This document shows, piece by piece, positions 1-57,047 of a DNA stretch of 57,047 nucleotides. Below the pieces are notes generated by a model. That model searched no databases and had not been told where the DNA came from. It worked only from the letters and a program-made list of their open reading frames with translations. Location of the stretch: IMG/VR virus record IMGVR_UViG_3300028887_000082, one strand, 5' to 3'. The DNA is from a virus (taxonomy: Duplodnaviria > Heunggongvirae > Uroviricota > Caudoviricetes). Numbering within the stretch: the stretch's first letter is position 1; the number at the start of each line of letters is the position of its first letter. The position numbers and the translations under genes are program-made.

Positions 1-945
1 CCAAAACTTAATGAAAATCCCATACTGATTAACCAGAAGTTGTATACCACATACAAGGATTTTGAAATTCCTAACATCAATGCAATAATAGATTATGACA
101 TACTGGGAAGTGTGAGTACAGCAGAACAGAACTTGTATAGAGCATTGTCTCCAAATTATGACATAATGGAGAATACACCTGTTATAATGACAGTTTATGG
201 TGTAAAATCCACATATATAAGTAATGGTTTTGAATACTACAACACAGAGAAGTTAAACACAATATTCATACCTGTTGAGGATAAGTCAAATGTAGTTGAA
301 GTGAAATGTGTTGAAGCAGAAGATGGAGATTATTTCAAGGTTTATCCGGAAGTTGATAATGATAGTATTTCATTCTCTGATTATATATACAATGTTTCCA
401 ATGGTCGTCCTGAAGACTATATTGTTTTCTATGAACTGACATTAAGAGAATATACACCTGACAATACAACTGAGGGAATTGTCACACACAGGGAACAATA
501 CATCATAAATGCTGCAAAACATTCAAATATTGAGAATGAAAAATATAAGACCAATGAGGATGAACTTGACAGTATTATGTATTACAGACCCATAGTCATC
601 AACAGTGCTAATATTGTAGAATTTACAATAGATGTAAATCTCAATATCATCAACACCCTTGACAACACAACAATAGTAAAGAGAACATCATTGAAATATA
701 GTCCAGAGAATGGTTATAATCCTAAAAAGTATGGAAAACATATGAATAAGATTTATCTTGGTAATGTTCCTGCACAAATCAATGTATATAACAAGAAACC
801 GGATATCAACAATGATGGTGTGAAGATTGTCAATAATGGAGGATCAAGCGTCAAGATTGAAAACCATCAGCACTCTGTGATAGGATTCATTGAATGTGTG
901 AATGTGGGAGTTTCAATTGAACAGATTCCAAAAGAGAACCTATAA
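1..945 (+). CDS. hypothetical protein, 5'-truncated by window edge
   Basis: Frame of ORF 40..945 is open back to position 1; no family recognised. Confidence 0.7.
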   Translation, partial: PKLNENPILINQKLYTTYKDFEIPNINAIIDYDILGSVSTAEQNLYRALSPNYDIMENTPVIMTVYGVKSTYISNGFEYYNTEKLNTIFIPVEDKSNVVEVKCVEAEDGDYFKVYPEVDNDSISFSDYIYNVSNGRPEDYIVFYELTLREYTPDNTTEGIVTHREQYIINAAKHSNIENEKYKTNEDELDSIMYYRPIVINSANIVEFTIDVNLNIINTLDNTTIVKRTSLKYSPENGYNPKKYGKHMNKIYLGNVPAQINVYNKKPDINNDGVKIVNNGGSSVKIENHQHSVIGFIECVNVGVSIEQIPKENL

Positions 946-949
946 AAGA

Positions 950-978
950 AAAGAGAACCAATTTGGTTCTCTTTTTAT
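950..978. terminator. bidirectional intrinsic terminator
   Basis: AAAGAGAACCA/TGGTTCTCTTT stem with A- and T-tracts between convergent genes. Confidence 0.8.
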
Positions 979-1470
979 TTAATCTTCTTTATCTTTCTTT
1001 TTCTTCTTTTCATCATCCTCATCATCCTCATCTTTTTCCTCCTTCTTTTCATCCTTTACCTTTGTTTCTTCCTCTTCCTCACCTTTCTCCTCCTTCTTTT
1101 CATCCTTTACTTCTGTCTCTTCCTCTTCCTCATGCTTTTCTTCTTTCTTCTCTTTCTTTTCAGGTTCAGATGATGTATCATCAGACTTCTTTTCAGGTTT
1201 TCTGGCAACACCCTTGCCACTGACAACATCTACACAGATGACATCATCATCCTGTTCTACAGGTATGATTTCAAATGCCTTGTTGAGTTCTGCATTTCTT
1301 TTTGCGAAAGATTTCGTTTCAGGAGACTCTTCTCTTTCACCTTCTGAAATCTTTTCATTCCAGAAAGTCTCATAATCCTTTACTGAACCCTGGTAGTAAC
1401 GGATTTTCTTCAAAAGGAAATTTTCCTGGTTATCTGCAACTTCTTTCTTATTTTTCTTTTCCTTATCCAT
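979..1470 (-). CDS. Glu/Lys-rich low-complexity protein with ~17-aa internal repeat
   Basis: Repeat KKEEK-x-EEEEET-x-VKDE; CATAAATA motif upstream on - strand (1501-1508). Confidence 0.7.
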   Translation of the reverse strand: MDKEKKNKKEVADNQENFLLKKIRYYQGSVKDYETFWNEKISEGEREESPETKSFAKRNAELNKAFEIIPVEQDDDVICVDVVSGKGVARKPEKKSDDTSSEPEKKEKKEEKHEEEEETEVKDEKKEEKGEEEEETKVKDEKKEEKDEDDEDDEKKKKKDKED

Positions 1471-1551
1471 AACTTAAATATAATATAATGTGATATAAAG
1501 TATTTATGGTTATACCATTTTTTGTTATATTTTATAAGTAATTTAGTGGTT

Positions 1552-2328
1552 ATGGGTAAAAGTTATTATGATGTACTGGGTGTGAAGTCAAATGCAACCC
1601 AGGATGAAATAAAAAAGGCATACAGAAACCTCTGTAAGAAGTATCATCCGGATAAAAACAAGGGTGATGATACAAAGATAAAGGAGGTCAATGAGGCATA
1701 TGCTGTCATTGGTGATGAAACCAAAAGGAAGGAGTATGATGCTCAAAATTCTATGGGTGGATTCGGAAGCGGATTCAGTGGATTCAATTTCAAACAGATG
1801 GCAAGAGACATCAATATGAACATAACTATCACTCTTGAAGATGCTTATTATGGATGTAAACACCCCATCAATGTAAATGGTAAGTTATATACTGTTGATG
1901 TCCCCAAGGGTATCACAAACGGAAGGATGTTGAGAATAGAAGGTCTTGGTCAGGCAGGTTACAACATATATGGTCAACCAGCAAAAGGAGATCTCATAGT
2001 AAGGGTAAATGTTCAGACATCAGATAAATTCAGTCTGACATCTATGACAAATGGTACAACTGTCCTTGAAATGATGCAGGCCATTGATTGGATAGATGCA
2101 ATCCTGGGAACAGAGATGACTGTCAAGGTATTTGACAGGAGTGTTAAGGTCAGGGTTCCGAAATTCACACAGAATGGAGGTTATGTTATGGTAGGAGGAC
2201 AGGGATTCCATAAGTACAATTCAGATGAATTGGGAAGTTTGAGGGTGAACTTCATAGTCAGGATGCCAAAGAGTCTCACTGATGAACAGATTAAACAACT
2301 ACAAAAAATAAAAGAGAGTCTTGAGTGA
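1552..2328 (+). CDS. dnaJ: DnaJ/CbpA-type co-chaperone (J domain plus C-terminal domain, no Zn finger)
   Basis: SYYDVLGV...EIKKAYR...YHPDKN J-domain with HPD; start moved to ATG 1552. Confidence 0.9.
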
Positions 2329-2339
2329 CTCTCTTTTTT
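2310..2339. terminator. bidirectional intrinsic terminator
   Basis: AAAAGAGAGTC/GACTCTCTTTT stem between convergent genes. Confidence 0.8.
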
Positions 2340-2355
2340 GATATATTGATTTGAA

Positions 2356-2913
2356 TTAGAATACAAAATCAATGATGTTGTTGATAACACCTGGATCACA
2401 CAGGAAATCTATGTTCACCTTTGCTTCATACTTATTACCGGATATTTCCCTTGATGAGAGTGACTTTTCCCTGTAGTAGTTCTTGAAGGCCTTTACAACA
2501 ACAGTGATGGTGTCAAGGTCAGTTGCCTTGGTGAGATCTGAATAGTTTGTTCTACCAATGAAAAGTTTACCAGGTTTCTGGACAATTATGTTGGGAAGGA
2601 TGTTCTCAACAAGGATTTTCTTCAATGTCTCTGTGTCTGCATCCTTGTTTACAGCATCAATGATGAATCCTCCGAATGACTGACCATTGATTGACTCATT
2701 CATAAGGTAACCCAGTTTGGTGATACCCTTCAGTTCACCATCAACAGTACCCTGGCAGTCAAACCAGAATGGGATTCTTTCTTCGATGAGTTTGCAAAGA
2801 ACTGTTTCAAAAGTGTTCTTGAAATCATTATAGGTGAGTTTTCTACCCTCCCTTTCATTTCTATAATTTGTCAAAGCCCCTTCAGTGAGGAACTGTTTCC
2901 AATTTGGCATCAT
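2356..2913 (-). CDS. hypothetical protein, possible internal head protein
   Basis: N-terminus MMPNWKQFLTE resembles T4 capsid-targeting sequence; CATAAATA at 2946-2953 (-). Confidence 0.65.
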   Translation of the reverse strand: MMPNWKQFLTEGALTNYRNEREGRKLTYNDFKNTFETVLCKLIEERIPFWFDCQGTVDGELKGITKLGYLMNESINGQSFGGFIIDAVNKDADTETLKKILVENILPNIIVQKPGKLFIGRTNYSDLTKATDLDTITVVVKAFKNYYREKSLSSREISGNKYEAKVNIDFLCDPGVINNIIDFVF

Positions 2914-2945
2914 AATGTTATACTGTTTAAATTTTTACTATATTA

Positions 2946-2967
2946 TATTTATGAAAAGCCATAAATA
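2946..2967. promoter_or_regulatory. divergent pair of T4-like late promoter motifs (CATAAATA)
   Basis: TATTTATG 2946-2953 (-) and CATAAATA 2960-2967 (+) between divergent genes. Confidence 0.55.
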
Positions 2968-2971
2968 ACTT

Positions 2972-3916
2972 ATGAGAAAAATCAGTGAAATATTAAGTGA
3001 ATCTGTCTGGGGTGGAATACTTGACAGGGGTGCTGGAAATAAGATAAGAAAGGAGGATGACATCAATAATCTTGATGGTGAGGGATTATATGATTATATA
3101 AAATCCCATTATAAACTCTTTAATACTATTGATATGGCATATTTACCAGAATCAAGTAGAATTGATGTTCCTATTTTTATGCGTGGAGGTAGTAGAGGAC
3201 TATCTTTCAATTATGAAAAAAAGGTAGTGTTTACAAATTATTTTATGCCATATAGCATATCTGGTTTATTTCCAAAATTGACACATAGATTTACAGTGAA
3301 GGCAGATTCAGATGAAAACCCATCACTTTATATGATTTATCCAAAAGATGATGTTAGAATTGAAGTGACAAACAAATTCTTTATTGAAGTCATTGATTTC
3401 CTTCTGGAAAATGTTCCTGAAAATGATAGATGCATAGAAAAAATAGTTGAAGAATCAGTCTGGGGAGGTATCCTTGACAGAGGTGCTGGTGAGACCATAA
3501 GGAAAGAGAATGATGTGGATAATATGGATCCAGAAACATTCAAAGAATATTTGAAAAGATTATATAAACCTCTGAATTCATATGCCATAATAATCAATTC
3601 AAAAGGTATAATAAGTGTTCCAATTATAAAAAAAGATGTAAATTGTAGTATATGCTTCAACACTAATGTTGAAAAAAATGGTATATCTATTACAGATGAT
3701 ATTATTAATTATGTAAATGGTTTACTCAACAAATTGGAACATATTTATATGGTTGATGAAGTTGATATACAAATAAGTAAGGTTTATATAATCTCACCAA
3801 AGGATGAAAGTGATGTAACAAATTCATTTTTTATTGAAGTGGTTAATTTCCTTTTGAAGAATATACCTGATTCCTACACCAAATCACTTGAAATCATTGA
3901 CAAAAATCATAAATAA
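2972..3916 (+). CDS. two-repeat hypothetical protein, possible internal head protein
   Basis: Two ~155-aa repeats each starting ESVWGGILDRGAG..IRKE. Confidence 0.75.
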   Translation: MRKISEILSESVWGGILDRGAGNKIRKEDDINNLDGEGLYDYIKSHYKLFNTIDMAYLPESSRIDVPIFMRGGSRGLSFNYEKKVVFTNYFMPYSISGLFPKLTHRFTVKADSDENPSLYMIYPKDDVRIEVTNKFFIEVIDFLLENVPENDRCIEKIVEESVWGGILDRGAGETIRKENDVDNMDPETFKEYLKRLYKPLNSYAIIINSKGIISVPIIKKDVNCSICFNTNVEKNGISITDDIINYVNGLLNKLEHIYMVDEVDIQISKVYIISPKDESDVTNSFFIEVVNFLLKNIPDSYTKSLEIIDKNHK

Positions 3917-3935
3917 CATATAAGAAGTTTATAAT

Positions 3936-4247
3936 ATGGAAAATATTAAGAAAAGATTGTCTGAAATAATTGAGCAGGCAAGCAGTGTATCACCAAAGTG
4001 TCAGTATTGCCAGTCATATAAGACCGGCGGTTGCTCATTCGGTTGTGTGAATGAGAGGGTAAGAATAACATCTCCCAATTATTCTTGTGAGAATTTCAAT
4101 GCCAACTATACACTCAATGAGAAGACACTTGACAATTTGAAAGACCTCTTGAAGGCAGCTGAAAGAGTTGATGATGGTATGAAGAATCTGGATCTCCTCC
4201 TTTCAGGTAAGATTACTGAAGATGAGTTTAATGATATTGTAGGATAA
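3936..4247 (+). CDS. hypothetical protein with Cys cluster
   Basis: CQYC...GGCSFGC...CENF. Confidence 0.7.
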   Translation: MENIKKRLSEIIEQASSVSPKCQYCQSYKTGGCSFGCVNERVRITSPNYSCENFNANYTLNEKTLDNLKDLLKAAERVDDGMKNLDLLLSGKITEDEFNDIVG

Positions 4248-4248
4248 T

Positions 4249-4740
4249 ATGCAGAAGGATGTATTGAAATTTGAGGATTTTGTCAATGAGGAATTGAACT
4301 ATACAGATTACATTCACCCTGATAATGGTGTCTGCCGTTTGAGTGACAGGTGGTTCTATTATAACCTGGATGATGATATCATATATGGTACAGATGAGAA
4401 ACCGGTCCTGGATGACAATATCCTCTTTGCATTTAATCCTGTTTCCTGCACAATCATAGTGGATGGTGAGGAGAAACAGTATGATGTCAATAATCCAATA
4501 TGTCTCATCCATTATGACACTGTAAACAATGAGGTATTTTTCTTTATAAAAGAAGAAAAAGGTTATGATCCCCTGGAATATTTGCAACTTGAGTTTGATT
4601 TCAAGGGAGATGACCTCACATCAACTCGTTCAAGACATAGATTGGAATATCTGTTCCAGAAACAGGATAATGACAAACTCATACTTATCTATGGAGACCA
4701 GTTGATTGCATCCAATTTTGATGTGATAGAAGAAAATTAA
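4249..4740 (+). CDS. hypothetical protein, possible internal head protein
   Basis: N-terminus LKFEDFVNE resembles capsid-targeting sequence. Confidence 0.7.
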   Translation: MQKDVLKFEDFVNEELNYTDYIHPDNGVCRLSDRWFYYNLDDDIIYGTDEKPVLDDNILFAFNPVSCTIIVDGEEKQYDVNNPICLIHYDTVNNEVFFFIKEEKGYDPLEYLQLEFDFKGDDLTSTRSRHRLEYLFQKQDNDKLILIYGDQLIASNFDVIEEN

Positions 4741-4745
4741 AGATT

Positions 4746-5084
4746 ATGACTATGTTTGTAAAATCTTTCAAAGAATTTATTAATGAAAATATAGAGAAAA
4801 CAAATCAAATAAACCTTGATGAGATAGATCAGTTGTTTGATTATGAACTGTTTGATAATGGTGATACCAATTATTATTTCACTACTGATAAACCTTCTCC
4901 AAATAATGATGATACAATGGCACAGTTCCTTGATATGGTTGAAGAAAGTGATGATTCAATAACTTGGGAGGTTGATGGTTCACAGGCATTTGCTGAAAGA
5001 CCTGATGGAACAAAGATACAACTTGATGCCGGAGGTGATGGAGACTTCACACATCATTTGGTTATGGTTACTGTTATTAAATAA
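4746..5084 (+). CDS. acidic hypothetical protein, possible internal head protein
   Basis: N-terminus KSFKEFINE resembles T4 MKTYQEFIAE. Confidence 0.7.
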   Translation: MTMFVKSFKEFINENIEKTNQINLDEIDQLFDYELFDNGDTNYYFTTDKPSPNNDDTMAQFLDMVEESDDSITWEVDGSQAFAERPDGTKIQLDAGGDGDFTHHLVMVTVIK

Positions 5085-5106
5085 AATACATAACATATGA
5101 AAATAG

Positions 5107-5135
5107 AAAGGGTTGGATTTCTCCAACCCTTTGTT
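5107..5135 (+). terminator. intrinsic terminator
   Basis: 11-bp stem AAAGGGTTGGA/TCCAACCCTTT. Confidence 0.65.
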
Positions 5136-5220
5136 GTTACCTGGGTGTCTAAATTGTTTCTGAGCACCTCATCTGGTAACAATATGTTGTGTGTTTTGTT
5201 ATATTTATGATATGGATTTT

Positions 5221-5252
5221 TTTGGATATTTGAAATAAATTCATTATCTTTG
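5221..5252 (+). promoter_or_regulatory. Bacteroidota sigma70-type promoter
   Basis: TTTG (5221) - 20 nt - TATCTTTG (5245). Confidence 0.75.
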
Positions 5253-5271
5253 TAGTGTAAATAGATAAAAT

Positions 5272-5685
5272 ATGAGTAAAGTAAAAAGACCGCAATTTTT
5301 TGCATTGTACAAGGATTTTCCAAATGGTGAAATAAAACCATATGATGTGCTTGGAGTTATTTTTGACAGGATTTTCACATCAAAGGGGACAATCAGTACC
5401 AATAATTTCTATATCTTTGATGATAAGTGGAACAGGATTCCTGTCAGAACAAAGGAGCAACTCCAGATGTTCATTGATGATTGGTTCAAATATCATTTCT
5501 GGGCAAAGTGTGAATGGGAATTTGTTGTCATAGACTGGCCATATAGGGATACAATAAAGGATTCACATCCTGTCAAGATTGATGTGTACAGTCAGCTCAA
5601 ACCCAATATACCATTCATTACTGATGTGGTATGGAATTACATTGAACCAAAACTTTCAAAACTGATAGCAAAGGAGAATGAATAA
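5272..5685 (+). CDS. hypothetical protein
   Basis: ORF directly after promoter, tightly packed with next gene. Confidence 0.75.
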   Translation: MSKVKRPQFFALYKDFPNGEIKPYDVLGVIFDRIFTSKGTISTNNFYIFDDKWNRIPVRTKEQLQMFIDDWFKYHFWAKCEWEFVVIDWPYRDTIKDSHPVKIDVYSQLKPNIPFITDVVWNYIEPKLSKLIAKENE

Positions 5686-6178
5686 ACTTTTCATTGATGA
5701 CCTCATTGATAGGTTTGGATGTGAACTGGAAACCATCTTGTGTGGTGACCAGAATATGGTGAAGTCAAAACTCATTGAGTTCGGTGATTGTGACAGGTTT
5801 CCTATGATCTGTTATGAACACACCAATGACAGTAACTTTGAGGTGGATTTGTCTGAAACCAAGTTCCTGAATGACCCCATCCATGCCGGTACCTGGATTA
5901 TGGGTATCAATGATGATGAAATTGTCTTCATCCTCAATCTCAAGAACAGGAACAACATTTCATTTGAGATTGATGTATTTGAAGTCAGGGATGAATTGAG
6001 GGGTTCAGGAATAGGATCCAATCTGATTGCTGTGGTGGAATCTGTTGCAGAGGAATACTACAAATGTATTGTGGTGAGTCCTTTTGACACAGATGCACAG
6101 AATTTCTGGGAGAAAATGGAATATGAGACAATGCATACCGGTAACCTAATAAAGAGACTTACTTATGGAGAAAGTTGA
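5678..6178 (+). CDS. GNAT-family acetyltransferase
   Basis: Acetyl-CoA motif A FEVRDELRGSGIGSNLI; FWEKMEY. Confidence 0.75.
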   Translation: MNKLFIDDLIDRFGCELETILCGDQNMVKSKLIEFGDCDRFPMICYEHTNDSNFEVDLSETKFLNDPIHAGTWIMGINDDEIVFILNLKNRNNISFEIDVFEVRDELRGSGIGSNLIAVVESVAEEYYKCIVVSPFDTDAQNFWEKMEYETMHTGNLIKRLTYGES

Positions 6179-6515
6179 TGAAAAATGGCTGAAAAAGCAT
6201 GGTTGGAAATGCTGGGTTGATGAGGTGACAGAAGACTGGGATTACAATACAAAAATCATCACCCATCATACTGTATATGTGAAGAGTGAGGGTACTCCAT
6301 CTTCCAAGAAGTACAAAAGAGCCAGGTGGGACCATACATACAGGAGAAAGTATCTTGTCAGTAAGAAGACAGGTAAGGAATATTTTACAGGTACTTCAAA
6401 TTACTATATGTTCAGTGCCTTCGGTGACATATTCAATGTCGATAACAGGATCTCCCATAGGAAATTTGATGCGGAAAAGATTGAGGCCGCTTTAACACTT
6501 TGTGGAATTAAATAA
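6165..6515 (+). CDS. hypothetical protein
   Basis: Overlapping operon-like packing. Confidence 0.7.
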   Translation: MEKVDEKWLKKHGWKCWVDEVTEDWDYNTKIITHHTVYVKSEGTPSSKKYKRARWDHTYRRKYLVSKKTGKEYFTGTSNYYMFSAFGDIFNVDNRISHRKFDAEKIEAALTLCGIK

Positions 6516-6523
6516 TCAATGAT

Positions 6524-6802
6524 ATGAAGAATTTTTTAGTTTTAGTTATTTCACTGATGTTGCTTATTGGGTGTGGTCCATCAACATCAAGTTCAAGTCA
6601 GAGTTCAAGTACAAAAAATGCAACTGAAATTCGAGAGAGTAACAGGCATAATTTTGTCATAAAGAATGAGTGGGGTACAACCCAGATACAGAAGGCCAAG
6701 GTAATAGGTGTAGATAGATATGACTATCTAATCCAGAGGTTTGACTATGAGGGTAACACATACATTCTGTATAAGGAGACAATAATCCAGGTAAACAAGT
6801 AA
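6524..6802 (+). CDS. putative lipoprotein
   Basis: Hydrophobic signal ending LLIGC. Confidence 0.7.
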   Translation: MKNFLVLVISLMLLIGCGPSTSSSSQSSSTKNATEIRESNRHNFVIKNEWGTTQIQKAKVIGVDRYDYLIQRFDYEGNTYILYKETIIQVNK

Positions 6803-6804
6803 TT

Positions 6805-7077
6805 ATGGAAGATAAGAATTTCAACCTTGATTTCAATTTCCTTAAAACAGGATTCTGGCTCACAATTTTCCTTGGTGTTATGAAGATCATGAAGGTTGTG
6901 GATATATCCAACTTCTGTGTCTTCCTACCTTTTATTGTTGCTGTAGGACTTATGTTCCTTCTGATATTCATTATTGGTCTTATTACATTGTATCTGATGA
7001 ATAATATGGAAAATGAACCCCAAAAGGATGATAAAGAGGGGGATAAGGATGAGTCTGAAGATGGGGATGAGTCATAA
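6805..7077 (+). CDS. small membrane protein
   Basis: Two hydrophobic segments, acidic tail. Confidence 0.7.
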   Translation: MEDKNFNLDFNFLKTGFWLTIFLGVMKIMKVVDISNFCVFLPFIVAVGLMFLLIFIIGLITLYLMNNMENEPQKDDKEGDKDESEDGDES

Positions 7078-7107
7078 ATACTATTATACAATGTAATTTT
7101 AATTGTT

Positions 7108-7392
7108 ATGACTATTCGTGAAATTATCAATTCTCTTGAAGCAGAGAAAAATCAACTCAAAGAGGAACTCAATAACCTCAAAGAGGAAAAGAAACAACTC
7201 CAGGAGGCAAATAATACTCTCAAGAAAAAGAATGAGAAACTTGAGGCAGAGAATGAAAGTCTCCATGAGGAAATAAAGTCTATGTATGAACCTTCAAAAG
7301 ATGTTTATACACCTATGGAAGATGAGACTGAAAAACCAAAGAGAAACAGGAAAAAGAAAGTTGAACCTATAGAAGAATTGGAAAATGCCTAA
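7108..7392 (+). CDS. coiled-coil protein
   Basis: Heptad-like E/K/L pattern; CATAAATA at 7073-7080. Confidence 0.7.
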   Translation: MTIREIINSLEAEKNQLKEELNNLKEEKKQLQEANNTLKKKNEKLEAENESLHEEIKSMYEPSKDVYTPMEDETEKPKRNRKKKVEPIEELENA

Positions 7393-7690
7393 AAACTGGA
7401 GAGAAAATCTCAAATTCAAAATCAAGAAACTTGAGAAAGGTGACACATTTTATACCTATGATGGTTATAAGAATCACATCCTGGATTTTGTAAATGATGA
7501 GAAGACTGACACCAAACTTGTTGTATATAAGTCTTGGTTGAAGTACAAAGGATATTGGGGTTATTACTGCAAAAGTATAGAAGAACTGTTATATGGAATA
7601 TGTCTTCTGTATGAGGATGTAATTCCCAAAAAAGACAGAGTCAAGTTTTTTGAAATGAATGGTGCTGATTGTATGGGTTGGGTTAAATAA
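7385..7690 (+). CDS. hypothetical protein
   Basis: Operon packing. Confidence 0.7.
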   Translation: MPKNWRENLKFKIKKLEKGDTFYTYDGYKNHILDFVNDEKTDTKLVVYKSWLKYKGYWGYYCKSIEELLYGICLLYEDVIPKKDRVKFFEMNGADCMGWVK

Positions 7691-7698
7691 TTAGATTT

Positions 7699-8586
7699 AT
7701 GTCAAATGTTTTGAATATTGCTCTCAGAAAGGATGCTTTCGAGAAGCTCATAAATGGGGAAACCAATGAAATCCCCATAAAGAAAAATGACTGGTGGAAG
7801 AAGAGACTGATTGACCAGGAGACAGGTGTATATAAGAAGTTTGATACTGCCAGTGTCACTTGCGGATCCGCAGAGAAATTCCTTTATACAATTGAAAAGA
7901 TTGAACTGAAGGGTAACAAGTTCATCATCACTGTTGAACCAGTTAGATGGATAGATAGTAATGGTGATATTGTTGAACCGGGTGATTCTGATTCAGATTC
8001 GGATTTTGATGATTTTTCAGAGGAGTTGAAGGATACAAACAAGAATCCTGAACTTCTTGAACCCACCAATGTCAATCCTGTCACAATGAATCCTGATGGC
8101 AGTGTAACCCAGACAGTACCCCATATATTGACAGAGGAGGAAAAACAGGCAATAATCCAGAAGTATATGAAGAAAGTCCAGGCCCAGCTCACTGATGACA
8201 TAGAGGAGAATGATGTTGATGTGAAGACCAGGGTATTGAACATTCTTGATTCATTCTGTGAGAATAAGGATGTGTTTGTTGTCAATATGCCGAATGTCAC
8301 AATCAGGTATAATGGTCAGATTGTTGGTTATCATGGAGGACGTAAACTTATCGCAGATCGTGACTCTGATGTGAGGATAGACTTCAAGAAGCATGAACTT
8401 GTCATGATGCAATATGAAACCAATGATGATGGTTTTATCAAGTACATCAATGATTACCTGGACAGCATGCTTAAGAACAATTATGTGTTCATCAACCGGA
8501 AATCCAGTGGGTTCTATATGGATGCAAATGGTGAATTGGTCTTCAGGATATTTGCGGTGTCAAAGAAGAAATACCTGTTCAAATAA
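7699..8586 (+). CDS. hypothetical protein, N-terminus weakly ASCH-like
   Basis: LNIALRKDAFEKLINGE...WWKKRL resembles ASCH N-terminus; low certainty on function. Confidence 0.65.
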   Translation: MSNVLNIALRKDAFEKLINGETNEIPIKKNDWWKKRLIDQETGVYKKFDTASVTCGSAEKFLYTIEKIELKGNKFIITVEPVRWIDSNGDIVEPGDSDSDSDFDDFSEELKDTNKNPELLEPTNVNPVTMNPDGSVTQTVPHILTEEEKQAIIQKYMKKVQAQLTDDIEENDVDVKTRVLNILDSFCENKDVFVVNMPNVTIRYNGQIVGYHGGRKLIADRDSDVRIDFKKHELVMMQYETNDDGFIKYINDYLDSMLKNNYVFINRKSSGFYMDANGELVFRIFAVSKKKYLFK

Positions 8587-8593
8587 AAAGATG

Positions 8594-8624
8594 AAAAAGA
8601 GGGTGAGCAATCATCCTCTTTTTT
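8594..8624 (+). terminator. intrinsic terminator
   Basis: AAAAAGAGGGTGA/TCATCCTCTTTTT stem plus T-tract. Confidence 0.8.
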
Positions 8625-8659
8625 GTTATATTTAATTGTGTAATTTTAATCTTAAATAT

Positions 8660-9319
8660 ATGACAGAATTTGAAAAGTTTTTAAGAGGCAATAATGTGTC
8701 TTCTCTGACATTAGGTAAGTATTCATCAAAAATCAATGCCGGTTACATCAACCCCACAATTCTTGAAGAGAGGAAGATGAATGTGACACAGATGGATGTG
8801 TTCTCAAGACTTATGCAGGATAGAATCATCTTCCTTGGTACCGAGATTGATGCAGATGTGGCCAATATCATAAATGCCCAGCTTCTGTGGTTGGACAGTA
8901 TGGGTGAAGAGGAAATAACAATGATGATCAATTCTCCAGGTGGTGTGTGTTATGATGGCCTGGCCATTATTGACACAATGAACTACATATCATCACCTAT
9001 CACAACACAATGTGTAGGTATGGCAGCATCAATGGCTGCTGTCATTCTGTCTGCCGGTGAGAAGGGTCACCGTTTCGCACTTCCTCATTCAAGGGTTATG
9101 ATTCATCAGCCTATTGGTGGTGCTCATGGTCAGGCAAGTGATATCCTCATTGAGGCAGAACAGATCAAGATATTGAAGGATGAACTGTGTGGTATTATTG
9201 CAGAGAATTCAGGTAAACCACTTAAGCAGGTTCTGAAGGATGCAGACAGGGATTACTGGATGATTGCCTCTGAAGCAAAGGAATATGGTTTGATTGATAA
9301 TATAATCACAAAGAAATAA
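8660..9319 (+). CDS. clpP: ATP-dependent Clp protease proteolytic subunit
   Basis: DRIIFLG, INSPGG, GMAASMAA (catalytic Ser), RVMIHQP (His); start at ATG 8660. Confidence 0.95.
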   Translation: MTEFEKFLRGNNVSSLTLGKYSSKINAGYINPTILEERKMNVTQMDVFSRLMQDRIIFLGTEIDADVANIINAQLLWLDSMGEEEITMMINSPGGVCYDGLAIIDTMNYISSPITTQCVGMAASMAAVILSAGEKGHRFALPHSRVMIHQPIGGAHGQASDILIEAEQIKILKDELCGIIAENSGKPLKQVLKDADRDYWMIASEAKEYGLIDNIITKK

Positions 9320-9320
9320 T

Positions 9321-9614
9321 ATGAAACAGATTTACAAAAAGAAACCTGAATATCTGGATGTTGTATTTGTAGCGGATGACACCCAGAGTATCAAGGATGT
9401 ATATGAGATGGCAGGTGTTGATAATGCCAATATACACTTTGATTCAAATGGTGAGAGGGTTATTACCCTGGATGAGAACACCAACATCACTGTTGGAATG
9501 GTTGTGTTCAAGGATAAGAAGACAGGTAAACTTGTGGTTATGCCACAGGAGAAACTCCTTCAGTTCTATGATGTTTATGATGAAGAGGTAATATCAGATA
9601 CAAAAGATAAATAA
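9321..9614 (+). CDS. hypothetical protein
   Basis: Operon packing. Confidence 0.7.
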   Translation: MKQIYKKKPEYLDVVFVADDTQSIKDVYEMAGVDNANIHFDSNGERVITLDENTNITVGMVVFKDKKTGKLVVMPQEKLLQFYDVYDEEVISDTKDK

Positions 9615-9616
9615 TT

Positions 9617-9844
9617 ATGAGTTACAAAGTTAATAAGGAAAATTCCAATGTATCAACCACATGGAGTATTGAAAAATTATATGAGACAGCATTAACGGTT
9701 GAGAATCTTGTTGATACACTCAAAGTAGTGGATGCTTTAAAGAAAAAATATCCTAAAGATGATACTATTGCAGCATTTGATGAGGTTGTAAGGGAAGAGT
9801 TGTGCAATATGTTCGGTGGAACACTTAATGATGAGGAGAAATAA
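9617..9844 (+). CDS. hypothetical protein
   Basis: Operon packing. Confidence 0.65.
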   Translation: MSYKVNKENSNVSTTWSIEKLYETALTVENLVDTLKVVDALKKKYPKDDTIAAFDEVVREELCNMFGGTLNDEEK

Positions 9845-9845
9845 T

Positions 9846-10397
9846 ATGAAGGTTAATATAGTTACAGCACCCGAACACAGGTATTTCCCAAAGGATTCTC
9901 TGAAGATTTTTCTTGCCGGTGGTATATGTAATTGCATAGACTGGCAGAAATCTCTCATTGATGAGTTCACAAAGGAAAATAATCAGTTTTATATTGACAA
10001 TCCGACATATGATGAGATGTATCTTCTGAACCCCAGGAGAGCAGATTGGATTGAGGAACCAGGTGCAGCAGAAAGACAGATTGAATGGGAGTTTGACATG
10101 ATTGAGAGATGTGATGTGTTCTCTATGTATTTTGCAGGAGGAGATTCATTACAACCAGTATGTATGTATGAACTCGGAAGGAACATCATAAGGATGCAGA
10201 ACAAATATCCTAATTCATGGAGATACAGGATAGTCATTACCTGTGATGAAAATTATAAGAGACTCAATGATGTACTTGTACAGACAAGACTTGCAACAGA
10301 TGGTCTCATATCTGTAAATGTATCAAAGGGAGAAGAATCTATATTAAGACATGCAGATGCTATCAAGAAAGCACTAAAATATGTCTATAATGAATAA
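9846..10397 (+). CDS. nucleoside 2-deoxyribosyltransferase-like protein
   Basis: IFLAGGI..DWQ, LNPRR.D, QIEWEFDMIERCD; start at ATG 9846. Confidence 0.7.
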   Translation: MKVNIVTAPEHRYFPKDSLKIFLAGGICNCIDWQKSLIDEFTKENNQFYIDNPTYDEMYLLNPRRADWIEEPGAAERQIEWEFDMIERCDVFSMYFAGGDSLQPVCMYELGRNIIRMQNKYPNSWRYRIVITCDENYKRLNDVLVQTRLATDGLISVNVSKGEESILRHADAIKKALKYVYNE

Positions 10398-11328
10398 TGG
10401 AGTAATTTCAAGAGGTATTTTTATTCCACCCATTAATGTTGGAAACAATATTATAAACAATATTACTGATGCTGTACTTGATACAGTGAAAACAGTAAAT
10501 CAGGATGGAAGTGTCACCTATGACATCAATGATAAAGATGTTATAGGTGTCACTCAATCTATTATTTCCGAATCCCTTAACAGATATGTCACTGTTGATG
10601 AAATAGCAGCTGACATTGAAAAGAAATTCGGTCCTGATGCAAGTATTGTCCTTATATCTCCCATCTATTCCAGGAACAGGTTTTCCATAATACTCAAAGG
10701 TATTGCAAGGGCAGCAAAGAAACTCATATTCTGTATGCCTATGGTTGATGAGGTTGGTAACCCTTGTGGTGTCAATCCTTTCACAGGTGTCAATATTATG
10801 GAGTATTATAAGGTTATCTGTGAAATGGAAAACTGTGAATGTGTGATGGATGACAAAGAATGGAGAAACAGGAAATATCCGGTACTTGATTGCAGACTTC
10901 ATAATAAGCAGATTCCCAAACCCACAAAAATGATTTATTGGCATATTGATGAGATATGTTCAGATGTAAGTTCTGACTGGGGACTTTTGGGATCTGGCAG
11001 GGATTCATCAGAAAGAATCAGGTTGTTCCCTGGTGTTGAAACATCAAACAAGATATGTAAAATCATCAAGAAAACCATAAGGAAGAGAACAGGAAAAGAT
11101 GTCATTGTATGTGTATATGGTAATGGATGCCTGAAAGACCCAGTCTATGGTGTATGGCAGTTTGCAGATCCTGTTACAATGCCTGGTTATACAGACAAGG
11201 AACTTCTTGAAACTGTTTCATATGGTTCAACACCAATATTGCACAGGGATTTACTTGCATCACTTATGAACCTGACTTCAAGAGATGAAACACCTATTGT
11301 ATTGATTCAAAACTATTTTAAAGACTGA
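10390..11328 (+). CDS. F420-0:gamma-glutamyl ligase (CofE)-like protein
   Basis: SRGIFIPPI..GNNI, DKDVIGVTQSIIS, terminal TPIVLIQNY. Confidence 0.6.
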   Translation: MNNGVISRGIFIPPINVGNNIINNITDAVLDTVKTVNQDGSVTYDINDKDVIGVTQSIISESLNRYVTVDEIAADIEKKFGPDASIVLISPIYSRNRFSIILKGIARAAKKLIFCMPMVDEVGNPCGVNPFTGVNIMEYYKVICEMENCECVMDDKEWRNRKYPVLDCRLHNKQIPKPTKMIYWHIDEICSDVSSDWGLLGSGRDSSERIRLFPGVETSNKICKIIKKTIRKRTGKDVIVCVYGNGCLKDPVYGVWQFADPVTMPGYTDKELLETVSYGSTPILHRDLLASLMNLTSRDETPIVLIQNYFKD

Positions 11329-11329
11329 T

Positions 11330-11743
11330 ATGGAAGACAAATTGAATTTGAGAGAAGACAAACCAATGTTTCTTCTCAGTGACATAGAAACAGAATTTCA
11401 GAGGTTGTATGACCATTACAGGAAAATACATCATGAGAATGATTATCTCAGGGAGGAAATTAAAAAGGTTAAATCTGAAACATACAAGAGTGAAGAAATT
11501 ACCAGGTTGAAGGAGGAGAATGAGAAGTTGAGTGAAGACTATTACAGGGGATTCCCCATTTCAGAGGAAGAGGAAAAGAAGATCCATGAATGGATGGACA
11601 AACAGATGAAGAAAAATCCAAGTAATGGTGGTGCAATTGGTGGTAGATTCACATATGAATTTATTCCAACTAGTATAGGTATCAACGGGACCATCAGGGA
11701 CAGTTTAACTGGTGACAGTTTCAATTTCCAGGAACTTGGATAA
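11330..11743 (+). CDS. hypothetical protein
   Basis: Coiled-coil N-terminus; C-terminal GGAIGGRFTYEFIPTSIG. Confidence 0.75.
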   Translation: MEDKLNLREDKPMFLLSDIETEFQRLYDHYRKIHHENDYLREEIKKVKSETYKSEEITRLKEENEKLSEDYYRGFPISEEEEKKIHEWMDKQMKKNPSNGGAIGGRFTYEFIPTSIGINGTIRDSLTGDSFNFQELG

Positions 11744-11746
11744 AAG

Positions 11747-11777
11747 AAAAGAGGAGTTAATCACTCCTCTTTTTTTT
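11747..11777. terminator. bidirectional intrinsic terminator
   Basis: AAAAGAGGAGT/ACTCCTCTTTT between convergent genes. Confidence 0.8.
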
Positions 11778-11778
11778 G

Positions 11779-12573
11779 TTACCATTGAAGGAACTTGGGT
11801 GTATATGTGAAACCAAGTGTTATTCCTAATCCGATAGTAGGAACAAACTTTTGGTTGATGGGGTCATAACTCATACTTGCATTGGGACCAACTGCCACAC
11901 CGAGACCACAATTCTTTCTCATACTTCTTTCATATGATTTACTCTGTTCTGCCACAATACCCATACCAGAATTGAACTGTACCCCAGGATAATCAGTCCT
12001 CAAATGTATGAATGTCTCATCAGTCTTTGTGTTTCTCTCCAACCATCCTTCCACAAATATGTTCTGGTCAAGAGTGAATGTCGCATTACCTGTGTGAAGT
12101 TCATTGTCTGTAACATTATAAGGTATTCCTACAGAGAATGATCTGCTTGATTTACCATAGTTGTCAGACTTTGCAATCTTAATCGTACCATCTTCAATTT
12201 CAGCATTTACCTCAACTTCCTTGATGATGGTTGTTTCAACAGTCACTGTATCTTTGACATGCATATTGGTGTTGATATATGTAAGATACTCCTTGTTTTT
12301 CTGCTTGAGAAGACCTATACTGTCCCTCAATTCCTTCTGTGTGAGTTGATATGCATGTTTCTCTGCATTTGCCCTACCCAGTTCATCCTGGTAATTTGTG
12401 ATTTGTTCAGTAAGTGTGATTCTGTTGTTCTCCTGTCTGTTGATTTCATTGTTCAGATTACCTATCTTACTGTGTTGGCAGGAAATTATGAACCCCAGAC
12501 CAATTATAATACTGATAAAAATGAGATCCTTGTATTTCTTGAGATACTTCAAGATTTCTAAAAACTTTTCCAT
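11779..12573 (-). CDS. membrane-anchored coiled-coil protein (spanin-like)
   Basis: N-terminal TM, coiled coil, beta-rich C-terminus ending FLQW; CATAAATA at 12630-12637 (-). Confidence 0.55.
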   Translation of the reverse strand: MEKFLEILKYLKKYKDLIFISIIIGLGFIISCQHSKIGNLNNEINRQENNRITLTEQITNYQDELGRANAEKHAYQLTQKELRDSIGLLKQKNKEYLTYINTNMHVKDTVTVETTIIKEVEVNAEIEDGTIKIAKSDNYGKSSRSFSVGIPYNVTDNELHTGNATFTLDQNIFVEGWLERNTKTDETFIHLRTDYPGVQFNSGMGIVAEQSKSYERSMRKNCGLGVAVGPNASMSYDPINQKFVPTIGLGITLGFTYTPKFLQW

Positions 12574-12581
12574 AATATAGT

Positions 12582-12613
12582 TTTGGTTATATCAAAAATA
12601 ATTGTTATATTTG
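12582..12613 (+). promoter_or_regulatory. Bacteroidota sigma70-type promoter
   Basis: TTTG (12582) - 20 nt - TATATTTG (12606). Confidence 0.75.
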
Positions 12614-12634
12614 TAATATGATAACAAAATATTT

Positions 12635-13123
12635 ATGGAGGTAATTATACCTATAGGAATATCGGGGTCTGGAAAGTCAAGACTTTATGAACAGAAATAC
12701 AAGGATAAAGGATTTAAACTTATATCATCAGACCTTATATGTAAGAAAATAACTGGAGACATAAATGACTATTCCAAAGAAGAGGAAGTATTTTATGAAT
12801 TTTGTAGAATGATTGGTGAATCCATAGAGAAAGGTGAATCAATTTATTATGATAATTGTAATATAACTACATATTCAAGAAAGATAGTCTCCTGGTGGTT
12901 TAAAGAAACAGGTGCCAAGGTAACATATCTTGTATTTCCTGTGGACTTTGACCTGTGTAAAAAGAGGATTGAAGAAGACCTCAAAAATGGTATTGAAAGG
13001 GGTAATGTTTCAGAACAAGTTTTATTATGGCAGTTTAATTTATACAAACAGTCACTTGATACTAAATTTGAGGGTGAAAATGTACAAGAGGTAATTTATC
13101 TCAAACCTGAAGAGTTGGATTAA
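12635..13123 (+). CDS. AAA_33/Pnk-like P-loop kinase, paralog 1
   Basis: Walker A GISGSGKS; ISSDLIC; DNCN. Confidence 0.8.
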   Translation: MEVIIPIGISGSGKSRLYEQKYKDKGFKLISSDLICKKITGDINDYSKEEEVFYEFCRMIGESIEKGESIYYDNCNITTYSRKIVSWWFKETGAKVTYLVFPVDFDLCKKRIEEDLKNGIERGNVSEQVLLWQFNLYKQSLDTKFEGENVQEVIYLKPEELD

Positions 13124-13124
13124 T

Positions 13125-13607
13125 ATGGAAGTAATAATGCCTATTGGAATTCCTGGTTCTGGGAAGACCAGACTTTACAAGAAGAAGTATAGTGATTATG
13201 CACTTATATCTCTTGATTCTATTTGTAAAGAGGTAATGGGTAATGTAAATGATTGGTCAAAAACAGAATATATATTTAAAATTTTTCTACAAAAGATTGA
13301 TGAATTTATAAGTAAGGGTGAATCAATTTACATTGACAATTGTAATTTGGGTAAAAATGTAAGAAACATTATTTTAAACAGATTCAAAGGAAAAGACATC
13401 AAGGTAATATATCTTGTACTTCCATCAGATGTTGAAATATCAAATAAAAGAATTAAAGAAGCTATTAAGAATAATGTTGAGAGATGTCATAATTCAGAAA
13501 AAAACTTATCACTTTTTATGAATGTATATAGATATGACATTATGAACAATTTTGCCGGTGAGAATGTACAGGAAATAATATATCTTAAAGAGGAAGATTT
13601 AGATTAA
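13125..13607 (+). CDS. AAA_33/Pnk-like P-loop kinase, paralog 2
   Basis: GIPGSGKT; ISLDSIC; DNCN. Confidence 0.8.
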   Translation: MEVIMPIGIPGSGKTRLYKKKYSDYALISLDSICKEVMGNVNDWSKTEYIFKIFLQKIDEFISKGESIYIDNCNLGKNVRNIILNRFKGKDIKVIYLVLPSDVEISNKRIKEAIKNNVERCHNSEKNLSLFMNVYRYDIMNNFAGENVQEIIYLKEEDLD

Positions 13608-13609
13608 CA

Positions 13610-14092
13610 ATGGAAGTAATTATACCTATAGGAATATCTGGTTCTGGGAAAAGCAGACTTTACAAGAAGAAGTACAGTCATTTGACACTTGTGTCAGGAG
13701 AACTTATCTGTAAGGAGATGTATGGCAGAATCAATGCATATCATAAACTCAATGAAGTCCGTAATGAGATTAATAGAAGAGTTGGTGAACTCATAGAGAA
13801 AGGCGAATCATTTTACTATGATGGTTATACTATAGATACTCACAGAAGGAAAAATATTTCTGATATGTTCAGAGGAAAAGACATCAAGGTAATATATCTT
13901 TTACTTCCTTCAGATGTTGAGGTGTGTGAAAAAAGAATCAAAGAAGATATAAAGAATAATGTTGAAAGGGCAAATGTTTCAGGTATAACTCTTAAAATAC
14001 AACTACATTTTTATAAAGAATCCCTTGAGAATAATTTTGAGGGAGAGAATGTACAGGAGATAATTTACCTTAAAGAAGAAGATTTAAAATAA
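13610..14092 (+). CDS. AAA_33/Pnk-like P-loop kinase, paralog 3
   Basis: GISGSGKS; VSGELIC (Asp to Glu); DGYT. Confidence 0.8.
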   Translation: MEVIIPIGISGSGKSRLYKKKYSHLTLVSGELICKEMYGRINAYHKLNEVRNEINRRVGELIEKGESFYYDGYTIDTHRRKNISDMFRGKDIKVIYLLLPSDVEVCEKRIKEDIKNNVERANVSGITLKIQLHFYKESLENNFEGENVQEIIYLKEEDLK

Positions 14093-14099
14093 CATAGTT

Positions 14100-14582
14100 A
14101 TGGAAATAATAGTACCAATAGGAATTTCAGGGTCTGGAAAGACCAGACTCTACAATATGAGATATAAGGATTTGACACTGTTGTCACCTGACCTCATCCG
14201 CAAGGAACTGACTGGAAGTATCAGTGACCAGAGGAAGAACAGAGAGGTCTTTGAAGAGGTTGACAGGAGAGTCAAGGAGTATGTTGATGAGGGTAGGTCA
14301 TTCTTCTATGATGCCACCAATGTCAATCCTGAGTTCAGGAAAAAGTTTGTGGAACAGTTCCGGGGAACAGATGTCAAGATAACATATGTCATTCTTCCTG
14401 CTGATATGAATATATCTTATATCAGAATCAAGCAGGATTTGAAGAACAATGTCGAGAGGGCAAAGGTTCCATTTGAAGTCCTAATCAGGCAAAAGGGATT
14501 CTACAACCAGTCTCTCAACTCCAACTTTGAGGGAGAGAATGTACAGGAGGTGATTTATATCAAGGAAGGAGATTTGGACTGA
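14100..14582 (+). CDS. AAA_33/Pnk-like P-loop kinase, paralog 4 (most canonical)
   Basis: GISGSGKT; LSPDLIRKEL; DATN; RxxR lid region. Confidence 0.85.
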   Translation: MEIIVPIGISGSGKTRLYNMRYKDLTLLSPDLIRKELTGSISDQRKNREVFEEVDRRVKEYVDEGRSFFYDATNVNPEFRKKFVEQFRGTDVKITYVILPADMNISYIRIKQDLKNNVERAKVPFEVLIRQKGFYNQSLNSNFEGENVQEVIYIKEGDLD

Positions 14583-14700
14583 TATGTGAATGGAAACATT
14601 ATATGTCATATGTTCAAAAATAATGAACACCACTGATATAATGAACAGAAGGATATTAAAAATGAAGAAGTTTAACACATTAAAATTTTAAGTCCGAAGT

Positions 14701-15294
14701 ATGTACTACACACTGGAAATAAATGATCCGGATAAGTTGTTTTTTTGTAGTGACTCGCATTTTGGTCATTTTAACATATGCAAATATTGTCACAGACCAT
14801 TTCAGACGAGGGCAGAGATGGATCAGACACTTGTTGACAACTGGAACTCTGTTGTTCCCCCGGATGGTATTGTCATTCATTGTGGTGATTTTATGTTACC
14901 ACATGACAATGATCCCAAGGAATATATGAAGTACTTGAAGAAACTGAATGGTACAGTATATCTCACAAGGGGTAACCATGACAGGATAGACATAGGTACA
15001 CATCTTCTGGATGGTGTTCCTAAACTCATTGTCAATGACATAATGATGGTTGAGGTTGAGGGAATCAAGATTTATGCCCAGCATTGCGGACCTTGCGCCT
15101 CACATCTTGGGACATTCCATGTGTATGGCCATATCCATACACTCTTTGATGGTACTTCTTTTGGTGTCAACCAGGAAGCATTGAAGGCAATGAGGATGTC
15201 ATCTTATGATGTAGGTGTGGACCAGAATGGATATAAACCCATTTCATATTGGGAATTGTGTGACATTTTAAGAAAAAGATCAAGGGAGAAATAA
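14701..15294 (+). CDS. calcineurin-like metallophosphoesterase
   Basis: SDSHFGH, GDF, GNHD, GHIH motifs. Confidence 0.9.
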   Translation: MYYTLEINDPDKLFFCSDSHFGHFNICKYCHRPFQTRAEMDQTLVDNWNSVVPPDGIVIHCGDFMLPHDNDPKEYMKYLKKLNGTVYLTRGNHDRIDIGTHLLDGVPKLIVNDIMMVEVEGIKIYAQHCGPCASHLGTFHVYGHIHTLFDGTSFGVNQEALKAMRMSSYDVGVDQNGYKPISYWELCDILRKRSREK

Positions 15295-15297
15295 GTT

Positions 15298-15540
15298 ATG
15301 TTTGAGTACAGAATTGTAGAAAAAGTATCTAAAGAAACATATTACACTGTTGAAAGGAGATTTAAACTCTGGTTCATCAGGGGTAAATGGAGAAGGTGCA
15401 AGCTGGAAGTATTTTATGGTTATGGATCTGTAAGATATCCGGCAGTATTTAAAACATATGAAGAGGCAAAAAAGTATGTAGAACATAAGGGTGCATTGGT
15501 AAATGGACTCATTCCCGGTCATCCATTTTATACAGAATAA
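15298..15540 (+). CDS. hypothetical protein
   Basis: Operon packing. Confidence 0.65.
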   Translation: MFEYRIVEKVSKETYYTVERRFKLWFIRGKWRRCKLEVFYGYGSVRYPAVFKTYEEAKKYVEHKGALVNGLIPGHPFYTE

Positions 15541-15544
15541 AAAT

Positions 15545-15976
15545 ATGGTTGAAAACAAGTTTTGGTTGGTAAAGAGTCTGGAAGAAAGGTCAAGATCTTA
15601 TGAGATGTTCAATGGTGTTCCTCATAGGGTTTTATACAGTGATATAAAATTTTGGACAGCCAGGCATGGACACTGTTACCTGGGTGAGCAGAGTCTGGGA
15701 AAGGTTACAGATATCACAAGTGAAACTGAACCTGTACAGGTAAAGTTGGTACAGACAGACAATGACATTCCTGATTTCTATGTACAGAGATATGGGGATT
15801 GTCTCTTCATCAATTACAGAACCGAAAAGTATTACAAACCATGTAAGAGGAAACTCATAGGTTGGAAACATATTGAGGTTGAGAGGGTTCCGCATATATA
15901 TCAGATTTCAAACAAATTGTTCCCGGAGATTACGGAGGAATCAGGTATTGTAAAATTTAACATAGAGAGAATATAA
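15545..15976 (+). CDS. hypothetical protein
   Basis: Start moved to ATG 15545. Confidence 0.7.
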   Translation: MVENKFWLVKSLEERSRSYEMFNGVPHRVLYSDIKFWTARHGHCYLGEQSLGKVTDITSETEPVQVKLVQTDNDIPDFYVQRYGDCLFINYRTEKYYKPCKRKLIGWKHIEVERVPHIYQISNKLFPEITEESGIVKFNIERI

Positions 15977-16167
15977 TGGAAATCAAATTTGAAGACTTGA
16001 CTGATCAACAGTGTACTGATATCATAGCCCATTTTGTGGAAAGGATAATGACGGGTGAAGTTAAGGAAATAATCATCCATAATGATAATGATGATATTGT
16101 CATCACAAAAAAACCAAGACTGGATGATACTACAGCAAACAATGATTTAATTATTCCGATAGTATAA
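15976..16167 (+). CDS. hypothetical protein
   Basis: TAATG overlap with previous gene. Confidence 0.65.
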   Translation: MEIKFEDLTDQQCTDIIAHFVERIMTGEVKEIIIHNDNDDIVITKKPRLDDTTANNDLIIPIV

Positions 16168-16279
16168 TGTACCAGTGAAAAAGGGTTAGTAGTAGCACCT
16201 CAAAGTCAGTAACCCTGAGATTATATCAAAATCAGTGGTAGGACACAGATGAGCTGTAGTTGGGGTATTTTGGTACATT
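16166..16279 (+). ncRNA. candidate structured RNA in intergenic region upstream of RNA ligase
   Basis: 9-bp closing helix AATGTACCA/TGGTACATT; inner AGGGTTA/TAACCCT. Confidence 0.4.
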
Positions 16280-16392
16280 TTGTTATATTTACTTAAATTA
16301 TCAGAGAACAGAGTTTGTCCATTCTCCAAAAATGGACTGGCGTGGGAAAATAGATTTGAACCTATTTAATTAACAATCAAATCCCCAAAATT

Positions 16393-17775
16393 ATGTTTAT
16401 TTCAAAAAATCAAAATTTCAAAGAGGAGTATTGTGCCTCTGTGGTAAGAATCGGTGAAACTTTCCCAATTGAGGGTAAGGACAGAATCGTAAAGACTCTT
16501 GTCAATGGTCTTTCAATTGTAATCGGAAAGGATGAGTTTAAGACTGGTGATGTTGCTGTCTATTGTGCAAATGAAACCTGTCTGCATGAACTGTTCCTCC
16601 ACCTCAACTCAATGTATGAGGATAAGGAGTTGAATGTTGACCAGGAGAAGAAGGGTTATATCAACAAGCATGGTCGTATCCGTGTGATCAGACTTGGTGG
16701 AATACCTTCCTATGGACTCCTCATTCATGCTGATTCAATTGCCACCTTTATCAATGAACCTGTTGAGGAAGTTGTAAAGTTCCTTGAAGCACATGTAGGA
16801 GAGGACTTTGACGAAATCAATGGTGAAAGGTTCTGCCAGGTTTATGTGCCACCGGTGAAGAATGTTCCTGAAAAACTCTCAAGACAGGAGAGAATGAAGA
16901 AGAAGCTTGACAGGTTCAAGATGCTTATTGAGGGTTCATTCCGTCTGCACTATGAGACCAGTCAGTTGCAGAAGAATATGAGGGACATCAATCCTGATGA
17001 TGTAGTGTATATCTCTACCAAGATTCACGGTACCTCCGCTATCTATGCAAACATACTCACCAATCTCCCGACCAACTGGTTCAAGAGAATGTGGAGGAAG
17101 TATGTAACCCATACCCAGGAATATGACCAGGGATATAACCTTGTATATTCTTCAAGGACTGTCATAAAGAATGAGTATATCAACAAGAAGCAGAGACCTG
17201 GTGGTTTCTATTCTGATGATATATGGGGTTACTGGGGTAAGAAACTTGAAGGACTTATACCTAAGGACTACTGCATCTACTGTGAGATTGCAGGTTTCAC
17301 TCCAAACGGTTCTCCAATTCAGAAGGGTTATGACTATGGTTGTACCCATGTTGCTGAAGAGAAGTCAAAGTTGATGGTTTACCGTGTGACCAAGGATGGA
17401 AAGGATCTTGAAATCCCTGATGTCATAGAAATGGGTAAATATCTCCAGGAACTTCTTGGAGACATCATTATGCCATTCCCACTTCTTTATATGGGAACTC
17501 TCAAGGATCTCTATCCGGATGTATCAACTACTGAACACTGGCATGAGAATGTCCTTGAACTCCTGAAGGTGGAGAAGAGGTTTAAGATGGAGGAAGATGA
17601 ACCTATGTGCAGAACCAAGGTTCCTCGCGAAGGTTTCGTACTCCGTAAGGCAAACGACCCTGTTGCTGAAGCATGGAAGTTGAAGACTAATGCCTTCAAG
17701 ATGCGTGAGGCCAAACTGGTTGACGCTGGTGAGGTTGATATGGAAATGGAAGCAGGTTACACAGAAACCGCTTAA
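16393..17775 (+). CDS. ATP-dependent RNA ligase (Rnl2/DRB0094-like)
   Basis: Motif I KIHGTS, EIAG, EGFVLR, WKLKT; N-terminal OB-like region. Confidence 0.85.
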   Translation: MFISKNQNFKEEYCASVVRIGETFPIEGKDRIVKTLVNGLSIVIGKDEFKTGDVAVYCANETCLHELFLHLNSMYEDKELNVDQEKKGYINKHGRIRVIRLGGIPSYGLLIHADSIATFINEPVEEVVKFLEAHVGEDFDEINGERFCQVYVPPVKNVPEKLSRQERMKKKLDRFKMLIEGSFRLHYETSQLQKNMRDINPDDVVYISTKIHGTSAIYANILTNLPTNWFKRMWRKYVTHTQEYDQGYNLVYSSRTVIKNEYINKKQRPGGFYSDDIWGYWGKKLEGLIPKDYCIYCEIAGFTPNGSPIQKGYDYGCTHVAEEKSKLMVYRVTKDGKDLEIPDVIEMGKYLQELLGDIIMPFPLLYMGTLKDLYPDVSTTEHWHENVLELLKVEKRFKMEEDEPMCRTKVPREGFVLRKANDPVAEAWKLKTNAFKMREAKLVDAGEVDMEMEAGYTETA

Positions 17776-17812
17776 GGTAGGAGGTGGTATCAACCTTATT
17801 TGAAGGTATATG

Positions 17813-17844
17813 AAAATTGGGGGATGTGAATCTCCCAATTTTTT
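17813..17844 (+). terminator. intrinsic terminator
   Basis: AAAATTGGGGGA/TCTCCCAATTTT stem plus T-tract. Confidence 0.8.
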
Positions 17845-17853
17845 GTTATTTTA

Positions 17854-17885
17854 TTTGGAAAATCCAAAAAAATATTGTATCTTTG
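17854..17885 (+). promoter_or_regulatory. Bacteroidota sigma70-type promoter
   Basis: TTTG (17854) - 20 nt - TATCTTTG (17878). Confidence 0.8.
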
Positions 17886-17917
17886 TAGTAAAGTAAAACT
17901 AATAATACAAAACTGAT

Positions 17918-18088
17918 ATGGCTGTTATGGATGAAACACCTGATTATAAGGTGGAAAATGGAAAAATATATAGTTACATAAGCCCAGAATACTATTATGA
18001 TGTTGATTGGGGTAATTGTGTAAGGGGTGGACATTGGATTGCGGTTGCAGATGATACCCCAGAGAATAGAAAGATATACGGATTGTAA
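17918..18088 (+). CDS. small hypothetical protein (56 aa, absent from ORF track)
   Basis: MAVMDETPDYKVENG...RKIYGL*, first ORF after promoter. Confidence 0.65.
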   Translation: MAVMDETPDYKVENGKIYSYISPEYYYDVDWGNCVRGGHWIAVADDTPENRKIYGL

Positions 18089-18098
18089 ATATATTCAT

Positions 18099-18575
18099 AT
18101 GTTAGAAGAAGATAAATTTATTGAGTTGAAGATTGGTGATGTTTTCCGCTTTAACAGGGCAAGACATCACTGTAAGGTTGTGAATATGTTTGAATATGAA
18201 GGAAAGACATATTTCAACTATATCACAATAGAGGAATATCCTACTATGAAGACAACTACCAAAAATTGGTTGTGTGGTGTTTATACCTATTATGGGAATG
18301 TTTATGACGGTGTTGTTGAGGTCAACGGATATATCGTGAGGGGAACCGGCGGAAGGGTTCTTATCAACCCTAAACCAGTGAAGGAGAAATCCAAGAAACC
18401 AAAACCCGAAAAGAAACCTTTGACTGATTTCCAGAAGTTCTGCATATTACAGCGTAGTGGTAAAATCAATATGACTGATATTGTGAGAGGTGCATTTCTT
18501 ACTGAAATGTCAGAATCAAAGTATGAAGACATCCTCTTCCACTATGATGAGTATGAATCAGGTAAAAGGCAGTGA
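18099..18575 (+). CDS. hypothetical protein
   Basis: Start moved to ATG 18099 after the small ORF. Confidence 0.7.
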   Translation: MLEEDKFIELKIGDVFRFNRARHHCKVVNMFEYEGKTYFNYITIEEYPTMKTTTKNWLCGVYTYYGNVYDGVVEVNGYIVRGTGGRVLINPKPVKEKSKKPKPEKKPLTDFQKFCILQRSGKINMTDIVRGAFLTEMSESKYEDILFHYDEYESGKRQ

Positions 18576-18793
18576 TTATGAACAGAAGGGATTTACTGGT
18601 TTTTACAGGTGTCATCATCTTTAGTGTATGTGGTTACTTTGATGTGGCTTCACTTTCAACATCAGTTGACATCATAAACCATTTTGTGTTTTGGATTGTC
18701 CTTATCTGTGTATATCTGGTATTGATGATCATTTTCAGTCTCCTGTTCACCAAATTCGGAAAATGGGGAGACAAGGTATTATTCAAGAAATAA
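18572..18793 (+). CDS. small membrane protein
   Basis: Two hydrophobic segments. Confidence 0.7.
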   Translation: MIMNRRDLLVFTGVIIFSVCGYFDVASLSTSVDIINHFVFWIVLICVYLVLMIIFSLLFTKFGKWGDKVLFKK

Positions 18794-18796
18794 GTT

Positions 18797-19636
18797 ATGT
18801 TCAAACCTTGTGATATATGTCTTGAAGAGACCTGTAAGGGTGCTCATACCTGTAACTGTGATACTTGTAAGGTCAAGGATAAGTGTTACAGGCAACTTGC
18901 CGCAACTATAAGGATAACCAACAGGTGTACCCAGGAGTGTTCTCACTGCTGTTTTGAGAGTTCCCCCAAGTCCAACATTATGATGTCTGTCGAGATGGCC
19001 CGGAACATTGCCAAGTTCATCAATGTAAATGGTGTAGAAAGACTGAACCTTATGGGTGGTGAATTCTTCTGCAACCCTGACTGGTTTGAGATCTATTCCA
19101 CACTTATTGACACCAATGTGAATCATGCCAGGTTGGTGACCAATGGTGACTGGGTGAACAGTGAAAAGACCAAGACACAAATCAAGGAACTGGTTGACAG
19201 ATTCGGAAAGAAGATTTATTTCTGCATCTCCAAAGATAAGTGGCATACCAACAAGAATGTGGATGCTGCCAAGGAATATCTGGACAGTATTGGTACAATT
19301 GCACTTGTTGCCACAGAGGAACAAACCAAGAATGAGTCAATTGTCCCTGTGGGAAGGGCACATCTCCAATATATCAGCGGAATCTATGATATGATGGGAT
19401 GTTACTGCCAGAATCCGGAGAATATGTATTCCTTCCTCATTGATGAAAAAGGTGAGATATACAAGTGTGGATTTGGTGTCATCTCATATGCCAATGTTGA
19501 TGAATATCTGGAAGGTGGTTTCAGAGAGAGGTTCAAGGAGGCAAACTCCAAATTCTACAAACAGTTTATAGCATCTTGTAGGAGTTGTTACAATTTTGTA
19601 TTGGTAAAAGCAAGGGATAGGATTGTAGAATATTGA
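18797..19636 (+). CDS. radical SAM protein with Cys-rich N-terminus and SPASM/twitch-like C-terminus
   Basis: CTQECSHC (CxxxCxxC), MGGEFF, C-terminal CYC...YKCG...CRSC. Confidence 0.85.
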   Translation: MFKPCDICLEETCKGAHTCNCDTCKVKDKCYRQLAATIRITNRCTQECSHCCFESSPKSNIMMSVEMARNIAKFINVNGVERLNLMGGEFFCNPDWFEIYSTLIDTNVNHARLVTNGDWVNSEKTKTQIKELVDRFGKKIYFCISKDKWHTNKNVDAAKEYLDSIGTIALVATEEQTKNESIVPVGRAHLQYISGIYDMMGCYCQNPENMYSFLIDEKGEIYKCGFGVISYANVDEYLEGGFRERFKEANSKFYKQFIASCRSCYNFVLVKARDRIVEY

Positions 19637-19643
19637 TGTTTTA

Positions 19644-19675
19644 TTTGGAAAATCCAAAAAATTATTGTATCTTTG
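19644..19675 (+). promoter_or_regulatory. Bacteroidota sigma70-type promoter
   Basis: TTTG (19644) - 20 nt - TATCTTTG (19668); near-identical to 17854 promoter. Confidence 0.8.
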
Positions 19676-19683
19676 TAATAGAT

Positions 19684-19947
19684 ATGGAAATATTCAGAGC
19701 AATATATGACAAGAGAGTGTGGGATGATGGCCGCAATTATGATAGTCACATCATACACACTGAAATAGGTTTCTACACATCAAGAGAGAAGGCTGAAAGA
19801 GAATTGTATCTTTATATGACCCAGAGGATTGTAGGTCTTGACAAGGAGAGAACAAAGAAGTGTATATCCCAGACAAGTAAAGACAATAAGATTATTATCA
19901 ATAAGGATAATTATTACTGGATTGAACCGGTAGAAGTAAATGAATAA
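19684..19947 (+). CDS. hypothetical protein
   Basis: Start moved to ATG 19684 downstream of promoter. Confidence 0.7.
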   Translation: MEIFRAIYDKRVWDDGRNYDSHIIHTEIGFYTSREKAERELYLYMTQRIVGLDKERTKKCISQTSKDNKIIINKDNYYWIEPVEVNE

Positions 19948-19969
19948 TTATTAAAAAACTATAAGCATT

Positions 19970-20233
19970 ATGGATGATAAAATTGTATGTAAGAATTTAG
20001 ATGACTTTATAGAAAGATGTTGTCGGTACTTTAAGAATAATTATCTGTATGTGGCCGGTCATGAGTCATTTATCAGAGATTTTAAATCCTTCACAAGTAA
20101 GTTGAGTATTACTGGTAAGAAGTGGAGTGATTATGATGAGTGTATGCTTCAGAATATCATAAAGGATGAAAATTGTCCTCTTGACTCTGACCAAATAGAG
20201 TGGATAAAATCTCTAAAGAATATGTTGTCTTGA
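19970..20233 (+). CDS. hypothetical protein
   Basis: Operon packing. Confidence 0.65.
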   Translation: MDDKIVCKNLDDFIERCCRYFKNNYLYVAGHESFIRDFKSFTSKLSITGKKWSDYDECMLQNIIKDENCPLDSDQIEWIKSLKNMLS

Positions 20234-20249
20234 AACAAGCAATAGAGAT

Positions 20250-20567
20250 ATGAAAGAAATACATTTCTATACAAACCTCACCAATGAGGAACAGACTTCA
20301 GAGAAGGACCTGGATACTATGTTGGTGGATTACTTCACATCCTGGGCAGCAATTGAGAATCCTAATGTGGAGGTGGTGAAGACTACCCAGATTGCTTTAC
20401 TCAGGAATGCCTGGGATTACATCAGAAGAGGTGATGCAGTGTTCATCCACAATGGTAGGAAAGTCCTTGAGGTGAAGGAACATATGGAAGGTACACAGAA
20501 GGATATCAGAGTTGGTCACAACATCCTGAGTATCCTTACAGGAGGTACTTTCGGACCAATTGAATAA
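20250..20567 (+). CDS. hypothetical protein
   Basis: Operon packing. Confidence 0.7.
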   Translation: MKEIHFYTNLTNEEQTSEKDLDTMLVDYFTSWAAIENPNVEVVKTTQIALLRNAWDYIRRGDAVFIHNGRKVLEVKEHMEGTQKDIRVGHNILSILTGGTFGPIE

Positions 20568-20585
20568 CATTTAAATTATAAAAAT

Positions 20586-20774
20586 ATGAGTAGTGATAGC
20601 GGTTCATCAAGTGGTATTAGTTTTGGAGGAGCACTTTTTCTTATCTTCCTTATCCTTAAACTTGTGGGAGTGATTGACTGGAGTTGGTGGTGGGTTTTTT
20701 CACCCCTTTTGATTGGTGTGGGTTTCTGGATTTTGCTTATACTTTTTATAACAATTGTAATTAAAAGGTCATAA
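20586..20774 (+). CDS. small two-helix membrane protein
   Basis: LILKLVGVIDWSWWWVFSPL, a pattern common in phage genomes. Confidence 0.75.
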   Translation: MSSDSGSSSGISFGGALFLIFLILKLVGVIDWSWWWVFSPLLIGVGFWILLILFITIVIKRS

Positions 20775-20777
20775 ATT

Positions 20778-21314
20778 ATGAATAAAGAACAACCCCGTTT
20801 TCGTATCCTTAACAAGACCTCCAAGACAGTAACTTTGAGACTTGGAGACAAACCTATGACATTCCCCTGGGAAGAGTTCAACAAGAAACTTATTGTAGTT
20901 GACAAGATTTGGGCAACTTTCAATGAGGAGGAAGCAAAGAAACAAGCAGAGGCAGATGATCTCATCAATGATGCAGTTGTTGCTGTTCTCGTTCAGAATG
21001 GTGGTGGAGAGCCTGGATTCAAAATGATGCATATGGCTGCCCTTCCGGGTATTATTGACAAACTGACTGTACTCCTGGAGTGCAACAGGTTGGAGGTAAT
21101 GAACATCATCCGTAAGAGACTTATGGCTATGAATCCATTTATGTCCAAACCTATGTTCACAGATGATGAACTCAAAAGGAATGGTATCCATCATAAGAAG
21201 AAACATCTTCCAAAGGATGAAAAACCGGTTCCTGTGTTTGAGGTGGAGAAACCTACATTGGGAGATGCTTTCCCGGGTCTTGCTGACCTTAAAGAAAAAT
21301 TGGAGAATAAGTAA
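20778..21314 (+). CDS. hypothetical protein
   Basis: Operon packing. Confidence 0.75.
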   Translation: MNKEQPRFRILNKTSKTVTLRLGDKPMTFPWEEFNKKLIVVDKIWATFNEEEAKKQAEADDLINDAVVAVLVQNGGGEPGFKMMHMAALPGIIDKLTVLLECNRLEVMNIIRKRLMAMNPFMSKPMFTDDELKRNGIHHKKKHLPKDEKPVPVFEVEKPTLGDAFPGLADLKEKLENK

Positions 21315-21316
21315 AA

Positions 21317-22741
21317 ATGAAGAAAGAAGAATTCCTTAAAATAACCGGATATATTGGTGGTATCATCAAGGGTACTTCCTTTGAGAATCATGTCTTTGCT
21401 GTAGGCGGGTCTGTAAGAGACCTGTGTATGGGTAATGACATCAAGGATATTGACCTTGTAATAGATCTTCCTCATGGTGGTGTGGATTTTGCCAACTGGT
21501 GTAAGAACCAGGGTTACACAAACACTGTTGTGATTTATGAGACCTATGGAACAGCTATGTTCAAATTTAAGGAATTCCCTGGTGAGGAAATTGAGTGTGT
21601 GATGACCAGAGGTGAGAAGTATCTTGACAAGGAATCCAGAAACCCTGTGACATCATTTGCCGACATCAATGAGGATGCAATCAGAAGAGACCTCACCATC
21701 AATGCCCTTTATTATAATGTAAGTACAGGTGAAATCCTGGATCTGGTTGGTGGTATGAAGGATATTGAGGACCATATCATCAGGACCACCAATACTGACC
21801 CTGATGTTGTATTTGATGATGACCCCTTGAGAATCCTGCGAGTAATCCGTTTCGCAACAAGATATGGTTGGGAGATTGAGGAGAAGACCTTCAAGTCTAT
21901 GAAGAAATATGTCAGAAGACTTGACATCATCACCAAGGAGAGGATCCAGGCTGAACTCAACAAGATTCTTCTTTGTAGGAATGCAGTAATGGGTATAGGT
22001 TATATCCATGACATAGGTGCTATGAAATATGTCATCCCGGAGTTTGAGAAATGTTATGGTCTTGAGCAGAATGCTTTTCATTTCGGTGATGTGGCAGAAC
22101 ACACCCTTGCTGTCCTTCAACACCATTGTGAAACCTTTGAACCCAATCTGACAGAGAGACTGGCATGTCTTCTCCATGACATTGGTAAGGTCATCACAAT
22201 GACAGTAAAGGATGGTAAAGTACATTTCTACAACCATGAATATGCAGGTGTGGGTATGGCTGTAAATATCCTCAAAGATTTGAAGTATGACAATGACACC
22301 ATTGATGAGGTATGTTTCCTTATCAAGAACCATATGAGAACCAAGCAGATGGGTGATGGTGCCAGACTTATGAAGGATAAGTCTCTGAACAAACTCCTTT
22401 ATGAGTGCAAGACCTATGAGAGATTTGAGTCTCTTATGAGGATAATTGAGTGTGACAACCTGGCACACAAGAAGGAGTGCTGCATATATCACCAATACAA
22501 GGAACTGACAGAGAAGGTAAAGGGTTCAGACACTTATATGAAGATGTTTGGATACAGACTTCCTGTAACCGGTAATGACATTATGGAAACCTTGGGTATT
22601 GCACCTGGTCCCATTATTGCAGAGATAAACAACAGACTTCTCAAGCAGGCATTCAACAATCCTGGTATCACGAAGGAGAGTTGTCTTGCTATGCTTCCAA
22701 GACTGAATAAAGAGGCAGAACAGGTAATCAAGGAGAAATGA
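21317..22741 (+). CDS. cca: tRNA nucleotidyltransferase (CCA-adding/poly(A) polymerase family) with HD domain
   Basis: VGGSVRD..DIDL, RRDLTINAL, DDPLRILRVIRF, LLHDIGK. Confidence 0.9.
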   Translation: MKKEEFLKITGYIGGIIKGTSFENHVFAVGGSVRDLCMGNDIKDIDLVIDLPHGGVDFANWCKNQGYTNTVVIYETYGTAMFKFKEFPGEEIECVMTRGEKYLDKESRNPVTSFADINEDAIRRDLTINALYYNVSTGEILDLVGGMKDIEDHIIRTTNTDPDVVFDDDPLRILRVIRFATRYGWEIEEKTFKSMKKYVRRLDIITKERIQAELNKILLCRNAVMGIGYIHDIGAMKYVIPEFEKCYGLEQNAFHFGDVAEHTLAVLQHHCETFEPNLTERLACLLHDIGKVITMTVKDGKVHFYNHEYAGVGMAVNILKDLKYDNDTIDEVCFLIKNHMRTKQMGDGARLMKDKSLNKLLYECKTYERFESLMRIIECDNLAHKKECCIYHQYKELTEKVKGSDTYMKMFGYRLPVTGNDIMETLGIAPGPIIAEINNRLLKQAFNNPGITKESCLAMLPRLNKEAEQVIKEK

Positions 22742-23127
22742 AGCAGAACAAATACATAATCCTGGTTAAGAATGGTAATGTTGAGTTCAGATGTGGATAT
22801 GTCATCAGACATGCCCATCTTCTTAACAAACCTGATGAGGACCAGTATGTAATAGGTGGAGGAAAGTTTGCTTTCAGTGATGAGGATAATGCTGTAGTCC
22901 TTTATGGTGCCAGTGATGATTATGGTTATCCCAGGAACATTGGGGAGAATCTTAAAAAGTGTTATGCTTCGGCAATGGAATCACTTGGAGATGAATATTA
23001 CTATCACTTCAAAGAGTATGAGGAAATGCCAGATGGTTACAGACTGGTCTATGTTGATCCCTTTGGTGTGTCCAGGGATGTAAATACAGGTAAGGTAGTA
23101 CTTCTCAAAACCAGATGTTATGCCTGA
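22738..23127 (+). CDS. hypothetical protein
   Basis: ATGA overlap. Confidence 0.7.
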   Translation: MKQNKYIILVKNGNVEFRCGYVIRHAHLLNKPDEDQYVIGGGKFAFSDEDNAVVLYGASDDYGYPRNIGENLKKCYASAMESLGDEYYYHFKEYEEMPDGYRLVYVDPFGVSRDVNTGKVVLLKTRCYA

Positions 23128-23266
23128 TTCATTCTATGCCGGAGTAACCGTCTGTGGTGTCTATTCTGAAGGTTGGGTAATTCCCCAATACTTTGATAAT
23201 GGAGAATGGTGGTACTGGATGCCTGGTGTCGGAACAGTTCCAGAACATAATCTTATAAAAAAGTGA
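23120..23266 (+). CDS. small hypothetical protein (48 aa, absent from ORF track)
   Basis: MPDSFYAGVTVCG...NLIKK*, overlaps previous stop, ends in terminator. Confidence 0.6.
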   Translation: MPDSFYAGVTVCGVYSEGWVIPQYFDNGEWWYWMPGVGTVPEHNLIKK

Positions 23267-23288
23267 GGATTTTTTCCTCACTTTTTTT
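23257..23288 (+). terminator. intrinsic terminator
   Basis: AAAAAGTGAGGA/TCCTCACTTTT stem plus T-tract. Confidence 0.8.
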
Positions 23289-23317
23289 GGTTATATCAAA
23301 TATTATTATTATCTTTG
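23286..23317 (+). promoter_or_regulatory. Bacteroidota sigma70-type promoter
   Basis: TTTG (23286) - 20 nt - TATCTTTG (23310). Confidence 0.75.
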
Positions 23318-23341
23318 TATCAGAAACAAACAATAACAGAT

Positions 23342-23965
23342 ATGACACCTTTAGAACTTATTAAGAAAGACCTCCAGGAGAGGAAGGATTTGTATGGTCG
23401 TCCTATGATTGATTCATATGTCATTCTGAAGAAGGATGACAAGGGATATTACATTGAGTATGCATTCAAGGAGGGTGCTCCCCATGACAACCGTTGTCTG
23501 TCCTGGTATGACTCTTATCAGGAGAAAGCATATCTTTATAATGGCTGGTGTCAGTCAAATGGGGTTGATCTCCCAGAAGAGGAAACCAGAAAGATTCTGG
23601 ATTCTATCAGAAAGAAGAGAGAGGAAAGGGTTGGAAAGATTTTCATACTCCATTCATTTACATGTGGTTATGAGGAGGATGAAAAGGGTCGCCTTGAAGA
23701 GGCAGAAAAGTCCTGGATTGAATTCAAGGAGTATCATTCCGATGAGAATGGTGTAATGAAACCCTTTGTTCCAGGAGACCACATCTGTAAGGTTGGTTGT
23801 CCTGCCAAGGAATGTGACTGGGTTAAGAATAAGAAACACCCCTGGACATATGAAGAACCTGTCAAGTGTGCCTGTTGGAAACTTGAGGATGGTGTGACTA
23901 TGGAGGAATTCATCAACAACTATAGAATTTCAATGAAGGCCACAGAGTTGGCCAAGCTTCTCTGA
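23342..23965 (+). CDS. hypothetical protein
   Basis: Start moved to ATG 23342; Cys-containing C-terminus. Confidence 0.75.
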   Translation: MTPLELIKKDLQERKDLYGRPMIDSYVILKKDDKGYYIEYAFKEGAPHDNRCLSWYDSYQEKAYLYNGWCQSNGVDLPEEETRKILDSIRKKREERVGKIFILHSFTCGYEEDEKGRLEEAEKSWIEFKEYHSDENGVMKPFVPGDHICKVGCPAKECDWVKNKKHPWTYEEPVKCACWKLEDGVTMEEFINNYRISMKATELAKLL

Positions 23966-23966
23966 T

Positions 23967-24542
23967 ATGGATAAACTCATCAATTATATTGAGTTCCGGG
24001 CCGCCAAGTATGGTATGATAAAGGGTATTGCCTCCACCAGTTCTATGTACTATCAGATTGGTATCAACAAGGTGAGGGTGTCTGATCATATCAAATATGG
24101 TGAAGATAGTGTAAAGGAATGTGATTATTACTTCATCATCCAACCAAATGACACATACATTTTCCTCACCAGTCCCAAATATGTAAAGGGTGGTAAGGGT
24201 TATTTGAAGATTGTGTCATATGAAGAGGCAAAAGATTTCATCAAGTCACTTGATGAGTTTGCAATGCAGTACACCAAGATGACTGACTGGTATATCCCGG
24301 AAGACTGGAACAGACAGCTTGAACCAAGGAGAGTGGATAAAATGCCTTGGGAGGAGTTCTACAAGAAGTTCCTGGAAGGTAAGTCTGAGCAGTATATAAT
24401 GGGAGTTATCAGTAGGATTGAATCCCTTGTATATGGCAACCCCAAGAAGGGAAACATTAATGCAAAGATGGAGATAATTGAATCTTTATATGATGGTCTG
24501 ACTGCATCCCAGTATGGTGCTCTTATGGCAAAAATGGAGTAA
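23967..24542 (+). CDS. hypothetical protein
   Basis: Operon packing. Confidence 0.75.
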   Translation: MDKLINYIEFRAAKYGMIKGIASTSSMYYQIGINKVRVSDHIKYGEDSVKECDYYFIIQPNDTYIFLTSPKYVKGGKGYLKIVSYEEAKDFIKSLDEFAMQYTKMTDWYIPEDWNRQLEPRRVDKMPWEEFYKKFLEGKSEQYIMGVISRIESLVYGNPKKGNINAKMEIIESLYDGLTASQYGALMAKME

Positions 24543-24590
24543 TAAAAATTTTCAGATTTTTTGTTATATTTAGTTTGTGTAAGTTTTACA

Positions 24591-24673
24591 CATAAATATA
24601 ATGTAAGCTGGAAATAAAAATCCACAGAATCCTATCTGGATTCAGAATGTGAGGTAATAAAAACAGGTTACGT
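24591..24673 (+). promoter_or_regulatory. late-promoter motif plus structured 5' leader of NAD cluster
   Basis: CATAAATA 24591-24598; ATGTAA/TTACGT closure; GAATCC/GGATTC hairpin. Confidence 0.4.
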
Positions 24674-24704
24674 AAAGTAATACAAATTAAAGTTTATATA
24701 ACTT

Positions 24705-25247
24705 ATGAAAAAAATTCTCGTTGTCGTCGACATGCAGAACGACTTTCTTACTGGCGCACTCGCCAATGAATCTGCTGTAAATGTTATCCCCAATATCAAG
24801 AGGGAAATCGAAAGTGGTAATTACACCCACATTATCTTTACAAGAGACACCCACACAAGTGATTATCTGAAGACTCAGGAAGGTAAGCTCCTCCCTGTAC
24901 CTCATTGTATCTATCTCACAAAGGGTTGGGAAGTCTGTGAGGAACTTGAGGATGCTGATTTCAAAGGCATTGAACCAATGTTCCTTGACAAACCGACATT
25001 TGGTTACAATGATTGGATTGGTTATTTTGACAATAACTATCTGATAGGTAATGACTCAGAGTTCACATTTACCGGTACTTGCACCGACATCTGTGTAGTA
25101 AGTAATGCACTTGCAATCAAGGCAGCCTTCCCTGAAGCAAAGGTAAGATGTCTTGCTGACTGCTGTGCACCTCTCTTTGGTGACCCCAAGAGACAGGAAT
25201 CAGCACTCACTGTCATGGAATCATGTCAGGTGGAAGTTGTTAGGTAA
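24705..25247 (+). CDS. pncA: nicotinamidase (isochorismatase family)
   Basis: VVDMQNDF, DTH, PHC, DKPTFG, GTCTDICV. Confidence 0.85.
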   Translation: MKKILVVVDMQNDFLTGALANESAVNVIPNIKREIESGNYTHIIFTRDTHTSDYLKTQEGKLLPVPHCIYLTKGWEVCEELEDADFKGIEPMFLDKPTFGYNDWIGYFDNNYLIGNDSEFTFTGTCTDICVVSNALAIKAAFPEAKVRCLADCCAPLFGDPKRQESALTVMESCQVEVVR

Positions 25248-25263
25248 TTGAAAGTGGGTAGTT

Positions 25264-26085
25264 ATGGAATACGTCGCCGGAAGATCAAATCTCGCTTGTA
25301 CTATCTTTGTACCCTTTGATTGTGACAATAATTGTCCTTTCTGTACTTCAAAGTGGATGTACAGGGAATCTGGAATTGAAATGAACATTGACAGAATCCT
25401 TGAAATGATAAGGTATGTCAATGAATCACCTGTCATTTCAGAATTTGTCATTACCGGTGGTGAACCTACTGCCAATCTCACACTTCTCAAAAAGATTGTT
25501 GATGTCTGTCAGAAAAAGGTATTTATCAACACCACCCTCCCCAAGAAAAACATTGATGCTGTTATTGAGTATCTGAATAGTGAGGATAAGATTTGTGGTG
25601 TCAATGTTTCCCGTCAGTTTGGTAAGCTCAACAATCTTTATAAGTATGTCGCCAGTCCTGAAGACATTCTTAAAATCAGGACTTCCATCAGAATCAATGT
25701 GATGAGAACCAAGGATTGGATCGAGAACCTGGACCAGTTTATGGAAACCTGGATCAGAAGGTCTGACATTCTCCTCAATCTACGTGAGGATTACCGTTAC
25801 ATCACAAAGGAAAATCTCAAGCTCAGGAATGATATAGTTGATTACCTCGCAAACCGTTTCGTGTATGTTGGAGGTAGTGGTTGTATGGTTTGTAATGGTG
25901 AGACATTCGTCAATCCTAATACAGACCAGTTTATCCACTATCACAGAGGTATTGAACACTCTTGTGTGAGATATGCAGACAGAACCTATGTCAATGATGT
26001 CATTATCCGTCCGGATGGAAGGGTATATGATGACTGGGACTGGTCTGTTGAGATGGATGGAGATACAATTAAACATATCAAGTGA
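25264..26085 (+). CDS. radical SAM protein
   Basis: CDNNCPFC (CxxxCxxC), ITGGEPT, C-terminal CMVC and HSC. Confidence 0.85.
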   Translation: MEYVAGRSNLACTIFVPFDCDNNCPFCTSKWMYRESGIEMNIDRILEMIRYVNESPVISEFVITGGEPTANLTLLKKIVDVCQKKVFINTTLPKKNIDAVIEYLNSEDKICGVNVSRQFGKLNNLYKYVASPEDILKIRTSIRINVMRTKDWIENLDQFMETWIRRSDILLNLREDYRYITKENLKLRNDIVDYLANRFVYVGGSGCMVCNGETFVNPNTDQFIHYHRGIEHSCVRYADRTYVNDVIIRPDGRVYDDWDWSVEMDGDTIKHIK

Positions 26086-26127
26086 TTATAACCAAGAAAT
26101 TTATTGATATAACAAAATAAGAAAACT

Positions 26128-26280
26128 ATGTGTGGATATTCTAATTACAGATACTCCAGTGGCTGTGGATCATCAGGCTGTGGATCATCAGGTTGCGGAG
26201 GTGGAGATTACAGACAATATCGTCCATCATATGGTGGATGTGGTTCATCAGGTTGTGGGGGATCCTGGGGTTGTGGTTAA
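26128..26280 (+). CDS. 50-aa Gly/Cys/Ser-rich repeat peptide, candidate radical-SAM substrate (absent from ORF track)
   Basis: MCGYSNYRYSSGCGSSGCGSSGCGGGDYRQYRPSYGGCGSSGCGGSWGCG*; fills the gap between radical SAM gene and the next promoter. Confidence 0.75.
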   Translation: MCGYSNYRYSSGCGSSGCGSSGCGGGDYRQYRPSYGGCGSSGCGGSWGCG

Positions 26281-26284
26281 AAAA

Positions 26285-26316
26285 ATTGGAAAACCCAAAA
26301 TAAAACATTATATTTG
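26285..26316 (+). promoter_or_regulatory. Bacteroidota sigma70-type promoter (variant -33)
   Basis: ATTG (26285) - 20 nt - TATATTTG (26309). Confidence 0.6.
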
Positions 26317-26335
26317 TAACAAGAAAGTAAAAGAT

Positions 26336-27166
26336 ATGATTACAGTAAATCACAGATTAGTAAAAGTTGGGCATTTCCCTGATGGTACACAGTGTATTGT
26401 GTTTCCATCTGATGCCCTCTGGAAAGAGCTGGATAATCCAAATGAGATTTCCTGGTATTATGATTCGGATGAAGAGTTATTTACTCTTGCATGCACTGTG
26501 GACTGGATTCACAGGACTGATGTAAAGAAGAGCAGACTCATTCTGAATCTCCCCTATGTTCCCAATGCCAGAATGGACAGAATCAAGGATGATATTGAGA
26601 ATTTCTCACTTAAGGTATTTGCAAATTTCATCAACTCAATGGGATTTGATGAAGTCAATGTGTACAATGTCCATTCCAATGTAAGTGAGGCACTGATTAA
26701 CAGTGTACATTCTTCAAAACCTGCTGCTGATATTATTTCAGCAATAGACAAATATCAACCAGATGTCATTTTCTTCCCAGATGAAGGTGCATGTAAAAGG
26801 TATTATGACCTGGGAGTCATCAAGAATTCCGGTCTCCCTGTTACATTCGGTATCAAGAAAAGAGACTGGAAGACAGGAAAAATCCAGGGATTGAATGTCA
26901 TTTCAGATATTGACCTCACTGGAAAGAAGGTTCTTATCATTGATGACATCTGTTCGGCTGGTGGAACATTCAAGTTCTCTGCAATAAAACTCAAGGAGAT
27001 GGGTGCTTCTGATGTTGCTCTTTATGTATCACACTGTGAGGACAATATTCAGAATGGAGACCTCCTTAAGACTGACCTGGTATCAAAGATTTATACCACA
27101 GACTCAATCCTCCACATCACTGATCCCAAGATTGAGATTATACACAAAATGAGAATAACACTATGA
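26336..27166 (+). CDS. prs: ribose-phosphate pyrophosphokinase-like protein (Prs / possible Adps)
   Basis: PYVPNARMDR, FPDEGA, LIIDDICSAGGTF; true start ATG 26336. Confidence 0.85.
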   Translation: MITVNHRLVKVGHFPDGTQCIVFPSDALWKELDNPNEISWYYDSDEELFTLACTVDWIHRTDVKKSRLILNLPYVPNARMDRIKDDIENFSLKVFANFINSMGFDEVNVYNVHSNVSEALINSVHSSKPAADIISAIDKYQPDVIFFPDEGACKRYYDLGVIKNSGLPVTFGIKKRDWKTGKIQGLNVISDIDLTGKKVLIIDDICSAGGTFKFSAIKLKEMGASDVALYVSHCEDNIQNGDLLKTDLVSKIYTTDSILHITDPKIEIIHKMRITL

Positions 27167-28074
27167 GTATAATGAATTATAAGATATTTGAATCATCCAA
27201 TAAGGATGTAAAGAAGTTTGTCTTCACAAAAGACAATGAAGATGGTACCAGGGATATTGCCGTTGAGGCAGTCCTTTACAGATATGGAAACTATGCAACC
27301 AGGACCGTCATCTGTTGTTCAACCCAGTGTGGTTGTCCTGTAGGATGCAGTTTCTGTGGAACAGGAAAGTTCTTTGTAAGAAACCTCACCTGGGAGGAGA
27401 TATGTGAACAGGTTATATCAGTTCTTTCAACCATTGACTGTGAGACCTCTGAAATCAAGAAGTTCCAGATTATGTTTATGAGTATGGGTGAACCCTTCCT
27501 CAACTACTACAATCTGGAAACTGCAATCAGAGTACTGCATGAGAAATATCCCAATGCACAGCTTCTTGTCAGTACATCTGCACCCACATCAATGAAGAAT
27601 CACTTTGATGAGTTCATTGCTCTTTCAAAGGAGATTGACAAGGTTGGTTTGCAGTTCTCTGTCCATGAGTCTCTTGATGAGAACAGAAGGAAACTCATTC
27701 CCACCAACACATCAACCCTGAAGGAGATTTCAGAATATGGTGAACTCTGGGCATCCCAGGTAGGAAGAAAGGTGTTCTACAACTATTGTGTACACCCGGG
27801 TAATGATTCGGAGGAGGATGCAGACAGACTTATCAAACTGTTCAACCCCGCTTGTTGGGAAACAACCCTTTCAGTCATCTGTGAAAAATCAGAAAGTGTG
27901 AAGTCAAGTATTGAAAGACAGCTTGAAATAATCAACACATTTGCAGGTTATCTCACCCAGAAAGGTGCATCCCTCAGAATATTCAACCCTGCCGGACAGG
28001 ATGACATAGGTGGTGGTTGTGGTCAGCTCTGGTTTTTCCAGGAATGGCTCAAAAAGAGAAATAATAACAAATAA
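27163..28074 (+). CDS. RlmN/Cfr-family radical SAM methyltransferase
   Basis: CSTQCGCPVGCSFCGTG, FMSMGEPFLN, C-terminal GGGCGQL. Confidence 0.85.
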   Translation: MSIMNYKIFESSNKDVKKFVFTKDNEDGTRDIAVEAVLYRYGNYATRTVICCSTQCGCPVGCSFCGTGKFFVRNLTWEEICEQVISVLSTIDCETSEIKKFQIMFMSMGEPFLNYYNLETAIRVLHEKYPNAQLLVSTSAPTSMKNHFDEFIALSKEIDKVGLQFSVHESLDENRRKLIPTNTSTLKEISEYGELWASQVGRKVFYNYCVHPGNDSEEDADRLIKLFNPACWETTLSVICEKSESVKSSIERQLEIINTFAGYLTQKGASLRIFNPAGQDDIGGGCGQLWFFQEWLKKRNNNK

Positions 28075-28104
28075 TCATTTATACAATTAAAATCTTATAT
28101 AGAT

Positions 28105-29601
28105 ATGATTAATAATACTTTAGCAATTCTTTTGTGTGACACTTATAAGACTTGTCACAACCGTATGTACCCGAAGAACCTTAAGAAACTTACATCTTAT
28201 TGGGTACCCCGTAGATCAATGTTTGAGAAACCTGAAAACCAGAAGATGGTCTGGTTTGGTATGCAGGCCTTTGTCCAGGAGTGGCTCATTGACTACTTCC
28301 AGAGAAACTTCTTTGATCTTCCTCTCAACAGAGTAATGAAGGAATACAAGTTCACAATGAATATCCAGATTGGTGAGGGTAACTATGATGTTGAACCCAT
28401 TGAAAATCTTCACACACTTGGTTATCTTCCTTTGGAGATCAATGCTCTTCCTGAGGGTTCACTGGTGAATATGGGTGTTCCTTGTATTGAGATTACAAAT
28501 ACAGTTGATGGATTTGCATGGTTGGTTCAGTGGATTGAGTGTATCCTCCAGTCTGAACTTTGGAAGACTTCAAACCATGCCACAATCGGTCATATGTACT
28601 ACAAGTTGGCAAAGTACTGGTATGACAAGTCTGTTGATGACAACATTGATCCGCGAAATGCATTCGCAGATTTTGGAATGAGAGGTATGTCTTGTATGAA
28701 TGAGGCTGTCCGCTGTTCAGCAGCCTGGCTTCTCTCATCAAACAAGACCAGTACCATAGCAGCAATTCCTTATCTGGATGAGTATTATGATGCAGACTGT
28801 TCATTCAACCATATAGGTGTTGGCGCAGTTTCTACTGAACACTCTGTAATGGGTGCCAACTATGCCCTTGATGGTGATGAGAGAACCTTTGTAAAGAGAC
28901 TTCTCACTGAACTATATCCTACATCAAGTTTCTCAATGGTATCTGATACCTATGACTACTGGAATATGGTAGAGAACATCATTCCTTCACTCAAGGATGA
29001 GATTCTTGCACACAAGGGTAAACTCCTTATCCGCCCTGACTCTGGTGACCAGTATGAGACCACAGTTGAGACTGTCCAGAAACTCTGGGATTCTTTCGGT
29101 GGTACTGTCAACAGTAAGGGTTACAAGGTACTTGACTCACACATTGGTGTAATCCTGGGTGACGGATGTACTCTTAATGTACTCCGCAAGATCTGGAAGG
29201 AACTTGACCGTCGTGGATTTGCCGCCAACAATGCCATCTTTGGTGTGGGTGCTTTCTGCTTCACTGCAATATTTGAGGGTGACAAGATGATTGTCAACAC
29301 CAGAGATACCTATGGTTGTGCTTGTAAGGCTACCTATGGTGTATTTGGTGACCAGGAACTCAAAATCTATAAGGATCCCAAGACTGATACATCACATCTC
29401 AAGAAGTCTCACAGAGGTCTTGTATTTGTGGAGAAGGTTGATGGTGAATATATCTACAAGGATGACATGCTTCAGGCAGAATATGATGAGTATGCAAAGA
29501 CTCACAAGTCAGCTCTGAGAACAGTCTTCAAGGATGGTAAGATGCACAACCGTGAGACCTTCACAACTATCCGTGACCGTCTCGCTAATGAAAAGGATTA
29601 A
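28105..29601 (+). CDS. nadV: nicotinamide/nicotinate phosphoribosyltransferase family (NAMPT / possible Namat)
   Basis: CDTYKTCH, DFGMRG, STEHSV, VSDTYD, IRPDSGD, FGVG. Confidence 0.9.
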   Translation: MINNTLAILLCDTYKTCHNRMYPKNLKKLTSYWVPRRSMFEKPENQKMVWFGMQAFVQEWLIDYFQRNFFDLPLNRVMKEYKFTMNIQIGEGNYDVEPIENLHTLGYLPLEINALPEGSLVNMGVPCIEITNTVDGFAWLVQWIECILQSELWKTSNHATIGHMYYKLAKYWYDKSVDDNIDPRNAFADFGMRGMSCMNEAVRCSAAWLLSSNKTSTIAAIPYLDEYYDADCSFNHIGVGAVSTEHSVMGANYALDGDERTFVKRLLTELYPTSSFSMVSDTYDYWNMVENIIPSLKDEILAHKGKLLIRPDSGDQYETTVETVQKLWDSFGGTVNSKGYKVLDSHIGVILGDGCTLNVLRKIWKELDRRGFAANNAIFGVGAFCFTAIFEGDKMIVNTRDTYGCACKATYGVFGDQELKIYKDPKTDTSHLKKSHRGLVFVEKVDGEYIYKDDMLQAEYDEYAKTHKSALRTVFKDGKMHNRETFTTIRDRLANEKD

Positions 29602-29604
29602 GAT

Positions 29605-30138
29605 ATGGCAACAAACAGACATCTTATAGACATTTATAAGGCAATCTATCTTCTGGATGGTGTTAGAGAACCGTTTGATTTTTTCGGTCCCAACCATCCG
29701 AAGATTGGTGATAAGGTAAGTCCAAGTATTTACTTCTCCTATGACTTCACATATAAGTTAGACAAGATTCCACATAATTGCAAACTCACCAAGGAAGACA
29801 TCCTTTCAAATAAATGGGTTTGTACAAAAATCCGTCAGAAAGACTATCACTCATATGTGACTTTCAGATCAGTTGACAAGATTGATGGAAAGAGAAGGAA
29901 TATTACATATACTGATGAATATGGTCTGACCTGTGAGATTGTGGATATGCCGGAGAAGGCAAAACTTATCATTGACTATAAGAATGGTAAGTACACCAGA
30001 ATTGAACTGTTCAGGATATTCCAACAGAAGGGTTATACAGCCAGTGTATTCTTCACCTCATTACTTGGTAGTCTGGAAATGAATGCTGAGGAATATCTCC
30101 AGGTGATTGATGAACTTAATAAGGAGGGTAAGATATGA
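29605..30138 (+). CDS. hypothetical protein
   Basis: Operon packing. Confidence 0.7.
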   Translation: MATNRHLIDIYKAIYLLDGVREPFDFFGPNHPKIGDKVSPSIYFSYDFTYKLDKIPHNCKLTKEDILSNKWVCTKIRQKDYHSYVTFRSVDKIDGKRRNITYTDEYGLTCEIVDMPEKAKLIIDYKNGKYTRIELFRIFQQKGYTASVFFTSLLGSLEMNAEEYLQVIDELNKEGKI

Positions 30139-30650
30139 TTAAAGAAGTTGAAGGCAATTTATTAACATATCCTGGTCTTGAAGTTATAGGGCACCAGGTT
30201 AACTGTTTAGGAATAATGGGTGCAGGAATAGCAAGACAAATCAAGGAGAAGAATCCGGAACTGTATAAGGCATATGTCTGGTTGTGTAAGGATGGTGTTG
30301 AGACTCCTGACCCCCACAAACTGTTGGGAAGAATCCAGATTGTCAAGACAGATGACGGTAAACAGTATGTTGCCAATCTCTTTGGTGAGTATTCTTTCTG
30401 TGAGAGTGTCGCACCATATGAGGAGGGTGGAAAACCCAGACACACTGATTATGATGCTCTGAAGGAATGTCTTCACAGACTCCACACCTGGATGGTCCTG
30501 AATGACATTGAGAAAGGTGGACTTCCTGATCATATAGGATGTGGTCTTGCTGGTGGTGATTGGAATGGTGTTGTCTATCCTATGATTAAGAAAGAGTTTG
30601 AGGAGGATGAAGACATCACAATGTACATAGTAAAATACAATAAAAGATAA
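30135..30650 (+). CDS. macrodomain (ADP-ribose binding/hydrolase) protein
   Basis: EGNLL, HQVNCLGIMGAGIA, VANLFG, IGCGLAGGDW. Confidence 0.9.
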   Translation: MIKEVEGNLLTYPGLEVIGHQVNCLGIMGAGIARQIKEKNPELYKAYVWLCKDGVETPDPHKLLGRIQIVKTDDGKQYVANLFGEYSFCESVAPYEEGGKPRHTDYDALKECLHRLHTWMVLNDIEKGGLPDHIGCGLAGGDWNGVVYPMIKKEFEEDEDITMYIVKYNKR

Positions 30651-30655
30651 AGAAT

Positions 30656-31444
30656 ATGGAAAATTATAGTTTTAATGTAGAAAAGGTAACCAGGGATTGT
30701 ATCCAGTGGATTAAGGATTGGTTTGAAAAGAATGGCCCTGGATGTAATGCAATTATAGGAATGTCAGGTGGAAAGGACTCCACTGTCACAGCAAAACTTT
30801 GTGTAGAAGCTCTTGGTGCAGACCGTGTAATTGGTATTTCACTTCCAGATGGAAATCAGGGTATCAATGATGCAGACAAGATTTGTGCGCATTTCGGAAT
30901 GAGATATATGATAGCAAATATTGGTCCTGCATGTGATGGTATCAGAAACCTTTCTATTGTTGACAATGGAATGGTCAAGAATGGTATGTGGACTGAACAG
31001 GCAGAACAGAACCTTCCTGCAAGAATTAGAATGACAATGCTTTATGCAATTGCACAGACCAACAATGGTAGAGTTGCAAACACCTGTAACCTCTCTGAGG
31101 ACTATGTAGGTTATGCTACCCTGTATGGTGATTCTGCCGGAAGTTTTGCACCCCTGTCACATCTGACAGTAACAGAGATTTACCAGATTGGTGACTATCT
31201 TGGTATCCCTTACCAGTGGGTTCACAAGACTCCTGATGATGGTCTTCCCCATTCTTCATCTGATGAAGAGAAGTTTGGTTTCACATATGCTGAACTGGAC
31301 AAATACATCAGGGAGGACATCATGCCGATAGGTAAGTGCAGTAACTCAAATGAGTTCAAGTTTGACAAGATCAAGAGGATGTATGAGAAGAATAAGTTTA
31401 AGACTGAAATCATCCAGATCCCTTGCTTTAAACCTGTCTTTTAA
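30656..31444 (+). CDS. nadE: NH3-dependent NAD+ synthetase
   Basis: GMSGGKDS, NLPARIRM, TCNLSE..VGYATLYGD. Confidence 0.92.
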   Translation: MENYSFNVEKVTRDCIQWIKDWFEKNGPGCNAIIGMSGGKDSTVTAKLCVEALGADRVIGISLPDGNQGINDADKICAHFGMRYMIANIGPACDGIRNLSIVDNGMVKNGMWTEQAEQNLPARIRMTMLYAIAQTNNGRVANTCNLSEDYVGYATLYGDSAGSFAPLSHLTVTEIYQIGDYLGIPYQWVHKTPDDGLPHSSSDEEKFGFTYAELDKYIREDIMPIGKCSNSNEFKFDKIKRMYEKNKFKTEIIQIPCFKPVF

Positions 31445-31448
31445 ATAG

Positions 31449-31474
31449 AAAGTGGGAGTAATATCCCACTTTTT
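31449..31474 (+). terminator. intrinsic terminator
   Basis: AAAGTGGGA/TCCCACTTT plus T-tract. Confidence 0.75.
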
Positions 31475-31515
31475 CCATAAATACCATAAAATTTACATTT
31501 ATAATCGTTAATGTT

Positions 31516-31932
31516 ATGGAACTTAATGAGTCTATAAATGAGTCCGGATGGTCTGAAGAAGATGAATCAAATTTCAAGAAATTGGATGATGATTTGTGGA
31601 CTTTCTTTTCCTGGCATATGAAAGACCCATCAGGTGTAAATGGTGTCCCTGATATTTCAGTTAGTATCAGTGGTTTAATAAATGACACATTATCAAGGTA
31701 TTATCCAAAATGTGATACCAGGGAAAATTTGAGAAATGTCATTAATGAACTATATGTAAGGGAAGTCAGAATAAACATCAGTCCCAGAGAAAAGACTGAA
31801 TACACCCCATACAGCGAAAAGGAATTGATTGAACTTGTAAGGGGGAAAGTGGTAGGTGGAAAACGGTGCGAAATATACGGCGTAACGAAAGATGGAGAAA
31901 CAATTCACTTAAAATATGAGTGGGTAGTATAA
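31516..31932 (+). CDS. hypothetical protein, possible internal head protein
   Basis: Own CATAAATA (31476-31483) and own terminator; N-terminal LNESINES. Confidence 0.7.
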   Translation: MELNESINESGWSEEDESNFKKLDDDLWTFFSWHMKDPSGVNGVPDISVSISGLINDTLSRYYPKCDTRENLRNVINELYVREVRINISPREKTEYTPYSEKELIELVRGKVVGGKRCEIYGVTKDGETIHLKYEWVV

Positions 31933-31960
31933 AAAGAGGTTCAAATGAACCTCTTTTTTT
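31931..31960 (+). terminator. intrinsic terminator
   Basis: AAAAAGAGGTTC/GAACCTCTTTTT plus T-tract. Confidence 0.8.
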
Positions 31961-31969
31961 ATTGATTTA

Positions 31970-32001
31970 TTTGGATTTCTGACATAAAATTGTTATCTTT
32001 G
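31970..32001 (+). promoter_or_regulatory. Bacteroidota sigma70-type promoter
   Basis: TTTG (31970) - 20 nt - TATCTTTG (31994). Confidence 0.75.
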
Positions 32002-32024
32002 TATAGGATAAACATGATCAATCT

Positions 32025-32381
32025 ATGACTATAAATGTTAATGAGGTTGTATATAGTCCTGGAGAAAAGGATTATATTAGAGAAAAAGAATATGAATTGG
32101 AGATTCCGGATGGGAAAATCTTTGATAAGATAACCATAGATTCTCCAACCTATTGGTATGCAACAATAGATGGAAAACTGTTCAAGTCTGACCAGGGAAA
32201 TGGTGTAAAGTCTATCCTGTTTTCTTCAAAGGAGACTCTTACTCAACGTCTTGCAGAAGCTCTTTATTGGAGAAAGGGACTTATCCCCAGGATTGGTCAG
32301 GGTGTCGGTTATGACACTGATGATTTCTATGAGAAACTTGTCAAGACATTCAATGTTGAATTCAAAACAGTACAGTTCTAA
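32025..32381 (+). CDS. hypothetical protein
   Basis: First ORF after promoter. Confidence 0.7.
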   Translation: MTINVNEVVYSPGEKDYIREKEYELEIPDGKIFDKITIDSPTYWYATIDGKLFKSDQGNGVKSILFSSKETLTQRLAEALYWRKGLIPRIGQGVGYDTDDFYEKLVKTFNVEFKTVQF

Positions 32382-32713
32382 TGGATAAGTTGACTGAATT
32401 TATACATGATCTCCTCAGAAGGGGTATGCATATATCCGGTGTCAGTCTCCGGGGTGGAGTGTTGGCATATGACCTGGAAGGATTTGCCAAATCCGGACAT
32501 GGCACACTTTTTGTTGAGGATGATGTGATAAAACTGGAGACCAGATATAATCAGATAGATGAGATTCATTCCCTTTCTGACCTGGTTAGAGTTGCTTATG
32601 ACTGGGATTGTGGATATTGCAGTAAAAACAGCATATACACAGTCTATGGGGTCAGAAATGAGTGGAGAAAACTTTATGAGGAATTTGGTTACAACACAGA
32701 TAATCTGAGATAA
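32381..32713 (+). CDS. hypothetical protein
   Basis: TAATG overlap. Confidence 0.75.
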   Translation: MDKLTEFIHDLLRRGMHISGVSLRGGVLAYDLEGFAKSGHGTLFVEDDVIKLETRYNQIDEIHSLSDLVRVAYDWDCGYCSKNSIYTVYGVRNEWRKLYEEFGYNTDNLR

Positions 32714-32714
32714 T

Positions 32715-34583
32715 ATGGACAACAAGCAGTTATACGACCAGGCAAAAGAGGCCTATTACAATGGTGAACCTATTATGACTGACCTTGAGTTTGATGAACT
32801 TGAGGAGGAACTCGGTTTGGAAAACAAGGGATATGTGGGTACACATCATCAGAAGTCATATACGGTGAAACATCCTTTCCTTATGGGTAGTCTCTCCAAG
32901 ATTCAGATCAAGGAGAAGGAAGACCATACAATACCCTGGATGTTTTATGATCATGAAATAATAAAATACCTCAAAAAGGCAAATGGTTATTTCTCACGGG
33001 GTTGGTTCTATGAGGTAACCCCAAAGTATGACGGTTGTTCCTGGGAGGCAGTCATTGATCCCAAGGGAAACCTGGTATCTGTTTCCACTCGTGGAGATGG
33101 TGAATGGGGAAAGGACATCAAGGTCTGGTTTGAGAATGAATGGAAGACCAACTATGAACCTTATGTAATGGATTATTACAGGTCAGCACTGGATGAACAG
33201 AGTTATTTCTTCCTCAAAGAGTTTGTAGTAAGAGGTGAGTGTCTGGTAAAGAAGTCCACCTTCCGGAATAAGTATGCAAAGGAGTTCACCCTTCCCCGTA
33301 GTTTTGTAGCAGGAGTACTTGGTCAGGACTGGGAAGGAAATGATGACCAGATGGAAATGAGAAATGACCTCTCCTGGGTTGCATATGACTTCCGTGAGGT
33401 GTATGAGAACGGTACCATCATTGAACTCGGTTACACAAAGTATGATGAACTCTCCAAGTACACTCTGGGTAACAGACCTGATTTCATCATCACTGATGCA
33501 AGTATAGACATTAAAAACCTATATGATATCTTCGAGAAGGTCAGAAGAGACAGTGAGTTTGCACTTGATGGTTTTGTGATAAAACCAGGCACCAAGTTCA
33601 GACTCCAGGATGGAGAGAGAACAAGACAGGAAGATTGTGTTGCTATCAAGTTCCTTCCTGAAATTGTGGATGCAGAACTTATTGATGTTGAATGGAATGT
33701 AGGTAAGACTGGTGAGTATTACCCCACAGGTATTCTGAAGGAAATCATCATTGGTGGTAAGAAGAATGACAGGGTGAGTCTGTCAAACTATGGAAATATC
33801 ATTAAGAACAATATAGGTATAGGATCCCATTTGAAGATCTCACTGGCAGGTGACATCATACCTTACTGCTACAAGGTGGTGACCGGAGGTGAACCTGTGA
33901 AACTTCCTGAAGACTCTTATATTGATGGTGTTCACCTGATGAAGACATTGAGTCAGGAACAGAAGACATTCATCAAGTTCATCAACTCTGTCAATGTACT
34001 CAAACCAGATGGCATAGGTGAGAAGGTGGCAGAGAAACTCTTTGATCTCTTCCCGACAGACAACATTGTTGACTTTATGTTGTTCCCGGAAAGATGGGCA
34101 CCACAGTTGGATGACAGTAAGTCTTCACAGAACATCATCAACTCCATAGAGGAGAGAAAGAAGACTCTGACTCTTCCTGACCTTATACAGTCAATGGGAT
34201 TTGAGAACTGTGGTGAAAAGAATGCACTGTGGTTGGCAAAGAAGTTCTCTGGACTGACTGTTGATTCAAAGGGTATTCCCACAGCAATCATTGATTTGAG
34301 TGAGGACAGTAAGTACCAGTTCAATGTTTCCTATATGGTGAAAATGTTGGGTATCAAACTCCTGGAAGAGACAAAGACTGACGGTATTCCTGTCATCCTT
34401 ACAGGTAGTCCCAAGGAGTGTGGATATAACACCAAACTGGACTTCCTCAAGACTCATCCTGAATTCATAGAGACAACAAAGTGGAATGAGTGTAAGATTC
34501 TCTTTACTGATGACCTCAATTCCACCAGTTCAAAGATGGAGAAGGCAAAGAAACTTGGAATTGAAATAAAAAGATATATTTGA
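32715..34583 (+). CDS. ligA: NAD+-dependent DNA ligase
   Basis: MTDLEFD, MGSLSKI, KYDG, TRGDG, VRGE, DGFVIK, AIKF, GDIIP, C-terminal BRCT-like. Confidence 0.9.
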   Translation: MDNKQLYDQAKEAYYNGEPIMTDLEFDELEEELGLENKGYVGTHHQKSYTVKHPFLMGSLSKIQIKEKEDHTIPWMFYDHEIIKYLKKANGYFSRGWFYEVTPKYDGCSWEAVIDPKGNLVSVSTRGDGEWGKDIKVWFENEWKTNYEPYVMDYYRSALDEQSYFFLKEFVVRGECLVKKSTFRNKYAKEFTLPRSFVAGVLGQDWEGNDDQMEMRNDLSWVAYDFREVYENGTIIELGYTKYDELSKYTLGNRPDFIITDASIDIKNLYDIFEKVRRDSEFALDGFVIKPGTKFRLQDGERTRQEDCVAIKFLPEIVDAELIDVEWNVGKTGEYYPTGILKEIIIGGKKNDRVSLSNYGNIIKNNIGIGSHLKISLAGDIIPYCYKVVTGGEPVKLPEDSYIDGVHLMKTLSQEQKTFIKFINSVNVLKPDGIGEKVAEKLFDLFPTDNIVDFMLFPERWAPQLDDSKSSQNIINSIEERKKTLTLPDLIQSMGFENCGEKNALWLAKKFSGLTVDSKGIPTAIIDLSEDSKYQFNVSYMVKMLGIKLLEETKTDGIPVILTGSPKECGYNTKLDFLKTHPEFIETTKWNECKILFTDDLNSTSSKMEKAKKLGIEIKRYI

Positions 34584-34584
34584 T

Positions 34585-35025
34585 ATGAAGAAAACAACAG
34601 CAGCAATAGTTATGATTGACAGAATGGGAAACATTCTGGGTTGTCATGGCACAAGTAAGCCTGAAAATACAGGATATGATTTTCCCAAGGGTTGTGTTGA
34701 CGAAGGTGAAACAGACATCGCAGCTGCAATTAGGGAACTCAGAGAGGAGACAGGTCTTGTTGTATCTGAATCTGATTTGATTGATGCAGGAACATATCCT
34801 CATAACAGGGAAAAGAATATTCACATCTTCATCTGCAAGATGAATGTATTACCTAATACAGCAACCCTGAAATGTACATCCTATTTTGAAACGCCAGATG
34901 GAAAAAGACTTCCTGAAATGAATGGTTTCAAAATCATCTCCAAAGAGGAGAGAGGTATGTTCAACAAGGTGTTGCAGAACAAATTTGATATTATAGACTC
35001 ATACAATGAGAGAAAAGATTTATAA
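34585..35025 (+). CDS. NUDIX hydrolase
   Basis: Nudix box GCVDEGETDIAAAIRELREETGL. Confidence 0.9.
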   Translation: MKKTTAAIVMIDRMGNILGCHGTSKPENTGYDFPKGCVDEGETDIAAAIRELREETGLVVSESDLIDAGTYPHNREKNIHIFICKMNVLPNTATLKCTSYFETPDGKRLPEMNGFKIISKEERGMFNKVLQNKFDIIDSYNERKDL

Positions 35026-35179
35026 AATAACCCCAGATAATGGTTCAGAACCATACTATATGATAGCGGTTAAGAAACACTGGTGGTCACCTTATGAACT
35101 ACAACCACATTTCTGGAGATATGGAGATGATGGAAAAACATTGTATCTTTGTGAATATGCATCAGTAAATAGAGTATAA
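35006..35179 (+). CDS. small hypothetical protein (57 aa, absent from ORF track)
   Basis: MREKIYKITPDNGSEPYY...ASVNRV*, fills gap between NUDIX and next gene. Confidence 0.55.
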   Translation: MREKIYKITPDNGSEPYYMIAVKKHWWSPYELQPHFWRYGDDGKTLYLCEYASVNRV

Positions 35180-35182
35180 ATT

Positions 35183-35395
35183 ATGGAAGATTTTATCAAA
35201 TCATTAAAGATCTTTGAGAAGTATTGTGATGACTATCACAAGCGGTATCCATTCTGTTGTGATCATGACATCATCATATTCAATGGAGCTGGAAAAGATG
35301 ATGTAAGTAAGGAAGATAAGGAAGAGTTGGAAAAACTTGGGTGGATACCTTTTGATGATTTTGGATTTTGTTCACACAGATTTGGAAGTAACTGA
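35183..35395 (+). CDS. hypothetical protein
   Basis: CDHD..., LEKLGW pattern; operon packing. Confidence 0.75.
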   Translation: MEDFIKSLKIFEKYCDDYHKRYPFCCDHDIIIFNGAGKDDVSKEDKEELEKLGWIPFDDFGFCSHRFGSN

Positions 35396-35396
35396 T

Positions 35397-35555
35397 ATGA
35401 AGATTAAGGAGATATATAAGATATTCAGATTTTTGAGAAAGAGCAAATCCTGTCTCATTCTCAAGGATGATTTTCAACTTGGTTTCTTTGGTGAAACTGA
35501 TGAGAAAATGATGAAGTTCAATGAAGAGATTTTAAAGATTTCAATCAAGAAATAA
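35397..35555 (+). CDS. small hypothetical protein
   Basis: Start moved to ATG 35397. Confidence 0.55.
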   Translation: MKIKEIYKIFRFLRKSKSCLILKDDFQLGFFGETDEKMMKFNEEILKISIKK

Positions 35556-35989
35556 TGGAACACACTATTACAGAATTTAAGGAATGGCCGGAAGGTCTGG
35601 AAGTGAGTTACCATGACTGGGTGATAAAGACATCAAAGGAAGAGATTGCCAGGAAACTTGGGTTCAAACCTGTTTACAAGAGGGGACCAAAATGTACATA
35701 CACCTGGAAGTGTAACCTTGACAATGGCAGATATTTCTTCACCATTTATGATATGTCATATGGTAGAAGACTTGGTAAGAATGACGTCACAGAATATCAT
35801 ATTGGATTTGATTGTACTTATGATGATGTACATCAGTTCTGGCCTAACAAGTTGGAGGCCTTGGATATGTTGGAGGCCTTGGATGAGATTGGTCTGACAC
35901 CTTGTCATTCTGACCTATGGACAAAATTACATGCCACAGGGGCACTCAAGAAAATAGAAGAACTAATCAGAAAGAATTTATGGAAGTAG
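35555..35989 (+). CDS. hypothetical protein
   Basis: The only plausible CDS in the window that ends in TAG. Confidence 0.7.
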   Translation: MEHTITEFKEWPEGLEVSYHDWVIKTSKEEIARKLGFKPVYKRGPKCTYTWKCNLDNGRYFFTIYDMSYGRRLGKNDVTEYHIGFDCTYDDVHQFWPNKLEALDMLEALDEIGLTPCHSDLWTKLHATGALKKIEELIRKNLWK

Positions 35990-36486
35990 TACAAAGTTTC
36001 ACAATTGATCACACAAACCTCAAACCTGGTATCTATATATCCAGGGAAGACCAGTGGTTCACAACCTTTGACATAAGGATTACTGAACCCAATAAGGAAC
36101 CGGCAATGGCACCGGCTGCCATACACAGTCTTGAACATCTGATGGCAACCTGGTTTAGGAACAATGTTGACATCAAGGGAGATGTGGTCTATGTAGGACC
36201 TATGGGTTGTCTGACGGGAATGTATGTCATTATGTCAGGTGTTCCAGGTTCGTATACTGTTGAGGATATGAGAGAACTGGTGATTGAGTGTCTCAAATGG
36301 ATCCTTGAACAGGATGAAGTACCGGCAACAACACCAGAGACCTGTGGAAACTATCTGCTCCATGACCTGCCAATGTGCAAGTGGGAGTGTAGAAGGTATC
36401 TGTCAAGACTGATGACTGATTTCCACAGTGAGTATAAGAGACTTGATGTTACCCTCCCTGATGGAAGGAAATTTGCGGATGCATAA
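35977..36486 (+). CDS. luxS: S-ribosylhomocysteine lyase
   Basis: SFTIDHT, HSLEHLMA, GPMGCLTGMY, CGNY..HDL; start ATG 35977. Confidence 0.92.
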   Translation, partial: FMEVVQSFTIDHTNLKPGIYISREDQWFTTFDIRITEPNKEPAMAPAAIHSLEHLMATWFRNNVDIKGDVVYVGPMGCLTGMYVIMSGVPGSYTVEDMRELVIECLKWILEQDEVPATTPETCGNYLLHDLPMCKWECRRYLSRLMTDFHSEYKRLDVTLPDGRKFADA

Positions 36487-36499
36487 AATTTAGAAGACA

Positions 36500-37009
36500 A
36501 TGATTAAGATATTACCTCTTGAAGAGAACAATGAAAATGTAAAACCATATTACAGGTTGGTAGTAACCCTTGGATATGGTGAACATTGTGATGACACTTT
36601 CACTCATTCCTGGATGGAAATTGATGATGAAAAGGCAATCAAGTATGACTCCCTTTCTGATGAAGAGATTGAGGATATGGATTTTATGGAATTACAGGAA
36701 TTGTCTGATTACATAACCCAATATGAGGCAGAAAGTATTGTCAAGTTTGTCAATTCACTGTGGGAAAGAAAAAACAAGGATGGTTATAATGTAGATCATA
36801 TAGTCCTGAATGACGGATGTGATTCATTCTGGTGGAAAGATCGGGCAGGAATGACAAACAAGGAATATAAATGGTTTTCTGATATCTATCAGAAATATCA
36901 GAGTAATCTTTTCAATCCGGAAATAGAACACAACTGGTATGGTGTTGTTGGTGCCAAGATTGAATATATTGACTGTCACAATAAGGTCCATAAATGTGAG
37001 GTTGTATAA
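36500..37009 (+). CDS. hypothetical protein
   Basis: Operon packing. Confidence 0.7.
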   Translation: MIKILPLEENNENVKPYYRLVVTLGYGEHCDDTFTHSWMEIDDEKAIKYDSLSDEEIEDMDFMELQELSDYITQYEAESIVKFVNSLWERKNKDGYNVDHIVLNDGCDSFWWKDRAGMTNKEYKWFSDIYQKYQSNLFNPEIEHNWYGVVGAKIEYIDCHNKVHKCEVV

Positions 37010-37338
37010 TGGAAAGGATTATCGCGGCCGCATATAAGGTCAAACCTGAATTCATCTGTAATGATGGTGGTGTAAGAAAAACAACCATTCCGGAAAGAGA
37101 TGACATCTACCAGTGCAGGATTGGAAGACACCATGCTGAAATCATCCACATCTGGGGTAAGGAAATAGATCATGATACTGATGGTTTTTACACATCATAT
37201 GGCAGATGGGTGGATAGGAAAGAGGCAGCCAGGATCGCCCTTGAAAGTGGACAGATAAAAAAGTGTCATTACTTTGGTGGTGAAGAACTTGACAGTAGTG
37301 ATATCTTTGATTTGGATTATGATGGAAATATGTTATGA
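37009..37338 (+). CDS. hypothetical protein
   Basis: IGRHH, GFYTSYGRWVDRKEA pattern. Confidence 0.75.
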   Translation: MERIIAAAYKVKPEFICNDGGVRKTTIPERDDIYQCRIGRHHAEIIHIWGKEIDHDTDGFYTSYGRWVDRKEAARIALESGQIKKCHYFGGEELDSSDIFDLDYDGNML

Positions 37339-37377
37339 AACATATTCCAAAGAAGTATAAATTAATTTAAATAATAT

Positions 37378-38466
37378 ATGGGTTGTTTTAATCATAAATG
37401 TAACTTTTCACAGTTACCTGTTAAGTATGGTGATAGAATAGTTGTAGTCCTTGGGGTAAAACCAATTGGACCTGCAGAGCATATGATGGATATTGACAAT
37501 TTTTCTCCTGGTAATTCATTCACTCCTATATCTGTACCTATCAGAGGTGAATATAATGACTATGGAGGAATACAGAATGTAGATATGACTCCTGGTATTG
37601 AAGTACTTGAGAACTACTTTGATATGGGAATTGAAGAGATTGTTGATATTGCCGAGCGTGTAACTTGTGGTTGTAAAAATCAAGAAGAAGATACTTATAA
37701 GAAGATAAAAGATATTCTTACTGATAAGAAGTTAAGTTTTTTATATAAAAATGTTGAACTTACTTACATCATGGAGCATGAGGATATCTTTGATGATATG
37801 ATAAATAGAAGCAATCTTGCTTATAAGAACAGATATTTCTGGAGAATACCCCATGAATTTCTTAATGATATAGGTTATATTGAAAATAATCTTGGTAAGA
37901 ATAATAACAATTATGATATTATAGAGTGGACTCATCCTACTTTACCGAAGTTAAAGGAAGAGTGTTACATATATAGGACAGAGGATGTTGGTGATTATAA
38001 CAAGGTTTGTAATACTATTGAAGAGTTTGCCAAATATATCGGTGCTGAAATTCCTGAAAAGTATAACAGATCATATTATGAATGCCGTTTTATTGAAGAC
38101 ATAAAAACAATGTCTGATGAATCTCTTAGCAGAATTGATAAACGCCTTAGAGCTTATGAAAATAGACACTATTCATTTCTTAAATTTGCTGAATATGGTT
38201 TATTTCATCAAGGAGAACATACTGGTATATTTAGTTATCTTCTTTGTTCATTTGGAAATAATGATGAACATATGCAGGAAAAATTCATGAAGGAAGTAAT
38301 TGAGATTGCTTTACTTTATGATGCATTGAGACTGATGGAGATGACTTGGGGAAATACTAGTTATTACCGTCAAGACATCAGTTATGAACCTCATATTGAA
38401 TTCCTCAAGAAATGCTTGGAAGTTGCTGAAAGCAAAAGAAAAGAATATGATTATGTAGAGGAATGA
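37378..38466 (+). CDS. hypothetical protein
   Basis: MGCFN...LPVKYGDRI, PIRGEYNDYG. Confidence 0.8.
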   Translation: MGCFNHKCNFSQLPVKYGDRIVVVLGVKPIGPAEHMMDIDNFSPGNSFTPISVPIRGEYNDYGGIQNVDMTPGIEVLENYFDMGIEEIVDIAERVTCGCKNQEEDTYKKIKDILTDKKLSFLYKNVELTYIMEHEDIFDDMINRSNLAYKNRYFWRIPHEFLNDIGYIENNLGKNNNNYDIIEWTHPTLPKLKEECYIYRTEDVGDYNKVCNTIEEFAKYIGAEIPEKYNRSYYECRFIEDIKTMSDESLSRIDKRLRAYENRHYSFLKFAEYGLFHQGEHTGIFSYLLCSFGNNDEHMQEKFMKEVIEIALLYDALRLMEMTWGNTSYYRQDISYEPHIEFLKKCLEVAESKRKEYDYVEE

Positions 38467-38480
38467 TTTTATAAATTCAA

Positions 38481-38918
38481 ATGATGAAACTGATTGAGTT
38501 TGGATCCAGGTACTCATTCTATGATTGGTTCTGGAGAGGTAAAAGGAGTGACAACTACCCATTGATTGAACTCAATTACAGACACTGTTGGGAAGAGGAC
38601 ACTCATATCTATCGGGCAACTGAGAATGGAAAGGATGTTGGAATCATCTTCATCTCCTGCTGTAATCCAGGAGAGATGTGGATTGATTTGTTTGAGATAA
38701 GGGAAGGTTATTGTAACAAAGGTCTTGGTACAGAGATGTTCAAACTCCTTATTGAAAAACATAAACCGGAATACATAAAACTCCAGTGTGTTGAGGAAAG
38801 GGATGATGAAGCATTGTCATTCTGGAGAAAGATGGGATTCCATAAAAAGAGGAATAGTGGTTATTATGATAATCTGATGTATAAGAACATTAGTAAAAAG
38901 TATTGGAAAAATGTTTAA
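38481..38918 (+). CDS. GNAT-family acetyltransferase
   Basis: FEIREGYCNKGLGTEMF; SFWRKMGF. Confidence 0.75.
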   Translation: MMKLIEFGSRYSFYDWFWRGKRSDNYPLIELNYRHCWEEDTHIYRATENGKDVGIIFISCCNPGEMWIDLFEIREGYCNKGLGTEMFKLLIEKHKPEYIKLQCVEERDDEALSFWRKMGFHKKRNSGYYDNLMYKNISKKYWKNV

Positions 38919-39168
38919 CCCATTGTTGTTTCAAGGTTTATATTATCTTGTAAAGAGTCGTTGTGAGAGTGAGAAGGAACATGTTCCTGATTGCTGTGAA
39001 GACTGTAAACACTTCAGAGGAATGAAAAGGAAGTGTAGGAAGGGTTGGTATCCTGATGAGAAGGATTATTTCTGTTGTGACCAGGAGGATGACTTCAACT
39101 GTGATGAGGATTTTGATTATGATGATGAAGACATTGACTGGGATAATGAATATGATGATGAATATTGA
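38911..39168 (+). CDS. Cys-rich protein with acidic tail
   Basis: CCEDCKH...CRKG...CCD followed by D/E-rich tail. Confidence 0.65.
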   Translation: MFNPLLFQGLYYLVKSRCESEKEHVPDCCEDCKHFRGMKRKCRKGWYPDEKDYFCCDQEDDFNCDEDFDYDDEDIDWDNEYDDEY

Positions 39169-39539
39169 TTATGAAACAAGAAGATAAAGAACTTTTATTA
39201 AAAGACCTCTGTGCAAGGTTACCTTATGGTTTTGTTATCCATAGGGAATCAGATAACAGTGACATAAAAATCAATGACATTGATGAGTTTGCCCATTTCC
39301 TTGAGTATTCTGATGGTGAAGAGTTCAAACCCTATCTTCGCCCTATGTCTTCAATGACTGATGAAGAAAAGAAGGAAATAAATGAATATATACATTCAAT
39401 AGAGGGACAACTGATAGGATTTGGTGGTAAGATTATCTGGTTGACTGATTACTATCTGTCACATCATATAGATTTCAGAGGTATGATAAAGAAAGATATT
39501 GCTCTTGAGGCTCTTGAGAATATGTATAAAACTGAATAA
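39165..39539 (+). CDS. hypothetical protein, paralog A
   Basis: LKDLCARLPYG...KPYLRPMSSMTDEE...DFRG; paralog of next gene. Confidence 0.8.
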   Translation: MIMKQEDKELLLKDLCARLPYGFVIHRESDNSDIKINDIDEFAHFLEYSDGEEFKPYLRPMSSMTDEEKKEINEYIHSIEGQLIGFGGKIIWLTDYYLSHHIDFRGMIKKDIALEALENMYKTE

Positions 39540-39541
39540 TT

Positions 39542-39979
39542 ATGACAGAAGAAATAAAAAAGTTGGTGCTAAAAGACCTTTCTGCAAGGGTGCCTTATGG
39601 AGTTAAAGTTTGGTATCCTAATGGTTTTGGAGCCATTTCTACTGTTAGAGGAATAGTAGATGATATTTGTTACTTTAATGAAAATCCAACATATGGTAAT
39701 TTTTGCCATATTGAGCAGGTTAAACCATATCTCCGCCCTTTGTCATCTATGACAGAGGAAGAGAAAGAAGACTTGAAGCAAGAGCATATTAAAGATGAAA
39801 AGATTTATATTGAAGTTATAATGAAAGCTGCAAATGGAGATTCCTCCATGAGAGGTAAAGCAATCCCACATTTTGCAGCAGATTGGTGCAATAAATATCA
39901 ATTTGACTACAGGGGGTTAATTCCTATGGGTTTGGCTCTTGAAGCAACTGAAGGTATGTATAACAAAAAGGAAAAGTAA
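39542..39979 (+). CDS. hypothetical protein, paralog B
   Basis: LKDLSARVPYG...KPYLRPLSSMTEEE...DYRG. Confidence 0.8.
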   Translation: MTEEIKKLVLKDLSARVPYGVKVWYPNGFGAISTVRGIVDDICYFNENPTYGNFCHIEQVKPYLRPLSSMTEEEKEDLKQEHIKDEKIYIEVIMKAANGDSSMRGKAIPHFAADWCNKYQFDYRGLIPMGLALEATEGMYNKKEK

Positions 39980-39980
39980 T

Positions 39981-40643
39981 ATGGACGAAATATTTGAAAA
40001 GGCACTTGAATGGTATATGTCAGGCAACCTTGAACGAAAAAAGATGGCCTGTGAACTCTTTCCTGAAATCCAACTCAAGGATAGGATGGAAAAATATGAG
40101 GAGGAAAAGAGGATAAAGAGAGAGAAAGAAAGAGAGGAACAACTTCAAAAGAACCTTGAAAGATGTAAGGAACTCTTTCCGATAGGAACACCTGTATGGA
40201 GTGATGATGGAACAGACAACTGCCCCAATATCATTGTCAGTGAACCATACATTGAAGAAACCAAATACCGTGAACCTTATGGTGCCTATGACCTTTTATA
40301 CAAAGGACCAAAGAAATCAATCTTTGCAAAGACCATAAGAGTTTTACATAATGAACCTCTTGAGGGACGCTGGAAAAACAGTGTTGTCTGTCTTGAAAAG
40401 TGTCTTTATGCAATGGACAGTGAAAGTCCATATTGTCACAGGGAACATATCATTGACTTTGAGGACTTCTACAAGAAGCAGAATGAAGAGAGAACAAACA
40501 GGATAAAAAGACTCAAAGAGAACATTGAAAGAGTTGAAAAGGATCTCAGTCAATACAAGGATGAACTTGAGGATTTTGAGAAATACAATCCACTTGATTT
40601 CAATCAGGAATTTATAAACAAAATAGTTAAAGATTATGCTTAA
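39981..40643 (+). CDS. hypothetical protein
   Basis: Start moved to ATG 39981. Confidence 0.75.
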   Translation: MDEIFEKALEWYMSGNLERKKMACELFPEIQLKDRMEKYEEEKRIKREKEREEQLQKNLERCKELFPIGTPVWSDDGTDNCPNIIVSEPYIEETKYREPYGAYDLLYKGPKKSIFAKTIRVLHNEPLEGRWKNSVVCLEKCLYAMDSESPYCHREHIIDFEDFYKKQNEERTNRIKRLKENIERVEKDLSQYKDELEDFEKYNPLDFNQEFINKIVKDYA

Positions 40644-40998
40644 ATATTCAGAACATCTTCCGGTTAATTTATCAAAGGAACTCAAAGAATATGGTTGTAC
40701 TTTATTTCTTCCAACCTATTCTGAAGTATTCGAGTGGTTTGCATCAGAGAAGGGTATCATAATAACACTTGAACCTTTCTTCACAATGGCCTTGGGTGGT
40801 CATACAGCATACACCTGGAAAGTATCTTATCCTCATGGGAAACTGCCGGTTATGGTAAGTATCACAGAAATGGAAAAGTGGAAAGAGGGATCATTGGGTG
40901 GTTCATTCTGCCCCACTGCTGATGCTGCGATTGAATTTGCGATGACCCTGGGTGACAGAAGATTTAAATATATAGAGGTTGATATAAATACCTTATAA
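40636..40998 (+). CDS. hypothetical protein
   Basis: Operon packing. Confidence 0.7.
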   Translation: MLKYSEHLPVNLSKELKEYGCTLFLPTYSEVFEWFASEKGIIITLEPFFTMALGGHTAYTWKVSYPHGKLPVMVSITEMEKWKEGSLGGSFCPTADAAIEFAMTLGDRRFKYIEVDINTL

Positions 40999-41014
40999 AG
41001 AAAACAAAACAACT

Positions 41015-41335
41015 ATGACAAGAGTTGAGATCAACAAGAAGATAAAGGAATATATAATCTCATTACACAATATCCTTCATGGAAATGAGAAACCTGTCTA
41101 TGTGGATATTATGGATTGGCCATACACTGTTCCCATTAATGTAATTGTCGGCAGCGGAAACATGGAAACCCATTCGGCAAAGATGTTGAAGGTGGTGAAC
41201 AAGTCAGCAATCTGTGTTGATGATGAGTATGTGGAGATACCTGTAAAGGATCTCACCAAAATTGAGGCAAAAGACCTTTATATTATGCTCAAACAATGTT
41301 ATGATGAACTTGGTGGTGAATCTGATTCAATTTAA
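41015..41335 (+). CDS. hypothetical protein
   Basis: Operon packing. Confidence 0.7.
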   Translation: MTRVEINKKIKEYIISLHNILHGNEKPVYVDIMDWPYTVPINVIVGSGNMETHSAKMLKVVNKSAICVDDEYVEIPVKDLTKIEAKDLYIMLKQCYDELGGESDSI

Positions 41336-41341
41336 TTTATT

Positions 41342-41542
41342 ATGACAGCAATAGAAGCACTTGAAGAGCTTGAAGAATATATCAAGAACAAGAGAGATGC
41401 AGTGTATTCTGAAATGGGATATGCCAATGAACACAAATTCAAGATGGAATGGCAGGCACTCCAATACAAATCAGAGGTATATAATGATATAAACGGTAAA
41501 ATCCTGGTGATGTTACACAAACTATACAATAAGGAAGAATGA
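41342..41542 (+). CDS. hypothetical protein
   Basis: Operon packing. Confidence 0.65.
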   Translation: MTAIEALEELEEYIKNKRDAVYSEMGYANEHKFKMEWQALQYKSEVYNDINGKILVMLHKLYNKEE

Positions 41543-41826
41543 AGACATATATTATAGTATATCAACTCAGGGATTATTCCAATGTGGATTATATGCCATT
41601 CTATGATGCAATAAAGACCAACTACCCAAACAGGTGGAATCATTTTGTAGAGGATGGTTGGTTTGTCAAGACAGATGATACTGCTGAACAGATATATGAC
41701 AAGATAAGACCTTTCATGCAAAAGACCGATTCATTGTTTGTCAGTGAGATTACTGATGATTTCAAAGGATGGTTGGCAGTAAGTGTCTGGCCCTGGTTAA
41801 GAGATAAGGAAGATGGGAAAGAATAA
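41539..41826 (+). CDS. small ferredoxin-fold-like hypothetical protein
   Basis: YIIVYQL..DY..FYDAIK...WFVKT...DSLFVSEI. Confidence 0.65.
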   Translation: MKTYIIVYQLRDYSNVDYMPFYDAIKTNYPNRWNHFVEDGWFVKTDDTAEQIYDKIRPFMQKTDSLFVSEITDDFKGWLAVSVWPWLRDKEDGKE

Positions 41827-41992
41827 ACCAACATTTGACGGGTTTGGCTGGGATGGAAAACCCACAGGACACAAATGTGCGATATGCATACACCAGGATG
41901 AAGAATGTCCACATCAGGGATTCTTCGGTGAAGGTGCATTTCTGATTTGTAATTATGATTTAGAAAAGTGTTTAAAAGATGGAAATAATTAA
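41813..41992 (+). CDS. small Cys-containing protein (59 aa, absent from ORF track)
   Basis: MGKNKPTFDG...CAICIH...CPH...KDGNN*, bridges two overlapping genes. Confidence 0.6.
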   Translation: MGKNKPTFDGFGWDGKPTGHKCAICIHQDEECPHQGFFGEGAFLICNYDLEKCLKDGNN

Positions 41993-42293
41993 AGATTTGA
42001 GACCAAGTACACACCTGTACAAGTTCATTCACCACAACTGCTGCGAATTTACCGCAACAGGAAATGAGTTCAAATGGGTAACAGGTCAGTACAATGAGAC
42101 AATGGCAGATGTAATATGTCCGCAGTGTGGAAAACAGTTTTATTATAATCCTGAGGAGATAACAAATGAATCAACTGACTCATTTTCTGGTTGGCCAAAT
42201 TTCACCAACTGTCCCAGGAACTGTAAGACCTGTTATGCAAAATGTATGTACAGGAAAGAACCTTATGTTGAATCTGTAATAGTAAACAAATAA
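41979..42293 (+). CDS. Zn-finger-like hypothetical protein
   Basis: CPQCG and CPRNCKTC..C motifs. Confidence 0.7.
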   Translation: MEIIKDLRPSTHLYKFIHHNCCEFTATGNEFKWVTGQYNETMADVICPQCGKQFYYNPEEITNESTDSFSGWPNFTNCPRNCKTCYAKCMYRKEPYVESVIVNK

Positions 42294-43060
42294 TGAAAGT
42301 TTTAGGAAGATATGTACACGGATCCCAGGATAGCCTGGATGTTGATGTATATTACTGGGTGGATGAAATGCCTTCTACAATCCAGGAGTGTAAGGAATGG
42401 TGTGAAAAGAAAGAGGGTGAGAATGCCAACCTCTTTACAGTAAAGCAGAACTTTACTATGGAGAGAGTGGAGTCTTACATTGACAAGGTGTATAAGGGTT
42501 CACCTGATGAAGTGAACAATTCATTGATTAGGACATATTATCTTCATCCCCAGGAAAACCCATTACCCCAAGGATTAGAGTATGTCAAGAGAGACAACAT
42601 AATCAAGTATATAAGAGCAGTGAGGATAATTCTCAGTCATTTGTCAAAGTCCCCATACAGGGAAAACATAAAGCATGCCCTCAACTTTGGAGACTGGGAT
42701 GAAAGACTCAATACTCTTGAGGATGTTCCGATTGGAGGACTTGACTTTTCAAGACTCAATCCCAAGATGACTCCAGAGGATATCAAGAAGGTGATGGCTT
42801 TCCAGATTGGTCAGTCAATAGGTCTGATGGATGGAAGGGAATACTACACCAAGTCTGAAATAGCGGAGGCATACCCTGTGTTGAGACAGTTCCTCTACCG
42901 CGAACAGGACAGCAACACCTATGAACTCCAGGCAATGGTTACATACTTTATCAAGAGGTTAAGAGAAGAAGTTAGTGAGAAAATCATATATATGAATGAC
43001 TTTGATATAACCTTCATAGATGGTAAGTATAATATAAAGGATGAGAAGAGAATTTGGTGA
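42293..43060 (+). CDS. Pol-beta-type nucleotidyltransferase-like protein
   Basis: N-terminal HGSQDSLDVDV (GS..DxD). Confidence 0.55.
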   Translation: MKVLGRYVHGSQDSLDVDVYYWVDEMPSTIQECKEWCEKKEGENANLFTVKQNFTMERVESYIDKVYKGSPDEVNNSLIRTYYLHPQENPLPQGLEYVKRDNIIKYIRAVRIILSHLSKSPYRENIKHALNFGDWDERLNTLEDVPIGGLDFSRLNPKMTPEDIKKVMAFQIGQSIGLMDGREYYTKSEIAEAYPVLRQFLYREQDSNTYELQAMVTYFIKRLREEVSEKIIYMNDFDITFIDGKYNIKDEKRIW

Positions 43061-43095
43061 TTTTTTTGTTATATTTAATATTGAAAAATAATTTT

Positions 43096-43116
43096 CATAA
43101 ATACTTTACATAAATA
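43096..43116 (+). promoter_or_regulatory. tandem CATAAATA late-promoter motifs upstream of leader 1
   Basis: Copies at 43096-43103 and 43109-43116. Confidence 0.55.
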
Positions 43117-43120
43117 TAGT

Positions 43121-43195
43121 ATGATGACACTCAATAATAACATATCAGATAGGAGATCCGATTTAAATAAATGGGATCCATCAGGTGTGTGTTGA
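43121..43195 (+). CDS. attenuator leader peptide 1 (24 aa)
   Basis: MMTLNNNISDRRSDLNKWDPSGVC*; last codons form the antiterminator strand; same MMTL start as leader 2. Confidence 0.75.
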   Translation: MMTLNNNISDRRSDLNKWDPSGVC

Positions 43196-43262
43196 AGTGT
43201 CAAACTATAAAATCATCCAATATATCTCTCAACCACACCTTTGAAAAAAGATGTGGTTTTTT
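43183..43262 (+). terminator. attenuator 1: antiterminator 43183-43195/43229-43240 versus terminator 43231-43262
   Basis: AGGTGTGTGTTGA pairs with TCAACCACACCT; AACCACA-C-CTTT(GAAA)AAAG-A-TGTGGTT plus T-tract. Confidence 0.75.
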
Positions 43263-43273
43263 ATTTGAAATAA

Positions 43274-43305
43274 TTTGGATAATTCAAAAAAAGTTGTTAT
43301 CTTTG
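43274..43305 (+). promoter_or_regulatory. Bacteroidota sigma70-type promoter for tRNA array 1
   Basis: TTTG (43274) - 20 nt - TATCTTTG (43298). Confidence 0.8.
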
Positions 43306-43317
43306 TAGTGTTGAAAG

Positions 43318-43432
43318 TTCAATACCAGTTAAGTATCAGTATCGAGGGTTGTAGGCCAATACTTAACTAGCACCAACTGACAGTGTGTGGAATATGTAGC
43401 AATGTGGCTATACTGATACTCTGGTTTTGAAT
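43318..43432 (+). ncRNA. structured leader with two mutually exclusive helices
   Basis: AGTATCAGTAT/ATACTGATACT (11 bp) versus GTTAAGTAT/ATACTTAAC (9 bp). Confidence 0.45.
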
Positions 43433-43446
43433 TAATTATTAGGTTA

Positions 43447-43519
43447 GGCTCCGTAGCTCAGTTGGTAGAGCACGGCACTTTTAATGCCGGGGTCACGGGT
43501 TCGAGCCCCGTCGGAGTCA
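43447..43519 (+). tRNA. trnK: tRNA-Lys(TTT)
   Basis: Full cloverleaf; CGGCA-CT TTT AA-TGCCG; CCA not encoded. Confidence 0.92.
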
Positions 43520-43532
43520 CAAAAAAGTTCTG

Positions 43533-43671
43533 GGTGGGACCGGATAACCTTGCAAGGGTTATTGATGATTATACTATATGTACTGATGGGTTAGTCCAGA
43601 CTTAAAATCCACAAAGGCAATTGTACATAGTCCTGAAGTGGTTGAGGAGAGGTGCTTGCAATACTCTCACC
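43533..43671 (+). ncRNA. candidate structured RNA with two TTGCAA-loop hairpins
   Basis: GGTGGGA/TCTCACC closure; TATGTAC/GTACATA; TTGCAA at 43550 and 43656. Confidence 0.4.
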
Positions 43672-43677
43672 AAAAGG

Positions 43678-43753
43678 AATATCATAGCTCAGTTGGTTAG
43701 AGCACCCACAGACTGTAATTGGGAGGTCAGAGGTTCGAGTCCCCTTGATGTTA
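43678..43753 (+). tRNA. atypical tRNA, Thr(TGT)-like with enlarged anticodon loop
   Basis: Normal acceptor, D and T arms; anticodon arm CCCA-CAGACTGTAAT-TGGG. Confidence 0.6.
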
Positions 43754-43759
43754 CAAATT

Positions 43760-43770
43760 AGTTCTTTGAA
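43760..43770 (+). promoter_or_regulatory. boxA-like antitermination element
   Basis: AGTTCTTTGAA; further copies at 46507, 47665, 49550, 52011. Confidence 0.6.
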
Positions 43771-43771
43771 A

Positions 43772-44106
43772 TATTTGTCTCAATGATGGTTATTTCTGCT
43801 TGTGTTTAGAGTTCCCGTCAGCAAACCTCAAAAGGATTAAATGTGGATTTCCACTATGTCCCGGTAATAACGCTGATAGCAGAATTAACAATCCCTATCT
43901 GGTGAAGACTGAAGATAAGGTGCTAAGCCCTGTAAAGATGAAAAATCACTATCTATGTCAATCCAGGACACTGTTTGTTTAAGATAGTGTATTGAAATAT
44001 AGAGGGTAGTCCAAACAGGTTAGGATGCGAAGTTTAAGTAACATTACTATGGACGTAGAACACTTCTCTATTCTTGCAAGATTTCAATGAGGGATTGAGA
44101 CAAATA
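43772..44106 (+). ncRNA. candidate ~335-nt structured ncRNA
   Basis: Perfect 13-bp end-to-end helix TATTTGTCTCAAT/ATTGAGACAAATA with nested stems. Confidence 0.6.
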
Positions 44107-44110
44107 ACAT

Positions 44111-44184
44111 TGGGATGTAGCTATAATGGTTAGAGCAACTGGCCGTTAACCAGAAGGTTGCAGGTTCGAGTCCTGTCATCCCAG
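44111..44184 (+). tRNA. trnN: tRNA-Asn(GTT), C33 variant
   Basis: CTGG-CC GTT AA-CCAG; G73. Confidence 0.88.
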
Positions 44185-44192
44185 CAAAAGAT

Positions 44193-44277
44193 ACCCCAAT
44201 GGTGGAATGGTAGGCACGTCAGATTTAAGATCTGATGACCCGTAAGGGTCGTGTGGGTTCGAGTCCCACTTGGGGTA
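44193..44277 (+). tRNA. trnL: tRNA-Leu(TAA)
   Basis: TCAGA-TT TAA GA-TCTGA, long variable arm. Confidence 0.9.
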
Positions 44278-44292
44278 CACACCACGAACACA

Positions 44293-44389
44293 ATGATGCA
44301 GCGTGGGTTCGGCATACTAGCTGCCGGGGTGTCTTTGACATCATAGAATTGGTGCGTCATCGGCCAGGTGACCCGAGTGGAAGACTGGC
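44293..44389 (+). ncRNA. candidate ~100-nt structured ncRNA, possible pseudoknot
   Basis: ATGATGCA/TGCGTCAT, CGGCA/TGCCG, GCCAG/CTGGC; GGGT/ACCC cross-pairing. Confidence 0.5.
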
Positions 44390-44394
44390 AAATA

Positions 44395-44468
44395 GGGCCT
44401 TTAGCTCAGTTGGTCAGAGCAACTGACTCATAATCAGGAGGTCCCAGGTTCAAGCCCTGGAAGGCCCA
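44395..44468 (+). tRNA. trnI: tRNA(CAT), probably Ile2 (lysidine type)
   Basis: CTGA-CT CAT AA-TCAG; body resembles bacterial Ile2 (GGGCCTTTAGCTCAG...GGTTCAAG). Confidence 0.8.
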
Positions 44469-44559
44469 CAAATATTAAAGAAAGAATTTATGACACAGAT
44501 GCTTAAACAGAAACAGGTATAGTCTGACCTCATTCAGTTATGAGGTCTCAAATGATTAT

Positions 44560-44631
44560 GGCCTTGTAGCTGAGTGGTAAAGCACCTGTCCTTTAAACAG
44601 GGGATCGTGGGTTCAATCCCCACCTGGGCCA
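44560..44631 (+). tRNA. trnK: tRNA-Lys(TTT), C33 variant
   Basis: CCTGT-CC TTT AA-ACAGG. Confidence 0.85.
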
Positions 44632-44641
44632 CAAAACATAT

Positions 44642-44713
44642 GCCTCCATAGTTCAACGGATAGAACGGAAGTTTCCTAAACTTTTGATATGGGTTCGATT
44701 CCCGTTGGAGGTA
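44642..44713 (+). tRNA. trnR: tRNA-Arg(CCT)
   Basis: GAAGT-TT CCT AA-ACTTT. Confidence 0.9.
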
Positions 44714-44719
44714 CAAAGA

Positions 44720-44903
44720 TAAATAGCACCCATACAAAGATCTATATGGGTAAAGACAACTGGACACGCCAAAGACTACGTGCCTTCTGGGATCGACACT
44801 CCGGAGTTATGTCACCCACCTGAGCGGCGGAACTGGTCTGGGTAACCAGGGTTTAATCTGAAGGGAAACCCCAGAGGAAGAGATGTCCGGATTGTGCTAT
44901 TTA
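44720..44903 (+). ncRNA. candidate ~185-nt structured ncRNA
   Basis: 10-bp closure TAAATAGCAC/GTGCTATTTA; TGGACA/TGTCCG; CTTCTGGG/CCCAGAGG. Confidence 0.55.
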
Positions 44904-44910
44904 ATAAAAC

Positions 44911-45083
44911 GTTTAGGAATAGAGGTAGTTTTCCAGCGGGAATTAAGGATCACTGCTCGACATTAAGTTGTGAGTAAGATTGCCACCGGGTAACCAAACC
45001 TGGGTCGCCAGTAAGAAAGGTGGGTATGGTCGTCCCACCGAGTATGAACGCGGGCATAAAGACAGAACACTATAACCCTAAAT
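44911..45083 (+). ncRNA. candidate ~170-nt structured ncRNA
   Basis: GTTTAGG/CCTAAAT closure; GGTGGG/CCCACC; shares GGGTAACCA with preceding element. Confidence 0.45.
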
Positions 45084-45096
45084 ATGAGACCAATAT

Positions 45097-45169
45097 GGTC
45101 TGGTAGCTCAATGGATAGAGCAACAGCCTTCTAAGCTGTGGGTTCTGGGTTCGAGTCCCAGCCGGATCA
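45097..45169 (+). tRNA. trnR: tRNA-Arg(TCT)
   Basis: ACAGC-CT TCT AA-GCTGT. Confidence 0.92.
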
Positions 45170-45333
45170 CTTAAGGGATGATAGTCCACCTCCCTTAACA
45201 TAGGATGATATGTTAGAAGAAATTACTGTGGACAACAAAACCAAAGCCAGACTGCAAATGGTGAAGGTTGGCGTTCTGAATATGAACAATTGGATTTTGC
45301 AGTGTTCAGTTGGGATTTGAAGGTTCGTAAAAT

Positions 45334-45402
45334 GCTTGTTGGTGTAGTGGTTAGCATTCCCCCACCCGGGGGCGACGCTCGGTTCGAATCCGGCACAGGA
45401 GA
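45334..45402 (+). pseudogene. degenerate tRNA
   Basis: D arm GGTGTAGTGGTTAGCAT and GGTTCGAATCC T-loop, but CCCCC-ACCC-GGGGG anticodon arm and weak acceptor. Confidence 0.5.
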
Positions 45403-45423
45403 CTAAGTTATAATAATTAAGGA

Positions 45424-45735
45424 ATGGAACAGAAACCAAGAATTAAGTGGAAGAACTTCAAGATCTGGATTAAGGACCAGTTGAAGAGGAAGACCTGGTT
45501 CAGGAATTTCTTCATTACAGGAAATGCCTGGGGTGGATTCAGTATCAACTCACACATCAACCAGCATACAGGTCAACCGAAGATAACCTACAACCATTTT
45601 GAATCCGCAAAGAAAGCGGCAGACAAGATGAGTCAGAAACATGGTACACATTTCAGTGTTTACAAGTGTCTCTATTGTGACGGTTATCACATAGGAAAGA
45701 ACAGGGAGAATAAGACGGATTATGACAAAAAATAA
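45424..45735 (+). CDS. hypothetical protein
   Basis: Basic; YKCLYCDGYHIG zinc-finger-like tail. Confidence 0.75.
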   Translation: MEQKPRIKWKNFKIWIKDQLKRKTWFRNFFITGNAWGGFSINSHINQHTGQPKITYNHFESAKKAADKMSQKHGTHFSVYKCLYCDGYHIGKNRENKTDYDKK

Positions 45736-45740
45736 AAATT

Positions 45741-46202
45741 ATGAGTAAGTTAGAGAACAAGATCCAGGAGGATATGGTTGAGGCAATGAAGAACAAGAAT
45801 GAGTTTGTACGTGATACACTCAGGATTGTCAAGAGTGAGATAGGTGTCTTCAAGACCAGTGAGAAGTTCATCAAGAGAAATACTGAAATCACAGATGATG
45901 ATATTCAGGGTATCCTTGAAGAGATGGTCAAGAGGAACAGAAAGAACATTGACACAGCGAAGGCCGCAAACCGTGATGACATAGTAAAGAAGAATGAGGA
46001 TGAGATTTCAGTCTTTGAGAGTTATCTCCCAAAGAAGATGACTGAATCAGAGATAGAGGAGGTTGTTGTGAAGACCATCCAGGACCTGGGTGCAACATCA
46101 ATGAAGGATATGGGAAAGGTAATGGGTTTCATCACCAAGACATATGCCGGAAAGGTGGATGGTTCAGTTGTTTCAAAAATTGTGAAGTCTAAACTTGGTT
46201 AA
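45741..46202 (+). CDS. GatB/YqeY domain protein
   Basis: IQEDMVEAMKNK...LPKKMTESEIE...MKDMGKVMG...GKVDGSVVS. Confidence 0.88.
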   Translation: MSKLENKIQEDMVEAMKNKNEFVRDTLRIVKSEIGVFKTSEKFIKRNTEITDDDIQGILEEMVKRNRKNIDTAKAANRDDIVKKNEDEISVFESYLPKKMTESEIEEVVVKTIQDLGATSMKDMGKVMGFITKTYAGKVDGSVVSKIVKSKLG

Positions 46203-46213
46203 TATAAAGAATT

Positions 46214-46444
46214 ATGAAAACTTGGATAATAGTATTGACAATTGCTTTCATCTTCTTGAAGCTTGTTGCAAGAGGGTTTGCAAACTACATCAGGAATGAC
46301 AAGGAAGAGAGAGTGAAGTATTACTTTACCAGTGGTGCAACCCCACTTGGTGTGATACACGGATTCATTTCTCTCTTTGGTACACTGGTAGGATTTGCTG
46401 ATATAATCCTGATCATCATAATGGTTGCGAACAGATTGTTATAA
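46214..46444 (+). CDS. small membrane protein
   Basis: Two hydrophobic segments. Confidence 0.65.
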   Translation: MKTWIIVLTIAFIFLKLVARGFANYIRNDKEERVKYYFTSGATPLGVIHGFISLFGTLVGFADIILIIIMVANRLL

Positions 46445-46459
46445 ATCATTACATAAATA

Positions 46460-46492
46460 TTTGGATGTTTCAGATATTTTTGTTATATTTGT
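46460..46492 (+). promoter_or_regulatory. Bacteroidota sigma70-type promoter
   Basis: TTTG (46460) - 21 nt - TATATTTG (46485), followed by boxA-like 46507-46518. Confidence 0.7.
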
Positions 46493-46551
46493 AACCAGAA
46501 AAGAGAAAGTTCTTTGAAATTTTTAAAATTTGTTCAACATAAATATAATAT

Positions 46552-47334
46552 ATGATTGTCGAACAAATGGATAAACCCAAGTATCATTATTTCTATAAAA
46601 TAACAAATAGACTCAATGGACATTATTATTATGGTGTTCATTCAACATATAATCTTGATGATGGATATATGGGGTCTGGAAAAAGATTACATATTGCTTA
46701 TAAGAAATATGGTATAGAATGTTTTGAAAAGGAAATTTTAAAATTTTTCAATACCAGAAAAGAATGTGAGGAATATGAAGAATCAGTTGTTAATGAAATA
46801 TTGATTGGTGATGACAATTGTTATAATTGTGTACCTGGTGGAGGAACTTTAAAAACTCCAGGAAAAGCATGCTTCATTGATGAAAATGGTAATATTATAC
46901 AAGTAACCACAGAAGATGCACATAAGAGAGGATTAAGAGGTAATGCAGTGGGTACAACATTAGTAATTGTTGATGGTGAATATGTTATGGCTGATGTTGA
47001 TAAACTTAATGATTATGATTCATTTAAGTATCCTATGAGTGGAAAAATAACAGTATATGACAAAAATAATAACCATTATGTTGTAAGTTGTGATGATAAA
47101 AGATATATTTCTGGAGAATTAAGACCATTCTGGTCAGGTAAAAAACTTTCAGAGGAAACAAAAACAAAAATTAAAACATCACTATCACTAATACATCATC
47201 AACAAGGTGAAAAAAATTCTCAATATGGAACTTGTTGGATTACTAAAAATAATGAAAACAAGAAAATTAAAAAAGAGAATTTAGAAACATATCTTAATGA
47301 TGGTTGGGTTAAAGGAAGATTTATAAAACACTAA
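46552..47334 (+). mobile_element. free-standing GIY-YIG (Seg-like) homing endonuclease
   Basis: YFYKITN...YYYGVH...GYMGSG; NUMOD3-like KKLSEETKTKI; AT-richer than neighbours. Confidence 0.8.
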
Positions 47335-47352
47335 ATGTGTTAATGATATATA

Positions 47353-47662
47353 GGTCTTGTTGATACTTTCAGGAAAAACTGTAGGACACGGGTTCGAGTC
47401 CCGCTACCTCCACAAATTTATATTTTTTATATGGGGGTATATTGGTTTTGACTGCTTTTAAGTATGGGAAGAGGAGAGGTCTATCGCCAATAACTGGCAA
47501 AAACAACAATTTCTCTGTAAACTTTGGCCCTGTTGCACAAACAGCTGCTCCAAAGGCTATGATGGCTGCCGCTTAATCGTGGTTTCCCTGATTAGTAAGT
47601 ACACTGGCCAGGCTGGTGTCACAGAAGGTTCTATCCATCTTGTCCAAAAAGATGGATCTTTT
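47353..47662 (+). ncRNA. ssrA: circularly permuted two-piece tmRNA
   Basis: T arm plus 3' acceptor TACCTCC-A (47405-47412) precedes 5' acceptor GGGGGTA (47433); G3:U70; ATAACT|GGC resume; tag 47496-47576 GKNNNFSVNFGPVAQTAAPKAMMAAA*. Confidence 0.88.
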
Positions 47663-47683
47663 GAAAGTTCTTTAAAATATTAT

Positions 47684-47787
47684 ATGGGTGGATTGTATGC
47701 AGTTCTTGATAAGTCTGTATCAGTACTTGCAGATACTGTCTTGAATTAAAGTAAAGAATAGGATCCTGATTACAATAAGTTCCCACC
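47684..47787 (+). ncRNA. candidate ~105-nt structured RNA
   Basis: GGGTGG/CCACCC closure; TCTGTA/TGCAGA hairpin. Confidence 0.35.
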
Positions 47788-47824
47788 CGCCCTTACAGTT
47801 ATGGTTAATCTGTGAAAACCAAAT

Positions 47825-48017
47825 GGGTCAATAGCTCAATGGTAGAGCAGCGGACTGTATAAGGAGTGGTTTACCGGAACAAACCAACCTGGTATGGTCG
47901 AGTGGTCAAAGACGTAGGTTTAGAAAACCGGAGTAAGTTAAAAACTTGCAGACGTTGGTTCAAATCCAACTATCAGGTCTAATCCGCAGGTTGTAGGTTC
48001 GAGCCCTACTTGGCCCG
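47825..48017 (+). tRNA. trnN: interrupted tRNA-Asn(GTT): exons 47825-47858 and 47980-48017
   Basis: Joined exons give a 72-nt cloverleaf with GCGGA-CT GT|T AA-TCCGC, short variable loop and G73. Confidence 0.8.
47888..47978 (+). tRNA. nested type-II tRNA-Ser(AGA)-like gene inside the tRNA-Asn anticodon
   Basis: CCTGGTA/TATCAGG acceptor, TGGTCGAGTGGTCAAAGAC D arm, TT AGA AA loop, long variable hairpin, GTTGG-TTCAAAT-CCAAC. Confidence 0.7.
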
Positions 48018-48021
48018 CAAA

Positions 48022-48109
48022 GTACATAGGAAGTCCTGGTCGTGGTGCACGCTTATGTTAGGTTCGGGTTTGATCAACCCACAGAGGTTCGAGTCCTCTC
48101 TATGTACCA
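48022..48109 (+). ncRNA. tRNA-like RNA with non-canonical D/anticodon region
   Basis: 8-bp acceptor GTACATAG/CTATGTAC, AGAGG-TTCGAGT-CCTCT, GGGTT/AACCC arm. Confidence 0.6.
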
Positions 48110-48126
48110 AATAATAAATATAATAT

Positions 48127-48217
48127 GGAGGAGTGGCAGAGTGGTTTATTGCAGAGGTCTTGAAAACCTCCGGGCGTGTTGAGCGCCCCGTCGGTTCGAA
48201 TCCGGCCTCCTCCGCCA
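48127..48217 (+). tRNA. trnS: tRNA-Ser(TGA)
   Basis: GAGGT-CT TGA AA-ACCTC, long variable arm, G73, CCA encoded. Confidence 0.93.
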
Positions 48218-48398
48218 GTATAACAAATTCCAAAAGTTTGTTATATTTATTAAGGTTTTGTTATGTGTTTGTTTTAAGTTAAAGGTTCTAACCGCAACAA
48301 TTACAAAAAAGATGCTGTTCACATTTTCCAAATGAACCTTGTTTTGTTTCAAACACACAACTTCAAACCAAATAAACATTTAAATTAATTAAAAAAGT

Positions 48399-49040
48399 AT
48401 GAAGAAATTTTTGGCGTTTCTTATGAGCCTTGTGCTCATTTTCGGTTTGAGTTCATGTAACTCTTGCACAAGAAACCAGACTACTCCTACTGAAGAGACC
48501 ACACCGGCAGTTGCTGAGTTGGTTGTTGAGAATGTAATCTCTACTGACCGTCAGGCAATGTACCTTGCACATGGTGGTGACTACAGATGGTATGAGACTG
48601 GTGTTCAACTCAAGGACTGGCTTGATGAAGAGAATGATGGTACTATCGATATGGTAGTTAATGTTTTCCAGGTAATTGAGGAGTATGATTCAACAAGTTT
48701 TGATACCTATGTTTACAAGTATCAGCATTTTTCAGATGGTACTGTAAATGAAGATGGTGTTCATGGTTTCTGGGTTGAGGATTATCCTCTTGAACAGGAA
48801 GTAATTAAGGTAACATTCAAGGAAGCTTACCAGAAGATCCAGGAAGTTAATCTCCCAAGACCTCATTCACGTCAGGTTGTATTGAGAAAGCCTATCGGTC
48901 CTAAGGATTGCAATCCACAGTGGATATTTGGTAATCTCCATGAGCAGATTTGGGTTGATGCAGTTACAGGTGAAGTTACTAACAGTAACCCTGCATTTGA
49001 TGGTCTGAATCTCGGTACTCCACTTGGTGAGTGGCCCTAA
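48399..49040 (+). CDS. putative lipoprotein
   Basis: Signal MKKFLAFLMSLVLIFGLSSC. Confidence 0.8.
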   Translation: MKKFLAFLMSLVLIFGLSSCNSCTRNQTTPTEETTPAVAELVVENVISTDRQAMYLAHGGDYRWYETGVQLKDWLDEENDGTIDMVVNVFQVIEEYDSTSFDTYVYKYQHFSDGTVNEDGVHGFWVEDYPLEQEVIKVTFKEAYQKIQEVNLPRPHSRQVVLRKPIGPKDCNPQWIFGNLHEQIWVDAVTGEVTNSNPAFDGLNLGTPLGEWP

Positions 49041-49052
49041 TAGAAACAATAT

Positions 49053-49115
49053 AGGTTGAATGGTACAACCTGAAGTTAAATATCCACAGGGAAAGGGTTA
49101 GCCCTGGAAGTTAAA
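49053..49115 (+). repeat. two tandem hairpin-GAAGTTAAA modules
   Basis: AGGTTG/CAACCT+GAAGTTAAA and CAGGG/CCCTG+GAAGTTAAA. Confidence 0.45.
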
Positions 49116-49127
49116 GTCACCCAATAC

Positions 49128-49252
49128 TATGATGTGACAAGGAATAGGTATACTTGCGCCACGAGATAATATCAGATGGAAGAAGAGGAAGGGTATTCTT
49201 CATAAAAGTTGGACTAATTTAGTCAATGTGGGTTCGAGTCCCACTATCATAG
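49128..49252 (+). ncRNA. tRNA-shell RNA with expanded anticodon region (125 nt)
   Basis: TATGATG/TATCATA-G acceptor, CAAG/CTTG D stem, variable hairpin, GTGGG-TTCGAGT-CCCAC. Confidence 0.6.
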
Positions 49253-49259
49253 CAAATAT

Positions 49260-49333
49260 CGTGGGGTGCTAGCAGTGGTCAGCTAACTGGGCTCATAACC
49301 CAGAGGTCAGGGGTTCGAATCCCTTCCCCGCTA
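49260..49333 (+). tRNA. trnfM: initiator tRNA-fMet(CAT)
   Basis: C1:U72 mismatch, CTGGG-CT CAT AA-CCCAG (three G-C pairs). Confidence 0.88.
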
Positions 49334-49341
49334 CTAAACTT

Positions 49342-49479
49342 GCCAGTATAGGACAGTATATTGGACATCTGTAACCTCATGGGAGGTCGCAAGAGAGAAT
49401 GAAGGTAACATCTTCAACGTACCGGGTTAGTTCAAAGTAGAATACTCTTGTTATGTAAGTTCGATTCTTACTATTGGCA
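49342..49479 (+). ncRNA. tRNA-shell RNA with multi-hairpin insert (138 nt)
   Basis: GCCAGTA/TATTGGC-A acceptor, GTAAG-TTCGATT-CTTAC T arm, CAAGAG/CTCTTG inner stem. Confidence 0.6.
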
Positions 49480-49508
49480 CAAAAAAAAATAAAAAAGTTT
49501 CAAAAATA

Positions 49509-49540
49509 TTTGGTAGTTTCAAATTTTTTTGTTATCTTTG
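49509..49540 (+). promoter_or_regulatory. Bacteroidota sigma70-type promoter plus boxA-like element
   Basis: TTTG (49509) - 20 nt - TATCTTTG (49533); AAGTTCTTTGA 49550-49560. Confidence 0.8.
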
Positions 49541-49588
49541 TAGTGTTGAAAGTTCTTTGATAGTTTTAAATAAAACAAGGGTGGGTTT

Positions 49589-50654
49589 CTCATCCTTCCC
49601 AAGAAGCCTTCGGGTTGAGGGAGAAAGATAACCAGTGAATACATAAGCTGGGAAAGTCAGTAAGATATTGCATAGTATCCCTGGCGGAGGGTTCAAATCC
49701 TCCCTGTAAGAAAACCAAGATGGTCAGCATATCCTGGAATGGCAGTACACTGTGAAAGGGGTATGCGGAGGCTCTTACCAAGTCTCCTTGAGTGGTAACA
49801 CTGACAAGAACCATTTTGCTTCCGGACAAAAAGATTACCGGTCTGATTGTCTGAATGACCAAAGTTTATTGATATCCAAGAGACTACACCAAGTCTTCCT
49901 AACAGGTGGTGCTGAGATTCCAGAAATGGTTGGATATTAGAATTAGTAGAATGAGTAACACAGAGGTGTGTGAAAGTAGAAAGGTGATGTATCTAAACCT
50001 CTCAAAAGGAGGCATGATAACAAGGGTAACCTCATCTTTCAATCGGTAAATGCTCAATGATTCAAATTGGATGTTGACCAAAGACAGAATAATTAGATTA
50101 TTAAGCAAGCAAAAGTGTTACCCACACTGTAGGACAATACAGTTATGCTTCTGTAAGATGAAGCCTTATGGATCCCGCAAAGTGAAGTAAGAGTATCGCC
50201 AGTATGGACAATGCAAGTGGAGGCATCCACTCAACTCGGCAGAGGTCTTTGGCTTGAAAGCAGCTATGTAATACAGTGTAGTGACTATGGTAGTCTTGGT
50301 GGAAACACCATAAATCCACCTGTATCCGCTTCACCAATAGCAATGTTGGTGTGTGTAAATCTCAGGCGACTGGGACTTGTCCTGAAAAGGAAGAGAGTAG
50401 AGGCGGCGATTGGGGTCAACACTCAGCCCAAATCAATGAATTATTCAGAGTCGGTAACCAGTCCGGTATGGAAGAGCGAGACTTCCCTGGATAACAAAGT
50501 GATATTATAGAGGTACAAATTCTCCTGAATATATAGAACCACTCAGGAGGTTAATTCGAGGCCAGGGATATTACTGAAACAAATTCCCTTTTGGTTCACA
50601 GGGAATGGGAAGAGTGAGTTTGTAATCTGCGAGGTCGGGTTAGTTTTATCTCTT
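49589..50654 (+). ncRNA. giant (~1.05 kb) structured ncRNA candidate, GOLLD/ROOL-like
   Basis: No credible ORF; ends pair (49589-49601 with 50606-50618, 12 of 13); UUCG and GAAA tetraloop hairpins; internal T-loop; own promoter; in tRNA array. Confidence 0.65.
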
Positions 50655-50659
50655 CAAAT

Positions 50660-50733
50660 GGTGCGTTGGTGAAGTTGGTTATCATGCCACCCTGTCACGG
50701 TGGAGTTCACGGGTTCGAGTCCCGTACGCACCG
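50660..50733 (+). tRNA. trnD: tRNA-Asp(GTC)
   Basis: CCACC-CT GTC AC-GGTGG, G73. Confidence 0.93.
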
Positions 50734-50900
50734 CACATAAATATTATGTAAAGAACCATACCGCAATTTTAAACAAATTTCATTTTGATTGAAGAAACCA
50801 TTGGTTCTTGTTTCGTTTCTTTGTTTAGAAAAACAAAGTGGCAGAGACTGGTGGAAACACCCCTCTTGTGAGTGGTAATCTCACATACAAAAACTTGCCG

Positions 50901-50980
50901 GCTATACCCTGGAGGTAAAGGTGTCACAGGCCTATGCATGGGCTGTTTGCAGTACTGGTTCGAATCCAGTCTGGGTAGCA
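50901..50980 (+). pseudogene. degenerate tRNA-like element
   Basis: ACTGG-TTCGAAT-CCAGT T arm, bulged acceptor, extended central hairpin with ATGCAT; preceded by small hairpin cluster 50839-50899. Confidence 0.45.
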
Positions 50981-51003
50981 AATAAAAATGAAAATTGAAT
51001 TTA

Positions 51004-51011
51004 CATAAATA
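51004..51011 (+). promoter_or_regulatory. CATAAATA late-promoter motif upstream of leader 2
   Basis: Same context as leader 1. Confidence 0.55.
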
Positions 51012-51031
51012 ACTTATAAAGATTAAAAATT

Positions 51032-51148
51032 ATGATGACATTGCATACACATATTATGTTTATTGCGGGCAAGCCAGGTTGTTATCGTTTTTGGGAACAG
51101 AAGCAACTCGGACCTAAAGGTGTGTGGGTATGTCACCAGGATAAATAA
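51032..51148 (+). CDS. attenuator leader peptide 2 (38 aa)
   Basis: MMTLHTHIMFIAGKPGCYRFWEQKQLGPKGVWVCHQDK*; GVWVC codons form the antiterminator strand. Confidence 0.75.
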   Translation: MMTLHTHIMFIAGKPGCYRFWEQKQLGPKGVWVCHQDK

Positions 51149-51248
51149 GGATTAAACCAGGATAGGAAAGAAGGTACAGGAAATCCAACAAATATCAATA
51201 GAGACATCTCACACAAATCCAAAAAAAGATTTATGTGAGATTTTTTTT
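51122..51248 (+). terminator. attenuator 2: antiterminator 51122-51134/51203-51214 versus terminator 51206-51248
   Basis: GTGTGGGTATGTC pairs with GACATCTCACAC; ATCTCACACAAATC/GATTTATGTGAGAT plus T-tract. Confidence 0.78.
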
Positions 51249-51256
51249 ATTAACAC

Positions 51257-51331
51257 TGGGTAGTACGGTAATTGGTTCACCGGCTGCATTTGGGATGCAG
51301 ACATATGCGAGTTCGAGTCTCGTCTACCCAA
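51257..51331 (+). tRNA. trnP: tRNA-Pro(TGG)
   Basis: CTGCA-TT TGG GA-TGCAG. Confidence 0.88.
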
Positions 51332-51356
51332 CAAATATACAAAACAAAATAAGATT

Positions 51357-51602
51357 ATGGAGACACTCAAACAGATTGTGAAGGGAAGTGCAAAGTTGGA
51401 ATGCATGAGGAGTGGTGGTGTCGCAGAATACATCATCACATCAGAGACAGGAAAAAGATATGTATTGGACATAGACCTGTCAGACAAGGTGGACTGTGGA
51501 GAGAGTGCTTCATTTATGCCATACTATGAGAGAGCAATAATCCTGATGCGATGGATTCGCAGAGCAATGGAGAAGGGTGAATTGATAGAGTTAAATTCAT
51601 AA
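51357..51602 (+). CDS. hypothetical protein
   Basis: Clean ORF between RNA genes. Confidence 0.7.
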   Translation: METLKQIVKGSAKLECMRSGGVAEYIITSETGKRYVLDIDLSDKVDCGESASFMPYYERAIILMRWIRRAMEKGELIELNS

Positions 51603-51761
51603 ACACATCCGAGATGATCATAGGATGTGGGTTGGGAAGATGAGGATATGTCCGAAAAATTGCATAAAGTAGGATGTATTTAGGTAGCGAGCCCCTCCCT
51701 GGTAGCCAAACAGGTAGTTTAAAGTGCTTAAGAACAGACCAATCATTGAATTATTAGATAT

Positions 51762-51836
51762 GCCGGGTTCTACTAATTGGAATAGGTACCCTGATTTTCA
51801 ATCAGTGCAATATGGGTTCGAGTCCCATACCCGGTA
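51762..51836 (+). tRNA. trnE: tRNA-Glu(TTC)
   Basis: CTGA-TT TTC AA-TCAG; atypical D arm. Confidence 0.8.
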
Positions 51837-51841
51837 CAAAT

Positions 51842-51924
51842 GCGGATGTGGTGTAATGGTAGCCACACTTGGTTCAGAGCTAAGCGGCCGAAAGGCCATA
51901 TGGGTTCGAGTCCCTTCATCCGCA
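51842..51924 (+). tRNA. trnL: tRNA-Leu(CAG)
   Basis: CTTGG-TT CAG AG-CTAAG, long variable arm. Confidence 0.88.
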
Positions 51925-51929
51925 CACAT

Positions 51930-52003
51930 TGGGGGATCATCTAATAGAGTAAGGATACCACTCTGATACAGTGGAAATCCGGGTTCAAATCCCGGCCTCC
52001 CAA
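51930..52003 (+). tRNA. trnI: tRNA(GAT), nominally Ile
   Basis: CCACT-CT GAT AC-AGTGG; body is Gln/Glu-like. Confidence 0.75.
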
Positions 52004-52037
52004 CAAAAGAAAGTTCTTTGACATATTGTACACATTT

Positions 52038-52113
52038 GGGTCTGTGGCAGAGATGGTCTATGCGCTGGACTGAAAATCCAGAGAAGGAGGTTCGAGTCCT
52101 CCCGGACCCACCA
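52038..52113 (+). tRNA. trnF: tRNA-Phe(GAA)
   Basis: CTGGA-CT GAA AA-TCCAG, CCA encoded. Confidence 0.92.
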
Positions 52114-52124
52114 AGATTTGGGAA

Positions 52125-52316
52125 AAGGTTCTTGCATTGATGAAAGTAAATGACACCAGACACCTGATCAGTGAGGAAGTGTTGTTGAAATCGTCTAAAG
52201 TTGAGATGGGGAAAGTGTCATCAGTACTAGTCAAATGATGGGATGGAACTCAAGGAGACATATACTCTGCCTGGCGTGGGAGTCAGGAGGTTCATCAGCA
52301 AGTAAAGTGGAATCTT
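52125..52316 (+). ncRNA. candidate ~190-nt structured ncRNA
   Basis: AAGGTTC/GAATCTT, CTTGC/GCAAG, TGATGAA/TTCATCA, ATGACAC/GTGTCAT. Confidence 0.5.
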
Positions 52317-52321
52317 GACCT

Positions 52322-52405
52322 GTGGGAGTGGCGTAACTGGTAGCCGCGTCGGTCTAAGAAGCCGATCCCAGAAATGGGGTGAGAGTTCGAGTCTCTCTTT
52401 CCACA
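52322..52405 (+). tRNA. trnL: tRNA-Leu(AAG)
   Basis: TCGGT-CT AAG AA-GCCGA, long variable arm; A34. Confidence 0.85.
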
Positions 52406-52412
52406 CAATATT

Positions 52413-52493
52413 GGTCCCGGCATCATAGTAGATGTCATGGAAGCTGCCTGATTCAGCAGGACTGAACAGTGGGGTTCGATACCCTGGGGACCA
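52413..52493 (+). ncRNA. atypical tRNA-like RNA
   Basis: GGTCCC/GGGACC acceptor, 6-bp GGCATC/GATGTC stem, GGGG-TTCGATA-CCCT; no clean anticodon loop. Confidence 0.45.
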
Positions 52494-52499
52494 TCAAAT

Positions 52500-52622
52500 G
52501 TATATGTGAAGCAGATAGGATGTGCTACTACAAGAATTAGTAATCATTTGGATATTGCATACATATGTTCAGTAGAGATGAAAAGGATGTGGACTATGTG
52601 AGTTCGAATCTCATCATATACA
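52500..52622 (+). ncRNA. tRNA-shell RNA with insert (123 nt)
   Basis: GTATATG/CATATAC-A acceptor, GTGAG-TTCGAAT-CTCAT T arm. Confidence 0.6.
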
Positions 52623-52627
52623 TAAAT

Positions 52628-52702
52628 GCTCCCGTAGCTGAGTTGGTTCAAAGCACCTGTCTCTTAAACAGGGGATCCTGGGTTCGAGTCCCAGTGGGAG
52701 TA
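52628..52702 (+). tRNA. trnK: tRNA-Lys(CTT)
   Basis: CCTGT-CT CTT AA-ACAGG. Confidence 0.92.
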
Positions 52703-52712
52703 CAAAACAACT

Positions 52713-52864
52713 GGGGCACAGAGGAGATAAATCGGCTGGAAGCCAGCATTCTATGAAGTCATGAATTCATAAAGTGTACTCTGTGTGAGGGTTTTTACCA
52801 GAGATTGCATCATGCAATTGATGAATGGGAGTTTCCCTTTTAAGTTCGAATCCACAGTGCTCCA
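52713..52864 (+). ncRNA. tRNA-shell-like RNA with G3:U70 acceptor (152 nt)
   Basis: GGGGCAC/GTGCTCC-A, GTTCGAATCC loop without a paired T stem, several inner hairpins. Confidence 0.45.
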
Positions 52865-52869
52865 CAAAT

Positions 52870-53001
52870 GCCGGCTTATCACAGTATATAGGTGACTGTA
52901 GCCGCCCCGTACAGGCGGGTCTGGCCAACCGAAAGTGTACAGCTCGAGACAATGTATATGAGTAGAAGTCAGATATGGATGGTTCGATTCCTCCGATGGC
53001 A
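52870..53001 (+). ncRNA. tRNA-shell-like RNA with internal CC GTA CA hairpin (132 nt)
   Basis: TCAC/GTGA D-like stem, CCGCC-CCGTACA-GGCGG, GGTTCGATTCC T loop; weak acceptor. Confidence 0.45.
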
Positions 53002-53231
53002 CAAAGTTTGTTATATTTTAATAAAGGGTTCTTTATGACAGTTTGAACCTTAGATGTTAATAACTGTTAGTAGTCCTTTGCATCTTTATCCTACTATATC
53101 TTATGAAGATGTTTTAAGCCCAAAGTACACGGGAACGAAGATGGGATCTGCCTCTTAACAATGCATACTGAATCCTCCAAAACGTAGGTTGGCACAGTTA
53201 GACCTCTGGGGTTATTCTAAAAGGTCATTAT

Positions 53232-53304
53232 GGACCATGTAGTGTAACGGCGAGCATATCACATCTGCACTGTGATGGAGGGGTTCGAATCCCACATGTG
53301 TCCA
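53232..53304 (+). tRNA. atypical tRNA(TGC)
   Basis: TCACA-TC TGC AC-TGTGA (C33); bulged acceptor, no G3:U70. Confidence 0.55.
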
Positions 53305-53307
53305 CAA

Positions 53308-53457
53308 ATGAATATTTGAGGTTCCAGAAGGCTTCCGTAATGTGGCATAGTCGGAGGAGACACTGGAGATGGATAAACATGGAAATTCGGGCTACCGGGT
53401 GAGGCAGTGTTAGACGAGGAGGCTTGCTGGAATAAGCAGTCCGGGTAGAATATTCAT
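53308..53457 (+). ncRNA. candidate ~150-nt structured ncRNA
   Basis: 9-bp closure ATGAATATT/AATATTCAT; CTTCCG/CGGAGG; GACACTG/CAGTGTT. Confidence 0.5.
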
Positions 53458-53465
53458 CACAAAAC

Positions 53466-53565
53466 CACAGAGTGTCCAGAGTGTCGAAGCATTGGTTGGT
53501 ATGATGCTTTAAAAGTTTAAACTCTACTCCGAAAGTGGGCGACATATTCGAGACTATACTCTGTG
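53466..53565 (+). ncRNA. candidate ~100-nt structured ncRNA
   Basis: CACAGAGTGT/ATACTCTGTG closure; GTGTCG/CGACAT; AAGCAT/ATGCTT. Confidence 0.5.
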
Positions 53566-53579
53566 TGACAAAACTTTTC

Positions 53580-53655
53580 TATGGTATCTTCTAGTGGTCC
53601 AGGAAGTCCGAGGCTAACAGCGGTAGGGACAGAGGTTCGAATCCTCTTACCATAG
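53580..53655 (+). pseudogene. Gln/Glu-like tRNA with degenerate anticodon arm containing CTA
   Basis: TATGGTA/TACCATA-G acceptor, AGAGG-TTCGAAT-CCTCT; CCG-AGGCTAACAG-CGG anticodon arm. Confidence 0.55.
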
Positions 53656-53677
53656 CAAATTAAATAATTCATATAAT

Positions 53678-54385
53678 ATGAAATTAGGAAATTTAAAGTA
53701 TCATTATTTTTATAAGATAACCAACAATATAAATGGTCATTTTTATTATGGTGTTCATAACACAAATAATTTAGATGATGGTTATATGGGTAGTGGTTTA
53801 AAATTACAAGAAGCATATAAAAAATATGGTATTGAAAACTTCACTAAAGAAATATTAAAGTTCTTTGACACATCTGAAGATGCATTTAAATATGAAAGTG
53901 AGATTGTTACAATTGATTTAATAAAGTCAAAGAAATGTTATAATATTCAACTTGGTGGTAAATCCATTAACACTTCTGGTTTAATTGTTGTTATTGATAA
54001 AAATAATATAAAAACATTAATACCAAAAGATGATGACAAAATAATAAAAGGTAATGTGAAAATTTATTCTCCTTTAAAAAATAAATTGGTTGTAAAATAT
54101 AAAAATGATAATGATTATTTTTTAATTAATAGTGATGAATATGATTCTAACATTTATGAAACAAGTTGGACAAATAGACATCACACACAAGAATCAAAAA
54201 GTAAAATAAGAAAGACTTTAACACCTCAAAATTCTAATAATTCACACATATGGATTAATAAAAATGGGATAGTTAAATATTTAGATAAAAGAAAATTAGA
54301 TGAATATTTAAATGATGGATGGACATTGGGAAGAAGTGGATATAAACCAAGAAAGGGATGTAGAGGTAAGAAAATAGAAATATAA
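53678..54385 (+). mobile_element. free-standing GIY-YIG (Seg-like) homing endonuclease
   Basis: YFYKITNNINGHFYYGVH...GYMGSG; NRHHTQESKSKI; paralog of 46552 gene; very AT-rich. Confidence 0.8.
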
Positions 54386-54388
54386 TTT

Positions 54389-54475
54389 GGGAAGGTTGAG
54401 CAAATGGTTGAGCTCATCGGTCTGTAAAACCGACACTATGAAACACTGTGGGTTCGAGTCCCACCCTTCCCACCA
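54389..54475 (+). tRNA. trnY: tRNA-Tyr(GTA)
   Basis: TCGGT-CT GTA AA-ACCGA, long variable region, ACCA encoded. Confidence 0.9.
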
Positions 54476-54478
54476 AAT

Positions 54479-54549
54479 GCAGGATTAGTTTAATGGTAGA
54501 ATGTCAGCCCTCCAAGCTGAATGTGGGAGTTCGATTCTCCTATCCTGCT
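54479..54549 (+). tRNA. trnG: tRNA-Gly(TCC), C33 variant
   Basis: TCAGC-CC TCC AA-GCTGA, U73. Confidence 0.88.
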
Positions 54550-54555
54550 CTAAAT

Positions 54556-54630
54556 ACCGATGTAGCTCAGTTGGTCCAGAGCAGTGGACTCATATTCCAC
54601 AGGTCATTGGTTCGATTCCAATCATCGGTA
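54556..54630 (+). tRNA. trnM: tRNA-Met(CAT), elongator
   Basis: GTGGA-CT CAT AT-TCCAC; paired 1:72. Confidence 0.85.
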
Positions 54631-54645
54631 CAATAAATATTATAT

Positions 54646-54732
54646 AGGTCGGTGGCCGAGTGGTCGAAGGCAGCGGTCTCCAAAACCGCCAAGATGGTAA
54701 CATCTTCGAGGGTTCGAATCCTTCCCGGCCTG
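54646..54732 (+). tRNA. trnW: tRNA(CCA), nominally Trp, with type-II long variable arm
   Basis: GCGGT-CT CCA AA-ACCGC; AAGATG-GTAA-CATCTT variable hairpin; G73. Confidence 0.82.
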
Positions 54733-54742
54733 CTTGAGGAAT

Positions 54743-54814
54743 TGGACTATTGTGTAATGGTTAGCACATCAGATTTTGGATCTGACAGTCTGGGTTCGAA
54801 TCCCGGTAGTCCAG
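54743..54814 (+). tRNA. trnQ: tRNA-Gln(TTG)
   Basis: TCAGA-TT TTG GA-TCTGA, U1:A72, G73. Confidence 0.92.
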
Positions 54815-54914
54815 CAAAGTAAGAGTGTGGAAATAACTTGTAACTCAAGTAGAGAGTTTCCAGTAAATGGGTGGTGAGAAGAGTAATGAACTTACAATTT
54901 AGCCTTACTGAAAT

Positions 54915-54985
54915 TGGGATATAGTATAAGGGTAGTACGTTTGACTCTGGATCAAAAGGTGTGGGTTCGAATCCTGCTATCCCAG
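54915..54985 (+). tRNA. trnQ: tRNA-Gln(CTG)
   Basis: TTTGA-CT CTG GA-TCAAA. Confidence 0.9.
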
Positions 54986-54991
54986 CAAAAT

Positions 54992-55062
54992 GTCGGGGTG
55001 GCCGAGGGGCTAGGCAGCGGTCTGCAAAACCGCCTACGCAGGTTCGAATCCTGTCTCCGACT
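54992..55062 (+). tRNA. trnC: tRNA-Cys(GCA)
   Basis: GCGGT-CT GCA AA-ACCGC, U73. Confidence 0.92.
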
Positions 55063-55134
55063 CTAAACTCTGGAGCATACCGCCAGTACGGAAGTGGAAA
55101 AGAGGTACTGCTCTGTTTCCTACCAGAGTTAAAT

Positions 55135-55206
55135 GTCCCTGTGGTGTAATGGACAGCATACCAGACTACGGATCTGTTGGAGAGGGTTCGAGTCCTTCCA
55201 GGGATA
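55135..55206 (+). tRNA. trnR: tRNA-Arg(ACG)
   Basis: CAGA-CT ACG GA-TCTG. Confidence 0.9.
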
Positions 55207-55240
55207 CTAAAATTTTGTTATATTTAATGTATAACATCTT

Positions 55241-55312
55241 GCCGGGGTAGCTCAGTGGTAGAGTACATCTTTGGTAAGGATGAGGTCAAGAGTTCAAATC
55301 TCTTCTTCGGCT
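55241..55312 (+). tRNA. trnT: tRNA-Thr(GGT)
   Basis: CATCT-TT GGT AA-GGATG. Confidence 0.92.
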
Positions 55313-55317
55313 CAAAT

Positions 55318-55389
55318 GCAGTGTTCGTATAATGGTTATTATATAGCCTTGCCAAGGCTGAGATGGGAGTTCGATTCTCCTACACTGCT
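55318..55389 (+). tRNA. trnG: tRNA-Gly(GCC)
   Basis: TAGCC-TT GCC AA-GGCTG, U73. Confidence 0.88.
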
Positions 55390-55390
55390 C

Positions 55391-55577
55391 AAAGTATACA
55401 TAAAACGTTAATCCCGAGAATGATAGGTTACCACAAGGCAGTAGGTGTAAAAGAATAATTACTGTTTAACAAGTCTGCAACAGGGATCCCGGTAGTAATA
55501 CTGAGTGTTCAGCGAAATCTGAAATAGAGTGATAACTAAAGGTGAAAGTCCTTACAAACGTCCTATCTGTATACTTT
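55391..55577 (+). ncRNA. candidate ~187-nt structured ncRNA
   Basis: 10-bp closure AAAGTATACA/TGTATACTTT; GATAGG/CCTATC; CGGTA-GTAA-TACTG; AAGG-TGAAAGT-CCTT. Confidence 0.55.
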
Positions 55578-55582
55578 TATAT

Positions 55583-55659
55583 GGTGATGGTGGCCGAGTG
55601 GTATAGGCGCATGCCTGTGGAGCATGTTTACGTGGGTTCGATCCCCACCCTTCACCCCA
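55583..55659 (+). tRNA. trnH: tRNA-His(GTG)
   Basis: G-1:C73, CATGC-CT GTG GA-GCATG, CCA encoded. Confidence 0.92.
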
Positions 55660-55672
55660 AATTACAAAAGTT

Positions 55673-55996
55673 ATGGACAAAGATTTTAAAAAGAAGTTCC
55701 TGACAGACACTGATGAGACAGGAAGGTTTATTGTAAAGTCATTGAAGACAGGTAAGACCTACTTTGTTGAACCGGTGAACCAAGGTGTAAGAACAAACTG
55801 GGGAGACCTGGATCCAGTCACAAGAAAGATGACCGGAAGTTATGGAGAGAAATACAAGGGAAGTGTAACTCCTGATGAGTCTCTCATAACAGAGGAAAAT
55901 GGATTTGATAAGGTATATACATTAAGTCCTGGTGAATCTCCTCTTTCTTACATTGATATGATTGATGATGAGTATTTTAAAAAGATGAATAAATGA
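55673..55996 (+). CDS. hypothetical protein
   Basis: Clean ORF directly after the array. Confidence 0.75.
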   Translation: MDKDFKKKFLTDTDETGRFIVKSLKTGKTYFVEPVNQGVRTNWGDLDPVTRKMTGSYGEKYKGSVTPDESLITEENGFDKVYTLSPGESPLSYIDMIDDEYFKKMNK

Positions 55997-56118
55997 AACC
56001 GAGAATTTACAGAAGACACAGGGATGACACTAATCTCAGGACTAATATGAACATCATATTGGCAATTGGTGGAACTATAATTTTATTGGGTGTATTTTAT
56101 TTGATGTTCATAATATGA
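55993..56118 (+). CDS. small membrane peptide (41 aa, absent from ORF track)
   Basis: ATGA overlaps on both sides; C-terminal hydrophobic helix. Confidence 0.55.
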
Positions 56119-57047
56119 GTAAAAGGATATTGGTGACCGGTGGTGCTGGATTCATAGGTTCAAACCTTTGTAAGAAACTTGTGAATGAAGGTAATGATGT
56201 CATATGTCTGGACAACTTCTATACAGGAAGAAAGGACAATATATATGAACTGATAGGTCAGAAGAATTTTGAACTTGTTAGACATGATGTATGTCAGCCT
56301 TACCTGGCGGAAGTTGATGAGATATACAACCTTGCATGTCCCGCTTCTCCGATACATTACCAGAATGACCCCATCCAGACAACAAAGACATCTGTCCTGG
56401 GTGCATATCATATGCTGGGATTGGCAAGGAGGACAAAGGCAAAAATACTCCAGGCATCTACAAGTGAGGTCTATGGTGACCCGACTGTCCATCCACAGAC
56501 AGAAGATTACTGGGGAAATGTGAACTGTCACGGTTTCAGGTCCTGTTATGATGAAGGAAAAAGATGTGCCGAATCATTGTTCTTTGACTACAACCGTATG
56601 CATGGGATAAGGATAAAGGTGATAAGGATATTCAACACCTATGGTCCCAATATGGCAGTCAATGATGGAAGGGTGATTTCAAACTTCATCAACCAGGCAC
56701 TCAATGATGAGGATATCACGATATATGGTGACGGAAGTCAGACCAGGTCTTTCCAGTACATTGATGACCTGATAAATGGTATGACAAAGATGATGAATAC
56801 TGATGATTCATTCACAGGTCCGGTCAATATAGGAAACCCTCAGGAATATACAGTACTGGAACTGGCAAACAAGGTGATAGACCTGACAGGTTCAAAGAGC
56901 AAGATAGTATTCTGTCCTCTGCCTTTTGATGATCCAAAGAAGAGGAAACCGGATATAACACTGGCAAAGAAGGAATTAGACTGGTCACCAAAGGTTGATG
57001 TTGATGATGGGTTGATTAAGACAATAGAATATTTCAAGTCATTGAGA
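56115..57047 (+). CDS. UDP-glucuronate decarboxylase-like NAD-dependent epimerase/dehydratase, 3'-truncated (absent from ORF track)
   Basis: [45 protein letters not shown]; runs off the window. Confidence 0.9.

Follow-up and report, generated by a model that had tools for sequence, protein, structure and literature searches.

Radical S-adenosylmethionine (SAM) enzymes paired with peptides are a main source of new peptide chemistry. In the SCIFF/ranthipeptide systems (Tte1186, CteB, PapB) and the sactipeptide systems (AlbA, SkfB, and GggB for streptosactin) the gene for the radical SAM enzyme adjoins that for a short Cys-rich peptide with a multi-site core, and all sactipeptide and ranthipeptide synthases known to us to have been characterised possess auxiliary clusters. 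An auxiliary cluster is also present in the GTP 3',8-cyclase MoaA, where it is bound by a C-terminal CxxC-x13-C motif and has an open iron site. In two other kinds of system that have been defined in silico, those of the CXXX-repeat (TIGR04114/TIGR04115) and of the His-Xaa-Ser repeat (HxsA-D), a dedicated radical SAM enzyme accompanies a short peptide built from a repeated motif. The thioether of streptosactin joins Cys31 to the Cα of Gly34 (PMC8172795). In Methanococcus voltae, the radical SAM enzyme CrpC introduces ranthionine cross-links into CrpA, which is a Cys-rich protein encoded beside it and not a classical short RiPP (PMC13692751); CrpC possesses both an RRE and a three-cluster SPASM domain. 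The peptide epimerase YydG/EpeE (PDB 8AI1-8AI6) abstracts a peptide Cα hydrogen, and is a compact enzyme of about 320 aa with no full SPASM domain. Gene clusters of this general kind are reported to be rare in phages, and those found are mostly bacteriocins of temperate phages (bioRxiv 10.1101/2020.10.01.322628).

The locus described here lies in a stretch of 57,047 nucleotides (the window) from the Caudoviricetes record IMGVR_UViG_3300028887_000082, in which a Cys-Gly-rich peptide follows a radical SAM enzyme (Table 1). The arrangement is that of the SCIFF, ranthipeptide and sactipeptide systems, and CteB and SkfB are among the fold neighbours of the phage enzyme. Unlike those systems, the phage enzyme has no SPASM/twitch set of cysteines and no recognised RRE; its peptide is marked by a [G/S]-C-G motif and a frequent C-terminal Cys, and in many cases lacks a leader or is joined to the enzyme; and the pair is almost exclusively phage-borne, with no protease or exporter alongside. 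The likeness to CrpC/CrpA extends to size, since several of the phage CG-rich partners are proteins of 100-220 aa with a further domain after the core, but the phage family has no SPASM domain and no recognised RRE. A radical SAM enzyme with an adjacent Cys-rich peptide is thus a known concept, and the novelty lies in how the enzyme is built, in the motif, in the frequency of fusion and in the confinement to phages. On balance, the sequence comparisons set out below favour the view that the enzyme, whose gene ends 42 nt before that of the peptide, has in the peptide a dedicated partner and most probably its substrate, the two genes forming a module. The pair is best read, from its sequences, as a so far undescribed variant of radical SAM-dependent peptide or protein modification.

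Table 1. Features of the locus (positions in the window)
Feature	Position	Strand	Details
PncA-like gene	24705..25247		
Radical SAM enzyme, 273 aa	25264..26085	+	CxxxCxxC at C20/C24/C27; Pfam Radical_SAM and Fer4_12
11-codon in-frame remnant of a 156-161-aa ORF	26088..26120	+	Head and tail retained, start ATG changed to ATA; from DNA alignment with L001 and L028
Cys-Gly-rich peptide ORF	26128..26280	+	ATG start, 50 aa (50 codons), leaderless; proposed enzyme substrate
In-frame 15-nt tandem repeat	26161..26192	+	Perfect, 2.1 copies (Tandem Repeats Finder); encodes GCGSS-GCGSS
Third GCGSS copy	26236..26250		
Sigma-70-like site	26286..26314		
TATATTTG, Bacteroidota-type -7 box (TAnnTTTG)	26309..26316	+	Prs-like start codon (ATG, 26336) follows 20 nt on
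Prs-like gene	26336..27166		
NAMPT-like gene	28105..29601		

The peptide gene and its counterparts in related phages

The peptide ORF is missing from the original gene track, and the sequence and the ORF list bear out the description of it given in the original prediction. Each of its seven Cys residues is followed by Gly; six of them are within GCG and the first is within MCG, and GCGSS occurs three times. The peptide starts with MCGYS, contains two Y-x-x-Y-R motifs and ends in GCG. When CG-rich ORFs were defined by a threshold of at least three CG dipeptides per 40 aa, this was the sole match in all six frames of the window, and also in the whole 153.6-kb record. Through the tandem repeat the core motif has recently been expanded, and the third copy of GCGSS uses other synonymous codons than the copies within the repeat. 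Neither the window peptide nor that of the related locus L001 has a match in NCBIfam, Pfam or PHROG. In close relatives a 156-161-aa ORF, found in six loci by clustering of neighbour genes and present for example in L001 and L033, lies between enzyme and peptide; it has been deleted in the window phage, leaving only the remnant listed in Table 1.

An ORF of this size and composition might never be translated and owe its existence to a GC-rich tandem repeat lying between two genes. Part of it is indeed a perfect 15-nt repeat, no Shine-Dalgarno sequence is visible, a second frame is open across the same region, and in L033, a human-gut assembly whose enzyme is 83% identical, the ORF is lost, only a degenerate copy without a start codon being left. 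Against this, the ATG-started frame is retained in L028 (enzyme 97% identical), in L001 and L029-L032 (83-86%), and in L003, L004 and L035 (70-77%). Among these relatives the peptides are 44-92% identical, and they begin with MCGYSN[YF]R and contain GCG units as well as Y-x-x-[YF]-R motifs, but differ by indels. The nucleotide changes that separate relatives gather at the third codon position. Comparison of the window with L001, for instance, gave 9, 10 and 22 nucleotide differences at codon positions 1, 2 and 3, and 16 synonymous as against 13 non-synonymous codons; across the relatives, many of the synonymous changes fall in Cys and Gly codons. The second open frame is a consequence of composition only. 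A read-through or frameshift into prs by way of the frame at 26132-27166 was considered and rejected, as that frame is open by composition and a different gene follows the peptide in L001. On the evidence of these alignments the 50-codon ORF is a genuine gene, and its origin as a non-coding by-product, hardly credible in the light of the codon pattern, is effectively refuted by the family-wide adjacency and fusion to the enzyme described next, which cannot come from noise.

Co-occurrence of GCG-repeat ORFs with this radical SAM family had been named in the original prediction as a way of checking the pair, and it proved to be strong. Loci were collected with an alignment of 25 enzyme homologues, giving 22 viral, 80 metagenomic and five metagenome-assembled genome (MAG) loci, of which 87 had enough flanking sequence to be informative (enzymes 33-97% identical to that of the window). 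A CG-rich ORF at the above threshold was located within 1.3 kb of the enzyme gene in 74 of the 87: directly downstream in 50, downstream and convergent in eight, fused to the enzyme in six, upstream in four, convergent in three, and further off in the remaining three. When lineages were counted, a partner was present in 41 of the 52 clusters formed at 90% identity, in 18 of 26 at 70% and in 13 of 16 at 55%, and the background was two CG-rich hits in 145.6 kb of the far flanks of related loci, at the same threshold. The other 13 of the 87 loci had no CG-rich ORF at this threshold, though two of them have weaker ones. Clustering of neighbour genes revealed no other gene family common to more than 11 of 93 loci, and when 120 ORFs neighbouring the enzyme in 31 diverse loci were scanned with Pfam, no protease or transporter recurred. 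In an exhaustive profile search of 1.84 billion representatives, which returned 191 clusters at 50% identity with E < 1e-30, a CG-rich C-terminal tail was fused to the enzyme in 44 of the 148 representatives retrieved (about 30%; for example P0118 and L018). Given this co-occurrence throughout the family, the peptide ORF is taken to be a real gene that is functionally tied to the enzyme.

The composition of 48 non-redundant cores is dominated by Gly (29%), Ser (15%), Cys (13%), Tyr (7%) and Arg (6%). Of the 268 cysteines within them, 88% have Gly as the next residue, the residue before is Gly in 53% and Ser in 19%, and an aromatic residue at position -3 is enriched 1.9-fold; in the fused tails Gly follows Cys in 172 of 201 cases. 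The residue after CG is Gly or Ser across the family, Tyr accounting for only 6% without enrichment. The number of Cys per core ranges from 4 to about 15 and their spacing varies widely, from 4 to 12 with peaks at 5 and at 10-11, and the cores grow by tandem duplication. This combination of variable number, variable spacing and tandem growth is typical of multi-site substrates and not of the fixed ligands of a cluster. The very last residue is Cys in 29/40 free cores and 31/44 fused tails (about 72%), and in most of the others, the window peptide included, the chain finishes with CG or CGG. The length of the enzyme, or of its C-terminal extension, co-varies with the type of leader. Enzymes of 268-273 aa, the window enzyme among them, mostly accompany leaderless peptides; with those of 302-309 aa, the first CG of the peptide is preceded by a leader of 19-22 residues that terminates in [RK]-hydrophobic-[NTS]-x-CG; and with those of 339-341 aa the peptides mostly have a conserved N-terminal leader of about 45 aa ('LLFIDSDDI..LSEAL..ALERRG'), an acidic linker and a C-terminal core.

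The enzyme-substrate reading fits these data best, because they describe a dedicated, co-evolving and frequently fused pair in which a C-G unit recurs in a disordered, repeat-expanding sequence that often ends in Cys. Fusion of partner to enzyme would nevertheless fit a subunit or cofactor-donor relation equally well, and the CG-rich peptide or tail may instead be an accessory part of the enzyme, supplying the thiolates that an auxiliary Fe-S or metal site in the enzyme lacks, carrying an Fe-S centre or electrons, or serving as a sacrificial sulfur donor for some other substrate. A tail fused in about 30% of representatives is a classic subunit signature, the sequence is thiol-rich and flexible, and the conserved cysteines of the enzyme itself are too few for a full auxiliary cluster. 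However, cysteines that vary so much in number and spacing, and that multiply with tandem repeats, are unlike a structural ligand set, and seven to 15 CG motifs are not needed to provide one or two ligands; a Gly kept so strictly behind Cys and a Cys so often at the C-terminus look more like features of catalytic recognition; and no second gene that might encode the true substrate is co-conserved. An accessory role is accordingly considered unlikely, although it is the form in which a metal- or FeS-binding peptide, one of the two functions first suggested for this ORF, survives as the main rival; the other, a modified peptide, is the best reading.

A compact radical SAM family

The window enzyme matches PF04055 (Radical_SAM) with 40.8 bits against a cut-off of 29.5 bits, and its Pfam matches, to Radical_SAM and Fer4_12, cover the N-terminal part only. 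Among 141 family representatives C20, C24 and C27 are 99-100% conserved. Outside this motif the only conserved potential ligands are C207 and C210 (94% each), which form a C207-x2-C210 pair at a β-hairpin turn in the C-terminal part, and H227 (98%), the three making up a CxxC-x16-H motif; C12 and C234 are not conserved in this set. Judged from the alignment, C207, C210 and H227 are not enough for a classical auxiliary [4Fe-4S] site. There is no SPASM family among the Pfam matches, and in NCBIfam no model of a known maturase was matched. The PapB model gave E 0.006, far under its cut-off; the best NCBIfam match was NrdG2 (TIGR02495; 39.1 bits, cut-off 131 bits), followed by HxsC and HxsB (far under their cut-offs, 28.7 as against 267.9 bits), QueE and MoaA, all of them sub-threshold. 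NrdG itself (TIGR02491) scored 25 bits against a cut-off of 126 bits. The YydG model (TIGR04078) gave no match at E up to 0.1, and the CXXX-repeat models gave none, the Cys spacing here being mostly 5 or 10-11 and not 4. By these searches the family stands outside every curated model tested. The enzyme had been likened to the radical SAM maturases that form thioethers on adjacent Cys-rich peptides; Pfam, NCBIfam and residue conservation do not support its being a thioether maturase of the SPASM type.

The AlphaFold2 model of the enzyme (pLDDT 91.8) has as its predicted structural neighbours MoaA (Z 15.4), SuiB (14.6), PqqE (14.5), SkfB (13.7), CteB (12.4) and EpeE (12.3), together with GDGT-MAS and viperin; PFL-AE comes lower, at Z 11.1. 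Of the solved proteins, YydG/EpeE (E 3e-4, for the radical SAM core only) and MoaA come closest in sequence profile. The presence of SuiB, PqqE, SkfB, CteB and EpeE/YydG among these neighbours, all of which modify peptides, was counted in favour of the substrate reading. YydG/EpeE, the closest solved relative by profile, shares with the phage enzyme its compactness, but acts on substrates unrelated to the phage peptides. MoaA matches best in structure along the entire chain, with 246 residues aligned including the C-terminal part. The third ligand of its auxiliary site is Cys where the phage enzyme has His, it belongs to a nucleotide pathway whereas the phage enzyme has a peptide partner, and the phage enzyme scores far under the cut-off of the NCBIfam model for MoaA. 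The C-terminal extension of the 339-aa enzymes was modelled with pLDDT 82; Foldseek against the PDB returned nothing with E < 0.4, and no RRE-like domain was recognised in it. Prediction of a complex of enzyme, peptide, SAM and two clusters gave a score of 0.02, which carries no weight either way.

In its N-terminal CxxxCxxC core the enzyme is most similar, by HMM, to NrdG and PFL-AE, with which it also has small size and a C-G target motif in common. This invites the suggestion that it is an NrdG-like glycyl-radical activase, and that the peptide mimics the 'RVCGY' radical loop of NrdD, as a spare part, a decoy or a store of the radical. NrdG2 is the best NCBIfam match; the window peptide starts with MCGYS, and CGYS is repeated in relatives; and in some relatives the enzyme adjoins NrdD or NrdG, NrdD lying just upstream. 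The NrdG2 score is far under the cut-off, however, and the fold match to PFL-AE is weaker than those to peptide-modifying enzymes. Tyr is not the residue that follows CG in the family as a whole, and neither Pfam nor NCBIfam finds a glycyl-radical domain in the peptide. All five near-complete relatives (94-100% by CheckV) carry a separate NrdG-type gene of 160-178 aa beside NrdD, three of these genes scoring over the TIGR02491 cut-off; no NrdD was found in the window phage's own record, which is only about 64% complete. The phage enzyme is distinguished from NrdG and PFL-AE as a separate paralogue, with an extra C-terminal domain of about 70 aa and with partners that are peptides and not glycyl-radical enzymes. 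Identification of the enzyme as the NrdD activase was rejected on the strength of the sub-cut-off scores and of the separate NrdG-type gene in the five relatives, and mimicry of the glycyl-radical loop is very improbable.

Judged from the sequences collected, the family is almost only viral, and is all but confined to very large phages from anaerobic communities such as those of gut and rumen. A full-length member was present in only two of 301 Clostridia genomes sampled, all five matches attributed to genomes are MAG contigs, and the nearest ESM-Atlas clusters are 75-100% viral. Among GenBank phages, a DNA search with the 3.4-kb region gave short unrelated matches only, and tblastn with the enzyme gave two unannotated faecal phage fragments at 31-33% identity. 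A search of the literature for phage radical SAM peptide systems of this kind yielded nothing specific.

Proposed reaction and role

We infer the part of the peptide as substrate, the site of hydrogen abstraction, the product and the biological role as follows. The enzyme would bind a [4Fe-4S] cluster at its CxxxCxxC motif and cleave SAM to give the 5'-deoxyadenosyl radical, which would then abstract hydrogen within or beside the recurring [G/S]-C-G motifs of a disordered polypeptide rich in Gly, Ser, Cys, Tyr and Arg. This polypeptide would be supplied either in trans, from an adjacent gene as in the window, or in cis, as the C-terminal tail of the enzyme itself. It is conceivable, as pure conjecture, that the C207-x2-C210...H227 site holds a second metal centre that receives the thiolate of the substrate. 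The outcome may be a set of covalent Cys-based cross-links, that is, thioethers of the sactipeptide or ranthipeptide type, possibly onto Gly Cα. Thioether cross-linking is only the leading guess, ahead of Cys epimerisation, of sulfur donation or dehydroalanine formation, and of decarboxylation of the C-terminal Cys; it has precedents in the Cys-to-Gly Cα bond of streptosactin and in the protein ranthionines introduced by CrpC. Gly cannot be epimerised; Cys could be.

It is more tentative, and on the whole doubtful, to propose that a phage-restricted, non-SPASM radical SAM family performs an undescribed post-translational reaction on disordered Cys-Gly repeat tails, whether in trans or on its own C-terminus. 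In one possible variant, hydrogen would be abstracted from the Gly Cα of each C-G unit and the radical captured by thiol, giving either a six-membered S-Cα ring within the motif or cross-links between motifs. If this were true, the products would constitute a new class of modified peptide or protein, with which giant phages might counter defences, build a cross-linked scaffold, or handle metal or redox chemistry inside anaerobic hosts. The family is compact and is without the domain for auxiliary clusters that Cys cross-linking is believed to require, and its natural enzyme-substrate fusions and leaderless substrates of 40-58 aa make it an unusually easy system to reconstitute. Reconstitution would show what chemistry a minimal radical SAM enzyme is capable of at C-G units, and for what reason giant phages devote resources to it during infection.

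Several findings speak against the peptide being a substrate. The enzyme has no SPASM/twitch set of cysteines, with just two Cys and one His conserved outside the radical SAM motif; the window peptide is leaderless, no RRE-like domain has been recognised, and no protease or transporter is co-conserved; and 13 of the 87 loci have no CG-rich ORF at the threshold used, while the peptide of L033 is degenerate. Of the phage RiPP pair originally predicted, the peptide gene tied to an enzyme stands, but a classical secreted RiPP is doubtful, because the window peptide has no leader, no leader protease or exporter is co-conserved, and in about 30% of family representatives the peptide is a fused tail; conserved leaders do occur in other subfamilies. 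Since the pair is accompanied by neither an exporter nor a protease, it probably acts inside the cell in the course of infection.

Genomic setting

The pair lies between the PncA-like and Prs-like genes, and beyond the latter follow an RlmN/Cfr-like radical SAM gene and the NAMPT-like gene. Such a setting in an NAD-salvage cluster raises the possibility that the pair makes a small molecule or cofactor derived from the peptide, as in PqqA/PqqE or MftA/MftC and perhaps linked to NAD, the C-terminal Cys or CG units being excised after radical chemistry. PqqE is among the leading fold matches, Cys is the last residue of about 72% of cores, and genes of the NAPRTase family are the commonest Pfam neighbour in the diverse loci. 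Yet these genes make up only three of the 120 neighbour ORFs in the 31 loci; among complete relatives the NAPRTase gene is 3.6, 26 or 44 kb from the pair (26-44 kb in G002 and G003), and it is absent from G004 and G005. The link to NAD salvage is weak, not being general for the enzyme family, and no peptidase or tailoring enzyme is co-conserved; production of a peptide-derived cofactor is improbable, though less so than mimicry of the glycyl-radical loop.

Another radical SAM enzyme, encoded at position 18797 of the window, had been put forward as a second possible maturase of the peptide. It has no orthologue in the five near-complete relatives that carry the enzyme, only a weak core match to an extra radical SAM enzyme in one of them, and it was therefore rejected in that role.

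A scan of the region for promoters and terminators found no terminator after the peptide. The promoter that had been proposed to separate the peptide from prs is weakly founded: the sigma-70-like site is one of seven in the region, where 8.2 would be expected by chance, and the TAnnTTTG motif, although present in this gap, is not enriched across the window (62 found, 55 expected). The box 20 nt ahead of the prs-like start codon might just mark the start of the next transcription unit, and with it the downstream boundary of the pair.

An open reading frame between enzyme and peptide in close relatives

The 42-nt spacer that separates the radical SAM enzyme from the Cys-Gly-rich peptide holds the remnant of an open reading frame (see the table), full-length counterparts of which lie in the order enzyme, ORF, peptide in close relatives, among them L028, a locus whose enzyme is 97% identical to that of the window. 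Because the intact frame begins with a leader-like N-terminal helix followed by ..TCGG(GCG).., it may on sequence grounds encode a second substrate, one that would have been lost from the window's phage. In the human-gut relative L033, with an enzyme 83% identical, both enzyme and 161-aa ORF are retained; the peptide there is degenerate, and its region is overlapped by a hydrophobic open frame of 93 codons.

Coordinates and characteristics of features at the enzyme–peptide pair, elsewhere in the window and at related loci
Feature	Position	Description
ORF remnant in spacer	window 26088-26120	in frame; head and tail left, ATG changed to ATA
Full-length counterpart	L001:4825-5295; L033:3319-3804	156-161-aa ORF
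Degenerate peptide	L033:3801-3881	..ICGYSNHY.., without ATG
NrdD, NrdG, radical SAM, CG-rich peptide	G003 145.5-150.6 kb	in this gene order
First partner, two-partner lineages	same strand	66-aa peptide
Second partner, two-partner lineages	minus strand, ~0.4-1 kb after enzyme, convergent	115-207-aa protein
TAnnTTTG boxes	window 5245, 12606, 26309, 31994	20-24 nt 5' of ATGs 5272, 12635, 26336, 32025, respectively
Additional radical SAM	L001:5500-6423	307 aa, MoaA-like N-terminus; directly 3' of peptide, 5' of prs-like gene
Third radical SAM	window 18797-19636	YydG/AlbA-like core; Cys-rich N-terminal stretch precedes CxxxCxxC
RlmN/Cfr-like radical SAM methyltransferase	window 27163-28074	RlmN model 109 bits, under its cut-off

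Paired partners and gene neighbourhood

Several lineages (L011, L013-L015, L064, L066, L072 and L081) carry two Cys-Gly-rich partners per locus. In the convergent one, a leader of 22 residues (..LLEAKEILK.KGYTV.RLNECG..) precedes a long Cys/Ser/Gly core, and another domain lies at the C-terminal end. In some relatives (L076-L079, L082 and the near-complete genome G003) the module lies immediately 3' of anaerobic ribonucleotide reductase genes, either NrdD alone or NrdD then NrdG.

The TAnnTTTG motif shows no window-wide enrichment; its placement at four starts, including that of the Prs-like gene, fits Bacteroidota-type promoters.

Other radical SAM genes

In the 411-kb relative L001, an additional radical SAM gene is inserted between peptide and prs-like gene. 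Its orthologue is absent from the window's record, where the sole match, a weak one, is to the third radical SAM. The latter, a second possible maturase in the original prediction and since rejected, lacks a nearby Cys-rich peptide, and none of five near-complete relatives carries an orthologue. The RlmN/Cfr-like gene is wedged within the NAD cluster, Prs-like on one side and NAMPT-like on the other, an odd location for an RNA methylase.

Follow-up and report, generated by a model that had tools for sequence, protein, structure and literature searches.

Conserved, codon-matched leader ORFs in putative transcription attenuators precede both tRNA units of a giant Bacteroidales phage

A conserved RNA switch, here called leader 1, lies before the first tRNA transcription unit of a giant phage infecting rumen or gut Bacteroidales. 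From its sequence and that of its relatives we judge that it rather probably works as a ribosome-mediated (leader-peptide) attenuator of transcription and reports the supply of the charged tRNAs encoded by the unit itself. A paralogous switch, leader 2, precedes the second unit, and codons are divided between the two leaders as tRNAs are between the two units. The phage genome is 153.6 kb long and contains a 24-kb tRNA region; the stretch analyzed here, the window, has 57,047 nucleotides, and coordinates refer to it unless stated otherwise. The window also encodes an RNA ligase, a CCA-adding enzyme, YqeY, and a tmRNA. The parts of leader 1 and its surroundings are as follows.

43065–43079, + strand: TTTGTTATATTTAAT box, a recurrent intergenic motif that looks like an extended Bacteroidetes -7 element (TAnnTTTG-like)
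43096–43103 and 43109–43116, + strand: two tandem CATAAATA boxes, 18 nt and 5 nt upstream of the leader ATG
43121–43195, + strand: leader ORF 1, 24 codons plus UGA, peptide MMTLNNNISDRRSDLNKWDPSGVC; codons 2–17 are the proposed sensing zone
43125–43202, + strand: hairpin 1:2 (anti-antiterminator), with the ORF start as 5′ strand and the ORF end plus 7 nt as 3′ strand
43184–43202, + strand: region 2, GGUGUGUGUUGAAGUGUCA, alternative partner of region 1 or region 3, with the stop codon inside it
43229–43239, + strand: region 3, UCAACCACACC, antiterminator partner of region 2, overlapping the 5′ arm of the terminator
43231–43262, + strand: intrinsic terminator 3:4, a 7+4 pair stem with a GAAA loop and U-run, present in the minimum free energy (MFE) structure
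43274–43305, + strand: Bacteroidetes-type promoter TTTG-N20-TATCTTTG (TTTG 43274–43277, TATCTTTG 43298–43305), 3′ of terminator 1 and kept in orthologs

The ORF reads ATG ATG ACA ... TGT TGA exactly as quoted in the original prediction, which had also proposed that its end pairs with the 5′ arm of a GAAA-loop terminator in a 2:3 versus 3:4 layout; this layout is real and conserved, and compensatory changes affect hairpin 1:2 as well as the antiterminator. The 3′ end of the ORF (GGUGUGUGUUGA, 43184–43195) pairs with UCAACCACACC (43229–43239), and the 2:3 duplex has an energy of -17.3 kcal/mol, against -8.3 ± 2.5 kcal/mol in shuffled sequences (P=0.003); the terminator hairpin has -8.9 kcal/mol. 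The MFE of the fold with hairpin 1:2 is -43.2 kcal/mol (z = -3.67), and in the source phage this hairpin is extended to 43115–43209. The terminator sequence is AACCACA-C-CUUU GAAA AAAG-A-UGUGGUU followed by U4, and it was missed by a simple consensus scan because of its internal mismatch. The UGA of the ORF lies inside region 2, where it is placed for masking by a terminating ribosome. A box C/D or kink-turn reading of the AUGAUGA at the ORF start was discarded on inspection, as there is no GA opposite.

The sequences flanking the switch contain several candidate control elements. The CATAAATA box is present in 23 copies on the + strand and 10 on the - strand of the 153.6-kb genome, compared with about 8 per strand expected by our base-composition estimate; almost all of the copies are intergenic, lying 4–36 nt before ORF starts or adjoining RNA genes, and those upstream of both leaders are kept in relatives. 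They are thus probably a phage promoter or 5′-UTR motif. The distance from the boxes to the leader 1 ATG, which lies in an unpaired AU-rich stretch, matches that of real genes (4 or about 20 nt); a Shine-Dalgarno sequence is found before 20 of the 150 ORFs of the genome, and leader ORF 1 does not have one. The TTTGTTATATTT motif is likewise repeated in intergenic regions and kept in orthologs, and the TTTGTTATATTTAAT box may be a promoter element. A sigma-70 promoter (TTTTCA-N17-TATAGT, 43092–43120) scores no better than shuffles, and a sigma-70 scan is in any case inapplicable to this host. Downstream of the switch, the host-type promoter at 43274, which was predicted to bypass terminator 1, is present and conserved in orthologs; we name it a putative promoter on the basis of TTTG/TAnnTTTG, the consensus of Bacteroides promoters. 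From it, array 1 could be transcribed regardless of the attenuator, and because array 1 has this conserved promoter of its own behind the terminator, switch 1 cannot be its sole control.

Nine orthologs of leader 1 were available, from metagenomes and from one 345-kb IMG/VR phage (G001), and the ORF, hairpin 1:2, antiterminator 2:3, terminator, and downstream promoter are present in all nine. The ORF has 23–24 codons throughout, with a single indel of 3 nt within a triplet repeat, and the terminator is almost unchanged. The leader nucleotides are near-identical even though the neighboring protein is merely 72% identical; the pN/pS of 0.4–0.8 is, taken alone, a weak coding signature. The 2:3 duplex has -15 to -21 kcal/mol in every ortholog, compared with -8.9 kcal/mol for the terminator. 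Compensatory changes are found in hairpin 1:2 (UGACACUCAA/UUGAaGUGUCA versus UGACAUUA/UAAUGUCA, and GAGAUCC/GGAUC versus GAAAUCC/GGAUU) and, 3′ of the stop codon, in the 2:3 pairing (GUUGAAG/CUUCAAC in L119 and L125, GUUGAGA/UCUCAAC in L127, and GGUGUGGU/ACCACACC in type 2). At one position behind the stop codon the partners in regions 1 and 3 both change along with it. Each leader's own pairings are better than swapped ones (P=0.002 for 2:3 and P=0.016 for 1:2), in a set of orthologs that represents few independent lineages. The 1:2 / 2:3 / 3:4 layout as such is real and conserved.

The second switch has the same layout.

51004–51256, + strand: attenuator 2, paralogous to attenuator 1, 8 nt before tRNA-Pro (start 51257), with no promoter in between
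51004–51011, + strand: CATAAATA box
51032–51148, + strand: leader ORF 2, 38 codons
about 51036–51135, + strand: hairpin 1:2
51119–51137, + strand: region 2
51203–51214, + strand: region 3
51206–51248, + strand: terminator

The terminator of leader 2 (hairpin plus U-run) is kept in all orthologs, and in all seven sequenced ones tRNA-Pro begins 8–13 nt past the U-run, too close for a promoter to fit in. The 2:3 pairing is again stronger than in shuffles (P=0.0006). The stop codon lies 9 to 15 nt past region 2, and masking by the ribosome would therefore be partial. The leader 2 ORF clearly appears, from its pattern of substitutions and gaps, to evolve as coding sequence: pN/pS is about 0.3–0.4 (pS about 0.45, pN about 0.17), variable columns number 15, 11, and 26 at the first, second, and third codon positions, and every internal gap (3, 6, or 12 nt) is a multiple of three. 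Using a 40-residue ortholog from G001 as the query, we found 14 homologous peptides in the protein database; the representative library added five cluster representatives that were new, and gene finders call the ORF in many assemblies. The peptide contains a strongly conserved block, AGKPGCYRFWEQLGQKGVCMS, in which diverged members have deletions: CY-LWEQ in P0044, where the block is missing Arg and Phe, and RFW-QLG in P0045, where it is missing Glu. Leaders 1 and 2 have no peptide motif in common except at their ends, which the RNA stem fixes. A possible third leader at 54030 (ATGATGACA) was rejected, as it lies inside the AT-rich ORF of a homing-endonuclease-like protein.

The first of the two tRNA units has the following content.

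43447–50734, + strand: tRNA transcription unit 1, with Lys TTT (two), an odd tRNA, Asn GTT (two, one split), Leu TAA, Ile2-like CAT, Arg CCT, Arg TCT, a permuted tmRNA, Ser AGA, Ser TGA, initiator CAT, a GOLLD-like RNA, Asp GTC, and the YqeY and GIY-YIG genes

ARAGORN and Rfam identify in this array two Lys TTT, Asn GTT, Leu TAA, two CAT, Arg CCT, Arg TCT, Ser AGA, Ser TGA, and Asp GTC. The CAT tRNA at 49260, with C1xU72 and three G-C pairs in the anticodon stem, looks like an initiator, and the one at 44395, with C4-G69 and C5-G68, looks Ile2-like. The original prediction included a Thr-like TGT tRNA in array 1, and this is doubtful: the anticodon loop of the tRNA at 43678–43753 is 9 nt long, and the tRNA at the corresponding position in a relative carries another anticodon. 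An intron-containing tRNA-Thr(TGT) is located in unit 2. The arrays are mostly conserved among relatives. On the + strand of the 24-kb tRNA region there are three terminator-like sites, two of them behind the leader ORFs and the third (genome position 86347) at the end of the region, such that the only intrinsic-terminator-like sites inside it are the two that follow the leaders.

A comparison of the leader codons with the anticodons of the two arrays reveals a clear correspondence. Codons served by array 1 only and by array 2 only number 15 and 5 in leader 1, but 4 and 24 in leader 2 (Fisher test, p=5e-5). The match exceeds that in dinucleotide shuffles (P=0.0008 for leader 1, P=0.014 for leader 2, combined P=1e-4) and in windows of real genes, the kind of chance test that had been proposed for it, and by the same shuffle test there is no codon match in the other two reading frames of the leaders. 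Compared with gene windows, leader 2 covers 17 of 19 array-2 types (P=0.001), and leader 1 covers 10 of 10 array-1 types (P=0.002). The claim that codons served by array 2 are absent from leader 1 holds only in part, since CTC, TGG, CCA, GGT, and TGT are all present; four of these five are, however, confined to the last seven codons.

The correspondence is closest in the sensing zone, the stretch in which a stalled ribosome would keep region 2 free: the codons cognate to tRNAs of the same unit are 14 of 16 in leader 1 (codons 2–17) and 24 of 24 in leader 2 (P about 5e-5 each, for a zone boundary that was set from the textbook ribosome footprint after the data were seen). Codons 2–17 of leader 1 include four for Asn, Ile-ATA, Ser TCA and TCC, two for Asp, Arg AGG and AGA, Leu TTA, and Lys AAA; ACA and CTC fall outside the decoding capacity of unit 1. 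Most tRNAs are sampled by one codon, and only Asn is repeated. The choice of isoacceptor also follows the unit, with AGG/AGA, AAA, ATA, and TTA in leader 1, and CGT, AAG, ATT, and CTC in leader 2; CGT has a frequency of 3 per 1000 in the phage genome. Taken alone, the variety of amino acids that the leaders encode is not unusual (P=0.34 and 0.11). Substitutions among leader 1 orthologs all remain within the unit-1 codon set, which is not significant given transition bias (by our estimate about 0.06). Leader codons do not strictly track array content, because G001 (345 kb, 94% complete) lacks tRNA-Leu(TAA) and yet has two TTA codons and a TTG in leader 1.

From what was observed, namely the anatomy with its conservation and compensatory changes, a coding signature that is strong in leader 2, and the match of codons to tRNAs, we infer where transcription starts, that leader 1 is translated in vivo, that ribosomes stall, and that read-through responds to tRNA supply, as follows. 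Transcripts would begin at the CATAAATA-type boxes and carry the 24-codon ORF, the two ends of which form hairpin 1:2. A ribosome that reaches the UGA would cover region 2, so that terminator 3:4 forms and transcription stops at 43262; one delayed in codons 2–17 would open 1:2 and leave region 2 free to form the 2:3 antiterminator, with read-through to the tRNA genes. Because codons 2–17 are almost all decoded by unit-1 tRNAs, the switch would report exactly the supply of those tRNAs in charged form, and provide feedback on their synthesis. The paralogous switch at 51004–51256 would gate unit 2 likewise. For unit 1, control would be limited to transcripts from the upstream boxes because of the host-type promoter behind the terminator. 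Metatranscriptome contigs cover the tRNAs and the GOLLD-like RNA well and the leaders at a depth of 3–5, one low-depth contig bridging terminator 1 and another reaching from leader 2 to the foot of terminator 2; they are weakly informative, and since contigs cannot show RNA ends they neither support nor oppose termination.

Other readings of these leaders must be considered. They could be translation-dependent attenuators that respond to a signal other than the tRNAs of their own array, either as a general gauge of translation capacity or by ligand-dependent nascent-peptide arrest of the TnaC, SpeFL, or ErmCL kind. We regard this as unlikely, even though it fits the structural and coding evidence equally well, and is consistent with the strong conservation of the leader 2 block and with the TTA codons retained by G001 in the absence of a phage tRNA-Leu(TAA); moreover, one codon per tRNA makes a poor starvation sensor. 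What it does not predict is that the codon split between the leaders follows the tRNA split between the units, down to the choice of isoacceptor, and an arrest peptide is difficult to reconcile with two leaders that share no motif beyond their stem-fixed ends and with the deletions that break the conserved block in P0044 and P0045.

The codon match is left unexplained if the leader ORFs are independent micro-protein genes, each with its own promoter and terminator. On that view, leakage or other promoters would account for transcription of the arrays, and the alternative pairings would be incidental. Promoter-like boxes, an ORF, and a terminator do make up a complete small gene, array 1 has a promoter of its own, and both the purifying selection on the leader 2 peptide and the gene calls in many assemblies are as expected of a protein-coding gene. 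However, compensatory changes maintain the pairing of the ORF end with the 5′ arm of the terminator, including nucleotides past the stop codon, terminator 2 and tRNA-Pro lie too close together in every ortholog to fit a promoter between them, and the two peptides are unrelated yet share an RNA layout and a position before tRNA blocks; we therefore find this explanation improbable. It is slightly more improbable still that the leaders are non-coding structured RNAs in which the ORF is fortuitous, whether as the 3′-end hairpin and terminator of the preceding operon, as a site of RNase III-type processing, or as a small RNA. The hairpin is indeed highly stable and conserved at the nucleotide level, leader 1 begins only 60 nt past the stop codon of the upstream 255-residue protein gene and has a weak coding signature, and a Shine-Dalgarno sequence is absent, although few ORFs of this genome have one. 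Against this, leader 2 shows an excess of third-position variation with all indels in frame, the leader 1 ATG is unpaired in an AU-rich stretch at the distance from CATAAATA seen in real genes, the codon match is in frame and lost in the other two frames, and no Rfam family matches.

If the attenuator reading is correct, it would bear on the open debate over phage tRNA arrays, for which codon-usage compensation, host tRNA degradation, and evasion of anticodon nucleases have been considered, by supplying a sensor, acting in cis, that ties the synthesis of tRNAs to how fast exactly their codons are decoded, with a regulatory logic and a directly testable readout. We give about even credence to the broader proposal of a tRNA homeostat in tRNA-rich phages, in which each tRNA unit would be gated by a leader that samples the codons of the unit about once each, and total reading time, or a hard stall on a cleaved or missing tRNA, would set read-through into those same tRNA genes; this would be the first leader-peptide attenuation of tRNA genes, and a built-in sensor of host defenses that target tRNAs. 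Leader-peptide attenuation would then extend to RNA genes, to a multivalent and isoacceptor-specific sampler, and to a phylum without Shine-Dalgarno-led initiation, and the switch would serve as a small natural module that senses tRNA availability. Small ORFs before phage tRNA blocks merit annotation.

Relatives were sought more widely. A megablast of the region against GenBank phages matched tRNA-Arg pieces alone, and a search of viral contigs with the upstream 255-residue protein and YqeY found no syntenic relatives; the single YqeY match (L118) lacks both tRNAs and CATAAATA. The distant homologs of the 255-residue protein (L122 and L141–L144) have no tRNA arrays after them, and hence no diverged attenuators. 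A loose pattern, CATAAATA-N8-30-ATGATGACA, gave 117 chance matches in viral contigs, among them L002 and L019, which are far from any downstream tRNA, and L009, L035, and L047, which are unrelated in sequence. A literature search found no description of leader-peptide attenuation controlling tRNA genes, and the putative control of phage tRNA genes by a codon-matched leader attenuator would be a variant of leader-peptide attenuation that has apparently not been described.

Among known systems, the T-box riboswitch reports the state of a specific tRNA by transcription antitermination, as the phage leaders would, but it binds uncharged tRNA directly through a specifier codon and uses neither ribosome nor ORF; an Rfam search of the leaders returned no T-box or other family, whether at the gathering score or with E relaxed to 5. 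Leaders of the arrest type (TnaC, SecM, ErmCL) depend on a conserved motif through its amino acids and not its codons; leader 2 has a conserved block, with deletions inside it in diverged members, and leader 1 has no motif in common with it. The Bacteroid-trp leader motif of Rfam is a predicted leader-peptide attenuator of Bacteroidetes with Trp codons before the trp operon; it does not match the phage leaders in an Rfam search and regulates a different kind of gene, but it makes leader-peptide attenuation plausible in the host phylum. In Escherichia coli, the pheM leader controls pheST, encoding phenylalanyl-tRNA synthetase, by attenuation that depends on a run of Phe codons. Leader-peptide attenuation here acts on a component of the translation apparatus and not on amino-acid synthesis, as it would in the phage, although it responds to a single amino acid and its target is a protein gene. 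Parallels in layout come from the amino-acid operon leaders trpL, hisL, leuL, thrL, and the multivalent ilvGMEDA leader of E. coli and Salmonella, which have in common with the phage leaders a short ORF upstream, translated in the operon leaders and probably so in the phage, mutually exclusive helices 1:2, 2:3, and 3:4, a stop codon placed for masking of region 2, and regulatory codons in region 1, the multivalent ones also sensing several amino acids together. These leaders regulate biosynthetic enzymes and use runs of a single codon; the phage leaders, in contrast, precede tRNA genes, sample mostly once each about 10 different tRNAs in unit 1 and about 20 in unit 2, match their targets at the level of isoacceptors, and belong to a phage whose Bacteroidota host is without Shine-Dalgarno usage.

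Leader ORF 1, in front of tRNA unit 1, is present as originally predicted (ATG ATG ACA CTC AAT AAT AAC ATA TCA GAT AGG AGA TCC GAT TTA AAT AAA TGG GAT CCA TCA GGT GTG TGT TGA), and it lies within a long hairpin (pairing 1:2); the 180-nt leader stretch folds with -43.2 kcal/mol (z = -3.67 against 200 dinucleotide shuffles). The predicted GAAA-loop terminator (3:4), a stem-loop of -8.9 kcal/mol followed by a U-run, is found 3' of this hairpin at 43231-43262, as is the expected pairing between the ORF end and the terminator's 5' arm: the last 12 nt of the ORF pair with UCAACCACACC (43229-43239), overlapping that arm, and this antiterminator duplex (2:3) has -17.3 kcal/mol compared with -8.3 +/- 2.5 for shuffles (P=0.003). 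A paralogous arrangement at 51004-51256, before tRNA unit 2, has the same order of parts, namely a CATAAATA box, a 20-nt spacer, ATGATGACAYT, an ORF, an alternative pairing and a terminator.

Features of the two leaders.
43115-43209, + strand: long hairpin enclosing leader ORF 1 (RNA fold)
43121-43195, + strand: leader ORF 1 (direct reading, ORF listing)
51032-51148, + strand: leader ORF 2, 38 codons; its 5' end pairs with GGUGUGUGGGUAUGUCA near the ORF 3' end
51203-51214, + strand: GACAUCUCACAC, the alternative partner of GGUGUGUGGGUAUGUCA in leader 2
51206-51248, + strand: terminator 2

In leader 2 the energies are -18 to -23 kcal/mol for 1:2, -14 to -18 for 2:3 and about -13 for the terminator. 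The RNA-forming ends are common to both units while the middles are wholly unlike, and the MMTL start and GV-x-C end that both peptides have are shared because those RNA-forming ends are.

Syntenic contigs (L119-L121) were reached through homologs of the 255-aa protein upstream of leader 1, and an exact search with one 21-mer of the leader retrieved a 345-kb IMG/VR phage (G001), in which both units are present and separated by 7.3 kb, together with five metagenome contigs. An ORF of 23-24 codons is kept in all nine leader-1 orthologs, ranging from MMTLNNNISDRRSDLNKWDPSGVC to MMTLNNISNRKSDLRKLDSFGVV with a sole indel of 3 nt; in L119 its first 56 nt match the window exactly, against only 72% identity in the neighbouring protein. 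Seven distinct orthologs were compared for leader 2 at the DNA level. The 40-aa leader-2 peptide of G001 matches 14 homologous peptides among gene-caller predictions, and searching 1.84 billion representatives with a profile added five further cluster representatives and no match beyond this small peptide family.

The same 1:2 hairpin forms in 9/9 leader-1 orthologs with compensatory changes, including UGACACUCAA/UUGAaGUGUCA to UGACAUUA/UAAUGUCA, GAGAUCC/GGAUC to GAAAUCC/GGAUU, and CCG/GGG to CCA/UGG. The antiterminator is likewise found in all of them (-15 to -21 kcal/mol) and co-changes: the leader end GUGUGUUGA is paired with the terminator flank UCAACCACACC in 4/4 cases, GUGGUAUAA is paired with AAAACCACACC or a close variant in 5/5, and 3' of the stop codon GUUGAAG/CUUCAAC (L119, L125) becomes GUUGAGA/UCUCAAC (L127). 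One position 3' of the stop also co-changes with its region 1 partner, as alternative pairing would predict. Pairs taken from a single ortholog are more stable than those made by exchanging partners among orthologs (2:3, P=0.002; 1:2, P=0.016); the sequences amount to about four lineages, so that independent compensatory events are few. In leader 2, the 2:3 pairing shows a single compensatory pair, AUGUC/GACAU to AUGCC/GGCAU in contig L134.

Leader 2 has a pairwise pS of ~0.45 and pN of ~0.17, with 15, 11 and 26 variable columns at codon positions 1, 2 and 3; its indels are all of 3, 6 or 12 nt in a nucleotide alignment built without reference to the protein, and changes in the block AGKPGCYRFWEQLG are nearly all synonymous (GGC/GGT, TGT/TGC, TAT/TAC, GAA/GAG, CTC/CTT). 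Judging from these substitution patterns, we conclude that leader 2 should be translated, and we infer the same for leader 1, where a pN/pS of 0.4-0.8 is a weak coding signal. The first AUG is unpaired in all folds.

The correspondence between leader codons and tRNAs was scored by standard wobble rules, with the CAT tRNA at 44395 taken as Ile2 (C4-G69, C5-G68) and that at 49260, a predicted initiator in view of C1xU72 and its three G-C pairs, scored only as an ATG reader. Codons served only by array 1 or only by array 2 number 15 versus 5 in leader 1 and 4 versus 24 in leader 2 (Fisher p=5e-5). In a permutation check, the match exceeds that of dinucleotide-shuffled leaders (P=0.0008 for leader 1, P=0.014 for leader 2, combined P=1e-4), and there is no match in the other two reading frames. 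Leader 1 has codons for 10/10 array-1 anticodon types (P=0.002 versus gene windows), and leader 2 covers 17/19 array-2 types (P=0.001 versus gene windows). Synonymous choice also tracks the unit, with AGG, AGA, AAA, ATA and TTA in leader 1 and CGT, AAG, ATT and CTC in leader 2; CGT occurs only 3 times per 1000 codons in the genome and is unchanging in all leader-2 orthologs. Within a proposed sensing zone, defined by the A-site codon plus 14 nt staying 5' of GGUGUG (a textbook footprint), 14/16 codons of leader 1 and 24/24 of leader 2 have cognates in their own unit (P about 5e-5 each), an exploratory result since the zone was chosen after seeing the data. In leader 1, ACA and CTC are the zone's exceptions and the array-2-type codons are mostly grouped in the final seven; all three unit-1-type codons of leader 2 (AAA, GAT, AAA) are located 3' of the zone.

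Some elements fit poorly. The predicted Thr-like TGT tRNA of array 1 (43678-43753) is doubtful, as its anticodon loop is 9 nt long and the G001 counterpart carries a different anticodon; the gene may therefore not decode, leaving ACA without a clear reader in unit 1. Against the Rfam tRNA model, this tRNA-shaped gene reaches 46 bits, and the counterpart in the 345-kb relative (L131:4029-4104) has a 7-nt loop. The sole ACA reader found is the unit 2 tRNA-Thr(TGT) at genome 85369-85524, ~4.1 kb past the window end, which has an 83-nt intron behind position 37. There is no tRNA-Leu(TAA) in the whole 345 kb of G001, though leader 1 there has two TTA and one TTG; the relatives' arrays are otherwise very similar to one another. 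In small agreement with a leader-array match, tRNA-Ala lies directly 3' of tRNA-Pro in 4/6 relatives, and all six have 2-4 Ala codons in their leaders, while the window, where this tRNA-Ala is missing, has a single Ala codon. As a sensor of starvation a lone codon is weak, and the design makes more sense as integrating total decoding time or detecting an absent or cleaved tRNA.

The host-type promoter predicted 3' of terminator 1 is also there (TTTG-N20-TATCTTTG, 43274-43305), is kept in relatives, and agrees with the Bacteroides promoter consensus; array 1 could be transcribed from this promoter of its own. In unit 2, the first base of tRNA-Pro is 51257, which leaves no space for a promoter after terminator 2. 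Two CATAAATA boxes precede leader ORF 1, with spacings to its ATG of 5 nt (proximal box) and 18 nt (distal box). The genome contains 23 copies of this sequence on its + strand and 10 on its - strand, with ~8 per strand expected as estimated from base composition.

Examples of CATAAATA in the window: 2960, 3908, 24591, 43096, 43109, 46538, 50736, 51004

Almost all copies are intergenic, typically 4 nt or ~20-30 nt upstream of the ATG of a real ORF, and the ATG of leader ORF 1 combines the two spacings; an extended form, CATAAATA-N2-4-TATAAA, is frequent, and some copies directly abut tRNA 3' ends. The likely role of the motif is that of a phage promoter or 5'-UTR signal, and where the arrangement is CATAAATA-N4-ATG, the mRNAs may be leaderless or almost so. 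A Shine-Dalgarno-like motif precedes only 20/150 long ORFs. Another motif, TTGTTAT(A/C)TTT(A/G), recurs between genes, including at 43065-43079 and 43293-43305; it looks like an extended Bacteroidetes -7 box and probably represents the promoter class that the host polymerase uses in this phage.

The virus record (153.6 kb, 38% G+C; the window covers bases 24250-81296) has 43 tRNA and tmRNA genes, all in a single 24-kb + strand region, and the window also encodes an RNA ligase, a CCA-adding enzyme, NAMPT, an NAD-dependent DNA ligase and a YqeY protein. Scanning the + strand between genome 66000 and 92000 for a hairpin followed by T6 gave four sites: one after each leader, a third, at genome 86347, just past the region's last tRNA, and a fourth outside the tRNA region. 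The tRNA region thus forms two units with a leader and terminator at each entry, the second extending to the 86347 terminator and taking in Leu CAA, Val TAC and the intron-containing tRNA-Thr(TGT).

The RNA runs in which parts of the stretch occur come from rumen and gut metatranscriptomes. In contigs of four rumen or gut studies the tRNAs are covered, and coverage of 49630-50436 is very heavy. At the leaders, a low-depth contig starts at 43126, crosses terminator 1 and reaches tRNA-Lys, a second spans 51036-51203, and another ends at 51005, the leader 2 CATAAATA box; contigs cannot reveal RNA ends, and these therefore say only that the leaders are detectable in RNA libraries. The heavily covered segment is a GOLLD-like large RNA within unit 1 (RF02032 match at 49979-50429, E=9.4e-20, 77 bits, below the gathering score of 150) and is by far the region's most abundant part in rumen contigs of three studies (word depth 340-530 versus 2-30 elsewhere). 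Unit 1 also contains a circularly permuted tmRNA at 47321-47667 (ARAGORN; Rfam RF04321, 56 bits), with a similar tag peptide in the G001 ortholog, and a tRNA-Asn(GTT) at 47825-48017 whose anticodon loop is interrupted by an insert with a tRNA-Ser-like cloverleaf of its own, a layout conserved in the 345-kb relative (L131:7507-7682). In relatives, tRNA-Leu(TAA) and tRNA-Ser(TGA) are in two halves ~500 nt and ~200 nt apart (L119:11614-11643 and 12150-12194; L131:7802-7837 and 8046-8073), which suggests large insertions or introns. The interval from the promoter to tRNA-Lys (43310-43440) is conserved in L119, with an additional ~130-nt insert there, and is crossed by short RNA contigs; it may be a structured precursor leader.

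We regard a ribosome-mediated, codon-matched attenuator as, on balance, the best explanation, the attenuator architecture being its firmest part and tRNA sensing its least firm; the attenuator reading would be of high interest if shown experimentally. Neither leader matches any Rfam family, even at E up to 5, and in our full-text literature search we found leader-peptide attenuation described neither for tRNA genes nor for phage tRNA arrays. The closest comparison is with the trp- and his-type leader-peptide attenuators, whose defining structural features both leaders appear to have in their predicted anatomy.

What the first reader, a model, noticed from the sequence alone, without database searches (positions are those of the whole stretch)
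47353..47662. Circularly permuted two-piece tmRNA in a Bacteroidota phage, with a 26-residue tag
Seen: the acceptor piece (P2 3' strand, GGAC, T arm, TACCTCC-A) comes before a 20-nt AT-rich spacer and the coding piece (GGGGGTA...TTTTGAC). The pieces pair (AAGTAT/ATACTT, TTTT/AAAA, TGC/GTA) and G3:U70 is present. The tag is GKNNNFSVNFGPVAQTAAPKAMMAAA. Known: permuted tmRNAs occur in alpha-proteobacteria and some beta-proteobacteria and cyanobacteria; Bacteroides tmRNA is one-piece with a short G-starting tag. Inference: an independent permutation event in a phage; the NNN run would make tagging itself Asn-tRNA dependent.
Basis: partly seen in the sequence, partly recalled or inferred. Interest (0 to 1): 0.8.

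Follow-up and report, generated by a model that had tools for sequence, protein, structure and literature searches.

The report
Two-piece tmRNA of giant rumen phage
A giant phage of rumen Bacteroidales carries a genuine rearranged ("two-piece") gene for tmRNA, the RNA that frees stalled ribosomes. It belongs to a conserved phage-only family with a long 26-residue tag, which is a new branch of a kind of phage gene that is already known.

Summary

It is not an artefact. Twenty-two independent metagenome assemblies (rumen, one human gut) carry the same gene. Their acceptor and T stems show compensatory changes, G3:U70 is invariant, the spacer varies (13-22 or about 107 nt), and the tag frame is under coding constraint.

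Near-complete relatives (345 and 412 kb) also encode their own SmpB. These phages and the window's phage all encode ClpP and a ClpA-like ATPase.

A Bacteroidota host is likely. Every copy has a Bacteroidota-type promoter upstream, the genome holds a DUF3575 gene, and the phage SmpB is closest to Bacteroidales SmpBs.

- Phage-borne two-piece tmRNAs are already published (Melnitz, pelagimyophages).
- The Asn run occurs only in this copy, 1 of 23.
- An independent permutation event is plausible (about 50%) but unproven.

The family matches none of the alpha, beta or cyano models beyond the tRNA-like domain, and I found no pseudoknot in it.

Earlier notes of this scan describe the same kind of gene on other DNA, including a related Bacteroidota-phage family. 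I rate it a new variant of a known kind, of moderate interest.

The parts
46460..46491 (+). Promoter-like site TTTG-N20-TATATTTG (Bacteroidota -33/-7 type). It is the likely start of the transcript that carries the homing-endonuclease ORF and the tmRNA.
   Evidence: the same motif ends 34-44 nt upstream of the acceptor piece in all 22 relatives. In the window it lies upstream of the inserted ORF. It occurs 24 times in the 153-kb genome against about 5 in shuffles. The consensus itself is from the literature as I recall it.
46552..47334 (+). GIY-YIG homing-endonuclease ORF (260 aa), inserted between the conserved promoter/leader and the tmRNA gene. Relatives lack it at this place.
   Evidence: PHROG 314 homing endonuclease, E 1.5e-30. 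Relatives lack the ORF. The leader motif GTTCTTTGA sits at 46509.
47348..47412 (+). Acceptor piece (65 nt plus CCA to be added). P2c 3' strand 47350-47358; P2b 47363-47368; P2a' 47375-47378; P2a 47381-47383; GGAC 47384-47387; T arm 47388-47404; acceptor 3' strand 47405-47411 (U70 = T47409); discriminator A47412.
   Evidence: covariation. The 5' end is inferred from where conservation starts.
47413..47432 (+). Intervening sequence (20 nt, CAAATTTATATTTTTTATAT) that must be removed. It begins CAA instead of CCA.
   Evidence: Not conserved in sequence or length among relatives: 13-22 nt, or about 107 nt in L020 and L048. Fourteen of 28 phage tRNA genes have the same CAA after the discriminator.
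47433..47662 (+). Coding piece (about 230 nt). Acceptor 5' strand GGGGGTA 47433-47439 (G3 = 47435); TGGTTTTGAC 47443-47452; P2 5' strands 47453-47465; internal loop 47466-47475; P2c 5' strand 47476-47484; hairpin GCCA/UGGC 47486-47498, which holds the resume codon.
   Evidence: The GCCA/UGGC hairpin never varies, so it is untested.
47496..47576 (+). Tag reading frame: resume codon GGC at 47496, 26 codons (GKNNNFSVNFGPVAQTAAPKAMMAAA), stop TAA at 47574-47576. A hairpin CUGUU/AACAG lies inside it at 47530-47544.
   Evidence: ARAGORN. In the family, variable sites by codon position are 7/4/18, indels are in frame (-6 and +3 nt), and the stop is kept. The hairpin has 2 pairs that change on both sides.
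47601..47619 (+). Hairpin H5 (ACACUGGC-CAG-GCUGGUGU) downstream of the tag.
   Evidence: Five of its 7 pairs change on both sides in the family.
47633..47662 (+). Terminal hairpin AUCCAUCUU/AAGAUGGAU followed by CUUUU. It looks like a terminator and is the probable 3' end of the coding piece.
   Evidence: Conserved in all members, with one pair alternating U-A/A-U. In L037 a tRNA gene starts directly behind it.
21317..22741 (+). Phage CCA-adding enzyme (tRNA nucleotidyltransferase), needed because the tmRNA and most phage tRNA genes do not encode CCA.
   Evidence: PolyA_pol head domain plus HD domain in Pfam; PHROG 2244, E 3.5e-71. Twenty-four of 28 tRNA genes lack an encoded CCA.
8636..9319 (+). 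Phage ClpP protease subunit. It is a possible degrader of tagged proteins, together with a 655-aa ClpA-like ATPase encoded upstream of the window (G000:C1:10920-12887).
   Evidence: PF00574 233 bits. NCBIfam NF001368 256.7 bits (cut-off 249), against 90 bits (cut-off 120) for the ClpP-related prohead-protease model. ATPase.

Best explanation
This is a functional, circularly permuted ssrA gene of a huge phage (estimated about 240 kb) that infects rumen or gut Bacteroidales.

Inferred steps:
1. The gene is transcribed as one precursor from a host-type promoter. In this phage the precursor also carries an inserted homing-endonuclease ORF.
2. tRNA-processing enzymes cut out the 20-nt spacer. RNase P makes the 5' end of the coding piece at G47433. 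A 3' end-trimming enzyme (RNase Z or an exonuclease) cuts after A47412, and the CCA-adding enzyme, which the phage also encodes, builds the CCA end.
3. The 68-nt acceptor piece and the roughly 230-nt coding piece stay together. They are held by the 7-bp acceptor stem and a long P2 stalk formed in trans (3+4+6+9 bp).
4. G3:U70 lets alanyl-tRNA synthetase charge the acceptor piece.
5. With SmpB, the RNA enters ribosomes stalled on broken mRNAs. SmpB is phage-encoded in near-complete relatives and was probably lost from this record by truncation.
6. Translation resumes at GGC 47496, adds Ala plus 26 residues, and stops at UAA.
7. The conserved tag (ending A-F/A/Y-A) then marks the product for Clp-type proteolysis, possibly by the phage's own ClpP and ClpA-like ATPase.

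Shown here: the gene anatomy, its conservation, the base-pair covariation, the coding constraint on the tag, and the partner genes. Everything else, including processing, charging, tagging and degradation, is inferred.
For: - Two detectors agree: ARAGORN tmRNA* and RF04321 at 56.4 bits against a cut-off of 47.
- The gene belongs to a family of 23 copies from independent assemblies, on contigs up to 412 kb.
- Acceptor stem: 160 of 161 cells are paired, G1:C72, G2:C71 and G3:U70 are invariant, and pairs 4-7 swap G-C/C-G/U-A.
- tRNA-like domain plus P2: 99.2% paired, 7 pairs change on both sides, and 0 of 500 shuffles reach the covariation score.
- Downstream hairpins: 95.6% paired, with 8 covarying pairs.
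- The spacer is variable in sequence and length, as expected for a discarded piece.
- The tag frame varies at codon positions 1/2/3 at 7/4/18 sites, its indels are in frame, and the stop is conserved.
- SmpB is encoded in G001 and G002 (180 bits, and above the NCBIfam equivalog cut-offs). It lies about 92-95 kb downstream of the tmRNA there, which would fall beyond the end of this 153.6-kb record.
- G001 and G002 hold no standard tmRNA, nor does the own record.
- The phage encodes a CCA-adding enzyme, and its tRNA genes share the same CAA 3' context.
- G000, G001 and G002 all encode ClpP and a ClpA-like ATPase.
- A host-type promoter is conserved upstream.
Against: - There is no direct evidence of the two processed RNAs, of charging or of tagged proteins.
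- SmpB is absent from the 153-kb record that holds the window.
- CCA is not encoded here. The first T-stem pair is A·C in this copy.
- No pseudoknot was found, and PK1 is normally important for tmRNA function.
- Minimum-free-energy cofolding of the two pieces is no better than shuffled controls (z -0.93).
- The tag ends AAA or AFA rather than the classical LAA, so its role as a degron is assumed.
- Co-occurrence with the Clp genes may simply reflect clade membership.
Confidence: 0.8

Rival explanations
1. On origin: the gene was not permuted independently. It descends, by transfer between phages, from one of the known permuted lineages, most likely the betaproteobacterial type, and has since diverged beyond recognition outside the tRNA-like domain.
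For: - beta_tmRNA is the best old model on the tRNA-like domain (42 bits).
- The layout matches the beta type: P2 3' strand, tRNA-like domain, spacer, tRNA-like domain, P2 5' strand, tag, two hairpins.
- Beta-type permuted tmRNAs are common on viral contigs.
- My family model aligns over its full length to two of them, though weakly (37.5 bits).
Against: - Only positions 82-161 of 331 of the beta model match. The alpha and cyano models did not outscore that 42-bit partial beta match on the window, and no old permuted model reached its gathering score on 20 relatives.
- The resume codon is GGC (Gly), as in the native Bacteroides tag GETNYALAA. From memory, alpha, beta and cyano tags start with Ala.
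- The partner SmpB is closest to Bacteroidales SmpBs.
- 99.7% of Bacteroidota tmRNA calls are one-piece (PMC11915505 Table S2).
Confidence: 0.4
2. The RNA is a decoy rather than a working tmRNA. Its tRNA-like part would soak up host SmpB or block host trans-translation, as proposed for the TLD-only RNA of mycobacteriophage DS6A, and the tag would not be translated.
For: - A precedent is cited in PMC4131195 and PMC11915505.
- No pseudoknot was found.
- This copy has an A·C pair in the T stem.
Against: - The tag frame shows a third-position bias of 18 against 7 and 4, in-frame indels and a conserved stop.
- The phages carry their own SmpB.
- G3:U70 and the whole acceptor stem are maintained by compensatory change.
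Confidence: 0.05
3. The permuted order is an assembly or recombination artefact, or a decaying pseudogene made of two tmRNA fragments.
For: - The gene sits in a recombination-prone tRNA island with homing endonucleases.
- RF04321 scores are only just above threshold.
Against: - Twenty-two independent assemblies from many samples have the same order.
- An unbroken unitig spans the junction.
- The helices covary and the tag is under purifying selection.
Confidence: 0.01

Closest known systems
Phage-encoded two-piece tmRNAs of aquatic myophages (OM43 phage Melnitz, pelagimyophages; PMC9004378)
   Same: A circularly permuted ssrA carried by a large lytic-type phage next to tRNA genes, called tmRNA* by ARAGORN, and presumed to support ribosome rescue during infection.
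   Different: Those copies group with the alphaproteobacterial lineage of their hosts' relatives, have short tags, and in Melnitz carry a glutamine riboswitch. This family occurs in rumen and gut Bacteroidales phages, matches no lineage-specific model, has a 26-residue tag, and travels with phage smpB, clpP and a clpA-like gene.
Betaproteobacterial two-piece tmRNA (Rfam RF01850; Sharkady and Williams 2004, not readable here)
   Same: The gene order and overall layout are the same: a trans P2 stalk, a short spacer after (C)CA, then the tag followed by two hairpins. It is the best-scoring lineage model on the tRNA-like domain.
   Different: Only 80 of 331 model positions match (42 bits against a cut-off of 84). 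The PK1-type hairpin region is not recognisable, the resume codon is Gly rather than Ala, and the tag has 26 residues against about 10 (ANDERFALAA).
Generic permuted tmRNA model RF04321 and the 2025 tmRNA database (PMC11915505)
   Same: The window and most relatives pass the gathering score (47-62 bits). The database already counts 48 permuted calls in Bacteroidota genome bins, and some of these may be this family.
   Different: Scores are marginal compared with 115-172 bits for beta-type phage copies, and the long-spacer member L020 fails. The paper does not discuss a Bacteroidota or phage permuted lineage.
One-piece tmRNA of Bacteroides (tag GETNYALAA)
   Same: The tag starts with Gly, followed by an Asn-rich stretch and then an aromatic residue. 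The promoter is of the same host type, and the partner SmpB is of Bacteroidales type.
   Different: The host gene is one-piece and its tag has 9 residues ending LAA. From general knowledge it has four pseudoknots; no host tmRNA could be fetched here for a direct comparison.

Membership tests
tmRNA (ssrA), any gene form | tRNA-like domain: a 7-bp acceptor stem with G3:U70, discriminator A, a T arm with a GGUUCGAnUCC-type loop, and the UGGUUUnGAC and GGAC elements | tested here: met
   Sequence and the RF04321 alignment. G3:U70 is invariant in 23 of 23 copies, and stem pairs 4-7 covary.
tmRNA (ssrA), any gene form | An internal tag reading frame with a resume codon and a stop, under selection as a peptide, with an Ala-rich C-terminus | tested here: met
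   Twenty-six codons, ending AAA here and AFA in most copies. Codon-position variation is 7/4/18 and indels are in frame.
tmRNA (ssrA), any gene form | An encoded or added 3' CCA, and charging with alanine | not testable with these tools
   CCA is encoded in 17 of 23 relatives but not here, where the sequence reads CAA. The phage encodes a CCA-adding enzyme. Charging needs an experiment.
tmRNA (ssrA), any gene form | A dedicated partner protein, SmpB | tested here: inconclusive
   Absent from the 153-kb record, which is 64% complete. Present in both near-complete relatives, at a distance that would fall beyond this record's end.
tmRNA (ssrA), any gene form | Pseudoknots, PK1 above all, between P2 and the tag | tested here: not met
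   An all-against-all search for covarying helices found only nested helices. An intermolecular 9-bp helix ends 11 nt before the resume codon, where PK1 would normally sit. A pseudoknot made of invariant bases cannot be excluded.
Circularly permuted (two-piece) tmRNA gene form | The acceptor half lies upstream of the coding half, joined by a dispensable intervening sequence. The acceptor stem and P2 form between the halves. | tested here: met
   The spacer varies (13-22 or about 107 nt), and the trans helices are supported.
Circularly permuted (two-piece) tmRNA gene form | The mature RNA exists as two separate molecules | not testable with these tools
   Only contigs of RNA libraries were available, and they cannot show RNA ends.
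Alpha, beta or cyano permuted lineages (RF01849, RF01850, RF01851) | A full-length match to the lineage-specific covariance model, above its gathering score | tested here: not met
   On the window the best old-model match is beta_tmRNA at 42 bits (cut-off 84), over positions 82-161 of 331 only; four lower-scoring overlapping clan matches were left out. No member reached any of the three cut-offs.

The most novel reading that the evidence does not exclude
This is a fourth, independent origin of the two-piece tmRNA gene form. It arose inside huge Bacteroidales phages from a Bacteroidota-type one-piece tmRNA. The RNA is the centre of a self-contained phage pathway made of the permuted tmRNA, phage SmpB, and phage ClpP with a ClpA-like unfoldase. 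In this reading the conserved 26-residue tag is a private degron read by the phage's own protease, and an intermolecular helix replaces pseudoknot PK1.
Probability: 0.2. Interest if true: 0.7.

Novelty: new variant of a known kind. Interest (0 to 1): 0.45.

Why it matters
Permuted tmRNA genes are a textbook case of RNA gene rearrangement, thought to have arisen only a few times. A further lineage that lives only in phages, has no recognisable pseudoknots and makes a trans helix next to the resume codon would show how little of tmRNA is really required.

It also shows that giant gut and rumen phages carry a near-complete ribosome-rescue and tagged-protein degradation kit: tmRNA, SmpB, ClpP, a Clp ATPase, a CCA-adding enzyme, an RNA ligase and at least 30 tRNA genes in this window alone. 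That fits the idea that they keep translation running after they, or host defences, damage host mRNAs and tRNAs.

On the practical side, the family sits at the edge of detection by current models, so annotation pipelines will miss or mislabel some of its members.

Tried and rejected
- blastn of the gene against 50,697 deposited phage genomes found no match.
- A DNA pattern scan of 185,579 species-representative genomes found no copy, so there is no sign of a cellular or prophage copy there.
I therefore could not fetch a Bacteroidota tmRNA or build a labelled SmpB tree.
- A second look-up of cluster names gave no taxon names.
- RNA-library contigs (runs X4, X20, X22) cover relatives' coding pieces. 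One 315-nt contig stops 5 nt beyond the last base that aligns to the window (47657, the end of the terminal hairpin stem) and contains part of the long spacer. Contigs cannot show ends or exclude DNA carry-over, so I count this neither as evidence of expression nor as evidence of processing.
- Minimum-free-energy cofolding recovered the acceptor stem, part of P2 and the hairpins, but its energy was no better than shuffled controls (z -0.93).
- I looked for pseudoknots and for pairing between the 5' end of the acceptor piece and the 3' tail of the coding piece. Candidates such as UUGUUG with CAACAA in the tag, or GGAGAGG with UUUCUCU, are not kept across the family.
- I considered a syntenic one-piece ancestor. 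Phage G003 has a standard tmRNA beside a 28%-identical homologue of window ORF 48399-49040. However, its tag starts with Ala, only the universal tRNA-like parts resemble each other, and closer relatives lack any tmRNA. The lead is weak.
- A periplasmic Tsp/Prc-type protease (PF03572) is not encoded by these phages.
- Alternative genetic codes are not needed. Table 11 gives long + strand ORFs.

Full report
**What is there**

The window is bases 24250-81296 of a 153.6-kb IMG/VR virus record that CheckV rates 64% complete. That implies a genome of roughly 240 kb. Standard code 11 gives long ORFs, mostly on the + strand.

The finding lies inside an island of 30 tRNA genes at 43.4-55.7 kb. Rfam's generic permuted model RF04321 matches 47355-47576 at 56.4 bits against a gathering score of 47.

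Read from the sequence:
- The acceptor piece is 47348-47412. It holds the P2 3' strands, GGAC, the T arm ACGGG-TTCGAGT-CCCGC, the acceptor strand TACCTCC and discriminator A47412.
- A 20-nt AT-rich spacer follows at 47413-47432.
- The coding piece starts at G47433 with GGGGGTA, TAT and TGGTTTTGAC, followed by the P2 5' strands.
- The resume codon GGC is at 47496. There are 26 codons and a TAA stop at 47574-47576.
- Two hairpins follow. The last one (47633-47657) is followed by CUUUU.
- G3:U70 is present.
- CCA is not encoded. The gene reads A-CAA.

**It is a real, conserved gene**

Deposited phage genomes hold no match. Pattern scans of IMG/VR and JGI/ENA metagenomes found 22 further complete copies. 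They lie on contigs of up to 344.7 kb (G001) and 411.6 kb (G002). Most come from rumen samples and one from a human gut assembly.

All 23 copies keep the same order of parts, which excludes an assembly artefact. A unitig of the probable source run also spans 47347-47490 without a difference.

The acceptor stem takes six sequence forms:
- GGGGGUA/UACCUCC
- GGGCCUG/CAGGUCC
- GGGCUCG/CGGGUCC
- GGGCUCG/CGAGUCC
- GGGCUUG/CAGGUCC
- GGGCCCG/CGGGUCC

In this stem 160 of 161 cells are paired. G1:C72, G2:C71 and G3:U70 never change.

I realigned the copies with a covariance model built from the family. The tRNA-like domain plus P2 is then 99.2% paired, against 33-55% when partners are slid. Seven pairs change on both sides, and no shuffle of 500 reaches the covariation score.

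This includes a 9-bp helix between the very 5' end of the acceptor piece (47350-47358) and the coding piece (47476-47484). That helix ends 11 nt before the resume codon. It has one compensatory U-A to C-G change and one U·G to U-A change.

The hairpin inside the tag, hairpin H5 and the terminal hairpin are 95.6% paired, with 8 covarying pairs.

The spacer is the least conserved part. It is 13-22 nt in 21 copies and about 107 nt in two, as expected for a segment that is thrown away.

**The tag is translated**

All copies resume at GGC. The consensus tag is G[KN][NT]N[GNAVK]FSVNFGPVAQT[AVST]APKAM[VMF]A[FAY]A.

Among the 16 distinct 26-codon sequences, variable sites fall 7, 4 and 18 times on codon positions 1, 2 and 3. 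The two length variants differ by -6 and +3 nt, so the frame is kept. The other two frames contain stops or give unconserved peptides.

**Partners and host**

The 153-kb record has no SmpB and no standard tmRNA. Both 94%-complete relatives encode a 150-aa SmpB that passes the NCBIfam equivalog cut-offs, and they have no other tmRNA.

In those relatives smpB lies about 92-95 kb downstream of ssrA. In this record that position would be past the end, so the absence here is best explained by truncation.

The phage also encodes:
- a CCA-adding enzyme (21317-22741);
- an RNA ligase, NAD salvage enzymes and YqeY;
- a true ClpP (8636-9319), which passes the NF001368 cut-off and falls well short of the prohead-protease model;
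- a 655-aa two-ring ClpA/ClpC-like ATPase, encoded upstream of the window.

G001 and G002 have the same two Clp genes. Three smaller, more distant phages without this tmRNA have neither.

Twenty-four of 28 phage tRNA genes lack an encoded CCA, and 14 of them read CAA after the discriminator, as the tmRNA does. The acceptor piece is therefore built to be finished by the same 3' pathway as the phage's tRNAs.

A Bacteroidota host is supported by several independent observations:
- Every relative has TTTG-N19-20-TA(T/C)(A/C)TTTG ending 34-44 nt upstream of the gene. This matches the Bacteroidota -33/-7 promoter consensus as I recall it from the literature. The motif is about five times enriched in the genome, mostly on the coding strand.
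- The genome has a DUF3575 gene. Among 14 control genomes that family rang only in Bacteroides.
- The nearest named cellular SmpB is from a Paludibacteraceae MAG; its cluster's representative is 51% identical to the phage SmpB. Another near hit (48%) sits in a chromosomal context that includes DUF4296.
- The nearest protein-atlas clusters are Bacteroidota (a lead only).

In the window the promoter motif is at 46460-46491, and a GIY-YIG homing-endonuclease ORF (46552-47334) lies between it and the tmRNA. Relatives lack that ORF there, so it is an insertion between promoter and ssrA.

**Comparison with what is known**

Phage-borne two-piece tmRNAs are published. PMC9004378 describes Melnitz and pelagimyophages, and counts 53 two-piece forms among 133 unique phage tmRNAs. 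Huge phages were reported to carry tmRNAs and SmpB (PMC7162821).

The 2025 tmRNA database built RF04321. It counts 24,380 standard and 48 permuted calls among Bacteroidota genome bins, without comment (PMC11915505). I found no paper on this family.

Earlier notes of this scan report the same kind of gene on many other genomes, including a related pseudoknot-free family in Bacteroidota phages. These are unchecked notes, but they agree with what I found.

The family is distinct from the three classical lineages:
- On the window the best old-model match is beta_tmRNA, which covers only the tRNA-like domain (42 bits, positions 82-161 of 331).
- No member reaches a lineage cut-off.
- RF04321 scores the family at 47-62 bits, against 115-172 bits for beta-type phage copies.
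- The long-spacer member L020 falls below threshold.

**Origin**

In favour of an independent permutation:
- a Gly resume codon, with a G-x-N-N-x-aromatic start like the native Bacteroides tag GETNYALAA;
- a Bacteroidales-type SmpB;
- hosts whose own tmRNA is one-piece;
- no homology to the alpha, beta or cyano models outside the universal domain.

Against it:
- the general layout equals that of the beta type, which may reflect either common descent or common constraint;
- tags that start GK are, from memory, also found in Bacillota;
- I could not fetch cellular tmRNAs or build a labelled tree.

I put the independent origin at about one half.

**Function**

The most likely mechanism is ordinary trans-translation by a two-piece tmRNA that tRNA enzymes process out of a tRNA-type transcript.

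The likely benefit is to keep ribosomes free, and perhaps to recycle truncated proteins, during an infection in which mRNAs and tRNAs are being cut. This fits the neighbouring RNA ligase, the CCA-adding enzyme and the large tRNA set.

The conserved interior of the long tag and the phage's own Clp genes suggest, but do not show, a phage-specific degradation route.

**Verdict**

This is a new variant of a known kind, of moderate interest.

Noticed in passing
window 46460-47345: A GIY-YIG homing-endonuclease gene (46552-47334) sits between the conserved Bacteroidota-type promoter plus GTTCTTTGA leader (46460-46517) and the tmRNA. All 22 relatives have promoter and tmRNA adjacent, so here the tmRNA must be co-transcribed behind the endonuclease ORF.
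   Followed up: partly
window 43761, 46509, 47667, 49552, 52013, 53860, 56579 (+ strand): The motif GTTCTTTGA/GTTCTTTAA recurs 7 times on the + strand, against 1.9 expected. Several copies lie in leaders just ahead of RNA genes, and the motif is conserved about 20 nt upstream of the tmRNA in relatives. It may be a processing signal or a second promoter element.
   Followed up: partly
window 43447-55659: Twenty-four of 28 phage tRNA genes lack an encoded CCA, and 14 read CAA directly after the discriminator, as the tmRNA acceptor piece does. The phage encodes its own CCA-adding enzyme (21317-22741) and an RNA ligase (16393-17775).
   Followed up: partly
window 8636-9319 and G000:C1:10920-12887 (upstream of the window): The phage encodes a true ClpP (not a prohead protease by the NCBIfam cut-offs) and a 655-aa two-ring ClpA/ClpC-like ATPase that lacks the usual N domain. 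Both are also present in the 345-kb and 412-kb relatives.
   Followed up: partly
L032 9638-9947 (141.5-kb phage contig G003): A smaller rumen phage carries a standard one-piece tmRNA (RF00023 64 bits, tag AKVVDMTPRAQMLAAA, acceptor stem GGGGGTA/TACCTCC as in the window). It lies directly upstream of a 28%-identical homologue of window ORF 48399-49040. That phage has no SmpB.
   Followed up: partly
L020 8886-8992 and L048 (long-spacer copies): Two family members have a spacer of about 107 nt instead of about 20 nt, with a 7-bp hairpin (GGTTGAG...CTCAACC) and no conserved ORF. A 315-nt contig of an rRNA-depleted rumen RNA library contains part of this spacer joined to the coding piece.
   Followed up: no
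L020 9247-9419; L048 5727-5902; L037 545-721; L050 12730-12877: Rfam's tRNA model spans 148-177 nt at these places, so relatives have tRNA genes with long internal insertions next to the tmRNA. These look like the nested or intron-bearing tRNAs already noted for this genome.
   Followed up: no
L054 and L056, 120 nt upstream of the tmRNA: The promoter-like TTTG-N19-20-TATATTTG motif is duplicated in tandem, with copies ending about 38 and about 119 nt upstream, in the human-gut member and one other member.
   Followed up: no

Follow-up and report, generated by a model that had tools for sequence, protein, structure and literature searches.

To our knowledge, the tRNA introns of bacteria and their viruses are regarded as exclusively self-splicing. 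Group I introns have a conserved P3-P9 catalytic core, typically at least about 200 nt in size; a U precedes their 5' splice site, and their last base is a G. Elsewhere, a tRNA shape embedded in a longer transcript serves to recruit RNase P and RNase Z, as in mascRNA at the 3' end of MALAT1, the t-elements of plant mitochondria, and mitochondrial tRNA punctuation. The closest described systems to the locus analyzed here are the 'enigmatic' tRNA introns of the Lak megaphages (Devoto et al. [quoted passage not shown] Literature searches found no published splicing mechanism for this family, nor a demonstrated removal from RNA. The original prediction had taken the layout of a tRNA nested in the anticodon loop of another tRNA as new; it has been known since 2019 for Lak phages, and the tRNA-Asn intron described here is a further case. 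What is added is an explicit boundary rule, a link to ordinary tRNA 3' ends, the proposed reassignment of one Lak gene to Asn, and one exact joint in an RNA library.

The window, that is, the whole stretch of 57,047 nucleotides that was analyzed, corresponds to bases 24250-81296 of a 153.6-kb IMG/VR phage record (G000) that is estimated to be 64% complete and holds 42 tRNA genes and a permuted tmRNA, as found with ARAGORN and Rfam. Like the Lak phages, it belongs with the huge phages of animal-gut Bacteroidales, and its best DNA match among public runs is a bovine gut metagenome, in all probability the sample that it came from; because the phage carries a tmRNA, its host is bacterial. Its lineage has a genome of about 240 kb, 38% GC, and ORFs that are open under code 11, whereas Lak genomes are 540 kb, 26% GC, and use code 15. 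Asn codons make up 6.7% of the codons in long ORFs, and Seg-like GIY-YIG homing endonuclease genes lie within the tRNA array. The features of the locus are as follows (window coordinates unless stated otherwise).

46552-47334, and 3378-3905 of the related contig L140: homing endonuclease genes (GIY-YIG and HNH, respectively) near the nested gene
47321-47667: circularly permuted (two-piece) tmRNA gene (ARAGORN; Rfam RF04321, 56.4 bits)
47825-47858, plus strand: 5' exon of tRNA-Asn(GUU), comprising the 5' strand of the acceptor stem, the D arm, the 5' strand of the anticodon stem, and C32 U33 G34 U35
47859-47979, plus strand: intron of 121 nt between anticodon positions 35 and 36
47859-47886, plus strand: 5' module of the intron, 28 nt, AUAAGGAG followed by the hairpin TGGTTT (47867-47872)/AAACCA (47881-47886) with the loop ACCGGAAC
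47887-47978, plus strand: tRNA-like module, a complete type-II cloverleaf, Ser-AGA-like, with its anticodon at 47922-47924
47979, plus strand: single unpaired C, the last base of the intron, with the 3' splice site next to it
47980-48017, plus strand: 3' exon of tRNA-Asn(GUU), comprising U36 A37 A38, the 3' strand of the anticodon stem, a 5-nt variable loop, the T arm, the 3' strand of the acceptor stem, and G73

The tmRNA gene upstream of the nested tRNA-Asn is also kept in the related contigs L004 and L140.

The outer gene is divided into a 5' half, GGGTCAA-TA-GCTC-AATGGTA-GAGC-A-GCGGA-CTGT (47825-47858), and a 3' half, TAA-TCCGC-AGGTT-GTAGG-TTCGAGC-CCTAC-TTGGCCC-G (47980-48017), which is followed by C48018 and then by AAAG. 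Joined, the two exons form a canonical 72-nt tRNA with a 7-bp acceptor stem, a GCGGA/TCCGC anticodon stem, the anticodon loop CTGT+TAA, a 5-nt variable loop, and G73. ARAGORN scored the joint CTGT^TAA (the caret marks a splice site here and below) as tRNA-Asn(gtt) at 121.2, among the top scores in the genome, and with introns allowed it called 47825-48018 with a 121-nt intron. In a chance control, 4 of 6000 random deletions of 121 nt in the window gave a tRNA call spanning the junction; one of these was the nested locus itself at an offset of 4 nt, and three joined neighboring tRNAs of the array into fusions with low scores. For other junctions ARAGORN called the outer tRNA as Tyr(GUA) or Arg(UCU); both identities were rejected, given that the variable loop is short, that G73 and U20 are present, that an RNA-library contig shows the exact joint, and that the boundary rule holds across the family. 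The view that the insert is discrete and intron-like, and that the tRNA-Asn(GUU) gene around it is otherwise intact, is supported, and the coordinates originally proposed for the two halves and the insert proved exact to the base.

Evidence for the joint comes from Logan contigs of four metatranscriptome runs, which were mapped on positions 47250-48450. One contig of run X22 (238 nt, depth 2.9) matches 47761-47858 and then 47980-48016 without a mismatch, giving 98 and 37 bases on the two sides of an unambiguous joint that omits exactly 47859-47979. The junction is therefore fixed as CUGU^UAA, which specifies Asn and not Tyr or Arg; this joint (47858^47980) and the boundary rule both lead to CTGT^TAA, and the preference for Asn over Tyr(GTA) that had been based on the variable loop and G73 was correct. 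Its sequence upstream of 47761 departs from that of the window, and it must therefore come from a related strain. On account of this divergence, and of the intron-less alleles described for Lak (Devoto et al. 2019), the contig may represent an allele that lacks the intron, or DNA carry-over in the library, instead of spliced RNA. We take it as proof of a discrete insert with these borders and as no more than a hint of splicing. In a contig of run X5, AUAAGG and a hairpin of another sequence, ACACA-ACCGTAA-TGTGT, come after the 5' exon; this is a further variant of the intron, whose presence in an RNA library is consistent with transcription of the precursor or with DNA carry-over. The contigs of runs X5, X6, and X18 cover only pieces of the locus and come from relatives or other organisms, and no weight attaches to the uncovered parts.

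Within the intron, the linker hairpin and the Ser(AGA)-like type-II cloverleaf that had been seen at first were both confirmed, the cloverleaf with ARAGORN and Rfam. The inner element (47888-47978/9) scores 115.5 as tRNA-Ser(aga) in ARAGORN and 45.8 bits against RF00005 (gathering score 29), and it consists of an acceptor helix (47888-47894/47971-47977), a T arm (GTTGG-TTCAAAT-CCAAC), a 7-bp variable arm, and an anticodon stem with one A.G mismatch. The description can be refined by one pair; because A47887 pairs with T47978, the inner acceptor helix is readable as 8 bp, followed by the unpaired C47979. A cmscan of the insert against Rfam at E<=10 returned tRNA only, for the inner part. As to the 5' module, the sequence AUAAGG and the hairpin loop CCGNAA are kept in all Asn introns and the intervening stem covaries; the GG(N) of AUAAGG could pair with the (N)CC of the loop, over 3 bp in L141 and the X5 variant and over 2 bp in the window. 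An alternative helix of GACUGUAU with GUAUGGUC, seen in minimum-free-energy folds of the window, L004, and L140, was dropped because it is not conserved in L141.

The introns of the Lak Phe, Thr, Gly, and 'Tyr(GTA)' genes (Table S6, PMC6784885), parsed by eye, have the same build as the Asn intron, and like it they are anticodon-loop inserts of 79-121 nt without an Rfam match. This build runs from the exon through ^WUA, a hairpin of 4-5 bp whose loop is A-rich, a spacer likewise rich in A, and a tRNA-like module to one C^ and the exon beginning (U)AA. It recurs in the tRNA-Thr intron of the window genome (G000:85369-85523) and in the tRNA-Leu(UAA) intron of L004. A helix followed by one C and the exon is present in 6/6 of the tRNA-like introns parsed (in Asn, Thr, and Leu genes) and, by eye, in four Lak introns as well; every parsed member of the family has an 8-bp terminal helix, each with a different sequence. 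The 5' module of the Lak Phe intron, TTAACAGAGTAAACTGT, nearly matches that of the L004 Leu intron, TTAGCAGAGTAAACTGT. One difference lies in the tRNA-like module, which in Lak is a helix of 7-9 bp plus a T arm (Table S6, by eye), whereas in the window its place is taken by a full Ser-like cloverleaf of type II that includes an anticodon arm. In its build the window intron otherwise agrees with the Lak type: it sits in the anticodon loop, its exact removal leaves a canonical tRNA, it opens with WUA and a hairpin, and it closes with a helix and an unpaired C.

The comparison also yields the boundary rule. The splice site lies between positions 35 and 36 in Asn and between 36 and 37 in Thr, Leu, Phe, and Gly, and always directly before WUA and the hairpin. 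Because the site shifts on the tRNA and keeps its place before the WUA/hairpin, it is set by the intron and not by the tRNA. A Lak intron at the equivalent site was annotated as a canonical 37/38 intron of Tyr(GTA) (Devoto et al. 2019, PMC6784885); the gene reads ...AGAGA-CTGT^ATA...GTAG-C^TAA-TCTCT and has a short variable loop. Judged by the boundary rule and the X22 joint, this 'Tyr' gene would be an Asn(GTT) gene with its site at 35/36 and the counterpart of the window gene, a reassignment that is unpublished. A different kind of small insert is found in a tRNA-Arg(UCU) gene of contig L020 (L020:3868-4022; G001:250751-250905), where 82 nt in the anticodon loop contain no T loop and carry the direct repeat TTATCCAC.

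The search for the nested layout elsewhere that the original prediction had proposed found it in the tRNA-Asn genes of four other contigs, from other metagenomes: L004, and L140, L141, and L142, which were found by scanning JGI metagenome contigs for the 5' junction. Misassembly, the artifact that the prediction had named as a danger to it, is excluded because the layout recurs in five independent contigs. In the GenBank phage collection neither the Asn pre-tRNA nor the pre-tRNA of the tRNA-Thr gene in G000 had a match, and scans of IMG/VR for the linker and for the 5' junction found the L004 contig only. An intron-less allele with these exact exons was not found in IMG/VR, and a scan for the uninterrupted sequence GCAGCGGACTGTTAATCCGC returned at least 119 ordinary phage tRNA-Asn genes, none with the flanks of the nested gene. 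A scan of genome contigs with a 15-mer, a probe too short for the purpose, gave at least 120 matches, essentially all by chance, and no split tRNA-Asn was among the matches listed.

The relative L004 (genome G001, 345 kb) has a neighboring protein 74% identical to that of the window, and its copy of the layout likewise lies downstream of its own tmRNA gene; its outer tRNA scores 48.6 bits with Infernal across the insert. Between the window and L004, five of the seven pairs of the outer acceptor stem differ and all still pair, and one T-stem pair has changed from A-U to G-C. Such compensatory changes in the outer halves argue against a dead gene or insertion scar, in which a mobile tRNA-like DNA, possibly moved by the homing endonucleases of the array, would have inactivated the tRNA-Asn and left the outer halves to decay. 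Some decay might be read from the U-U mismatch in the outer T stem of L004, and from another in the acceptor stem of L141, which also has U73; GIY-YIG and HNH homing endonuclease genes are close by, and intron-less Lak alleles are known (Devoto et al. 2019, PMC6784885). The nested gene has no consistent homing endonuclease partner, with a GIY-YIG gene in the window, an HNH gene in L140, and none recognized adjoining the gene in L004. A scar would also be tolerable where another tRNA-Asn exists, and the window copy is dispensable in principle because G000 has a second one (44111-44185); in G001, which is 94% complete, the interrupted gene is however the sole tRNA-Asn among about 40 tRNA genes, all in one array. 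Since, moreover, the outer helices pair through six double-sided changes, phages as far removed as Lak have kept the site and the build, and the joined form is present in an RNA library, a scar is unlikely, and the outer halves, maintained in relatives, speak against the original suggestion of one.

What is conserved inside the outer gene differs from part to part. The 5' module is the best-conserved part among Asn introns, with 28/29 nt identical between the window and both L004 and L142; in L141 its stem is replaced by GAATTCA/TGAATTC and the loop retains CCGAAA. The inner module varies: it is of type II and 92 nt long in the window, lacks an anticodon arm and measures about 68 nt in L004 and L140, and takes another form in L141. 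All Asn introns nonetheless retain a terminal helix of 8-9 bp, the T loop GTTCRANYC, and the single final C, with helix sequences that differ. Given such widely differing inner modules, it is the outer tRNA and the shape of the intron that are conserved, and not a decoding inner tRNA.

Several other tRNA genes of these arrays are unusual. U33 is nearly universal in tRNAs; the second tRNA-Asn(GTT) of the window (44111-44185), which is uninterrupted, has the anticodon loop CCGTTAA with C33 in its place, and it has the second-lowest ARAGORN score (104.9). At 43678-43753 there is an Rfam tRNA match of 46.4 bits that ARAGORN did not call, with an irregular anticodon region, CCCAC-AGACTGTAAT-TGGG. 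A tRNA with the anticodon CCA (Trp) at 54646-54733 has a long variable arm and a length of 88 nt (92 nt in L004:11406-11497), and among five long phage tRNAs compared it is the closest to the inner Ser-like element (59/91). In L142, a tRNA with the anticodon CTA, an amber suppressor (840-913, minus strand), suggests that TAG is recoded in that phage, a relative that shares the Asn intron. Directly 3' of the nested gene, at 48022-48108, lies a tRNA-like RNA that is 82% identical in L004 (5421-5507); its acceptor helix, GTACATAG/CTATGTAC, has 8 bp and precedes CA, its T arm reads AGAGG-TTCGAGT-CCTCT, and GGGT-TTGATCA-ACCC forms a hairpin within it. This RNA receives no ARAGORN call and belongs to no Rfam family, and is alike in position to the stable RNAs C and D of T4.

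The presence of another non-decoding tRNA-like RNA at 48022-48108 lends some color to the idea that the nested gene, too, acts as a composite RNA of 193 nt that is never spliced, for example by engaging anticodon nucleases or tRNA-binding defense proteins as a decoy or sponge, or by shielding the inner tRNA as a scaffold, and phage tRNA arrays are known counter-defense tools. A composite RNA would leave the joined form in the RNA library unexplained, and it would not account for the constant placement of the insert, whose precise excision always leaves an anticodon loop of 7 nt and the right anticodon, in tRNAs of six kinds (Asn, Thr, Leu, Phe, and Gly, and Arg in L020). We consider such a role highly improbable; both the scar and the scaffold of the original prediction are unlikely.

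One question regarding an intron in this place is whether it belongs to one of the classes known from tRNA genes. The original statement that it is not a group I intron holds, as a search of 47700-48300 with RF00028 gave no match at E<=10, and the same search does match a tRNA-Ser gene of L004. The intron shares with group I introns, such as those of tRNA-Leu(UAA) and of the L004 tRNA-Ser(UGA), a location in the anticodon loop, a U before the 5' splice site, and mobility, with homing endonucleases nearby. Unlike them, it is too small at 121 nt for a P3-P9 core, its last base is C47979 and not G, and a tRNA shape stands in the place of the ribozyme core. The L004 tRNA-Ser(UGA) gene (5543-5812) is interrupted after U34 by about 200 nt that score 42.9 bits with the Rfam group I model (E 3e-9; short of the gathering score, 50), and its orthologues are uninterrupted in the window (tRNA-Ser(TGA), 48127-48217) and in L140. 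The bulge-helix-bulge (BHB) introns of archaea and eukaryotes offer a likeness in some respects, as these are also small, lie in the anticodon loop, need an endonuclease and a ligase, and have their exon ends held by the tRNA body. In contrast to BHB introns, which depend on EndA or TSEN and on RtcB or Trl1, the present intron has a bacterial host and a position (35/36 or 36/37) set by the intron. By inspection there is no 4-bp complement between 47857-47866 and 47970-47981 that could form a bulge-helix-bulge, and neither EndA (PF01974, with a control in which only archaea matched) nor RtcB was found in G000 or G001. Group I, BHB, and known small ribozyme introns find no support in the Rfam and PF01974 results.

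An unrecognized small ribozyme, self-cleaving or self-splicing, is a different matter, in which AUAAGG and the hairpin with the CCGNAA loop would form a core that cuts the 5' site, with joining by RtcB or by reversal of the cleavage. The strong conservation of the 5' module between the window and L004 could be taken in its favor, as could the failure of RNase P to explain the 5' site and the presence of RtcB in a Bacteroides control genome. Across tRNA species, however, WUA, a generic hairpin, and the tRNA shape are all that the introns have in common, with no sequence core; no Rfam ribozyme family matched at E<=10, and the intron ends in C instead of the group I G. A ribozyme of this kind is accordingly judged very unlikely.

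The explanation that we hold to be the probable one, with some reserve, is that 47859-47979 is a protein-processed intron of the Lak-megaphage type, lying between positions 35 and 36 of a working tRNA-Asn(GUU) gene. The 3' ends of ordinary tRNA genes point to how its 3' splice site might arise. All 42 ordinary tRNA genes of the phage (42/42) end in N73-C74 followed by an A/T-rich trailer, and 6/42 end in C^TAA; because the junction of the inner element with the 3' exon reads U-C^UAA, the exon occupies the place of an ordinary trailer, and by this match the 3' splice site would be the work of the ordinary tRNA 3'-end enzyme. A full CCA is encoded by only 6/42 of the tRNA genes, the rest continuing A/T-rich (mostly AAA, TAA, or ACA). 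RNase Z cleaves 3' of the first unpaired base at the acceptor end, and its downstream product carries a 5' phosphate. For the 5' splice site RNase P is excluded, because 28-35 nt separate the site from the inner +1 in all members of the family; a second endonuclease and a ligase are needed. RNase E has the core recognition sequence RN^WU, which is fitted by 9/10 of the parsed 5' junctions (GU^AU, AA^UU, and GU^UU) and not by CC^AU of Lak Gly, and the Bacteroides control genome has an RNase E/G homologue.

We infer every step of the following pathway, from folding through cleavage to ligation. The body of the outer tRNA would fold first and keep the exon ends together in the anticodon loop. The inner module would then fold into a tRNA-like shape, upon which an RNase Z-type nuclease of host or phage would cut 3' of the unpaired C and free the 3' exon with a 5' phosphate; RNase P would probably cut at the inner +1. 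A second endonuclease, for which RNase E/G is a candidate, would recognize the single-stranded WUA beside the hairpin and cut 3' of U35. Hydrolytic cuts at both sites would leave a 3'-OH and a 5'-P in the anticodon loop, a substrate for an ATP-dependent ligase, and an RNA ligase that joins such ends, the candidates being the Rnl2-family enzymes of the phage, would seal CUGU^UAA.

The window phage has two Rnl2-family ligases (G000:151307-151990 and 115194-115871), and G001 has an NgrRnl-like ligase; the Rnl1 profile (PF09511) found no match in phage DNA, and its control was likewise without a match. The proposed last step resembles tRNA repair by T4, in which Pnkp and Rnl1 act after the PrrC cut and a phage ligase seals a broken anticodon loop, and it differs from it in that T4 mends damage and splices no intron, and in that only Rnl2-family ligases were found in the window phage. 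It also sets the intron apart from mascRNA, t-elements, and tRNA punctuation, which are only cut, whereas the flanks of the Asn intron must then be ligated. Rnl2-type ligases prefer nicks in duplex RNA to anticodon loops, and this counts against the route, as do an RNA support of one contig at 2.9x depth and a 5' cutter that is only a candidate. With respect to the original prediction of excision by tRNA-processing nucleases and joining by a phage ligase, the intron found support, the phage ligases found are of the Rnl2 family, and RNase P and RNase Z alone fail at the 5' site; the attached idea that the Asn anticodon is hidden until needed did not find support. This reading of an intron removed by nucleases and a ligase is the best supported of those put forward at the outset, incomplete at the 5' site and unproven.

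A further step would be a two-for-one gene, in which the same end-processing cuts release a working tRNA-Ser (AGA, probably read as IGA) and create the splice sites of the tRNA-Asn. The inner element scores like ordinary phage tRNAs, and its 3' context (U73-C74^UAA) matches theirs; the phage uses other tRNAs with A34 (Leu-AAG and Arg-ACG), and it has no tRNA-Ser(GGA), with UCU and UCC together at 18 per 1000 codons. Against decoding stand the A.G mismatch of the anticodon stem and the homologous L004 and L140 modules, which have no anticodon arm. Serine identity in E. coli rests on G73, G1-C72, and G2-C71, unlike the U73 (or C), C1-G72, and C2-G71 of the inner element. Decoding by the inner tRNA is, on balance, doubtful; if true, one nested gene would give two decoding tRNAs, by a third tRNA-splicing route besides the ribozyme and the BHB endonuclease.

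The usual programs for finding tRNAs either overlook the outer gene or label it Tyr or Arg, and huge phages are therefore credited with fewer tRNAs than they have. The locus is a convenient test case for the family, as both of its splice sites are exact to the base, its 5' module of 28 nt shows RNase P and RNase Z by themselves to be insufficient, the natural variants (window, L004/L140, and L141) are ready compensatory mutants, and the inner module is a full tRNA whose maturation can be traced. The introns of the family are too small for any known ribozyme class, and many huge phages appear to maintain them in essential tRNAs. If these introns are spliced, tRNA end-processing nucleases together with a ligase would constitute a third, undescribed route of tRNA splicing.
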